Shown: piece by piece, positions 1 to 28,435 of the stretch | How positions within the stretch are numbered: the first letter of the stretch is position 1 | Layout of the letters: every line of letters begins with the position of its first letter | Notes under the pieces: generated by a model | The model's input: the letters and a program-made list of their open reading frames with translations, nothing else | What the model was told of the DNA's origin: nothing | The model's database searches: none | Source of the DNA: Tolypothrix carrinoi HA7290-LM1 | GTDB lineage: Bacteria > Cyanobacteriota > Cyanobacteriia > Cyanobacteriales > Nostocaceae | Assembly: GCA_019358935.1 (NCBI GenBank) | Contig: JAHHIK010000106.1 | Span: 1-28,435, forward strand | DNA length: 28,435 nt | Direction: 5' to 3' | Translations under genes and position numbers: made by a program

Positions 1-29
1 GCATATATGGAAATTATTTCGTTTAGCAT
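1..29 (-). CDS. IS982-family transposase, N-terminal 10 codons (partial at window edge)
   Basis: ATG at 29-27 reads MLNEIISIY(A), preceded by AAGGAGGG (41-34). This matches my recollection of cyanobacterial IS982 transposase N-termini (MLNEIIAIYAI.DDLL..). Only 10 codons are visible. Confidence 0.7.
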
Positions 30-32
30 CTA

Positions 33-61
33 GCCCTCCTTATTTTCTCTTCTTGGAGGGC
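33..61 (-). promoter_or_regulatory. Hairpin that sequesters the transposase ribosome-binding site
   Basis: On the minus strand GCCCTCC (61-55) is the exact complement of GGAGGGC (39-33), which contains the Shine-Dalgarno; 7-bp stem, 15-nt loop. Confidence 0.5.
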
Positions 62-119
62 ATTTTATTGCTTTACTGTCCCAAAGCGATCGCCTAAATC
101 AATAACTAGCAACTTAGGT

Positions 120-900
120 TATTAGTTTTAATCTTCAAATCTCCCGCATCCCTTGTTGAGTTTGGCTGTGCGGAAGCAAACAAGCCACTAACAGACCGAC
201 CATCGGCGCTTATACCAATCAGTTGCACGTCTTGAGCATCAACGGTCAAATTTCCCCCCTTGCCCTTACCAGAAGTACTAGCATTCACCTGTGCCCCATC
301 TCGCACTAGCAACGTATTAGTTTTAATCTTCAAATCTCCCGCATCCCTTGTTGAGTTTGGCTGTGCGGAAGCAAACAAGCCACTAACAGACCGACCATCG
401 GCGCTTATACCAATCAGTTGCACGTCTTGAGCATCAACGGTCAAATTTCCCCCCTTGCCCGAACCAGAAGTACCAGCACTCACCTGTGCCCCATCTCGTA
501 CTAGCAAGGTATTAGTTTTCATCTTCAAATCTCCCGCATCCCCTGTTGAGTTTGGCTGTGCGGAAGCCAACAAGCCACTGGGAAACCGACTATCAGCGCC
601 TGTCCCAATCAGTTGTACTTCTTTGGCATCAACGGTCAAATTTCCCCCCTTGCCCGAACCAGATGTAGTAGCACTCACCTGTGCCCCATCTCGCACTAGC
701 AAGGTATTAGTTTTAATCGTCAAATCTCCCGCATCCCCTGTTGAGTTTGGCTGTGCGGAAGTAATTAAGCCACTGCCAGCCCGACTATTAGCGCCTGTCC
801 CAATCAGTTGTACGTCTTGGGCATCAACGGTCAAATTTCCCGCCTTGCCCTTACCAAATGTAGCAGCACTGACCTGTGCCCCACCCGAAATTTGCAACGT
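120..900. repeat. Four tandem 195-bp (65-aa) coding repeats in the FHA gene
   Basis: ATTAGTTTT recurs at 121, 316, 511 and 706 (period 195); 120-265 and 315-460 appear identical. Confidence 0.9.
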
Positions 901-1956
901 GCTAGCACTGATACTGACATTGCCTCCCTGTCCGCTTGCTTCTGCTAGCACCTGATTACCAATGGAACTTCTATTGTTAAGATTAATTACTCCCGTTGCA
1001 TTAACCGAAATATTTCCCGCCTTACTATTATCTGAACCCAGTCCTCTCTCTATCCCTGCAAACAGGAAACTCCTTCCTGTCATTTCTAAATTCCGGGCAT
1101 TAACCGCGATACTACCACTATCGCCAGCAGCCACATATACAAGAGCGCCATTGCTAAGGGACACATTACTTCTTTGTACACTATCGGGAAAACTCAAACT
1201 CAGATTATTACCATCCCCATTCAATCCAATAGTTCCCGCACCAGAAGACCCACCTAACTCGACTCGCCCACCAGAAGCAAACAATCTTCCACCATTCATA
1301 TTGATATCACCGCCTACCAGCAGTAAACTCCTGCCATTTGGCACACGTAAGCCGGTAACTGAGTTATTTTGGATAGATGCGGCACGAATTTGGTTAAATA
1401 GTAAAGCGGAAGGATTGACCGTCAGCAGGGATGAAGAAGTTTCTGGATTTGAAGCACTGAAAAAACCTTGATTGCCAAAGCCGATCGCATTAGCTGTCGT
1501 CCCTACAAATGAACCTTTGACATCCAGTCTGGCATTACGTCCAAATATAATTCCCTCAGGATTTATCAAAAACAGGTTGGCATTGCCCAATACACCCAGC
1601 CTTCCTAAAATATTAGAGGCGTTACCCCCCGTCACTCGGCTCAAAATGTTCTCAATGCCAGTAGGATTGGTAAAATAGGCTCCTCGTCCTTGATCAATGT
1701 TGAATTCCTGAAAACTGTGAAAGAGGTTAGCTCCTCGAATTGCCCCACCATCAATGCGATCGCTGTTGATACCATTGATATCAACGTTAGGTATCACAAC
1801 AGAACTTTCAGCACCTAAGCTATTATCGGGTATCGGCTTTAGCTGGGCTAATGCACAATTCCCAAAAAAAGCGAATGTCTGCGACACGGCTGCGCCGATC
1901 GCACACAAGCTGGCAATACCTAAGAACCCCCCACCCCGATTATTTATCCTGGACAT
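120..1956 (-). pseudogene. Filamentous haemagglutinin N-terminal (TPS) domain exoprotein, interrupted by IS982 (ORF reads through to a stop at 106 inside the IS end)
   Basis: Signal peptide (..NCALAQ), TPS motifs NLFHSFQEF, ILSRVTGG and NLFLINPEGIIFG, then 65-aa GNLTVDA/GDL.IKT beta-helix repeats. The repeat breaks mid-unit (KTN|NLSC*), and the GRGGLP/IVEA.GW C-terminus seen in the paralogue at 16639 is missing. Confidence 0.85.
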
Positions 1957-2076
1957 TGCACCCCTCCAAACCTAGCAGTTACTGGTGGTCGAAGAAACCT
2001 CTACTAATTCTCAGTTTCAGAGGTGAGAGTTTATGCAAAACCTTGATTTTCTTTACAAAAATTCATTAATAAACTG

Positions 2077-2114
2077 GCGGCAGAAATGAGCGTCGAAGCG
2101 TTCCTTACTGCCGC
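2077..2114 (-). terminator. Possible stem-loop terminator or mRNA-stabilising hairpin after the cNMP gene
   Basis: GCGGCAG (2077-2083) pairs with CTGCCGC (2108-2114), starting 7 nt after the stop codon and followed on the minus strand by CAGTTTATT. The interior pairing is imperfect. Confidence 0.45.
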
Positions 2115-2121
2115 ATTTGAT

Positions 2122-3216
2122 TCAACTTACTTTTAAACGTCCTTGCATCCAATCAAATCTTTTTCCAGCTAGCGCCATACGATCTAAAACATTGGAATCG
2201 AGTTCATCCTCATATTCAATATTTTCATCCAGTGGCTGACCTTTGCTATAAACACGTCTGCCATAACCAAGCCGACTGAGCATACCCTGCAATCTTAAGA
2301 TAAGCATAATCGCGATCGCTCGATAAAAGCGGGATGCAAAACCAACATCTTGCTGTAATTTTGCTGCCAGTTGCTGTCGAGAAATCGATAACACAAGCGA
2401 GTCTTCAAGCGCTTTTATTGTTGTGGAGGGCAAGCGGGCATCAATGAAGGGTGTTTCTCCCACAATTTCGCCTTTAGATAATCTCGCTATTTCTCTAGTT
2501 GAGATTTCGCCACCCTCTATAGCTGCAAAGGCACGAGCTAAAGGATTGCACTCATCCTCAGAAATAGAAACTGACATTGTTCCACCCAGTATAATATACA
2601 GCGCATCCACTGGTCCCTGTTCGTGGATGAGTACAGTGTTAGCAGGTATTTTTTGCGGATTACCTGTAGCCATCATCCAATCGATGTCACTGTCATTCAT
2701 TTCCCCTAACACACATAACACATCCTTCAGTGGCTGACCTTGTGCAAGGTTACTACGACTAAGCTGATTGATGATGCTTTGCAGTCTGTCTGAGAGCATA
2801 ATAGCGATCGCACGATAAAAGCGCGAAGCAAAACCCACATCATCAAGCAATTTTGCTGCCAATTGCTGCTGGGGAATTGACATCACCAGCGACTTTTCAA
2901 CAGCCTTAACAGTGGTGGTAGTTGGACGAGTACCTAAAAAAGGGATTTCTCCTACTACTTCACCGCTGGAAAGCCGCGCAATCTCTCTACGTGAAGTTTC
3001 ATTACCCTCGATTGCCGCAAAAGCACGAGCCAGAGGATTGTTGCCCGGTTGTGAGACAGTAACTGTTAAAATTCCCTCTAGTAGGATATGTAGGGAATCG
3101 GCGGCTTTTCCTTCTTGGACGAGTACGGTGTCTGCTGCTATTTCTCGCCGACGACCTGTAGCAATTATCCAATCGATGTCACTGTTACTCAATTCTTTAA
3201 GTAGAACTTCTGTCAT
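2122..3216 (-). CDS. Tandem cyclic-nucleotide-binding-domain protein, bacteriocin-type transport-associated (TIGR03896-like)
   Basis: Two homologous halves (SDIDW..ATG, NPLARAFAAIEG, REIARLS.GE.VGE.PF and DVGFASRFYRAIAIML each occur twice) with cNMP-fold motifs. This family is known to accompany NHLM export operons, and one is present in this window. RBS-like AGGT upstream. Confidence 0.88.
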   Translation of the reverse strand: MTEVLLKELSNSDIDWIIATGRRREIAADTVLVQEGKAADSLHILLEGILTVTVSQPGNNPLARAFAAIEGNETSRREIARLSSGEVVGEIPFLGTRPTTTTVKAVEKSLVMSIPQQQLAAKLLDDVGFASRFYRAIAIMLSDRLQSIINQLSRSNLAQGQPLKDVLCVLGEMNDSDIDWMMATGNPQKIPANTVLIHEQGPVDALYIILGGTMSVSISEDECNPLARAFAAIEGGEISTREIARLSKGEIVGETPFIDARLPSTTIKALEDSLVLSISRQQLAAKLQQDVGFASRFYRAIAIMLILRLQGMLSRLGYGRRVYSKGQPLDENIEYEDELDSNVLDRMALAGKRFDWMQGRLKVS

Positions 3217-3259
3217 AAGTCGATTTACCTATGTTTTTTAGGAGAATTTAAGGAAAATG

Positions 3260-3441
3260 AACCGCAGAGGCGCAGAGAGGAGGACACTTCCGTGCGGGGG
3301 TTCCCAAGCCACTGCGTTGCGGTGAGTCCACTCGGCGGTGTCGGTTTGGGTCCCGTCGAAGTGGCGAACCCGAAGGGAGGTTCCCTCCGTTGAAGCATGT
3401 GGCGTCCCCGTTAAGGAACGTGTCCGTCGCAGAGAAGAGAA
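3260..3441. repeat. Nested small dispersed palindromic repeats (four levels)
   Basis: Level 1: AACCGCAGAGGCGCAGAG...CGCAGAGAAGAGA. Level 2: GGACACTTCC (3282-3291)...GGAACGTGTCC (3415-3425). Level 3: GCCAC (3308-3312)...GTGGC (3399-3403). Level 4: 3323-3377, CCACT...AGTGG plus CCC-GAA-GGG. Confidence 0.75.
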
Positions 3442-3488
3442 TGCAGCACTAGGCACATTGATGCCCCAGTACTTTTCGGACAAGAGTT

Positions 3489-3599
3489 GATCCCCCCGCC
3501 TGTGGCGACCCCCTTTTAAAGGGGGTTGGGGAACATAGCCCCCCTTTTTAAGGGGGTTGGGGAACATAGCCCCCCTTTTTAAGGGGGGTTGGGGGGATC
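3489..3599. repeat. MITE-like palindromic element with three internal C-run/TTTTAA/G-run hairpins
   Basis: Ends GATCCCCCC (3489-3497) and GGGGGGATC (3591-3599) are perfect inverted repeats. The internal hairpins recur with a period of about 31 nt, separated by TTGGGGAACATAG. Confidence 0.8.
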
Positions 3600-3644
3600 T
3601 GCAAAGAATAAACATCACTAACTGACAAGTATTGCTTTAATGCC

Positions 3645-4811
3645 TTATGCAGATATAGTTTTCTGCAACTCTTCTAAGGTTTGTTGGATGCGGAAGTTTG
3701 CCGACTTTGAAGCCAATTCTTCCAAGGTTAAGTGGGTTAAGGCAATCAACATCAAAGGTTGAATATTGATGTCTATTAACTCGCTTGCATGGTCGGTGTG
3801 AAAGCGCTGCAAATTTTCTGCGGCTGCTTTCACCAATGCCTGTAGAATTTTAAAAGCGCGATCGCAAAGCGGGGGTTGACCCAGGTAGTTTTGCATCCTG
3901 CCTCCTTCTCGGTAATGTGGAAACGACTCCAACCCCACAAAGCGTAAGAACCAGTCTGCTCGATAGTAGCCGATAGCGGCTACAATGCCTCTGTAGTCGG
4001 CAATTAATTCGTCGAGGATATTATTTCGCATTGAGTCAAACAAGCGACGTGTGAAGTAGTGCGTACATTCATGTTCCAGCCTAATGGTTAGGGATAAACG
4101 CTGCCATTCTAGTTCCTCAAGTCCCATGTCCTCGGCTGAAACGTCGCTATAGAAACCGTCACTCAAAATAATGAACCGATCCTGATAGAGCGTTTTTTGT
4201 GGTATAATATTGCGAAATTCTGCCGCCCAACTACTTTCGCAGTAATTACCATTTGTAGCTGACCATTGTTGGCGATAGCGGCGAATTCTGTCCCAGTTGT
4301 TGAAACCAGCAACCATACAGGCTCCCATAGAAGCTGGGACTAGTTTGGGTTCATTTTGCATTGTGAGCGCTTGTACAAGAGTTACAAAGTCTTCTCGGTT
4401 TCCAGTCAGCAAAACCGGGATGGTTCCTGCCAAGCTTTGATGTATTATCAACTGGAGTTTCTCAGGCAGCGTAAGAATCAAACCAGTTGCTTCGGGTATA
4501 TTATCCACGGTCACACCCTTACGGGTGGCAGAGCGATATGCTTCGGTTTGGCTGATGCCTTCGAGTATGGGAAATCGAAACTGCACCAGACGCTGCTTTA
4601 GTGCCTCAAATGCTCCTATAACTCTTGCTGCAACAGCGTACTCCTCCCAAACGGTAATATGGGCTTCAGGTGCAAGTGGAAACTTGACGGCATGTTTTAA
4701 ACATTTGTGCGAGAAGAGATTTTGATTGTAAGCAAGCAGCTCCTCTGTTTGGGAGGCACTAGCACCATAGGAGGCAAGTACCAAAATGCGAAATTCCTGT
4801 TGATTGCTCAT
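3645..4811 (-). CDS. Uncharacterised HExxH-motif protein (putative metallopeptidase or metalloenzyme)
   Basis: 388-aa soluble ORF with HECTH (nt 4073-4059) followed 16 residues later by the E of DELIADY, a gluzincin-like layout. The start overlaps the MinD stop (ATGA). Confidence 0.8.
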   Translation of the reverse strand: MSNQQEFRILVLASYGASASQTEELLAYNQNLFSHKCLKHAVKFPLAPEAHITVWEEYAVAARVIGAFEALKQRLVQFRFPILEGISQTEAYRSATRKGVTVDNIPEATGLILTLPEKLQLIIHQSLAGTIPVLLTGNREDFVTLVQALTMQNEPKLVPASMGACMVAGFNNWDRIRRYRQQWSATNGNYCESSWAAEFRNIIPQKTLYQDRFIILSDGFYSDVSAEDMGLEELEWQRLSLTIRLEHECTHYFTRRLFDSMRNNILDELIADYRGIVAAIGYYRADWFLRFVGLESFPHYREGGRMQNYLGQPPLCDRAFKILQALVKAAAENLQRFHTDHASELIDINIQPLMLIALTHLTLEELASKSANFRIQQTLEELQKTISA

Positions 4812-5620
4812 AAGCGATCGCTTGCAATAAGTACTTTCTTTGTCTCACCCTCACCAACAATCTGTTCCGCAATTTCTTTCATCATCTGACTGATGGGATG
4901 CCCAGAGTAGCGCAGACAGAAAATACCTCTGCTGGCTAGGTGAATCATCTCTTCAGACAAAGGTAAAATACCAGCGACTGAGACGTTATAAGTTGTCTCC
5001 ACTTGTTTTTGCAAGTCTGCAAAGTCGAAGGCTGGTAGCACCTTATTGACTACCAACAGCATTTTAGGTACTTTCAGCTTGTGAGCTACATCCACCGTCA
5101 CGGCTGTTCCCTGAAAGTCTTGGCTGTCTGGACGCAGAATAACAACTAGAACATTAGATATACCGATGGAAAGTAAAGTTTCTTCATTCAAACCTGGGTG
5201 AGTGTCAATTAACAGGTAGTCCAGATTCAGACAGCGGATGAGTTCCTGAAAGCCGTCATTGAGCCGAACTACGTCATACCCCTCGCGCAGAACTCTGGCA
5301 ATTTCACCAGCTTTAATACTAGAGGGAATTAGGTAAACTTTGCCCTTAATCGTATTTGTCTCTTCCTGTGCTATGAGAGTAGGACTAACGTCGTAAGCAG
5401 TGTCTTTAATATTACAGCGTCCCCACAAATAATCATTCAGGGCACGATCCATTTTTTCTTCGTTTAGACCGAAAAGAACGTGAATTCCTGGCGATTGGAT
5501 ATCAGTATCGACAATGCCTACCCGTTGCCCGTGTTGTGCCATAGTAGCAGCTAGGTTAGCAATCAAATTTGATTTGCCAGTTCCGCCACGGAAAGAGTGA
5601 ACAGCTATAATTTGTGCCAT
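4808..5620 (-). CDS. MinD/ParA-family (SIMIBI) ATPase
   Basis: Deviant Walker A HSFRGGTGKSN, switch I VDTDIQSPG, Walker B LLIDTHPG and VVNK motif; GAGG RBS; no obvious C-terminal amphipathic membrane-targeting helix. Confidence 0.9.
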   Translation of the reverse strand: MAQIIAVHSFRGGTGKSNLIANLAATMAQHGQRVGIVDTDIQSPGIHVLFGLNEEKMDRALNDYLWGRCNIKDTAYDVSPTLIAQEETNTIKGKVYLIPSSIKAGEIARVLREGYDVVRLNDGFQELIRCLNLDYLLIDTHPGLNEETLLSIGISNVLVVILRPDSQDFQGTAVTVDVAHKLKVPKMLLVVNKVLPAFDFADLQKQVETTYNVSVAGILPLSEEMIHLASRGIFCLRYSGHPISQMMKEIAEQIVGEGETKKVLIASDRL

Positions 5621-5634
5621 ATTTTACCTCAAAA

Positions 5635-5935
5635 TTGTTAGTTGGTGGGTGTTAGTTGTTAGTTGGTGGGTGTTAGTTGTTAGTTGTTAGTTGTTAGTTG
5701 TTAGTAGGGAGTTAGGAGTTTGGAGTTAGGAGTTGCGAGTAGAAAGTTAGGAGTTAGGAGTTAGGAATTAGGAATTAGGAATTAGGTAGTTAAGAATTAT
5801 TACTCTCCTTGTCTCCTTGTCTCCCTTGTCTCCTTGTCCTCCTTGTCCCCTTGTCCTCCTTGTCCTCCTTGTCCTCCTTGTCTCCCTTGTCCTCCATCCC
5901 CCCATCCCCCCATCCCCCTACTCCCCACTCCCCAT
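5635..5935. repeat. Composite short-tandem-repeat tract (STRR-type heptamers plus 8/9-mers)
   Basis: (TTGTTAG)n at 5635-5705, (GGAGTTA/GGAATTA)n to about 5790, (CTCCTTGTC/CTCCCTTGT)n at 5803-5893, (CCCCCCAT)n and CCCCACT to 5935. It fills the whole intergenic region and the last codons of the upstream gene. Confidence 0.92.
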
Positions 5936-8536
5936 ACCTGGAAATGTGAACTTTAAAGAGCAAGCATCGCTGACCAGAGGTAGCAAAACTTTTCCGTTGG
6001 ACAGCTTCAGGTCAAACTGCATATTCTTGTTTCCACTTTCGACTTCCACAAGTGCAGGTAAACTCTTGGAGTCTCCGCTAAAGTTGCTTTTGTGTGTCCA
6101 TACTCTCAGTTCCTTTTCGTGCTTGGTTGGTAAGCGGAAGATGGCATAACGCAGGGACGAAAGTGATGGAATTTCCACAGTGGCAGACTTAATATGTTGC
6201 TCACCCTCGGCATATCCCAACCGCACCTCTGCCATCTTCGGTTGTCCACCAGCAGCGATCGCGAAGACGGATTGCCCTCCTGGGTACTGTCGTAGCTCTA
6301 CTACTACACGGTTCGTGAAAGCTCCATAGCGTTTCATGACAAGAGTCGCTAAAAGCGATAGCAAGGCAATGCACAATGCACCGATCCGCGCTACAGGATT
6401 TTCCCAGATGAACAGACCGTGGAGGAGCAGAATCCCTAAATAGAGACTGTATATACCGACACTGAAAACCGGATGATTCAGAATCTCCAAAACCACTCCG
6501 GGCACGAGTTCGCCCTTGCGCCGACTGGAAACTAACAAAAGAATTGGGAAAATACCGCCAACTAGGGAGTTACCGAGTACACCAGCAAATGCCAGTATAC
6601 TAGTAAAGGATTGCGTACCAGCAAGCAAAAGCCACTCAGTTAGTAGGAAGACTAACACTAACGGGCTGATGGATAGCAAGAAACGACGCTGTTTCAATAG
6701 GGTTGCCCAAAACTGTTGTGTCAGCGCTTGCATATCAAGCTTATTAGTCTGACTTTGATTTTTAGGTGCAACACTAGCTACATCTGCCCTCAAATCTCCT
6801 TCGTAGGTTAGGAGCATTGGTGAGGTCAGTTGCAGACACGCATTATCTTCATTAGCCGATCGCACTTCTAGAGTCAGACGAGTATTCCACTTGTCCAATG
6901 GAAACTGCCCAAATAGCTCTTTAATGTCCCAACGCTGAGTAACTGTTATCTCTTGATGGTAAACTTTGCCGCTCGACTGGACATCTAAGCGAAACTTTGG
7001 CGCTTGTTCTGACAATCCCAAGTAGGTTATACCAATATGGGGAACACAACTGGGGTTGCCACAGGGGTGCAATATCAATGTTAAGAGCTTGCGAGGCAAC
7101 ATCAAGATCGGTCGCGCTCTTGCAGGCAACCATTCCCTAGCTAAGTTGAGCAGGAGACTGGAACTACGCAGCCAAGCCATTCCCAACAAAAGGATGATTA
7201 AGACTGCTCCCAAAACTCTGACGATGGAACCAACCTCAACAGCCAGTGGTTCCAGGACGGTGCCTGACTGCCCAACTAGTAACTGCGGTGCGATCGCTCC
7301 GTTGACTGCCAACACCCAAATGCAAAACAGCACAGTTAAAAAAGCAGTTCCTGCCACGCTACCCCAAATCAGTGAGGAAGCGCTCTTGTCACGGGGGAGT
7401 ATCAATTTGCCACATTCACCCACATACACATGTCCGAAGTAAAGCATCAAGCTAACACCGAGAATCCGCTGTAACATCCAAGGTTGGAAAGGATGACCAT
7501 CCAAAAAAGGTAAGTTGACATATAAAAGGTTGTCGAGTTCTACATGGCGAAATGCTAGCAATGACAGGATGAGGAGCAAACTAACGTTGATGGCTGCAAG
7601 CAATACCATCACCGCAACCGTGAAGTTAAGCGATGTCTGCGACAGCAGGTATAATCCAGCGAAGAAAAGCAACACGGCACACAGTGCTGCTGGTATGTGT
7701 GTAAAGTTTGCCATAGTCGTTGACAAACCGATGTAGCAAGCCAAGGCTATGAGAAAAACACGGATACTTACGGCGACAGAGAATATAAATGAGCCAGCAT
7801 ATCCTAAGTAGTTGGATACTAATTGTTTGATAAAGACATTGCCGTAACGAAAGTCACCACTACGACTAACAGCTTCAGCCATGCAAGCCATAGTTAGTAT
7901 GTTAATGGTGCCGATGATGACCAGAAAGGCAACAGTAACCAAGGGACCAACATCGGCTACAGCAATGGGCAAGGCTAAGAAAGCTTGGGGAAGACCTAGA
8001 GCAACGGTTACTGCATAGGCAAGCCAGAAAGGTGGCATTTCCTCCAGTCGTTGCGCGATCGCACTACTCTTCCAGCGCATTTGTTCGATTAGTGGCAGCT
8101 TAGATGCAAAGATTTTTTCTAGCTGTGTTCTGTACAAGCGCGAGTAACTCACCTGTACCGCTTTCTCATCCAAACCCAAAGCTGCCCGGATGTTAGGTAC
8201 TGCTTGATAGGTAAAGGTGTATTTTTGGCTGAGAGCGTGGGCAATGGCGGCTTTTAGTCTAGGGTTTTCCGGTAGGAGAAGTGTCCATTGTCGGGCGTAG
8301 CGTTCGAGGTGTTGGATGGTAGGGTGGAGTGGTGGCGCATTCAAGAAAGCAAAGGCTTCTAGGAAAGCTAAATCGCGCTCCGACGCAGCTTGCTCGGTAA
8401 GGGAAAATTCCACACGCGATCGCGCTACTATCTGCGCTGTTCGACTCTCAATCAAAAACAGCAAAGTATTCGCTCGTTTCGCTGGTAAACCCGCTAATAC
8501 TTCCTCACGCGATATCAGTTCATCATTGGATGACAT
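5918..8536 (-). CDS. Large multi-pass membrane protein, amino-acid permease (APC/aromatic amino acid transporter)-like, with soluble N-terminal, internal and C-terminal domains
   Basis: About 9 hydrophobic segments, a roughly 150-aa hydrophilic insert, then about 4 more segments. The TM1-like ALGLPQAFLALPIAVADVG resembles IGAGILALP...G of Trp/Tyr permeases. Start placed at ATG 8536 (MSSNDE, AGGTGA upstream) rather than TTG 8557. Confidence 0.75.
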   Translation of the reverse strand: MSSNDELISREEVLAGLPAKRANTLLFLIESRTAQIVARSRVEFSLTEQAASERDLAFLEAFAFLNAPPLHPTIQHLERYARQWTLLLPENPRLKAAIAHALSQKYTFTYQAVPNIRAALGLDEKAVQVSYSRLYRTQLEKIFASKLPLIEQMRWKSSAIAQRLEEMPPFWLAYAVTVALGLPQAFLALPIAVADVGPLVTVAFLVIIGTINILTMACMAEAVSRSGDFRYGNVFIKQLVSNYLGYAGSFIFSVAVSIRVFLIALACYIGLSTTMANFTHIPAALCAVLLFFAGLYLLSQTSLNFTVAVMVLLAAINVSLLLILSLLAFRHVELDNLLYVNLPFLDGHPFQPWMLQRILGVSLMLYFGHVYVGECGKLILPRDKSASSLIWGSVAGTAFLTVLFCIWVLAVNGAIAPQLLVGQSGTVLEPLAVEVGSIVRVLGAVLIILLLGMAWLRSSSLLLNLAREWLPARARPILMLPRKLLTLILHPCGNPSCVPHIGITYLGLSEQAPKFRLDVQSSGKVYHQEITVTQRWDIKELFGQFPLDKWNTRLTLEVRSANEDNACLQLTSPMLLTYEGDLRADVASVAPKNQSQTNKLDMQALTQQFWATLLKQRRFLLSISPLVLVFLLTEWLLLAGTQSFTSILAFAGVLGNSLVGGIFPILLLVSSRRKGELVPGVVLEILNHPVFSVGIYSLYLGILLLHGLFIWENPVARIGALCIALLSLLATLVMKRYGAFTNRVVVELRQYPGGQSVFAIAAGGQPKMAEVRLGYAEGEQHIKSATVEIPSLSSLRYAIFRLPTKHEKELRVWTHKSNFSGDSKSLPALVEVESGNKNMQFDLKLSNGKVLLPLVSDACSLKFTFPGMGSGE

Positions 8537-8920
8537 ATTAATCACCTGTAAAATCAAAGTTTTTCGGACTTACGCGACTCAAAGCTGGTTTTTGATCGCT
8601 ACAGAAAAGGTTCAGTCTTCGTCATTGCCTGATAAGAAATCAAGCATTGTTCCGTAATAAATAACTATAAGAACTACTACGGTTCTTGCTGCTATCTCCA
8701 GATAGGACATTTGTTTAGCAGCAACAGATGAGTGCTTGTGTCAGGATTGGGGTAATGAAAACCATAATTGTTCTGTTTCTTCGTATTTGATAGTGATAGC
8801 GCTGTTAAGTAGATTTTCTGCTTATTACTGTCGGGCTTTATTAATTGCCGTATAGTGTGGAACTCGTCAAATATTACAATGCACATTTTGGTTAATTTGT
8901 ATAGTGGGTAACTCTTGGTT

Positions 8921-10342
8921 TCATTCAGCTAACTCGCGCGATCGCTGTTTGATCGATTGCACCTGGCTCTGCAATCGCTCATAGTATTGCGTCTCAGTTT
9001 CACCTGAGCTTACCGCTTGCTCTCTGAGTTTTTGGATCTTTTTGTGTAAGGAGCGAAAGTGTTCATTCTCAGTAATTTCCACAAGGTCTTTTGCTCTTTT
9101 AGTTTCGTCAATCTCAACTTTTAGATTGATTACCTGCTGTTTCAGGTTTTGCTCTCTAGCCCTAACCTCACGAGCCATCTGTAGAAAGACACGCACCAAC
9201 CGCCCTATGTCGTCCTGAGTGCCAGACACAACAGTTAATTCCTGAGGATTGAAATTTTCCTGCTCCAGTGCTTGCGCTGCGGCAGTGAGGACGCGAATCG
9301 GTCGGGAAATGCTCCGTGCTAGAAACAGCGCTATGATTGCCGTGATTCCCCCCACTACCAGTACGCTGGTGCCGTTCAGCCAGATCAAACGCTTCAAGGG
9401 TGCTTCAAATTTTTCTTTGGGTTGGCTGACTCCCAACACCCAAGGTTGCTTCTCCAAGGGTGCGAAGCCAACTATCCGGGGCGTTTGGTTTATCGGAAAA
9501 CGATAGCTGGTGTGACCGAGTTGTTTTGCCCCCACCATCACCTTCAACTCTGGAATGTTCAAGCTTTTAATTTCATCAACACCATAACGTCTGTCGGTCA
9601 CCACCTGCTTTCGCGTTTCTGGCGACAAGGAGTTGAGACTATGGTAGAGTCGGGATTTATCGGGATGGCTGATGATTACCCCATGCTGGTCAACAAGAAA
9701 GGCGTAGCTCTCGGAGCCTACCGACAATGTATTAACGATCGCCCAAATATCTTCTCCTTTGATTTTAAGTACCGTCACTCCGACAATCTCGCCATTATCA
9801 GAACGCACGGGGTTGGAGAGAAAAAGCCCAGGTCGAGATGTGGTTTGACCGACAAGGATGCTAGAGACGTAGGAGTTTCCCTGGATGCTAGAGCGAAAGT
9901 ATTCGCGGAAGGCGTAGTTTTGACCAACGAATGTTGGATCGGTGGAAGCGAGACATCGACCAAATTTATCGATGATAAAGACAGCATCAAACTCTGGGTT
10001 AGAGCGGAAGATGTTTGAGAGTGTCCATTGCAGATTGGAGCGGAAGGCTGCTTGCTTTGCGCTTTCTTTTGAAGCCAGCAAACCCACCACATTGCGATCG
10101 CTGCTAACTTGAAATACAACCCGCTGAATATCGATAATTAGCCGATCCAGGCGACTGGCAGTACTAGCGGCTGACAACTCCAGTTTGCGGTATTCGCTTG
10201 CCTCCACACTTTCTAAGCTTTGTCGCAAATTGTAGTATGCGGTGAAGCTCATCGGTGCGATCGCAGCCACGAGCAATGCTGCCGAAAGTTTGGCAGCAAT
10301 CGACCAGGCAGGCGGGTAAAATAACCGATGTGTAAGCTTCAT
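8921..10342 (-). CDS. dCache-HAMP transmembrane sensor without kinase, MCP or cyclase output domain
   Basis: TM1 (AKLSAALLVAAIAPM), dCache motifs (GQNYAFREYF, FLSNPV, YAFLVDQHGVIISHPD, PWVLGVSQP), TM2, HAMP (ISRPIRVLTAAAQAL...DDIGRLVRVFLQMA), then only about 80 aa of coiled-coil tail. Confidence 0.88.
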   Translation of the reverse strand: MKLTHRLFYPPAWSIAAKLSAALLVAAIAPMSFTAYYNLRQSLESVEASEYRKLELSAASTASRLDRLIIDIQRVVFQVSSDRNVVGLLASKESAKQAAFRSNLQWTLSNIFRSNPEFDAVFIIDKFGRCLASTDPTFVGQNYAFREYFRSSIQGNSYVSSILVGQTTSRPGLFLSNPVRSDNGEIVGVTVLKIKGEDIWAIVNTLSVGSESYAFLVDQHGVIISHPDKSRLYHSLNSLSPETRKQVVTDRRYGVDEIKSLNIPELKVMVGAKQLGHTSYRFPINQTPRIVGFAPLEKQPWVLGVSQPKEKFEAPLKRLIWLNGTSVLVVGGITAIIALFLARSISRPIRVLTAAAQALEQENFNPQELTVVSGTQDDIGRLVRVFLQMAREVRAREQNLKQQVINLKVEIDETKRAKDLVEITENEHFRSLHKKIQKLREQAVSSGETETQYYERLQSQVQSIKQRSRELAE

Positions 10343-10354
10343 TCTGATTTTAGA

Positions 10355-10474
10355 TTGTTAGTTGTTGGTTGTTAGTGGTTAGTTGTTGGTTGGAGCGTTG
10401 GAGCGTTGACGGTTAACAGTTAACCACTAACCACTAACCACTATCCATTAACCACTATCCATTAACCACGCTCC
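10355..10474. repeat. Inverted pair of heptamer arrays around a perfect palindrome
   Basis: (TTGTTAG/TGGTTAG)n and (GGAGCGTT)2, centre GGTTAAC-A-GTTAACC (10411-10425), then seven TAACCAC/TATCCAT units and GCTCC. The right array is complementary to the left. Confidence 0.85.
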
Positions 10475-10485
10475 CAGTCTCTCAT

Positions 10486-11448
10486 TCACTCCCACAGCAA
10501 CACAGAAGGAAGTGATTCTGGATACGCCAACCTCAGTAGTTCATAACCGATGCCGGCGGTGCCTTGAAAGAAACCAGGATTGTAAACATCTCCGGGAAGT
10601 TCGGGAAACAGGTAAAAAGCACCGACTTGCTTTGCTCTTGCGACAAGCCATGCCGCTTGTTTTTGGACAGTATTCCAAAGTTCCGGATGCGACAGCTTAG
10701 AAGTTGCTAGCAAAAGTACCTCCATCCTGCCAAAGTTACCGCAGCAGAGATGGTCGAGGTTCTGTAAACCAAACTGTTGAGTTGTGTTGATAGCGGCTGC
10801 AATTTCTTGCCGAATTTCTGGAGTATCGAGAATTTCTAGACCCCCCAAACGACCTAAACCAATGCCAGGAGCGCCGTGACACCAACTGGTCATAAATGTT
10901 GGTTTATTCTCCCTTACGTCTTGCCAATTTCCGGTGCTGGGGGAAAATAAACTGCGTTCGTAGGCGATCGCTTCTTCTGCTGCTTCCAGAAAAACTGTTT
11001 CTTGCGTGATTTTATACAATCGCAGTAAAGCGTAGGCAATGCCCGCAGCACCATGAGAAAATCCTGTTGCTAACTTACCTTCTAAAGTTGCCCAAGCTCT
11101 AAATCCAGAATCGCTCTTGGTGCGGTTAATCAGTAGGTGATAACCTAAGGCAGTAGCTCGATCTAGAATTGCTGGATCTGATGAAGCTTGGTATAAACTT
11201 AGTAATCCCAGTATTGCCCCTGCCGAGCCAGCGATTGTGTCAAATTGGCGATCGCTTGCAATACTTTCCTGAGTTATTAACAATGCTCCCTGGCTGGCAA
11301 TATCTAGAAGCTGCGGTTCATTCAAAAACTGACTAATTCTAACTAAGGTATAAACGATAGACCCTAATCCAGTGGCTCCACCGATACCGATTTGCTTAGT
11401 AAATTTACGCTGAGAATTTGGGTCTGTGTCCTGCGTCGGTTTGCTCAA
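10486..11448 (-). pseudogene. lanM: 3' fragment of a class II lanthipeptide synthetase LanM (LanC-like cyclase domain only)
   Basis: LanC motifs GSAG, GFSHGAAGI, SWCHGAPGIG, HLCCGNFG and PGFFQGTAGIGYELLR...LPSVLLWE (typical LanM C-terminus). It begins at a TTG with no clear RBS, an in-frame TGA lies 6 codons upstream, and the dehydratase domain is absent. Confidence 0.85.
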
Positions 11449-11488
11449 GGTTATGTCAAGGCTTCACACCTTTGCCTCAAGAGCTAAA

Positions 11489-11505
11489 TGTAAACAATTG
11501 TAACA
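11489..11505. promoter_or_regulatory. Imperfect palindrome in the divergent intergenic region (possible operator, NtcA-like with one mismatch)
   Basis: TGTAAACAATTGTAACA reads GTA-N8-TAA versus the NtcA consensus GTA-N8-TAC; TAAAAT lies at 11523-11528. Confidence 0.25.
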
Positions 11506-11583
11506 ATACTGTTGGTTTCGCATAAAATTCCCGGTATAACCGCGAGAGAAAAATAGAGATTCACTTTTGCTTATTTTTCAGGC

Positions 11584-12249
11584 ATGAAGTCTCAAATGAA
11601 TCATCCCCAGACAGATGAACTAGATTCTTATCTACTACAACTAGCTACAGAAGCCCAAGCTAACCCACCGCGCTCTGGAGTCAGACGACTTGCTTTAACA
11701 AAATTAATTCATGAGATTGTGCGCTCTGGCAGGCTTTGCCATCCACAAAAAGGTCAATTTACACCTCAGTTTTATGAAGATATTTATGATGAGGCACGCC
11801 AGGAACTTTTGCTTTATATTTGTGAAAATATTGACAAATACGATGCAAAACGCGGTTCCGTCATGGCATGGGTGAATGTTCTTTTGCAGCGGCGATTTTT
11901 TAGAGATGCTATTAAAAAAATCCAGACTCAGCAGAATGTAATAAAAATAACTGATGCCGATCCGGATAATCTTCCTGCCCCACAAGAAGAACCAAAAGAC
12001 CTAGCAGAAGTTCTAAAAAAATGTATAGAATCAGACCCAGAAGGCATTTTCAAAAATGAACACGTAGAGAAATGTCCTCAAGCTAACTTTCAAGCAGTGG
12101 CAATGCGACGAATGTCTGGAAAATCTTGGAAAGAGATTTCCGTAGAATTTGCGATTAAAGTTCCTACAGTCAGCAGCTTTTATTACCGATGCGTAAATAA
12201 TTTCTCTTTAAAGCTGAAAGAATACTGTGACAACGAGGATATAAATTAA
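11584..12249 (+). CDS. Sigma-70-family (ECF/HetZ-like) factor
   Basis: Region-2-like YDEARQELLLYICENIDKYDAKRGSVMAWVN and region-4 HTH SWKEISVEFAIKVPTVSSFYYR; directly upstream of a DUF1822 gene, a common cyanobacterial pairing. Confidence 0.8.
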   Translation: MKSQMNHPQTDELDSYLLQLATEAQANPPRSGVRRLALTKLIHEIVRSGRLCHPQKGQFTPQFYEDIYDEARQELLLYICENIDKYDAKRGSVMAWVNVLLQRRFFRDAIKKIQTQQNVIKITDADPDNLPAPQEEPKDLAEVLKKCIESDPEGIFKNEHVEKCPQANFQAVAMRRMSGKSWKEISVEFAIKVPTVSSFYYRCVNNFSLKLKEYCDNEDIN

Positions 12250-12264
12250 GCACCAGAGGAAAAA

Positions 12265-13215
12265 ATGATGAGACAATCAGAATCTTTGAAATTTACCGTC
12301 CCGATAAGTAGTGAGCTTCATTCTTTAGCAAAACAATTTCGCCTTTATCATCGCAATTCAAAAAAAGCTAAACAAGTTTATTTTAATACTTTGGCGGTAT
12401 CTGCCGTAAATTTTTACCTGCGTTGCATGGGAATTAAAACTTCTTGGTCAGCTAGTTCTAGTTGTAACCCAGTAATACAAACTATGATGGATGTTGCCGA
12501 TTTAGAAATCATCGGTTTGGGAAAGTTAGAGTGTCGTCCGGTGCTGTCAGACGAAAAGGTGGTTTATATTCCACCAGAAGTTTGGTCAGACAGAATTGGC
12601 TATGTAGCTGTACAATTTGACCAATCGCTAAGAGAAGCGACTCTGCTAGGATTTAGCAAAACGGCTCAAAATGGTGAGATACTTATAAATCAGTTGCGAT
12701 CGCTTGAAGAATTCATTTTACAACTGAGCGAAATTCCCCAAAAAGTTAAACAGCCAATTCACCTCAGCCAGTGGTTATCTAATATTGTTGACGCTGGTTG
12801 GCAAACGGTAGAATCGCTTTTGACGCAACAATCCGAACTAGCTTTTAGATTTCGCTCACCTGAACAAATTTTAGCTCAAAACTCAGAAAATTCTCCTATT
12901 AATGTCCAAAAAGCCACATTGCTGGACTTAGGAGGACAATCAGAAAGTAAACCGATCGCTTTAGTAGTTGGACTGATACCTCTGTCTGAACAAGAAATAA
13001 ACATAATAGTGAAAGTTTGTCCTGTCAATGGTCAAAACTATCTGCCAGAAGAACTTGAATTAATGGTGTTGGATGATTTGGGAATATCTGTAATGCAAGC
13101 TACTGCAAGAAATACCAAGAGTATTCAATTAAACTTTAGTAGCGAATTTGGAGAACGTTTTAGCATAAAAATGACATTAGGTGATGTCAACTTTACAGAA
13201 GTTTTTCTAGTTTGA
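12265..13215 (+). CDS. DUF1822 family protein
   Basis: Characteristic KQVYFNTLAVSAVNFYL, VADLEI..LGKLECRPV, PPEVWSDRIGYVAVQ, HLSQWL...DAGWQTVE and C-terminal GERFSI...FTEVF; AGAGG RBS. Confidence 0.9.
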   Translation: MMRQSESLKFTVPISSELHSLAKQFRLYHRNSKKAKQVYFNTLAVSAVNFYLRCMGIKTSWSASSSCNPVIQTMMDVADLEIIGLGKLECRPVLSDEKVVYIPPEVWSDRIGYVAVQFDQSLREATLLGFSKTAQNGEILINQLRSLEEFILQLSEIPQKVKQPIHLSQWLSNIVDAGWQTVESLLTQQSELAFRFRSPEQILAQNSENSPINVQKATLLDLGGQSESKPIALVVGLIPLSEQEINIIVKVCPVNGQNYLPEELELMVLDDLGISVMQATARNTKSIQLNFSSEFGERFSIKMTLGDVNFTEVFLV

Positions 13216-13304
13216 AATTCGTCGCGCAAAAATATATTATGGTTGACAAAGGTTGTAAAATTTCAGTATTTGATTAACTAAAATTCCAAATTTCAAATAG
13301 GTTT

Positions 13305-15602
13305 ATGGCAAAGTTAGTTGTTATGAAACTAGATGGTAATTTGTCAGACACGGGGTGTCGGGTGACACTGGAAATTGGAGCCGAAAATGCTCGCCCAAAA
13401 ATAGAAGTTTCTGGCAATTTACCTGCATCCCCCGACTTGGCAAATTACCAGCACCAGTGGCAAGATAACTATCGCAGTTTGGGGATAACTAGCCGAATTA
13501 AACCCCAAGAAATTATTTACGATGGCTGTATCAAAAGTCGAATAAAAAAATGTAGTGAGTCAGCCAAAGTTTTGAGCGATCGCTTGCAAATATTACTTGA
13601 GTCTCCGGCATTTCGCTGCATTAACAACACATTACGTGAAGAATTAAACCGAGAGGAAATAATTCGGCTATTAATTCGCACTGATGATAGCGAATTACAA
13701 AGGCTTCCTTGGCATTTGTGGGATTTTTTTAACAGATACTCACAAGCCGAATTTGCCCTGACTGCAACAGTTTCGGAAACACCTGCAACACCACCATCAC
13801 GTAAACCGAAAGTCAGAATTTTAGCGATTTTGGGAAATAGTACTGGAATTGATGTTCAAAAAGACCGTCAATTGTTAGAAAGTTTACCATCATCCGAAAT
13901 AGTTTTTTTAGTAGAACCACAACGCAAAAAGCTCAACAATTATTTGTGGCAGCAATGGGATATTTTGTTTTTCGCGGGTCATAGTGAAAGTGCTGATGGG
14001 AAAGGTAAGATTTATATTAATAAAATTGAGAGTTTAACAATTGACGATTTAGAGAATGGTTTAAAAAGCGCGATCGCACAAGGTTTGCAACTGGCAATTT
14101 TTAACTCTTGTGATGGTTTGGGATTAGCATCGCAACTTATTTCTTTACATATTCCGCAAATGATTGTCATGCGGGAACCAGTACCGGATGAAGTCGCACA
14201 GGAATTTTTAAAGCATTTTCTCATAGCTTTTTCTAGTGGCAAATCTCTTTATCTAGCATCGCGAGAAGCAAGAGAAAAACTGCAAGGTTTGGAAGATAGA
14301 TTTCCTAATGCAACTTGGTTGCCAGTAATTTTCCAGAACCCTGGAGTTGTACCACCAACTTGGAAAAAGTTATCTTTTCGGCATATTGATTTTAAACGTA
14401 TTTTTCTGACCATACTTGTGGTGAGTGTGCTTGTTACATCAAGTGTAATGGGAGTGCGTTATCTGGGGATGTTGCAACAAAGCGAATTGCAAGCTTATGA
14501 CCATTTCATGCAAGTGCGATCGCATAACGAAAGGTCAGATCCGCGCTTGTTAATAGTTACTGTTGGGGAGGCTGATATTTATTATCAGAACCAAATGGGG
14601 ATGAAATCGAAAGGATCGCTTTCCGATCAAGCACTCGCTCAACTGTTGCAAAAATTGAAGCAGTATCAACCAACAACTATTGGTATAGATATTTATCGTG
14701 ATTTTCCTGTAGACCCCGATTATCCAAATTTAGTTACTAGTCTACAGCAAGACTCGCGCATTTTTGCAGTGTGCAAAGTTTCTGCTGATTCGGATGGTGA
14801 AGCTGATGGCATTCACCCCCCTGATGAAGTTCCGCGATCGCGCCAAAGTTTTAGTGATTTTGTAGCAGACAATGATGAAATTCTTCGTCGTCAATTGTTG
14901 AATTTAACTCCTCCTATAAAATCGCCATGTGCCGCAAAAGATTCTTTTAGTCTTCAGCTTGCACGTCACTATTTACAAGCGAAAAATATCAAAGCTTTTA
15001 TTAATTCTCAGGGATACTTGCAGATTGGTAAGGTTGTCTTTCAGCCATTAAAAGAACACTCTAGCGGTTATCAAAGAATTGATGCATCCGGTTATCAAGT
15101 TTTGCTGAATTATCGTTCTTTGCGTCAAACGGAAAAAATTGCCGAGACAGTATCTCTTAAAGATGTTTTGACTGACCAAATCAAACCTGAATTAATCGAG
15201 TCATTAAAGAATCGTATCGTTATGATTGGCGTTACTGCCCCAAGCGCTAATGCTGATTATTGGAAAACCCCGTCCAAAGAAAAGAAAATACAAGGACTCT
15301 TGGTGCAAGCAAATATGGTAAGCCATATTCTCAGTGCCGTTGAGGATCGCAGACCTTTGTTTTGGTGGTGGTCTGGGTGGGTGGAAGCACTTTGGGTCTT
15401 TGTATGGTCATTGGTGGGAGGTATTATAGCATGGCGTTGCTCGAAGCCGCTGTATCTTGGGCTGGCGATCGCAACAGCGTTGTTAACATTATTTGGGGTC
15501 TGCTTTGGCATTTTTACACTAGCGGGGTGGATACCATTTGTGCCGCCTGTATTGACATTGGTGTTGACGGCTACGGCTGTTATGTGGATATTACGTAATT
15601 AA
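13305..15602 (+). CDS. CHAT (caspase-like protease) - TM - CHASE2 - 3TM receptor
   Basis: CHAT motifs LQRLPWHLW, LFFAGHS (His), IFNSCDG (Cys), MREPVPD and WLPVIFQNP; a TM helix; CHASE2 motifs ELQAYD, DPRLLIV, IGIDIYRD, D.D...RR and IVMIG; three C-terminal TM helices and no further domain. Confidence 0.92.
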   Translation: MAKLVVMKLDGNLSDTGCRVTLEIGAENARPKIEVSGNLPASPDLANYQHQWQDNYRSLGITSRIKPQEIIYDGCIKSRIKKCSESAKVLSDRLQILLESPAFRCINNTLREELNREEIIRLLIRTDDSELQRLPWHLWDFFNRYSQAEFALTATVSETPATPPSRKPKVRILAILGNSTGIDVQKDRQLLESLPSSEIVFLVEPQRKKLNNYLWQQWDILFFAGHSESADGKGKIYINKIESLTIDDLENGLKSAIAQGLQLAIFNSCDGLGLASQLISLHIPQMIVMREPVPDEVAQEFLKHFLIAFSSGKSLYLASREAREKLQGLEDRFPNATWLPVIFQNPGVVPPTWKKLSFRHIDFKRIFLTILVVSVLVTSSVMGVRYLGMLQQSELQAYDHFMQVRSHNERSDPRLLIVTVGEADIYYQNQMGMKSKGSLSDQALAQLLQKLKQYQPTTIGIDIYRDFPVDPDYPNLVTSLQQDSRIFAVCKVSADSDGEADGIHPPDEVPRSRQSFSDFVADNDEILRRQLLNLTPPIKSPCAAKDSFSLQLARHYLQAKNIKAFINSQGYLQIGKVVFQPLKEHSSGYQRIDASGYQVLLNYRSLRQTEKIAETVSLKDVLTDQIKPELIESLKNRIVMIGVTAPSANADYWKTPSKEKKIQGLLVQANMVSHILSAVEDRRPLFWWWSGWVEALWVFVWSLVGGIIAWRCSKPLYLGLAIATALLTLFGVCFGIFTLAGWIPFVPPVLTLVLTATAVMWILRN

Positions 15603-15665
15603 ACTTGTGATGCTGGCTTATCGTCTTTATTTGGGAAATAACATCAGATATTTTGACACTGAATT

Positions 15666-16574
15666 ATGAGCAAGAATAATCTACCTCAAAACCAGATGAA
15701 ACTAGTACTTCACCACGGGAACTCGTCAGATTCCCGACTTCTTGAAGAAGTCGGGAATCTCGGAGCGATTCATCAACCTATAAAAGCGCTGAAGCGCTTA
15801 CTACGAAGCGTTATTTTTTTGATACTGCTTGCGAGTTACCCAGCACTAGTAAATGCACAAGTTACGCAACCTGTCAAGAAGGTTGTCCCAAACAGACAAA
15901 ACCGCCTTGCGGAATTGAAATTTCCCCGTAATGGCGCACCGATTGGTCGCCGTCAAGGAGGGGCAAGGCGTACTGGAACTGAATGCCCAGACTTGAAAAC
16001 GCCTATGACTGCGTTGGTGCCTGGTGAAGAAAGTGCCGACGAATCGAAATCTTTCTTAGCATTTACAGTGTCTGAGTATCCAACTTTTTGGGTTTATGTG
16101 CCACAGTTACCGAGCAATGTTCGCTCTGGAGAGTTTGTGTTTCAGGATGAACAAGGTAACGATGTCTACCGGATGCCTTTGACGCTGCCTGAAAAGTCTG
16201 GTGCGATCGGCATTAGTTTACCACAAAATCCGCAATATGCTTTAAAGACAAACAATAAGTATCAATGGTACTTTAAGGTTTATTGTGGTGCAGCGCAAAA
16301 CACATCTGAGTATTTTTATGTGAAAGCATGGGTGCAACGAGTAGCGCTCACGAGCCAGCTTGAAAGTCAGTTAAAAACGGCGAAATCAGGGGAATATATT
16401 ACTTATGCTGTTAATTATATTTGGCAGGATGCTGTAACTAATTTAGCTGATATACGCCGGACTAATTCAGGCGATCGCGTTTTGAGCGATGATTGGATTA
16501 GTTTGTTAACATCTGTTGGCTTGTCAGAATTTGCAAGGGCGCCCGTTGTTTGGCGTTATGGTTTTGAAAGATAA
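15666..16574 (+). CDS. DUF928 family protein (secreted or periplasmic)
   Basis: GAPIGRRQGGARR, MTALVP, PTFWVYVP, YQWYFKVYC, IWQDAVTNLA and DWISLLTSVGL; hydrophobic signal ending VNAQ. Alternative start at ATG 15696. Confidence 0.9.
   Translation: MSKNNLPQNQMKLVLHHGNSSDSRLLEEVGNLGAIHQPIKALKRLLRSVIFLILLASYPALVNAQVTQPVKKVVPNRQNRLAELKFPRNGAPIGRRQGGARRTGTECPDLKTPMTALVPGEESADESKSFLAFTVSEYPTFWVYVPQLPSNVRSGEFVFQDEQGNDVYRMPLTLPEKSGAIGISLPQNPQYALKTNNKYQWYFKVYCGAAQNTSEYFYVKAWVQRVALTSQLESQLKTAKSGEYITYAVNYIWQDAVTNLADIRRTNSGDRVLSDDWISLLTSVGLSEFARAPVVWRYGFER
15728..15760. repeat. 33-bp perfect palindromic dispersed repeat inside the DUF928 coding region
   Basis: AGATTCCCGACTTCTT-G-AAGAAGTCGGGAATCT, 16-bp arms; its length is a multiple of 3. 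Confidence 0.9.
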
Positions 16575-16638
16575 TGGCGATGTAGTTGAAGTGGTGGATA
16601 AATAGAGGCTGACAATTACTGCTTTTGAGGAGTGTAGT

Positions 16639-19600
16639 ATGTCTGGGATGATTCGATACTGGCAAAGATGGGCATTAGGAAAATTGTTAGTGGTGGGGGG
16701 AGCGATCGCCTTTTCGGGAAATTGTGCATTAGCTCAAATTATCCCCGATGCCACTTTGCCTAATAATTCCAGCGTCACTCCCTCTGGTAACACCAGTATC
16801 ATTGAGGGAGGAACTAAAGCTGGTGGCAACTTGTTTCACAGCTTCCAAGAGTTTTCTGTTCCCACTGGGGGTATCGCTTACTTCAACAACGCCTCAGAGA
16901 TTCAGAACATTATTAGCCGGGTGACAGGTTCGTCTATCTCGAACATTGACGGTTTGCTCAAAGCTAATGGTAGTGCCAACCTGTTTCTACTCAATCCCAA
17001 TGGTATTATTTTTGGTCCGAATGCGAGGTTAGACATCGGTGGCTCATTTGTTGGTAGTACAGCTAGCAGCCTAAAGTTTGCTGATGGTACCCAGTTCAGC
17101 TCAACTGCGCCCCAAACAACTCCATTGCTAACTGTCAGTGTACCGCTTGGTCTGCAACTAGGACCAACTGCGGGAAGCATCGTAAATCAATCCCGATCAA
17201 CCAATATTAGTGGCGAACCTGTTGGTTTACAGGTACAGCCAGGTAAAACCTTGGCGCTTGTGGGCGGCAATGTTAGATTAGAAGGCGCGACAATGCTAGC
17301 TCCAGGTGGTCGAGTGGAGTTGGGAGGATTAGCAGCAGCGGGAACGGTAGAGTTTGGTGATAGCAACAATTTGCGTTTGAGTTTCCCAGATAGCATTGCA
17401 CGAGCAGATGTAGTACTTAGCAATGGAACTTTTGTTGGCGTCGCCGCAGGGGGTGGTGGCAGCATTGCAATCAATGCCCGGAATATAGATGTTCTGGGAG
17501 GAAGTTATCTTTTTGCTGGGATCGACTCTGGTTTGGGATCGGGAACTGCTGTTGCAGGAGATGTTACGCTCAATGCGACAGGGACAATAGCACTCAAGCA
17601 GTCAAGCAATATTATCAACGAAGTCAGATATAATGCTACTGGTAATAGTGGAAATATTGATATCAAAGCTGAATCACTTGACCTTGAAAACGCTTTTTTG
17701 AGTGCCAGCACATTTGGAGTGGGAAATGGCGGCACTATCAATATCAATGCCCGCGACAGGGTCTCCTTTACCGGACGTGGGGCATACAGCCAAGTAGAAC
17801 CAGATGCCGTAGGTAATAGTGGCGGCATCAATATTACGGCTGGGTCGCTCTCTTTGACGAATAGTGAGCTGTTAGCCCACACCTTTGGAAAGGGAAATGC
17901 AGGTACTATCAACCTCAATGCCCGCGATATCATCGACTTGGATCGGAGTGTGGCATTGAGCGAAGTGCGACGAAAAGAAGCTTTTGGTAACAGTGGCGGC
18001 ATCAATATTACCACTGGAGCTCTTTCTCTTACCAATGGCGCTGTTCTAGCGACTAGCACCTTTGGGCAAGGAAATGGGGGCACTATCAAGATCAATGCTC
18101 GCGATAGCGTCTCCTTTGCTGGGAGTACAGCCTTCAGTCAAGTAGAACCAAAAGCTTTTGGTAACAGTGGCGGCATTGATATCACGACTGGATCTCTTTC
18201 GTTGACGAATAGTGCCCTGCTAGCCCAAACCAGAGGAAAGGGAAATGCAGGTACTATCAACATCAATGCCCGCGACACCGTTTCCTTTGATCGGAGTGCG
18301 GCATTGAGCGAAGTGATAGCAAATCAAGCTTTTGGTAACAGTGGCGGTATTAATATCACCACTGGGTCACTCTTTCTAACAAATGGGGCTGTCCTGGCTA
18401 CTAGTACTTTTGGGCAAGGAAATGGGGGCACTATCAAGATCAATGCTCGCGATAGCGTCTCCTTTGCAGGGAGTACAGCCTTCAGTCAAGTAGAACCAAA
18501 AGCTTTTGGTAACAGTGGCGGCATTGATATCACGACTGGATCTCTTTCGTTGACGAATAGTGAGTTGTTAGCCCAGACCAGAGGAAACGGAAATGCAGGT
18601 ACTATTAATATCAATGCCCGCGACACCATCGACTTGGATCGGAGTCGGGCATTGAGCGAAGTGTTCGTAAATAAAGCTGTAGGTAACAGTGGCGGCATCA
18701 ATATTACCACTGGAGCGCTGTCGGCAAATGATGCTGTCCTGGCTACTAGCACCTTTGGGCAAGGAAATGGGGGCACTATCAAGATCAATGCTCGCGATAG
18801 CGTCTCCTTTGCAGGGAGTACAGCCTTCAGTCAAGTAGAACCAAAAGCTTTTGGTAACAGTGGCGGCATTGATATCACGACTGGATCTCTTTCGTTGACG
18901 AATAGTGAGTTGTTAGCCCAGACCAGAGGAAACGGAAATGCAGGTACTATTAATATCAATGCCCGCGACACCATCGACTTGGATCGGAGTCGGGCATTGA
19001 GCGAAGTGTTCGTAAATAAAGCTGTAGGTAACAGTGGCGGCATCAATATTACCACTGGAGCGCTGTCGGCAAATGATGCTGTCCTGGCTACTAGCACCTT
19101 TGGGCAAGGAAATGGGGGCACTATCAAGATCAATGCTCGCGATAGCGTCTCCTTTGCAGGGAGTACAGCCTTCAGTCAAGTAGAACCAAAAGCTTTTGGT
19201 AACAGTGGCGGCATTGATATCACGACTGGATCTCTTTCGTTGACGAATAGTGCCCTGCTAGCCCACACCTTTGGAAAGGGAAATGCAGGCACTATCAACC
19301 TCAATGCCCGCGATACCATCGACTTGGATCGGAGTGTGGTATTGAGCGAAGTGCAGCGAAATCCAGCTTTTGGTAACAGTGGCGGCATTAATATTACCAC
19401 TGGGTCACTTTTTCTAAGAAATGGGGCTGTCCTAGCGACTAGCACTTTTGGAATGGGAAATGGCGGCACTATCAATATCAATGCCCGCGATGTCGTCTCC
19501 TTTGATGGGAGTAAAGCATACAGCCAAGTGAACAATAGAGCCACAGGTAATAGTGGCGGCATCGATATCACGACAGGGTCACTTTTTGTCACTAATGGTG

Positions 19601-20931
19601 CTGAATTATTTACCAGCACTCATGGAAAGGGAAATGCAGGTAATGTGACCATTAATGCCCGCGACAGGATTTCCCTTGATGGGGGGGAGTGGGAACAGAG
19701 TGGTTTCGTCTCTAGTAAAATTCAGAGTCGGATAGAAGACAATCAGATAATAGAAGAGCGAGGACAGGTGCAGGGAGGTAATATCGAGATCGTTACAGAG
19801 TCGCTCTCAGCCACCAATGGCGCTTACCTAAGTGCTAGTACAGACGCAGTAGGAAATGCAGGTAATTTTATCATTAATGCCCGCGATATTTACTTTGCTG
19901 GGAAGGGTGAAGATAAACTTCCCAGCGGTGTCTATAGCCGAGTGCTAAATGATGCCAAAGGGCAGGGAGGTAATATCCAGATCGTTACAGAGTCGCTCTC
20001 CCTAACTGATGATGCTATTATCTCTGCTGTGCTGCTGCAAAAAGCAGAGGGGCAGGGAGGTAATATCCAGATCACAGCAAACTCGCTCTCACTTACCAAT
20101 GACGCTGAAGTAAATGTAAGCAGTGAAGGAAGAGGAAATGCAGGCAACTTAAACATCAACGCTAACTTTATTCGCCTGGAAAACCAAGGAAAACTCAGAG
20201 CTTCTACAGCAGCAGGAACTGGCGGAAACATAACGCTCTCAAACTTAGATTTATTACTAATGCGCGATCGCAGTCTAATATCTGCTGAAGCTCTCAACGA
20301 TGCAAATGGCGGCAATATCACAATCAATGCCAAAGATGGCTTTATCGTCGCTGTACCAAAAGAAAACAGCGACATCGTTGCAAACGCCTCCAGAGGAAAT
20401 GGAGGTAATATTAACATCACCACCTCTGGCATCTACGGACTAGAGAATCGCTCTGGGCAGGCTACAGATTTAAACATAAGTGAGATCAACGCCAGTTCAG
20501 AATTTGGTACGGACGGCACTATAGAAATCAACACGCTCGAAATTGACCCCAACAGTGGCTTAGTTAACTTACCCACCGTACCACTTGACACCGAAGTGTC
20601 CCAAGTTTGTCAACCGCGTACAGCAGAAAATCAAAGCAGTTTTATCATCACTGGACGCGGTGGTTTACCACCCAACCCCAGGACTGAACTTCTCACTCCT
20701 GACGCCGTTCAAGTAGATTGGGTAACGCTCAAACCAAGCACACAAAACCGCTCTAATTCATCTGTTAGCAGCAAACGAACTACAGCCACACCAGAAAAAA
20801 TCGTAGAAGCTACTGGGTGGGTGCGAAACGAAAAGGGAGAGGTTGTTCTTACAGCCAATCCGCCCACCGTCACACCTCATGGTTCATGGCAGAAACCCGC
20901 AGATTGCAGTGCAGTTCAATCAAATAAATAG
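16639..20931 (+). CDS. Filamentous haemagglutinin N-terminal (TPS) domain exoprotein (TpsA-like, 'S-layer family')
   Basis: GAGGAG RBS, signal peptide ..NCALAQ, NLFHSFQEFSV, IISRVTG, NLFLLNPNGIIFG, GN.G.I.I.A repeats, and the cyanobacterial C-terminus SSFIITGRGGLPPNP...IVEATGW...C. Confidence 0.93.
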   Translation: MSGMIRYWQRWALGKLLVVGGAIAFSGNCALAQIIPDATLPNNSSVTPSGNTSIIEGGTKAGGNLFHSFQEFSVPTGGIAYFNNASEIQNIISRVTGSSISNIDGLLKANGSANLFLLNPNGIIFGPNARLDIGGSFVGSTASSLKFADGTQFSSTAPQTTPLLTVSVPLGLQLGPTAGSIVNQSRSTNISGEPVGLQVQPGKTLALVGGNVRLEGATMLAPGGRVELGGLAAAGTVEFGDSNNLRLSFPDSIARADVVLSNGTFVGVAAGGGGSIAINARNIDVLGGSYLFAGIDSGLGSGTAVAGDVTLNATGTIALKQSSNIINEVRYNATGNSGNIDIKAESLDLENAFLSASTFGVGNGGTININARDRVSFTGRGAYSQVEPDAVGNSGGINITAGSLSLTNSELLAHTFGKGNAGTINLNARDIIDLDRSVALSEVRRKEAFGNSGGINITTGALSLTNGAVLATSTFGQGNGGTIKINARDSVSFAGSTAFSQVEPKAFGNSGGIDITTGSLSLTNSALLAQTRGKGNAGTININARDTVSFDRSAALSEVIANQAFGNSGGINITTGSLFLTNGAVLATSTFGQGNGGTIKINARDSVSFAGSTAFSQVEPKAFGNSGGIDITTGSLSLTNSELLAQTRGNGNAGTININARDTIDLDRSRALSEVFVNKAVGNSGGINITTGALSANDAVLATSTFGQGNGGTIKINARDSVSFAGSTAFSQVEPKAFGNSGGIDITTGSLSLTNSELLAQTRGNGNAGTININARDTIDLDRSRALSEVFVNKAVGNSGGINITTGALSANDAVLATSTFGQGNGGTIKINARDSVSFAGSTAFSQVEPKAFGNSGGIDITTGSLSLTNSALLAHTFGKGNAGTINLNARDTIDLDRSVVLSEVQRNPAFGNSGGINITTGSLFLRNGAVLATSTFGMGNGGTININARDVVSFDGSKAYSQVNNRATGNSGGIDITTGSLFVTNGAELFTSTHGKGNAGNVTINARDRISLDGGEWEQSGFVSSKIQSRIEDNQIIEERGQVQGGNIEIVTESLSATNGAYLSASTDAVGNAGNFIINARDIYFAGKGEDKLPSGVYSRVLNDAKGQGGNIQIVTESLSLTDDAIISAVLLQKAEGQGGNIQITANSLSLTNDAEVNVSSEGRGNAGNLNINANFIRLENQGKLRASTAAGTGGNITLSNLDLLLMRDRSLISAEALNDANGGNITINAKDGFIVAVPKENSDIVANASRGNGGNINITTSGIYGLENRSGQATDLNISEINASSEFGTDGTIEINTLEIDPNSGLVNLPTVPLDTEVSQVCQPRTAENQSSFIITGRGGLPPNPRTELLTPDAVQVDWVTLKPSTQNRSNSSVSSKRTTATPEKIVEATGWVRNEKGEVVLTANPPTVTPHGSWQKPADCSAVQSNK
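18409..19252. repeat. Apparently identical tandem 345-bp (115-aa) coding repeats (about 2.4 copies) within a longer degenerate array (about 17700-19660)
   Basis: Opposite-strand ORFs 18486-18788 and 18831-19133, and 18568-18834 and 18913-19179, translate identically at offset 345. By eye, identity runs from 18409/18754 to 18907/19252. Confidence 0.9.
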
Positions 20932-21141
20932 AAGTGCGATCGCCCTAGCTCGTTACATTTCTTTACCGAAGTTGCTTCAAACAGCACATATCTCGATATA
21001 ACCCCAATTTCGCTTCAAAAAAAGCAAAACAAAAAAATCAGAATATTGCCTAAAAATTTCGTATTGTCTTCAATCTTTTTACAAGATACTATCATAATAG
21101 TACAGCAATTATGAATTATTGGCTGTAAAAATAGCCTGTAT

Positions 21142-21246
21142 TATATCATGTCCGGTTAATTGCCTATATTGTAGAGACGTTCCACTGGAACGTCTCTACG
21201 ACGGTTGCAATGTTTTTATTAATATTAATTAAGCGAATATGATATA
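21142..21246. mobile_element. 105-bp MITE with 20-bp terminal inverted repeats and an internal REP-like palindrome
   Basis: Left end TATATCATGTCCGGTTAATT versus reverse complement of right end TATATCATATTCGCTTAATT (17/20 match); internal GTAGAGACGTTCCA-C-TGGAACGTCTCTAC (21171-21199); TA at both ends. Confidence 0.8.
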
Positions 21247-21344
21247 AATTGATTTTTTTAAGCGGTTAATTAGTATCAATTAAAATCAAAATTTTGTACT
21301 CCCGAAAACCAGGATTTTCCACCACAAATCCAGGAGACTTGTGA

Positions 21345-22793
21345 ATGTTAAACCAAAAAAACAGCTTATTCCGAAAAGAGTCACTAGAGCGTTTATCTTC
21401 TCCTGAAAGATTAGACCAGCTGATGCAAGTAGTCAGTCCCAAAAGCTGGCTACCTCTACTTGCCTTGGGTTCCTTGGTGGGAGTAGGCATTGTCTGGAGT
21501 ATTTATGGACGCATTCCTATCACCGTCGAAGGTCGCGGAGTACTGATTTACCCGCGCAAAGTTGTACCACTGCAATCAACAAGCTCAGGGCAGTTACTTG
21601 CTTTGAATGTCAAAGTTGGGGATGTCGTCAAAAAAGGGCAGGTGCTGGCAACAATTGACCAACAGGACTTACGCAAACAACTGCAACAGCAGCGAGCTAA
21701 ACTAACGGAACTACAGTCACAAGACCAAGCTATCAATTCACTGCAAGGGGTACGAACCGAACAGGAAAAAATCTCGATGCAGCAGCAACAGCAGTATTTC
21801 CAGCAACGCATACGAGAACTTCAAGCCGTGACACCTCAGCTCAAAACCAAAGGCAATGACTCTATTAAACAGCAACGCCAGGGTTTGCAACAACGCATCC
21901 GGGAAGCCCAAACTCTAACCCCCGTTTTCAAGAAGAGAATGGAAATCCGCAAACATTTACGAGAGACAGAAAAAGCGATTTCAGGTGATGAAGTTCTCAG
22001 GGCAGAACAGGAATATTTAGAGAATTTGCAAAGAATTTCTGAACTCAAAACCCAGTTAAAGGAACTAGATGTTAGGGAGACTGAACAAGAAAAGGCTTAT
22101 CGTGAAAACCTGAGTGCAATCTCGGACTTTCAATCTCAGTTGAAACAACTCGACAGCAAACAAGCAACTCAAGCTCAAGAAGACCTGCAAACTTCAACTA
22201 CCCGGAAAAACGAGATTCAAGAAATCAAGCGAGAGATTGCCAAACTAGAACTGCAACTACGCAATAACAGCTTGATTATCAGTCAACACAACGGACGCAT
22301 TCTCGAAATCACTCTTACACCCGGAATTGTTGTGAGTGCGGGAACCCGTTTGGGGAGCATAGATGAGGAAAATCCATCTAGCAAGCTGGTTGGCATTACT
22401 TATTTTGCGATCGCTGAGGGCAAGAAAATTCAAGCGGGTATGCCAATCCAAATTACCCCCCAAACCGTTAAACGAGAACGCTTTGGCGGCATCGTGGGTA
22501 CTATCACCAGTGTCTCACCATTTCCGATCACCAAAGAAGGAGCCGCTAGTACGATCGGCAATTCAGAAGTGGTGGAAGGTCTAGTATCTCAAAAACAAGA
22601 AGGAGTAATGCAAGTATTCGCTGACCTCAAACTGGATTCCACCACTCCGAGCGGCTACAAGTGGTCTTCTTCCACAGGACCCCACCTAAAAATCTCTTCT
22701 GGAACTACGAGTGTTGTTCGAGTCAAAGTCGAAGAACGCGCTCCGATCACGTATGTTCTACCTATTTTGAGGTCTTTCAGTGGTTTCAACTAA
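21345..22793 (+). CDS. NHLP/NHLM bacteriocin system secretion protein, HlyD family (TIGR03794-like)
   Basis: Signature N-terminus LFRKESLERLSSPERLDQLMQVV, one TM, a long Gln-rich coiled coil, VKRERFGGIVG, SGYKWSSS.GP and APITYVLP; AGGAG RBS. Confidence 0.93.
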   Translation: MLNQKNSLFRKESLERLSSPERLDQLMQVVSPKSWLPLLALGSLVGVGIVWSIYGRIPITVEGRGVLIYPRKVVPLQSTSSGQLLALNVKVGDVVKKGQVLATIDQQDLRKQLQQQRAKLTELQSQDQAINSLQGVRTEQEKISMQQQQQYFQQRIRELQAVTPQLKTKGNDSIKQQRQGLQQRIREAQTLTPVFKKRMEIRKHLRETEKAISGDEVLRAEQEYLENLQRISELKTQLKELDVRETEQEKAYRENLSAISDFQSQLKQLDSKQATQAQEDLQTSTTRKNEIQEIKREIAKLELQLRNNSLIISQHNGRILEITLTPGIVVSAGTRLGSIDEENPSSKLVGITYFAIAEGKKIQAGMPIQITPQTVKRERFGGIVGTITSVSPFPITKEGAASTIGNSEVVEGLVSQKQEGVMQVFADLKLDSTTPSGYKWSSSTGPHLKISSGTTSVVRVKVEERAPITYVLPILRSFSGFN

Positions 22794-25086
22794 TCCCACC
22801 TTAGTAACACCTAATTTACCTTTACAGCACTTGCAAAAACTACTGCAAGGCAAAGGCATACGGCGTGTAAAAACCCCCACTCTCCTACAAATGGAGGCAG
22901 TGGAATGTGGTGCTGCTGCTTTGGGAATTATTCTCAGTTACTATCGTCGGATTGTGCCGCTGCCAGAACTGCGTCAACAGTGCGGAGTCTCCCGCGATGG
23001 TAGCAAGGCTTCTAATATGCTAAAAGCTGCTAGAAACTATGGACTCCAGGCGAAAGGCTTTAAAAAGGAACTGAAGCAACTGCAAGAACTGCGTCCTCCC
23101 TATATTGTGTTTTGGAACTTTAACCACTTCCTGGTAGTCGAGGGATTCCGCAAACAGCAGGTTTATCTTAACGACCCCGCAACTGGACCGCGAACTGTGT
23201 CCCTACAAGAATTTGATGAGGGATATACCGGAGTGGTGCTAGTTATGGAACCAAGCACTGAATTCAAAAAAGGTGGTCGCAAACCCAGCATGTTTTTATC
23301 GTTGCGGTCACGGCTACAAGGTGCTGCTGGTGCTTTAGTTTACTGTATAATTGCGGGATTTTTCTTAACTATTGTTGGGCTGGCAGTACCCGTATTCAGC
23401 CAGGTTTTTGTAGACGACATCTTGGTTGAGCAACGGCTGCACTGGCTGCGTCCGCTGCTTTTGGTAATGGCGATCGCCACCGTACTCCAAGGGTGGCTAA
23501 CACTATTGCGGTTGCACTACCTGCGCCGTTTGAAAATCAAGCTGGCTGTCGGCATGTCCAGCCGCTTTCTCTGGCATATCCTGCGCTTACCCGTTAGTTT
23601 CTACGCTCAACGGTTTGCCGGAGAAATCACTAACCGCACCAGCCTTAACGACGAAGTTGCTGATGTCCTTTCGGGAAAGATGGCGACTACGGTCATTGAT
23701 GCGGTCATGGTGATTTTTTACGCTTTAGTCATGCTTCAATATGACTGGGTACTGACATTAATTGTCGTTAGCTTTGCAGCGGTGAATGTCTTTACCTTAC
23801 AGTGGATTTCCCGTCAACGTGTAGACGCTAATCAGCGATTGATACAAGAGCAGGGCAAAGCTGCTGGCGCGTCTATTGCCGCTCTGCAAAGTATAGAAAC
23901 ACTTAAAGCATCAGGCTTAGAGTCAGATTTCTTTTCTCGGTGGTCAGGTTACTACACCAAGGCTATCAATTCTCAGCAAGAACTAGGGGTAACAAATCAG
24001 ACATTTGCAGTCTTACCTACACTACTGTCCGCTCTTTCGTCCATGCTGCTATTGGTTGTAGGCGGTTTACGAGTGATGGATGGACACCTAAGCATCGGGA
24101 TGCTCGTAGCTTTTCAAGGTCTGATGCAAAGTTTCGAGGAACCAGTGAACAATCTTGTCAACTTCGGCAGTACCCTGCAAGAACTGGAGGGCAATTTGAT
24201 TCGCTTAGATGATGTGCTGGATAACCCGGTAGGGGAGAGGGGGAGAGGGGGGGATGGGGGAGCAGGGGGAGCAGGGGGAGATGGGGGACAAGGGGGACAA
24301 GGGGGAGCAACATCGACAACATCCTTCTCTGTGCCTCTGCCTAGATTGCAGGGGTATGTGGAGTTGCGAAACATTACATTTGGTTATAGCCCCTTAGACC
24401 CCCCCTTGATTGAAAACTTTAACCTTTCAATTAAACCCGGACAGCGAGTAGCTTTGGTAGGTGGAAGCGGTTCTGGCAAGTCTACCATTGCCAAAATCGT
24501 CAGCGGACTTTATCAAGCGAGTGAGGGAGAAATTCTCTTTGATGGTAAACCTAGAGAGGAAATTCCCCACCAACTACTTACTAACTCTGTTGCAATGGTG
24601 GAACAGGATATCCTGCTGTTTGGCGGAACTGTGAGGGACAATTTAACTCTTTGGGATGCGACGATATCAGACAAAAACCTGATACGCGCTTGTGAGGATG
24701 CAGCGATCGCCGATGTTGTTCTCTCAATGTCTGGGGGATACGATGCAGAACTGATAGAAGGTGCTGCAAATTTAAGTGGAGGTCAGCGACAACGGCTGGA
24801 AATTGCCCGTGCTTTCGTAAATAATCCCTCGATACTCGTCATGGATGAAGCTACCAGCGCCTTGGATGCGGAAACGGAAAAAATCATTGATGAGAATCTC
24901 CGACGACGGGGATGCACCTGTATTATTGTCGCACACCGATTAAGTACGATTCGAGACTGTGATGAAATCATTGTCCTGGAACGCGGAAAGGTGGTGCAAC
25001 GAGGCACTCATCAACAATTGTGGCAAGTCGAGGGTGTGTACTCGCGGTTGATTCGCACGGAAGGGGAAGCGTTGGAGGAGGGATGA
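22780..25086 (+). CDS. NHLP-family bacteriocin export ABC transporter, C39 peptidase/permease/ATPase (TIGR03796-like)
   Basis: C39 triad QMEAVECGAAAL (Cys), WNFNHF (His), LNDPA (Asp); ABC membrane domain; Walker A GGSGSGKST, signature LSGGQRQR and Walker B ILVMDEATSALD. GTG start overlaps the HlyD gene end; exact start uncertain. Confidence 0.95.
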   Translation: MVSTNPTLVTPNLPLQHLQKLLQGKGIRRVKTPTLLQMEAVECGAAALGIILSYYRRIVPLPELRQQCGVSRDGSKASNMLKAARNYGLQAKGFKKELKQLQELRPPYIVFWNFNHFLVVEGFRKQQVYLNDPATGPRTVSLQEFDEGYTGVVLVMEPSTEFKKGGRKPSMFLSLRSRLQGAAGALVYCIIAGFFLTIVGLAVPVFSQVFVDDILVEQRLHWLRPLLLVMAIATVLQGWLTLLRLHYLRRLKIKLAVGMSSRFLWHILRLPVSFYAQRFAGEITNRTSLNDEVADVLSGKMATTVIDAVMVIFYALVMLQYDWVLTLIVVSFAAVNVFTLQWISRQRVDANQRLIQEQGKAAGASIAALQSIETLKASGLESDFFSRWSGYYTKAINSQQELGVTNQTFAVLPTLLSALSSMLLLVVGGLRVMDGHLSIGMLVAFQGLMQSFEEPVNNLVNFGSTLQELEGNLIRLDDVLDNPVGERGRGGDGGAGGAGGDGGQGGQGGATSTTSFSVPLPRLQGYVELRNITFGYSPLDPPLIENFNLSIKPGQRVALVGGSGSGKSTIAKIVSGLYQASEGEILFDGKPREEIPHQLLTNSVAMVEQDILLFGGTVRDNLTLWDATISDKNLIRACEDAAIADVVLSMSGGYDAELIEGAANLSGGQRQRLEIARAFVNNPSILVMDEATSALDAETEKIIDENLRRRGCTCIIVAHRLSTIRDCDEIIVLERGKVVQRGTHQQLWQVEGVYSRLIRTEGEALEEG
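24232..24309 (+). repeat. In-frame G-rich 9-mer repeat tract encoding a 26-aa Gly-rich linker
   Basis: GGGGGAGCA, GGGGGAGAT and GGGGGACAA units; 78 nt encoding GERGRGGDGGAGGAGGDGGQGGQGGA between the membrane domain and the NBD. Confidence 0.9.
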
Positions 25087-25150
25087 GGGGATGGGGGGAT
25101 GGGGGGACAGGGGGACAAGGGGACAGGGGGGACAAGGGGGACAAGGGGGA
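25087..25150 (+). repeat. G-rich 8/9-mer repeat tract between the two ABC genes
   Basis: GGGGAT, GGGGGGAT, GGGGGGACA and GGGGGACAA units; same family as 24232-24309 and the complement of 5803-5917. Confidence 0.9.
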
Positions 25151-25162
25151 GATTATTGAGAA

Positions 25163-28057
25163 ATGAGTAAAATGCTATTACAGGGAAAAGTTTATCAAGT
25201 TAAAGGCAATGAGCCGATACTTCTGGATGACCCTTTTAAGGTTTGGGTGATTCAGTCTGGCTCTATGGCGTTGTTTGCCGTCACAGTTAAAAATGGTGTT
25301 ATAGAAGGGACTCGCCGTTATCTATTTAGTATTAGTCAGGGTGAGGCACTTTTCGGAACTGCTGCTGGTGGCGATCGCCAGCGTCTAATTTTGGCAGTGC
25401 CGATGGGGGAGACAGAATTGCTACAAGTAAATCAAGAATGTTTCAGAGAATTAGTAGCGAATGCAGATGTTAGGGCGATCGCCTGGATAAAAGCTTGGTT
25501 GAGGCTACTTAGTACTGCATTCCAGACAAGCACGCCAGCAATTCAGGTGAAAGCTTCTGGACAAGCACGATTTTCTTTAATTAATGGTCAGACTTTCCAG
25601 CCGGAAGCGAATGTTGTTTCTTGGGTTGAGCTAACTCAAGGGACTGTCCGCTTTCTGGGGTTTGAGGAATTGACTTTGACGACCGCAGCAGGAATTTTTC
25701 CCCTCAATGACGAAATGTGGTTAGAAGCAGTGGAGGAAGTTCAGCTTGCCAGTGTTGCTACTTCAGAAATCCGCAACGCAGATATCCTGCTTCAAGGGCT
25801 GTCCCAGCTTCATACTCAAATTTTGCACTGCACTTACCTTTTAGATGAGCAAGAAGCGCAAGAAGAAATACAACGGTTGCGCGATCGCCAACGCCTCAAT
25901 CGTCAAGTTACAGCGGAGGCTATAGGAGAGCTTGCATCAACCCTGAATTATCAAGATGGGGACTTTTTCAAAGAAGGTACGCCTTTGTTAGTCGCTGCTG
26001 GTGCGGTAGGAAAAGCGATGGGTGTAAAAATCCGCCCCCCTGCTCGCTCAGAAAATCTCAAACGGGTTAAAGAGCCGTTGGAAACAATTGTCCGGGCTTC
26101 GCGCATCCGGATGCGACGGGTGCTGTTGCGGGACAATTGGTGGCAAAAGGATTCTGGTCCATTAATTGCTTACACTCAGCAGGACAACCGACCAGTGGCG
26201 CTGCTGCCAGTTTCTGCAACTCGCTATGAAATCTTTGACCCAGTTGAGCAGACCCGCGTTCTTGTGGATGAGCGCACAGCCGCGACACTAGCTCCCGTTG
26301 CCTATATGTTTTATCGGTCTTTGCCCGATAAAGCACTCAAAGCTTTCGATTTACTTCAGTTCGCACTTAAAGGGCGCGGTTCAGAGTTAATTGTCATTTT
26401 GATGACTGGCATTACCGTGACATTACTGGGAATGGTCACACCCCAAGCAACTGCGATTCTTATGGATAACGCGATTCCAGATAGCGACAGGGGGTTATTG
26501 CTGCAAGTTGGATTGGGGCTTTTGGTTGCTGCTTTGGGGACAGCTTTATTTCAGCTAACTCAGGGGTTTGCTATCCTGCGGATGGAAACGGCTAGTGACG
26601 CTTCTACTCAAGCAGCCGTGTGGGATCGGTTGCTGAACCTGCCTGTATCTTTTTTTCGTCAGTACACAACAGGCGACCTTCAGTCCCGCGTATCATCGAT
26701 TAGTACAATCCGTCGCCAACTCAGTGGTAAGACGCTGATAAATCTGATTAGCAGTCTCTTCGCACTGTTTTACTTGGGGCAGTTGTTTTACTACAACTTC
26801 AAATTAGCTTTAGTTGCTGTTGCTGTAGCTTTAGTTGCGATCGCTTTCACCACCTTTTCTGGTGTACTCCTCCTCCGCAAGGTGCGTCCACTACTGGAAT
26901 TGCAGGGAAATATTTTTGGACAGACGGTGCAGTTAATTAACGGAATTTCTAAATTGCATGTTGCTGGTGCTGAGGATCGCGCCTTTGCTTCTTGGAGTAA
27001 AAACTACAGTCGTCAAGTTAAGCTGGAACTTAGCACACAGCAAGTTGAAGATGTTGTTGCACTTTTCAATACTGTGATGCCTACACTAACTTCTGGAATA
27101 CTTTTTTGGTTTACCATGAGTTTACTTGAAGAGACTCAGACTTCAGGAGGTATCGGACTATCCCTTGGCACTTTTTTAGCTTTCAATACAGCCTTTGGTA
27201 GCTTTATTAGGGGAGCGACAGACCTAAGTAATACAGCTACTGAAGTTTTGCAAGTCATTCCTCAGTGGAAACGCACCCAGCCAATTTTGGCAACCGTACC
27301 GGAAGTGAATCTCACTAAAGCCGATCCTGGCAAGCTTATAGGCAGAATTTTTGTGGATCGTCTTCGCTTTCGCTATCGGAGTGAAGGACCGCTGACACTG
27401 GATGATATAAGTATCTCTGCGGAGCCTGGGGAGTTTATTGCCCTTGTAGGCGGTTCTGGAAGCGGTAAATCAACGATATTGCGATTATTACTGGGGTTTG
27501 AGACTCCCGAAGCTGGTACTATCTACTACGATGGTCAAGATTTGTCTGGGTTAGATGTTGACGCAGTGCGGCGACAGTTGGGTGTTGTCTTGCAGGGTGG
27601 TCAACTGACATCAGCTTCGATTTTCGAGAATATTGCTGGTGGTGCTCAGATTACCCTAGATGAAGCCTGGGAAGCAGCCCGGATGTCTGGCTTTGCTGAC
27701 GATGTTGCCGCGATGCCAATGTCCATGCATACAGTGATTAGTGAAGGAGGTGGCAATCTTTCTGGGGGACAACGACAGCGACTGCTGATTGCTCGCGCTT
27801 TGGCATTAAAACCCCGAATTTTGCTATTCGATGAGGCTACTAGTGCTTTAGATAATAGAACCCAGGCAATTGTTAGTGAAAGTTTGGAGAAACTGCAAGT
27901 TACCCGGATAGCGATCGCCCATCGCCTCAGTACAATCCGCAAGGCACACCGTATATATGTACTCCAAACAGGGCAAGTTGTGCAACAGGGTAGTTTTGAG
28001 GAATTAGCTTCTCAGTCAGGGCTGTTTGCCCAGTTAATGGCTCGGCAGATGGCTTAG
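25163..28057 (+). CDS. NHLP bacteriocin export ABC transporter permease/ATPase (TIGR03797-like) with N-terminal cNMP-like region
   Basis: N-terminal LLDDP.KVWVIQSG...RRYLFSI.QGEALFG beta-barrel-like region, a peptidase-like region without the Cys motif (WWQKDSGPL, PVALLP, YEIFDP), ABC membrane domain, GGSGSGKST, LSGGQRQR and LLFDEATSALD. Confidence 0.95.
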   Translation: MSKMLLQGKVYQVKGNEPILLDDPFKVWVIQSGSMALFAVTVKNGVIEGTRRYLFSISQGEALFGTAAGGDRQRLILAVPMGETELLQVNQECFRELVANADVRAIAWIKAWLRLLSTAFQTSTPAIQVKASGQARFSLINGQTFQPEANVVSWVELTQGTVRFLGFEELTLTTAAGIFPLNDEMWLEAVEEVQLASVATSEIRNADILLQGLSQLHTQILHCTYLLDEQEAQEEIQRLRDRQRLNRQVTAEAIGELASTLNYQDGDFFKEGTPLLVAAGAVGKAMGVKIRPPARSENLKRVKEPLETIVRASRIRMRRVLLRDNWWQKDSGPLIAYTQQDNRPVALLPVSATRYEIFDPVEQTRVLVDERTAATLAPVAYMFYRSLPDKALKAFDLLQFALKGRGSELIVILMTGITVTLLGMVTPQATAILMDNAIPDSDRGLLLQVGLGLLVAALGTALFQLTQGFAILRMETASDASTQAAVWDRLLNLPVSFFRQYTTGDLQSRVSSISTIRRQLSGKTLINLISSLFALFYLGQLFYYNFKLALVAVAVALVAIAFTTFSGVLLLRKVRPLLELQGNIFGQTVQLINGISKLHVAGAEDRAFASWSKNYSRQVKLELSTQQVEDVVALFNTVMPTLTSGILFWFTMSLLEETQTSGGIGLSLGTFLAFNTAFGSFIRGATDLSNTATEVLQVIPQWKRTQPILATVPEVNLTKADPGKLIGRIFVDRLRFRYRSEGPLTLDDISISAEPGEFIALVGGSGSGKSTILRLLLGFETPEAGTIYYDGQDLSGLDVDAVRRQLGVVLQGGQLTSASIFENIAGGAQITLDEAWEAARMSGFADDVAAMPMSMHTVISEGGGNLSGGQRQRLLIARALALKPRILLFDEATSALDNRTQAIVSESLEKLQVTRIAIAHRLSTIRKAHRIYVLQTGQVVQQGSFEELASQSGLFAQLMARQMA

Positions 28058-28147
28058 ACCAAAGTTTTCTTTTAATCGCTCTAGCGCGTTATGAATTATG
28101 AATTACGCTCTTATTAATTATTTGGTCAAGTCTTCATCCATCTAGAC

Positions 28148-28206
28148 CTCCGCGCATTGTACTCCCGCCACACCGGAACGGTTGGCGGCGAAGGGGAATT
28201 GCGGAG
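28148..28206. repeat. GC-rich extended stem-loop downstream of the export operon
   Basis: CTCCGC (28148-28153)/GCGGAG (28201-28206); CCGCCA (28165-28170)/TGGCGG (28183-28188); ACCG-GAA-CGGT apex. Confidence 0.6.
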
Positions 28207-28290
28207 CGTAAAGAATTTCATTATCAAGTCGCGCATTGGCTGGTTAACTCCTATGACTTAATTGTTTTTGAGAACCTGAATATCAAAGGG

Positions 28291-28313
28291 TTAGCTAGAA
28301 CACGACTAGCTAA
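28291..28313. promoter_or_regulatory. Perfect 8-7-8 inverted repeat (operator-like)
   Basis: TTAGCTAG-AACACGA-CTAGCTAA. The structure is certain; the function is not. Confidence 0.35.
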
Positions 28314-28384
28314 GTACATGTCACCGCAAAAAAGGGTCGGAAATAGAGGAGGATATTTTTTGTAGGGTGGCATAAAAATCAGAC

Positions 28385-28435
28385 ATGCAAGGACGTATCT
28401 CAAGTATCCGGGTTGAAATAACTGGTGAGCAGCAA
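28385..28435 (+). CDS. Start of an ORF running off the window, possibly an IS630-like HTH transposase N-terminus
   Basis: MQGRISSIRVEITGEQQ, open to the window edge; resembles M.GR.S..R.EL..E.. N-termini I recall for IS630-type HTH proteins. Only 17 codons are visible. Confidence 0.3.
   Translation, partial: MQGRISSIRVEITGEQQ

Follow-up and report, generated by a model that had tools for sequence, protein, structure and literature searches.

A mobile, C-terminal helical tail carried by many bacterial sensor proteins is likely to be an output that binds a MinD-like ATPase and shifts its ATP cycle when a ligand is sensed upstream. Signalling between tail and ATPase on a scale far more general than an earlier note on this DNA proposed is strongly supported by genomic evidence. 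That such ATPase-coupled receptors are a hitherto overlooked kind of signal transduction in bacteria, in which a helix module switches a dedicated SIMIBI ATPase as an output hub, seems to us an evenly balanced proposition.

The window, meaning the whole stretch of DNA analysed, is contig JAHHIK010000106.1 of Tolypothrix carrinoi HA7290-LM1 (GCA_019358935.1), positions 1-28,435; the genes of interest lie in 2,122-10,342. The earlier note described five co-directional genes there, free of kinase, receiver, MCP and cyclase domains. All five are indeed on the minus strand, and Pfam and NCBIfam agree on the missing domains. They encode a membrane sensor ending in the tail, a permease-like protein, the MinD-like ATPase, a DUF7005 protein with an HExxH motif and a tandem cNMP-fold protein of the TIGR03896 family. 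The reported 4-base overlap of ATPase stop and DUF7005 start (ATGA, 4808-4811) is present, and recurs exactly in just 2 of 39 related loci. The conservation that the note had suggested checking by gene neighbourhood was found: all five genes occur together in 27 of 80 related ATPase-centred loci. Relatives keep the gene order with short median gaps (33, 96, 34 and 85 bp), which puts the arrangement beyond chance. The Tolypothrix gaps are larger (~360, ~300 and ~430 bp), partly filled by short tandem repeats; promoter (11 versus 11.4) and terminator (12 versus 9.6) scans stayed at chance level. The module is a mosaic whose core is the tail plus one clade of MinD-like ATPases, and the permease, DUF7005 and TIGR03896 proteins are optional add-ons to that core. 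The tail-ATPase pairing is widespread, the five Tolypothrix genes being a local form of it.

The sensor (473 aa, 8921..10342, minus strand) was assigned the architecture TM-dCache_1-TM-HAMP-tail by domain search and PDB matches, with dCache_1 at residues 52-243, HAMP at 340-394 and two TM segments. Its best PDB matches are 3BY9 (E 1.4e-12) and the DctB structures 2ZBB/3E4O. The periplasmic pocket is DctB-like, with motifs YAFREYF, GQTTSRPG and LKIK; aligned with 3BY9/2ZBB, these supply the RxYF motif, GxT/S loop and distal-pocket Lys of DctB-type dCache domains, elements that have ligand roles in the distal pocket of that type. Among 57 sensors the R is kept in 43, the Y in 44, the F in 40 and the K in 53, RxYF being gapped in 8-12 rows. 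A small carboxylate is the predicted ligand. The HisKA and HATPase output of DctB histidine kinases is absent by Pfam and NCBIfam, and neither collection places any output domain in the final 79 residues after HAMP.

Those residues contain the tail, an unnamed putative output domain at aa 397-446 (9005..9154, minus strand). It was delimited by a conserved consensus of ~45 residues, LKxQVxxLxIEIDxxKRxxQVAEITETxxFQxLQxKAxxLR, which has no match in Pfam or NCBIfam and no meaningful PDB sequence match. Its last helix is amphipathic and basic (mean charge +2.8); a second copy of this helix follows as a repeat at aa 448-467 (8942..9001, minus strand), and some CHASE2-tail proteins (such as P0001) repeat it about six times. 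Tails end dCache, CHASE, PAS, GAF, receiver, cNMP and FHA proteins, with at least ten input types and 2,313 clusters at 50% identity, and lie at most 40 residues from the C-terminus in 142 of 149 representatives. The conserved tail Asp stands 36 residues past the HAMP motif DE(I/L)GxL, a spacing shared by all 214 distinct tails, which form 12 clusters at 60% identity, and the PAS-to-tail spacing is 24 in 11 of 12. Part of the constancy behind HAMP comes from inheritance of HAMP and tail as a single unit (the linkers have a median identity of 58%). At one locus (L087) two paralogues have HAMP and the start of the tail in common, after which one continues into a SpoIIE phosphatase; the tail thus occupies an output slot.

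The ATPase (4808..5620, minus strand) has ParA/AAA_31/CbiA domains, the Pfam ParA/CbiA matches exceeding cut-off, and falls in a distinct clade. Its Walker A motif reads HSFRGGTGKS, with an invariant Arg in place of the signature Lys. Throughout 72 clade members G12-K16, D38, D40 and D139 (P-loop, switch I Asp pair, Walker B Asp) are invariant, and the signature position is Arg, as it is in 87 of 91 proteins in which tail and ATPase are fused. McdA shows that the ParA/MinD family tolerates absence of this Lys, so we read the Arg as the mark of a subclass; given the replacement, ATPase activity is not certain. The closest solved relatives are archaeal-type/Aquifex-type MinD (1HYQ, E 3e-15; 4V03, 8e-13), and FleN structures match at E 6e-10. 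Identity as a division MinD was rejected: TIGR01968 and TIGR01969 are unmet (54.8 versus 212.9 and 89.1 versus 201.75 bits), the clade ends soon after the last core helix with no C-terminal membrane helix, and the window has no minC or minE. A canonical MinD with a C-terminal extension is encoded on another contig (C32) of the same genome. A DNA-partition ParA was likewise rejected, the protein having LPLS(E/D)(E/D) where two ParA paralogues of the genome have IPRS/IPKS; the IPR motif of ParA/Soj, which acts with a ParB partner, contributes basic C-terminal DNA-binding residues. The family is acidic, with median pI 5.3 and 2 of 72 members above 7.

Tail and ATPase occur together in genomes that are kin to one another: among 251 Cyanobacteria the tail was found in 42, the ATPase clade in 44 and both in 40 of the 46 with either (6 having just one), and among 201 Chloroflexota the ATPase was found in 29, the tail in 31 and both in 29 of 31. 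Of 62 cyanobacterial tail matches, 37 lie within 10 kb of the ATPase; in five genomes (G106, G170, G174, G210 and G228) over 1 Mb separates the two, and the pairing therefore cannot be put down to linkage alone. Both tail genomes among 131 Planctomycetota have the ATPase adjoining the tail, and the tail search gave no match in two of the four ATPase genomes of that phylum. No tail is nearby in 19 of the 80 ATPase-centred loci, some of which are interrupted by contig ends.

Of 120 longer ATPase proteins, 91 are fusions with the tail, which in every case sits just ahead of the ATPase on its N-terminal side; the junction lacks a Met in 80 of them. Fusions of the cNMP, dCache and HisKA/REC types are three separate clades (support at least 0.99). 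Covariation between tail and ATPase (193 unique pairs, Neff 81) reached a top z of 4.6, against 5.1-5.8 with shuffled pairing, and profile comparison of the two found nothing. A distance correlation of 0.82 was set aside as evidence because it reflects shared ancestry.

We regard it as very probable that tail and ATPase work together. The basic last helix of the tail probably binds the acidic ATPase directly, by analogy with the partner peptides of ParA/MinD proteins. A ligand signal passing through HAMP in fixed helical register may well alter this contact and so toggle the ATP-dimer state, a step we favour with less assurance. The earlier note had proposed that the bare helix of the sensor signals to the ATPase; co-occurrence in two phyla, the three fusion clades and the HAMP-tail spacing argue for such signalling, and its directness we infer. 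More tentatively, the switched ATPase could act on interchangeable neighbours: the candidates are a winged-helix protein in many genomes, transporters or a glutaminase in others, and, in the Nostocales form of the system, the permease together with the DUF7005 and TIGR03896 proteins that go with lanthipeptide-type exporters.

The tail could instead be a label that lets the ATPase position signalling proteins in the cell or gather them into clusters, with no signal passing through it. That is the role of characterised ParA/MinD proteins with charged partner peptides (ParC, McdA cargo); several tail proteins in a genome (up to seven, in G074) share a single ATPase, and helix repeats would raise avidity. 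We nevertheless hold it unlikely. The ATPase is acidic and has neither the membrane helix of canonical MinD nor the IPR/IPK of the two ParA paralogues, a tagged Cache-HAMP-tail protein would be left without output, the ATPase forms the terminal domain of the sensor in fusions, and a passive tag has no need of a fixed register.

Less probable again is a decoy role or reverse flow. Sensors without an output would then titrate the ATPase, or team up with catalytic paralogues (phosphatases, kinases, cyclases) that the ATPase, perhaps by reading ATP/ADP, controls instead of being their output. Tail and ATPase genes often lie within partner-switch cassettes (slr1658/slr1659, SpoIIE, STAS) or adjoin genes for hybrid kinases or adenylate cyclases, a second, degenerate copy of the ATPase is sometimes present, and the locus described above pairs a SpoIIE paralogue with a tail paralogue. 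Against this reading, the units of the window and of Nostocales loci have no catalytic signalling gene, and the dCache-HAMP-tail-ATPase fusions are self-contained. The ATPase as the recipient of the signal remains our preferred reading. The small winged-helix protein, a neighbour or fusion (P0465, L083, L130), is present in many genomes. The Tolypothrix genome has no cognate gene for it (best 31 bits versus 60-126 for most members), and the loci have no one downstream target that recurs in all of them.

The add-on genes bear on the model of the earlier note, a single five-gene pathway for the sensing, import and processing of a secreted peptide. The permease (5918..8557, minus strand, with a likely start at the ATG at 8536 according to relatives) was called amino-acid-permease-like from cluster similarity and the Pfam matches of relatives. 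Eleven of its hydrophobic segments pass the threshold, seven in one block and four in another, and it has a soluble insert besides soluble domains at the N- and C-termini. The note called it split; the gene is a single ORF, not two genes. It has no match in Pfam or NCBIfam, scores 0.96 in the Atlas to Aa_trans/Trp_Tyr_perm clusters, and has relatives (L130, L138) that match both Pfam families above cut-off. TM1 reads ALGLPQAFLALP versus ETVGAGI(L/M)ALP in those relatives, and transport may be changed by the altered motif.

The DUF7005 protein (3645..4811, minus strand; family match E 3e-172) is predicted to be a divergent zincin-like metalloenzyme. H247, E248 and H251 of the HExxH motif, D267 and E268 are invariant in 75 of 75 sequences; in an alignment-based model (pLDDT 95.7, versus 34 for a single-sequence fold) they fall with helices 233-258 and 265-280 into a gluzincin motif, HExxH plus a Glu on the following helix. 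The model has no Foldseek match at E at or below 0.001 and no clear structural relative, VIA-align Z being just 3.6-4.5. The VIA-align rows with at least 160 aligned residues include collagenases and an M36 protease, with thermolysin at Z 4.2 (187 aligned, rmsd 5.6) and lugdulysin at 4.3 (181, 5.7). There is no meaningful PDB sequence match, and Atlas scores, below 0.9, are leads only. The remaining gene (2122..3216, minus strand) encodes the tandem cNMP protein, which the note rightly took to be of TIGR03896 type (411.5 bits, cut-off 161.05). Canonical cNMP receptors have a phosphate-binding cassette Arg within P-R-S/A/T; the P-R-[SAT] motif occurs in none of 94 homologues.

DUF7005 and TIGR03896 are tied to peptide exporters. 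DUF7005 accompanies exporters or LanM whether the ATPase is present or absent: among 47 DUF7005-centred loci (some duplicates), 42 have RiPP genes, just 29 the ATPase and 22 the tail. An intact class II lanthipeptide/NHLM cluster was rejected for the window. Upstream of the sensor gene, as the note stated, lies a lanM remnant (10486..11448, minus strand), keeping only the cyclase domain, residues 769-1088 of the 1088-aa LanM of a relative; the remainder was not found in the assembly. An NHLM-type exporter (HlyD, C39-ABC, ABC; 21345..28057, plus strand; models pass cut-offs) lies 11 kb off on the opposite strand, not adjoining the five genes, whereas many relatives encode it after the cNMP gene and in the same orientation. 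One Nif11 precursor is encoded on another contig, and an NHLP search of the genome gave no match, nor did its control. With most of lanM lost, any peptide-related role of the Tolypothrix copy may be vestigial.

A single peptide pathway is accordingly a very doubtful account of the five genes. In its favour, 26 of the 27 complete loci adjoin LanM or exporter genes, no more than 3 kb separates the ATPase from 11 of the 13 full DUF7005 copies, and a Nif11 leader is fused to some sensors (L002, P0007 and others). Permease and DUF7005 have, however, been lost independently; DUF7005 has no hydrophobic segment and travels without the ATPase too, and the sensor pocket is DctB-like. The permease was found in only 4 of 251 cyanobacterial genomes (44 for the ATPase), and in Chloroflexota loci it accompanies tail and ATPase with no DUF7005 or peptide genes. 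Mere hitch-hiking of functionally unlinked genes on a mobile island, compatible with the patchy distribution and with the setting of the Tolypothrix unit among TPS genes beside a broken lanM, is extremely improbable, given that tail and ATPase are kept together in two phyla even when unlinked and that their fusions fall in three separate clades.

Output is the basis on which bacterial sensors are classified, as kinases, cyclases, phosphatases, chemoreceptor tips or DNA-binding domains. The tail would name the missing output of a large set of proteins whose current annotation is truncated kinase or simply Cache, HAMP or response-regulator protein, and would give an orphan MinD-like clade a partner. 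If the reading is true, sensors, receivers and cNMP proteins by the thousand, from Cyanobacteria, Chloroflexota and a scatter of other phyla, feed an ATPase hub serving transporters, enzymes and a winged-helix regulator, akin to receptors switching G proteins. All2033 and All2797 of Anabaena PCC 7120 and Synpcc7942_0220 of Synechococcus elongatus, listed as extra MinD copies with no function given (PMC7766704), fit the clade as judged from quoted identities alone; if they belong, common laboratory strains of cyanobacteria would allow the proposal to be tested, using a peptide of 50 residues and one small ATPase. The relay from tail to ATPase is apparently undescribed: a search of the open literature yielded only gene listings or unrelated work on the system, and no paper on DUF7005, TIGR03896 or the tail and ATPase motif strings.

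Among known systems, the Group V bacteriocin clusters of cyanobacteria combine a tandem CAP_ED protein with HlyD and two ABC transporters (PMC3140520), and the main text of that paper has no occurrence of ATPase, Cache, HAMP or MinD. The window shares the tandem cNMP protein and exporter with these and NHLM clusters, but its lanM is broken and its exporter displaced. With Cache-HAMP sensors of the DctB type and others (kinases, SpoIIE/SiaA phosphatases, cyclases) the Tolypothrix sensor shares input and transmission domains, and it keeps the DctB-like pocket, but it ends in a ~45-residue tail instead of a catalytic output. The ParA/MinD systems (MinD-MinE, ParA-ParB, McdA-McdB, ParC) use the same P-loop family, with a short charged helical partner, as predicted here. 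Partner peptides of A/D ATPases are reported to be positively charged and N-terminal (bioRxiv 2022.06.09.495121), whereas the helix here is C-terminal, behind HAMP, PAS, GAF or REC, and the ATPase has no membrane helix, IPR arginine, signature Lys or cargo. If the reading holds, the role of ParA/MinD proteins widens from cargo positioning to signal relay. FleN/FlhG, the FleQ antiactivator, is a MinD-like ATPase serving regulation rather than division, and its structures match; we know of no sensor-borne tail for FleN. The winged-helix neighbour or fusion could be an analogous target, although no flagellar genes or sigma54 activator lie nearby here. In actinobacterial conservons, which comprise a sensor, a roadblock protein, a DUF742 protein and a small GTPase, a membrane sensor is likewise linked to an NTPase switch, accompanied by a small helix-turn-helix protein; there the switch is a Ras-like GTPase and the sensor has a kinase fold, while here a SIMIBI ATPase would be switched by a non-catalytic tail.

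All five co-directional genes described in the earlier note are present on the minus strand. The sensor (8921-10342) is, as described, a Cache-HAMP protein lacking a recognizable output: the domain scan gives dCache_1 (residues 52-243), HAMP (340-394) and two transmembrane segments, and the last 79 residues match no family. The permease (5918-8557), said to be split, does have two membrane blocks, of 7 and 4 hydrophobic segments flanking a soluble insert, but as a single ORF and not as separate genes; it has no match in Pfam or NCBIfam and, through its relatives, resembles Aa_trans/Trp_Tyr_perm proteins. The ATPase (4808-5620) matches ParA/CbiA and scores far under the MinD cut-offs; its gene does overlap, by ATGA at 4808-4811, that of the HExxH protein (3645-4811). 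Pfam/NCBIfam scans identify the latter as DUF7005 and the tandem cNMP protein (2122-3216) as TIGR03896. Each of the five has one copy in this genome at full-length similarity.

The lanM remnant (10486..11448, minus strand) is cut down to residues 769-1088, with the remainder found nowhere in the assembly, and the NHLM-type exporter (21345..28057) lies on the opposite strand, 11 kb from the five-gene unit. A rearrangement probably split the unit from its exporter and truncated lanM. Two oppositely oriented TPS (filamentous haemagglutinin-like) genes, at 106-1956 (minus strand, with 195-bp repeats and ending close to the contig edge) and 16639-20931 (plus strand), enclose not only the unit but also the lanM remnant and a sigma/DUF1822/CHAT-CHASE2/DUF928 block. 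After the ABC transporter, a short stretch (28100-28330) resembles, by eye, part of a transposase gene of the IS200/IS605 family.

We annotated the best 80 of 150 ATPase-centred loci, a sample dominated by close relatives and with several loci cut by contig ends. Near the ATPase were found the tail (the conserved C-terminal motif of the sensor) in 61 loci, a Cache sensor in 50, tandem cNMP in 46, DUF7005 in 39, LanM or exporter in 38 and the permease in 34. The module envisaged earlier is borne out in part: the complete five-gene set occurs in 27 of the 80, and the counts indicate a real unit whose members have been lost independently. Median intergenic gaps in relatives are 33, 96, 34 and 85 bp, short enough to suggest an operon. 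Intergenic DNA in the window (3509-3594, 5635-5918 and 10350-10469) holds tandem repeats with short units of 7-9 bp, as well as a 31-bp repeat of G/C runs; these enlarge gaps that are far shorter in most relatives. At ATPase-DUF7005-cNMP-exporter loci without a Cache-tail sensor, the ATPase often lies next to one of a set of proteins that have in common an N-terminal domain of the type MD..Q..L.F.D.L...K.G.HL..LQ..I (L010:6833-10480, L179:2287-4068, L190:1799-3598, L198:3-3704, L212:3500-4885); some carriers are large, with WD40-like ends.

The tail spans ~45 residues at the sensor end. Searching 1.84 billion representatives with its profile gave 2,313 clusters at E<=0.001 (844 at 1e-10), and the motif lies <=40 residues from the C-terminus in 142 of the 149 top matches. 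Its amphipathic final helix is basic (+2.8) and recurs, with two copies in the window sensor and about six in protein P0001, features that fit a candidate binding motif. Inputs were surveyed against Pfam in 77 of the 149 top matches (most of those >=200 aa) and in the tail proteins of related loci. They comprise dCache, sCache, CHASE2, CHASE4, MASE1, PrsW-cNMP, ECF S-component, Tll0287, PAS, GAF, receiver, HisKA-receiver, full hybrid kinase, cNMP, FHA and Ser/Thr kinase. Some Cache-HAMP-tail sensors carry an N-terminally fused Nif11-type RiPP leader, a precursor-like sequence directly linked to the sensor (L002:9063-10796; P0007, P0009, P0013, P0018, P0019, P0024, P0090). In genome G106, an operon (L107:4643-9999) encodes receiver, hybrid kinase, HisKA-receiver-tail and cNMP-tail proteins, with the tail at the end of a phosphorelay; the sole clade ATPase there is 1.2 Mb away.

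Among 251 cyanobacterial genomes, 42 have the tail, 44 the ATPase clade, 40 both and 205 neither. The ATPase is <=10 kb away for 37 of 62 cyanobacterial tail matches, and the two are >1 Mb apart in G106, G170, G174, G210 and G228. All 29 ATPase-bearing genomes of 201 Chloroflexota have the tail, which occurs without it in two more; of 131 Planctomycetota, four have the ATPase and two the tail, adjacent in both. Presence and absence agree inside several families; no p-value is given because related genomes are not independent. Weighing against the pairing, tail-ATPase covariation gave nothing above the shuffled null. Fusions were sought in the best 120 of 204 longer proteins bearing the clade ATPase: 91 have a tail (>=20 bits). 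In every one the tail precedes the ATPase across a linker of 8-82 residues, and 80 lack a Met at the usual start. In a tree of all 8 cNMP-type, all 7 dCache-type and 19 of 76 receiver-type fusions, each type has a clade of its own (support 0.993, 0.999 and 0.998), which implies that fusion took place three times or more. The cNMP type, which keeps the Met, looks like recent read-through. From the HAMP motif DE(I/L)GxL to the tail Asp there are 36 residues in all 214 distinct cases (238 of 243 with a looser motif), and from PAS DIT 24 residues in 11 of 12; at 60% identity the HAMP-tail linkers fall into 12 clusters, and common ancestry therefore adds to the constant spacing. A paralogue at L087 has the HAMP and the front half of the tail in common with a tail protein but then passes into SpoIIE, so the tail stands where a catalytic output would be.

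Most likely, ligand binding would be relayed from Cache through HAMP and tail to the nucleotide and dimer state of the ATPase. More tentatively, the switched ATPase would act on a local effector. In Nostocales the putative switch has been recruited beside lanthipeptide export, which it may adjust to metabolites of carbon or nitrogen. One candidate effector is a MarR-like winged-helix family of about 105 aa (L060:10790-11110, L109:7550-7864, L116:11117-11389, L130:5462-5806, L130:2362-5232). It adjoins the ATPase in 13 of the 80 loci and, among the Chloroflexota loci examined, in most. It is inserted within the permease in L130, fused to ATPase-like proteins in L083 and P0465, and fused to degenerate ATPase copies in L083, L072, L075, L078 and L070. 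It is absent from the T. carrinoi genome, and never accompanies DUF7005, TIGR03896 or peptide genes in the 80 loci. Other neighbours are MFS, SDF or AEC transporters, binding proteins, glutaminase, cyclases and partner-switch genes. In several lineages glutaminase lies beside the ATPase (L098:10815-11849, L102:3941-4975, L119:7167-8198) or is fused to it (P0400), and may represent an output into nitrogen metabolism. Tail and ATPase genes also occur inside slr1658/slr1659 or SpoIIE-antisigma-STAS partner-switch cassettes (L101:6469-7460, L114:6136-7085, L116:12249-14608, L142, L143), some with a glycogen-debranching-type enzyme.

A positioning system instead of a signal relay is the strongest alternative, though an improbable one. 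A/D ATPases bind partner peptides of positive charge, and their positioning requires a membrane or nucleoid matrix (bioRxiv 2022.06.09.495121, available part). The clade ATPases are acidic. They do not have the extra C-terminal stretch of the MinD encoded in this genome, nor the IPR motif found in its ParA paralogues, and are better explained as a soluble switch than as a gradient motor. Their Walker A, HSFRGGTGKS, has an invariant Arg; that the signature Lys can be lost is shown by McdA (PMC8684754, in the portion available). Paired genes with intact and degenerate Walker A (L131:5074-6595, L134:8997-10578, L136) suggest heterodimers. Less plausible still is a decoy role, or reverse flow, between sensors and ATPase.

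That the five genes form a single peptide pathway, as the earlier note proposed, is very doubtful. DUF7005 was found in 13 of 251 cyanobacterial genomes (12 full-length), with 11 of 13 full copies <=3 kb from the ATPase; in its model (pLDDT 95.7) HExxH and E268 sit on neighbouring helices, and several zincins are among the structural matches that span the domain, with weak Z. Of 47 DUF7005-centred loci of at least 9 kb, 42 have RiPP genes but only 29 the ATPase and 22 the tail. The permease, in 4 of 251 cyanobacterial genomes by single-protein query, accompanies tail and ATPase without peptide genes at L130, L137, L138 and L144. TIGR03896 also occurs in genomes without the ATPase, and 94 of 94 homologues lack the canonical cNMP arginine motif. 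The strain's only Nif11 precursor found is on another contig. The sensor pocket aligns best with DctB, keeping RxYF and Lys, which we take to be ligand-pocket residues; judged from sequence, this points to a small carboxylate as predicted ligand. Hitch-hiking without a functional tail-ATPase link is scarcely credible. Co-occurrence, fusions and fixed spacing support the link first proposed for this sensor and extend it to many sensor types.

For the proposed sensor-to-ATPase switch, searches of the open literature (subscription papers being outside the scope) yielded no description, and the available parts of PMC7159879, PMC4558948, PMC12282138 and PMC6328274 contain nothing on it. All2033, All2797 and Synpcc7942_0220 are listed as additional MinD copies in the accessible text of PMC7766704, the first two sharing 59% with each other and each of the three 23-28% with true MinD; these identities match those of the clade, making them candidate members only. 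Synpcc7942_0220 has been termed part of MinCDE (PMC7381316, in part). The exporter is defined in PMC2887384 (as far as available), and group V clusters have double CAP_ED proteins in an account whose accessible part mentions neither ATPase nor Cache (PMC3140520). The folds of the parts are familiar, but no system was found in which a non-catalytic output helix joins sensors of many kinds to a SIMIBI ATPase. If the positioning alternative is true, the system is a variant of A/D systems; if the sensor-switch reading is true, it is a categorically new kind of system.

Follow-up and report, generated by a model that had tools for sequence, protein, structure and literature searches.

A four-gene cassette of Tolypothrix carrinoi HA7290-LM1 appears to encode a protease-gated ECF sigma factor switch, in which a sensor-protease would cut an inhibitor and free a sigma factor for genes of secreted proteins. 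We put the probability of this reading at about 55%. It builds on genes, a catalytic dyad, synteny and motif conservation that were observed, and on protein folds and a sigma-DUF1822 interface that were predicted. The cassette lies in a contig of 28,435 nucleotides, which was analyzed whole and is referred to here as the window. As the first-pass annotation had described, four closely spaced, co-directional open reading frames, all on the forward strand with intergenic gaps of 15, 89 and 63 nt, encode in order a sigma factor, a DUF1822 protein, a receptor with CHAT and CHASE2 domains and a DUF928 protein (Table 1).

Table 1. Positions of the cassette genes, their domains and associated candidate sites in the window
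Feature	Positions	Strand	Basis
TpsA-like gene, predicted sigma target; ends near contig edge, possibly truncated by assembly	106..1956	-	Pfam, motif
Second candidate sigma-promoter copy, ending 52 nt before the TpsA gene 106..1956	2009..2040	-	Motif search
Candidate promoter of the cassette sigma, TTT[CTG]GC[AG]TAAA - N15-17 - [CT]GAGA, with its end 36 nt upstream of the sigma ATG	11516..11547	+	Motif search
Divergent ECF-type sigma factor, 221 aa	11584..12249	+	Weak profile matches below cut-off; best PDB matches ECF sigmas
Sigma2 region-2.2-like helix (about aa 64-100) and sigma4 HTH (about aa 169-205)	within 11584..12249	+	
DUF1822 protein, 316 aa, predicted anti-sigma and protease substrate	12265..13215	+	Pfam DUF1822 (E 4e-66), model, synteny, complex
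DUF1822 N-domain, aa 10-156, PD-(D/E)xK-nuclease-like fold, conserved D79, E89-C90-R91	12292..12732	+	Model, fold search, alignment
Conserved motif A-F-R-F-R197|S198 in the linker, at the start of disordered 198-211; putative site of CHAT cleavage	12841..12858	+	Model, conservation
DUF1822 C-domain, aa 214-315, Ig-like beta-sandwich, putative protease docking site	12904..13209	+	Model, fold searches, mirror-distance test
Receptor, 765 aa: EACC2-like N-domain, CHAT (H226, C269), TM, periplasmic CHASE2, three C-terminal TMs	13305..15602	+	Pfam, dyad, hydropathy
DUF928, 302 aa, exported Ig-like and helical protein, MtxA-like fold, CHASE2 partner	15666..16574	+	Pfam (E 9e-54), fold search, neighborhood
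TpsA-like filamentous exoprotein, 64 nt after DUF928; optional neighbor, not core	16639..20931	+	Pfam, synteny

A synteny survey had been proposed as a check, and in 50 loci of other genomes the four genes form a conserved group. DUF1822 lies directly 3' of the sigma gene in 40 of these loci and within 8 kb in 44, and the gene order is therefore far beyond chance; the gene for the CHAT protein comes directly after in 35 of the 44. Counting against the model, the CHAT gene is absent from the 600 nt after DUF1822 in the other 9, and no EACC2/CHAT gene was found in the 1.5-kb flanks of 18 of 21 loci with a long-type DUF1822. DUF1822 is not confined to single copies: eight DUF1822-like genes and one fragment were counted in the same genome, and filamentous cyanobacteria have up to 21 matches per genome. 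No Pfam family of a Cas effector or cyclic-oligoadenylate sensor was found among the 16 window proteins scanned, and membership in the type III CRISPR-associated protease systems was rejected on this ground.

The gene set is not new. It is the neighborhood of EACC2-caspase, ECF sigma factor and DUF1822 catalogued computationally by Kaur et al. (eLife 2021; PMC8195603). The text and supplement passages of that paper drawn on here describe a constant N-terminal domain, a caspase and a variable sensor, with CHASE2 named, and one supplement row reads 'EACC2+CASPASE+CHASE2+TM+TM -> TM+beta_rich+TPRs', the second gene of which probably is DUF928. The caspase dyad, the variable CHASE2/TM sensor and the neighboring sigma and DUF1822 genes of that system are all present in the cassette. 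The same passages call DUF1822 a TPR protein and propose activation by autopeptidase action, whereas here DUF1822 is modeled as nuclease-like plus Ig-like and a role as anti-sigma factor and substrate is proposed. They contain no cut site, promoter or regulon; measured against them, a candidate cut site, promoter and targets are what is new here, for a set known from computation only.

Pfam domain analysis of the receptor revealed a CHAT domain (E 2e-15, aa 106-329) and a CHASE2 domain (E 5e-60). Both catalytic residues of the CHAT domain are in place, His226 (nt 13980) and Cys269 (nt 14109). Of 47 relatives, 45 retain the dyad; in the other two, the CHAT domain lies beyond the 420 aa aligned. 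Hydropathy agrees with the earlier view that CHAT is the only cytoplasmic output of the receptor, since it shows one transmembrane segment at about 361-390 and three hydrophobic segments between 691 and 764, just before the C-terminal residue 765. The constant N-terminal domain of about 100 aa before the caspase fold was found by its own profile in nearly all relatives and was tentatively assigned to EACC2 by its position and by an architecture that matches text and supplement rows of PMC8195603. The sensor part varies, being CHASE2 in 23 of the 35 loci where the CHAT gene directly follows DUF1822 and otherwise TPR, periplasmic-binding domains and others. A PDB sequence search with the EACC2-CHAT region returned nothing significant.

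The signal peptide attributed to DUF928 is visible by eye as a hydrophobic stretch (44-64) ending ...VNA|Q, and the true start may be later, since two relatives begin at the equivalent of Met11. DUF928 lies within 3 kb of CHASE2 in 46 of 84 cases and is probably a partner of CHASE2. The proposed periplasmic co-receptor gains from this association but is not special to the cassette: DUF928 would be a partner of CHASE2 receptors in general. Its model resembles MtxA of magnetotactic bacteria (PDB 4z29; Z 9.7, rmsd 4.2, 149 aligned), likewise an exported protein with an Ig plus TPR-like fold, and the gene after mtxA encodes a CHASE2 adenylate cyclase (PMC4439547), much as DUF928 sits beside CHASE2. 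The two proteins share only 9% identity, and the MtxA-linked receptor has a different output domain. ESM Atlas gave only cyanobacterial clusters below 0.9 and without names for DUF928.

The sigma-like gene matches Sigma70_r4_2 (E 4e-4, aa 169-202), SigK (E 5e-7, aa 69-198) and TIGR02937 (E 1.5e-4), and its best PDB matches are the ECF sigmas SigK and SigE (E 0.19-0.48). These weak but consistent matches cover sigma2 and sigma4 without sigma1 or sigma3, as in ECF sigmas, and all profile matches fall below curated cut-offs, which places the putative ECF identity among the weak points of the model. Membership in the HetZ family was rejected: NF037964 matches three other loci and not the cassette sigma gene, and hhalign of the short cassette sigma with long sigma types or HetZ gave probabilities of 0.6% or less.

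In the DUF1822 model (mean pLDDT 82), a flexible linker joins an N-domain with a PD-(D/E)xK-nuclease-like fold to an Ig-like C-domain. This alpha/beta plus beta-sandwich architecture does not fit the TPR label of Kaur et al., and no TPR family occurs among the Pfam matches of 47 members. When DUF1822 was modeled with the sigma factor, as the first-pass annotation had suggested, binding was predicted over the core- and promoter-binding surfaces with a score of 0.86 against 0.12 for the best control; roughly 116 of 157 solved pairs attain the mark used for this score, as do roughly 2 of 215 mismatched ones. At least 87% of contacts recur between runs, the partner pLDDT is 77 or higher, and memory of the partners is unlikely because DUF1822 has no solved relative by sequence. 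All of the confident interface is on the N-domain, which is predicted to lie over sigma2 and sigma4 as an anti-sigma would, masking the region-2.2-like helix (65-81) as well as the recognition helix (193-215) of sigma4. In ECF sigmas, these helices are needed by RNA polymerase and the promoter. From the model, DUF1822 very likely binds the sigma factor and quite likely inhibits it. DUF1822 might instead be a co-activator or chaperone, given that a complex model speaks for binding and not for its effect, and a nuclease fold could bind DNA; the surfaces that are covered argue against this role, which we consider highly improbable.

The N-domain fold raises the further alternative of a working nuclease that the sigma factor restrains, with cleavage unleashing both nuclease and transcription, for example in filament cell death. 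The top fold matches of the N-domain model (aa 32-162) are nucleases: I-Ssp6803I (2ost; Z 8.6, rmsd 3.2, 113 aligned), Hjc (1ob8, Z 8.1, rmsd 3.3, 102 aligned; 1gef, Z 7.3) and D212 (2w8m, Z 6.7), followed by 2wcw (Z 6.6) and, lower, 8q5n and 4esj. Conserved D79 (45 D and 1 E of 46), E89 (46 of 46) and R91 (41 of 46) are not in the listed sigma interface. In the catalytic set as mapped by eye, D79 and E89 are conserved, but Arg91 appears in place of the catalytic Lys and Val45 in place of the helix Glu. None of the 21 long-sigma-type paralogs retains the site. Moreover, the PDDEXK_5 sequence profile does not match the N-domain (34 of 40 shuffles scored as high), and a toxin-fold domain can serve as an anti-sigma, as in CalpT. 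We regard a working nuclease as improbable. PD-(D/E)xK nucleases are not in the Foldseek list for the DUF1822 model, ESM Atlas gave no usable match for the N-domain, and PDB sequence searches with DUF1822 profiles returned nothing significant.

The earlier casting of DUF1822 as an anti-sigma substrate gains some support from the predicted sigma binding and from a conserved linker Arg, but not in its placement of the linker near SEIPQKVKQP. That segment (155-164) is poorly conserved, and the disordered linker of the model is 198-211. At the R197 position, 46 of 55 sequences have Arg and 6 have Lys, amid poorly conserved, gapped flanks. Arg or Lys also occupies this position in all 21 paralogs of the long-sigma type, where D/E/C/R are gone from the N-domain. 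R197|S198, not SEIPQKVKQP, is the likely candidate cut site from conservation and analogy, and we lean slightly toward CHAT cutting DUF1822 there. In a mirror-distance test on 27 triples, CHAT similarity went with that of the C-half of DUF1822 (partial rho 0.41, 0 of 2000 permutations) and not with that of the N-half (0.03, 757 of 2000), and sigma similarity tracked both halves, with the caveat that kin are not independent. This co-divergence would fit binding as well as cutting. In a non-proteolytic switch, the receptor would bind the Ig domain, with the Arg motif as pseudo-substrate, and tether or release the sigma complex uncut; Csx30 indeed binds Csx29 regardless of activation (PMC10028731). 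The dyad kept in 45 of 47 relatives and the catalytic precedent of HetF make such partner switching improbable.

Three characterized systems resemble the proposed switch. In Anabaena PCC 7120, HetF, like the receptor proposed here, is a membrane-anchored cytoplasmic CHAT protease that cuts after Arg, in PatU3 after R117 in TNYR|SPET (PMC9457339). PatU3 is co-transcribed with the ECF-type sigma HetZ and inhibits it (PMC13342950), the role proposed for DUF1822. The corresponding site, mapped by motif, is Arg in all 30 rows of PatU homologs. HetF differs in having periplasmic TPR instead of CHASE2, and HetZ, at about 400 aa with insertions, is unlike the 221-aa cassette sigma and gives no significant profile match. 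Sequence homology between DUF1822 and PatU is not significant: hhalign gave a probability of 1.3% (E 0.04 over 50 C-terminal columns), and the C-halves align no better than column shuffles (7 of 40 reach the score). The common R|S could therefore be convergent or structural. In type III-E Csx29-Csx30-CASP-sigma (PMC10028731), a CHAT protease likewise acts on a two-domain, sigma-binding substrate, with the Csx30 N-domain binding the sigma and the C-domain the protease, and there too cutting alone does not explain sigma release. The trigger, however, is RNA-guided and cytoplasmic, and the cut falls between residues 427 and 429 and not after Arg. In CalpL-CalpT-CalpS (bioRxiv 2024.05.08.593097), cleavage within a loose linker of an anti-sigma with a MazF-like toxin-fold N-domain, followed by its degradation, frees an ECF sigma. 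CalpT is thus, like DUF1822 in the proposed switch, a two-domain anti-sigma with an enzyme/toxin-type N-domain and a linker cut; its Lon-type protease, cA4 trigger and LAA degron have no counterpart at the cassette. Csx30 and Csx29 are absent from the fold and sequence search results, as are CalpT and the HetZ complex from the fold search lists; relationships to the cassette are still conceivable.

Upstream of the sigma genes, an upstream box was found in 17 of 61 regions (shuffles: mean 0.27, maximum 2), the promoter pattern having been derived from the same regions in which it was counted. The strict pattern has five matches in the Tolypothrix genome, two before sigma genes and three before TpsA genes (control, 0). 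Among genomes that have the close sigma subfamily, 10 of 14 contain it, compared with 6 of 47 that lack the subfamily. Counting against it, 12 of the 28 strict matches stand before unrelated genes or before no ORF at all, 9 matches turned up in the control, and the regions upstream of the TpsA genes may be paralogs of one another. As read from sequence, the two-box promoter is probably recognized by the cassette sigma, and the copy before its own gene would imply autoregulation. The earlier suggestion that the downstream genes are targets fits the TpsA genes, which carry the candidate promoter, but probably not the exporter. The latter, an NHLP/RiPP exporter, adjoins the cassette in 1 of 60 loci, the motif was not found in front of it, and it was rejected as a target. 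A TPS gene is present in 12 of 50 loci, and the one next to DUF928 is probably co-transcribed with the cassette. Since the upstream box precedes TpsA in 0 of 15 sigma loci, it is mainly TpsA genes preceded by a promoter of their own that are linked to the sigma. Scans for sigma-70 promoters and terminators gave chance levels (15 versus 18.9 and 11 versus 9.7). TpsA exoproteins as predicted targets also bear on the proposal in section 9 of PMC8195603 of a counter-invader system, in which the receptor-caspase cuts itself, the sigma acts downstream and DUF1822 is not a substrate. In its favor, STAND, WD40 or kinase domains, as are typical of conflict systems, occur in other EACC2-caspases, and autoproteolysis has been proposed for DdvA (PMC11506125). 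The predicted TpsA targets speak against that proposal, which also leaves the conserved linker Arg and the CHAT/C-half co-divergence without explanation, and we judge it unlikely.

In the protease-gated switch that we favor, the DUF1822 N-domain would at rest clamp the sigma over its core-binding helix and sigma4 recognition helix. A periplasmic cue read by CHASE2 and exported DUF928 would be passed across the membrane and activate the CHAT protease, which would dock on the Ig-like C-domain and cut after R197, as conservation and the HetF/PatU3 precedent suggest. Because the candidate cut lies outside the sigma interface of the complex model, the sigma-bound N-fragment probably must be degraded by a housekeeping protease, a step demonstrated for CalpT and suggested for Csx30; the new C-terminal end (...FR) is not an LAA-type degron, which makes release a weak point of the model. 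Freed sigma would then read TTT[CTG]GC[AG]TAAA-N16/17-[CT]GAGA promoters before its own operon and TpsA-type exoprotein genes, and the output would be an envelope or secreted protein under positive feedback.

The literature found by search mentions DUF1822 and DUF928 without an experiment on either. A bolder scheme, which we consider a long shot, is that DUF1822 is a nuclease recruited as an anti-sigma and still cutting, so that a periplasm-triggered, caspase-like cut frees an autoregulated sigma and a nuclease together; the Arg linker plus Ig domain would be a portable caspase-substrate tag, shared by as many as about 20 paralogous switches in one genome, and HetF-PatU-HetZ would be a domesticated cousin. 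For the switch proposed here, C269, R197, D79/E89 and the promoter make the model directly testable, and the candidate promoter would give a reporter for what CHASE2/DUF928 receptors sense. If the model is true, caspase-like proteases would be a general trans-envelope route to sigma factors, beyond CRISPR defense and heterocyst control, and filamentous cyanobacteria would carry many such switches.

Reading the ORFs of the window, which makes up the entire contig C106 of the source genome (G000), recovered the four co-directional genes of the first-pass annotation, with gaps of 15, 89, and 63 nt, and the His and Cys of the CHAT dyad fell exactly where it had placed them. Pfam scores were strong for DUF1822, for CHAT plus CHASE2, and for DUF928 (genes 2, 3, and 4), and gene 1 gave only weak ECF sigma matches below the cut-off; its closest named relative in the genomes scanned was a Tolypothrix record (92%). 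In the receptor a single transmembrane segment follows CHAT, and three hydrophobic segments lie at the extreme C terminus; CHAT is therefore its sole cytoplasmic output, as had been claimed. The cassette core is AT-richer (GC, 0.375 to 0.39) than most flanks (0.44 to 0.50).

Coordinates of the cassette, its flanks, and related loci (window nucleotides unless stated)
Feature	Position	Remark
TpsA gene	106-1956 (-)	
Candidate promoter	2009-2040 (-)	before TpsA gene
Gene group	2122-8557 (-)	cNMP-binding, DUF7005, ParA/MinD-like, unannotated 879-aa membrane protein
LanM lanthipeptide synthetase remnant	10486-11448 (-)	C-terminal part only; aligned from relative's residue 769, 92%
Candidate promoter	11516-11547 (+)	before sigma gene
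Sigma gene	11584-12249 (+)	221 aa
Cassette core	12001-15000	
DUF1822 gene	12265-13215 (+)	316 aa
DUF1822 alpha/beta N-domain	aa 10-156	AlphaFold2 model
DUF1822 Trp-rich segment	aa 165-195	AlphaFold2 model
Candidate CHAT cut R197|S198	12841-12858	A-F-R-F-R197-S, from sequence; just before disordered stretch
DUF1822 disordered stretch	aa 198-211	AlphaFold2 model
DUF1822 Ig-like C-domain	aa 214-315	AlphaFold2 model
CHAT/CHASE2 receptor gene	13305-15602 (+)	765 aa; His226 at 13980, Cys269 at 14109
DUF928 gene	15666-16574 (+)	302 aa
TpsA gene	16639-20931	long near-identical internal repeats, ~17900-19500
NHLP bacteriocin exporter trio	21345-28057 (+)	TIGR03794/03796/03797 above cut-off
L006, second cassette copy	G000 (source genome):C62:7500-17500	74-77% identical
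L007, Ig module locus	G000:C86:25807-28723	
L023, L098, sigma-DUF1822 pair	G029:C1:5227514-5241539	

Of 121 genomes in the phylum, 31 gave matches to a sigma profile (alignment A1). Across all 50 sigma loci outside the source genome, DUF1822 followed sigma directly in 40 and within 8 kb in 44, and in 35 of these 44 a CHAT gene lay no more than 600 nt after DUF1822. CHASE2 was carried by 23 of the 35 adjoining CHAT proteins; the others, where checked, had TPR, periplasmic-binding, or pentapeptide domains instead. DUF928 was present in 21/23 CHASE2 loci compared with 1/12 non-CHASE2 loci. Fifteen selected genomes gave 84 DUF928 matches; 46 of them had a CHASE2 match no more than 3 kb away (~1.1 expected), and just 14 of the 46 had DUF1822 within 8 kb. 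Because of these locus counts and this proximity, the conserved core is sigma-DUF1822-CHAT and DUF928 goes along with CHASE2; joint conservation of the four genes is supported. At L042, L043, L048, and L050, one to three genes, some of 850 to 940 aa (one TpsA), separate sigma from DUF1822, and DUF1822 of L048 has its own upstream promoter box. The short pair at L023/L098 has no adjoining CHAT gene and lies ~12 kb from a patU-like gene. L006 is a second copy of the entire cassette, and the promoter motif stands in front of both its sigma and its TpsA gene.

In the DUF928 model (pLDDT 80) an Ig-like part is combined with a helical one; Cys207 and a Trp-rich core are conserved. The best fold match of DUF928 was MtxA (Z 9.7 over 149 aligned residues; rmsd, 4.2), the next rows scoring 8.0, and in magnetotactic bacteria a CHASE2 cyclase gene comes after mtxA, according to the available part of PMC4439547. 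This fold and neighborhood lend independent, indirect support to DUF928 as a CHASE2 partner.

Consistent with the anti-sigma role first proposed for DUF1822, the modelled sigma-DUF1822 pair is predicted to bind, scoring 0.86 in three runs versus 0.12 for the best control. The score mark was reached by 116/157 solved complexes and 2/215 mismatched pairs, a calibration that applies roughly, since the alignments were our own; ECF/anti-sigma complexes exist among solved structures, and DUF1822 has no solved sequence relative. The runs shared at least 87% of contacts, with partner pLDDT of at least 77, and at the level of modelling the score supports binding. Confident contacts involved only DUF1822 residues 8 to 156, onto sigma 29 to 81, 113 to 144, and 173 to 215, ranges that take in the recognition helix of sigma4 as well as the region-2.2-like helix. 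This predicted placement resembles that of an anti-sigma; beside it, co-activation of sigma by DUF1822 is barely plausible.

The AlphaFold2 model of DUF1822 (mean pLDDT, 82) contains no TPR. When its N-domain was compared structurally with 48,161 solved chains, the best matches were PD-(D/E)xK nucleases: I-Ssp6803I (Z 8.6; rmsd 3.2; 113 aligned), Hjc (Z 8.1 and 7.3), and D212 (Z 6.7). Foldseek picked up the Ig domain of DUF1822 only, and no sequence-profile link of the N-domain to PDDEXK_5 was found. In short-type DUF1822, paired with a short sigma gene, conservation was 46/46 for D79 (D/E), E89, and C90 and 41/46 for R91; by eye, D79...E89-C90-R91 matches the D...E-x-K nuclease site with Lys replaced by Arg. 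All four residues are absent from 21/21 paralogs of the long-sigma type. An active nuclease is very unlikely.

All seven full-length DUF1822 genes of the source genome have a sigma-like gene immediately in front of them; three of these sigma-like genes are of the short type and four of the long type (400 to 520 aa), the latter being called sigma-like from position and appearance alone. One long protein scanned (of L143 to L172; C83, C129, C73, C161, and C131 in the source genome) had no Pfam match. The DUF1822 variants beside such genes often have small residues plus R|S/G in the linker, and their N-domain lacks the acidic site. L007 encodes a 106-aa protein with weak similarity to the C-domain of DUF1822 (E 0.009), a stand-alone Ig module beside a protease; a split EACC2-CHAT-zinc-ribbon-kinase gene comes next.

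Of 55 DUF1822 proteins, nine of them from a set of ten sigma-relative loci, 46 have R and 6 have K at position 197; the next residue is S in 30 cases and G in 8, and the residues after R197 are variable or gapped. R or K also occupies the equivalent position in 21/21 long-type paralogs. HetF cuts PatU3 between R117 and S118 (PMC9457339), PatU3 being an inhibitor of the ECF sigma HetZ (PMC13342950), as the accessible portions of both papers report. For a patU-like gene, identified from its place behind a hetZ-like gene, Arg is retained at the corresponding motif in 30/30 rows; profile-profile alignment of DUF1822 with PatU, with a shuffle control, gave no significant match.

In 27 sigma-DUF1822-CHAT triples (two circularly permuted proteins left out; kin not independent), CHAT similarity tracked the C-half of DUF1822 (partial 0.41; 0/2000 permutations) and not the N-half (0.03; 757/2000), whereas sigma similarity tracked both. 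The layout may be likened to that of Csx30, with the N-domain on sigma and the C-domain on the protease. For Csx30, cutting by itself does not account for sigma release (PMC10028731), and for CalpT a second degradation step was demonstrated (bioRxiv 2024.05.08.593097), each in the part of the source available; unlike CalpT, the C-end that the predicted cut would create (...FR) has no LAA degron. The dyad is intact in 45/47 relatives, both exceptions carrying CHAT beyond the aligned stretch, and switching of partners without catalysis appears quite improbable. Remoter parallels, as far as the available text goes, are DdvA (PMC11506125) and SAVED-CHAT/PCaspase (bioRxiv 2023.06.23.546230); autoproteolysis or defence is an unlikely role, if a somewhat better candidate.

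Alignment of sigma upstream regions revealed two conserved boxes with a drifting spacer. The upstream box occurs in 17/61 of these regions (shuffles: mean 0.27, maximum 2), a partly circular count since the pattern was drawn from the same regions. The strict two-box pattern had five matches in the source genome (control, 0), two before short sigma genes and three before TpsA genes, the one at 2009-2040 of the window among the latter; the upstream box alone precedes 3/25 TpsA genes versus 11/4127 others. In 61 family genomes there were 28 matches (control, 9): 6 sigma, 8 TpsA, 1 TpsB, 1 RTX protein, and 12 others. Minus the source genome and its congener, 20 remained (3, 3, 1, 1, and 12, respectively). 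Genomes with a match made up 10/14 of those with the close sigma subfamily versus 6/47 without, and 7/14 had one besides sigma's own promoter. The idea that downstream genes are sigma targets survives in part: the motif precedes TpsA genes; the TpsA gene at 16639 has none of its own but begins 64 nt after DUF928; and the exporter was rejected, having no promoter motif and adjoining the cassette in 1/60 loci. A TPS gene occurs in just 12/50 sigma loci.

The exporter, an NHLP trio, fits with the upstream LanM remnant and not with the cassette; together with the 2122-8557 genes it looks like a RiPP cluster enclosing the cassette. About 9 kb of a relative, L008 (780-9871), is absent at 11447/11455, so that a deletion brings the remnant up to the sigma promoter region. 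L008 (92 to 95% identical) aligns with the second TpsA gene at both ends only, and the repeat region therefore turns over fast.

We put at roughly 0.55 the probability that a caspase-like CHAT protease, gated by CHASE2/DUF928, would cut the nuclease-fold anti-sigma DUF1822 after R197 and so free an autoregulated ECF sigma, which would in turn switch on genes for TpsA-type exoproteins.

In the portions available, Kaur et al. 2021 (PMC8195603, section 9) describe EACC2 plus caspase proteins with variable C termini, CHASE2 among them, and with ECF sigma and DUF1822 genes as neighbors, and supplement rows place "TM+beta_rich+TPRs" after the CHASE2 form; by our own equation, that protein is probably DUF928. 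PMC5587647 and PMC9679502, as far as available, each name the families in a single passage. Among the matches listed in our literature search, Kaur et al. alone treated EACC2 relevantly; within its reach, DUF1822 was named in two papers, DUF928 in one, and DUF1822 together with CHAT in one. The matches listed since 2022 on CHAT, caspase, anti-sigma, cleavage, and cyanobacteria held no experimental test of the cassette. The cassette is a real, conserved member of a system so far described computationally. Its predicted substrate, cut site, fold, and promoter were not found in the literature searched. The gene set was already in print; these four predictions make a widespread family testable.
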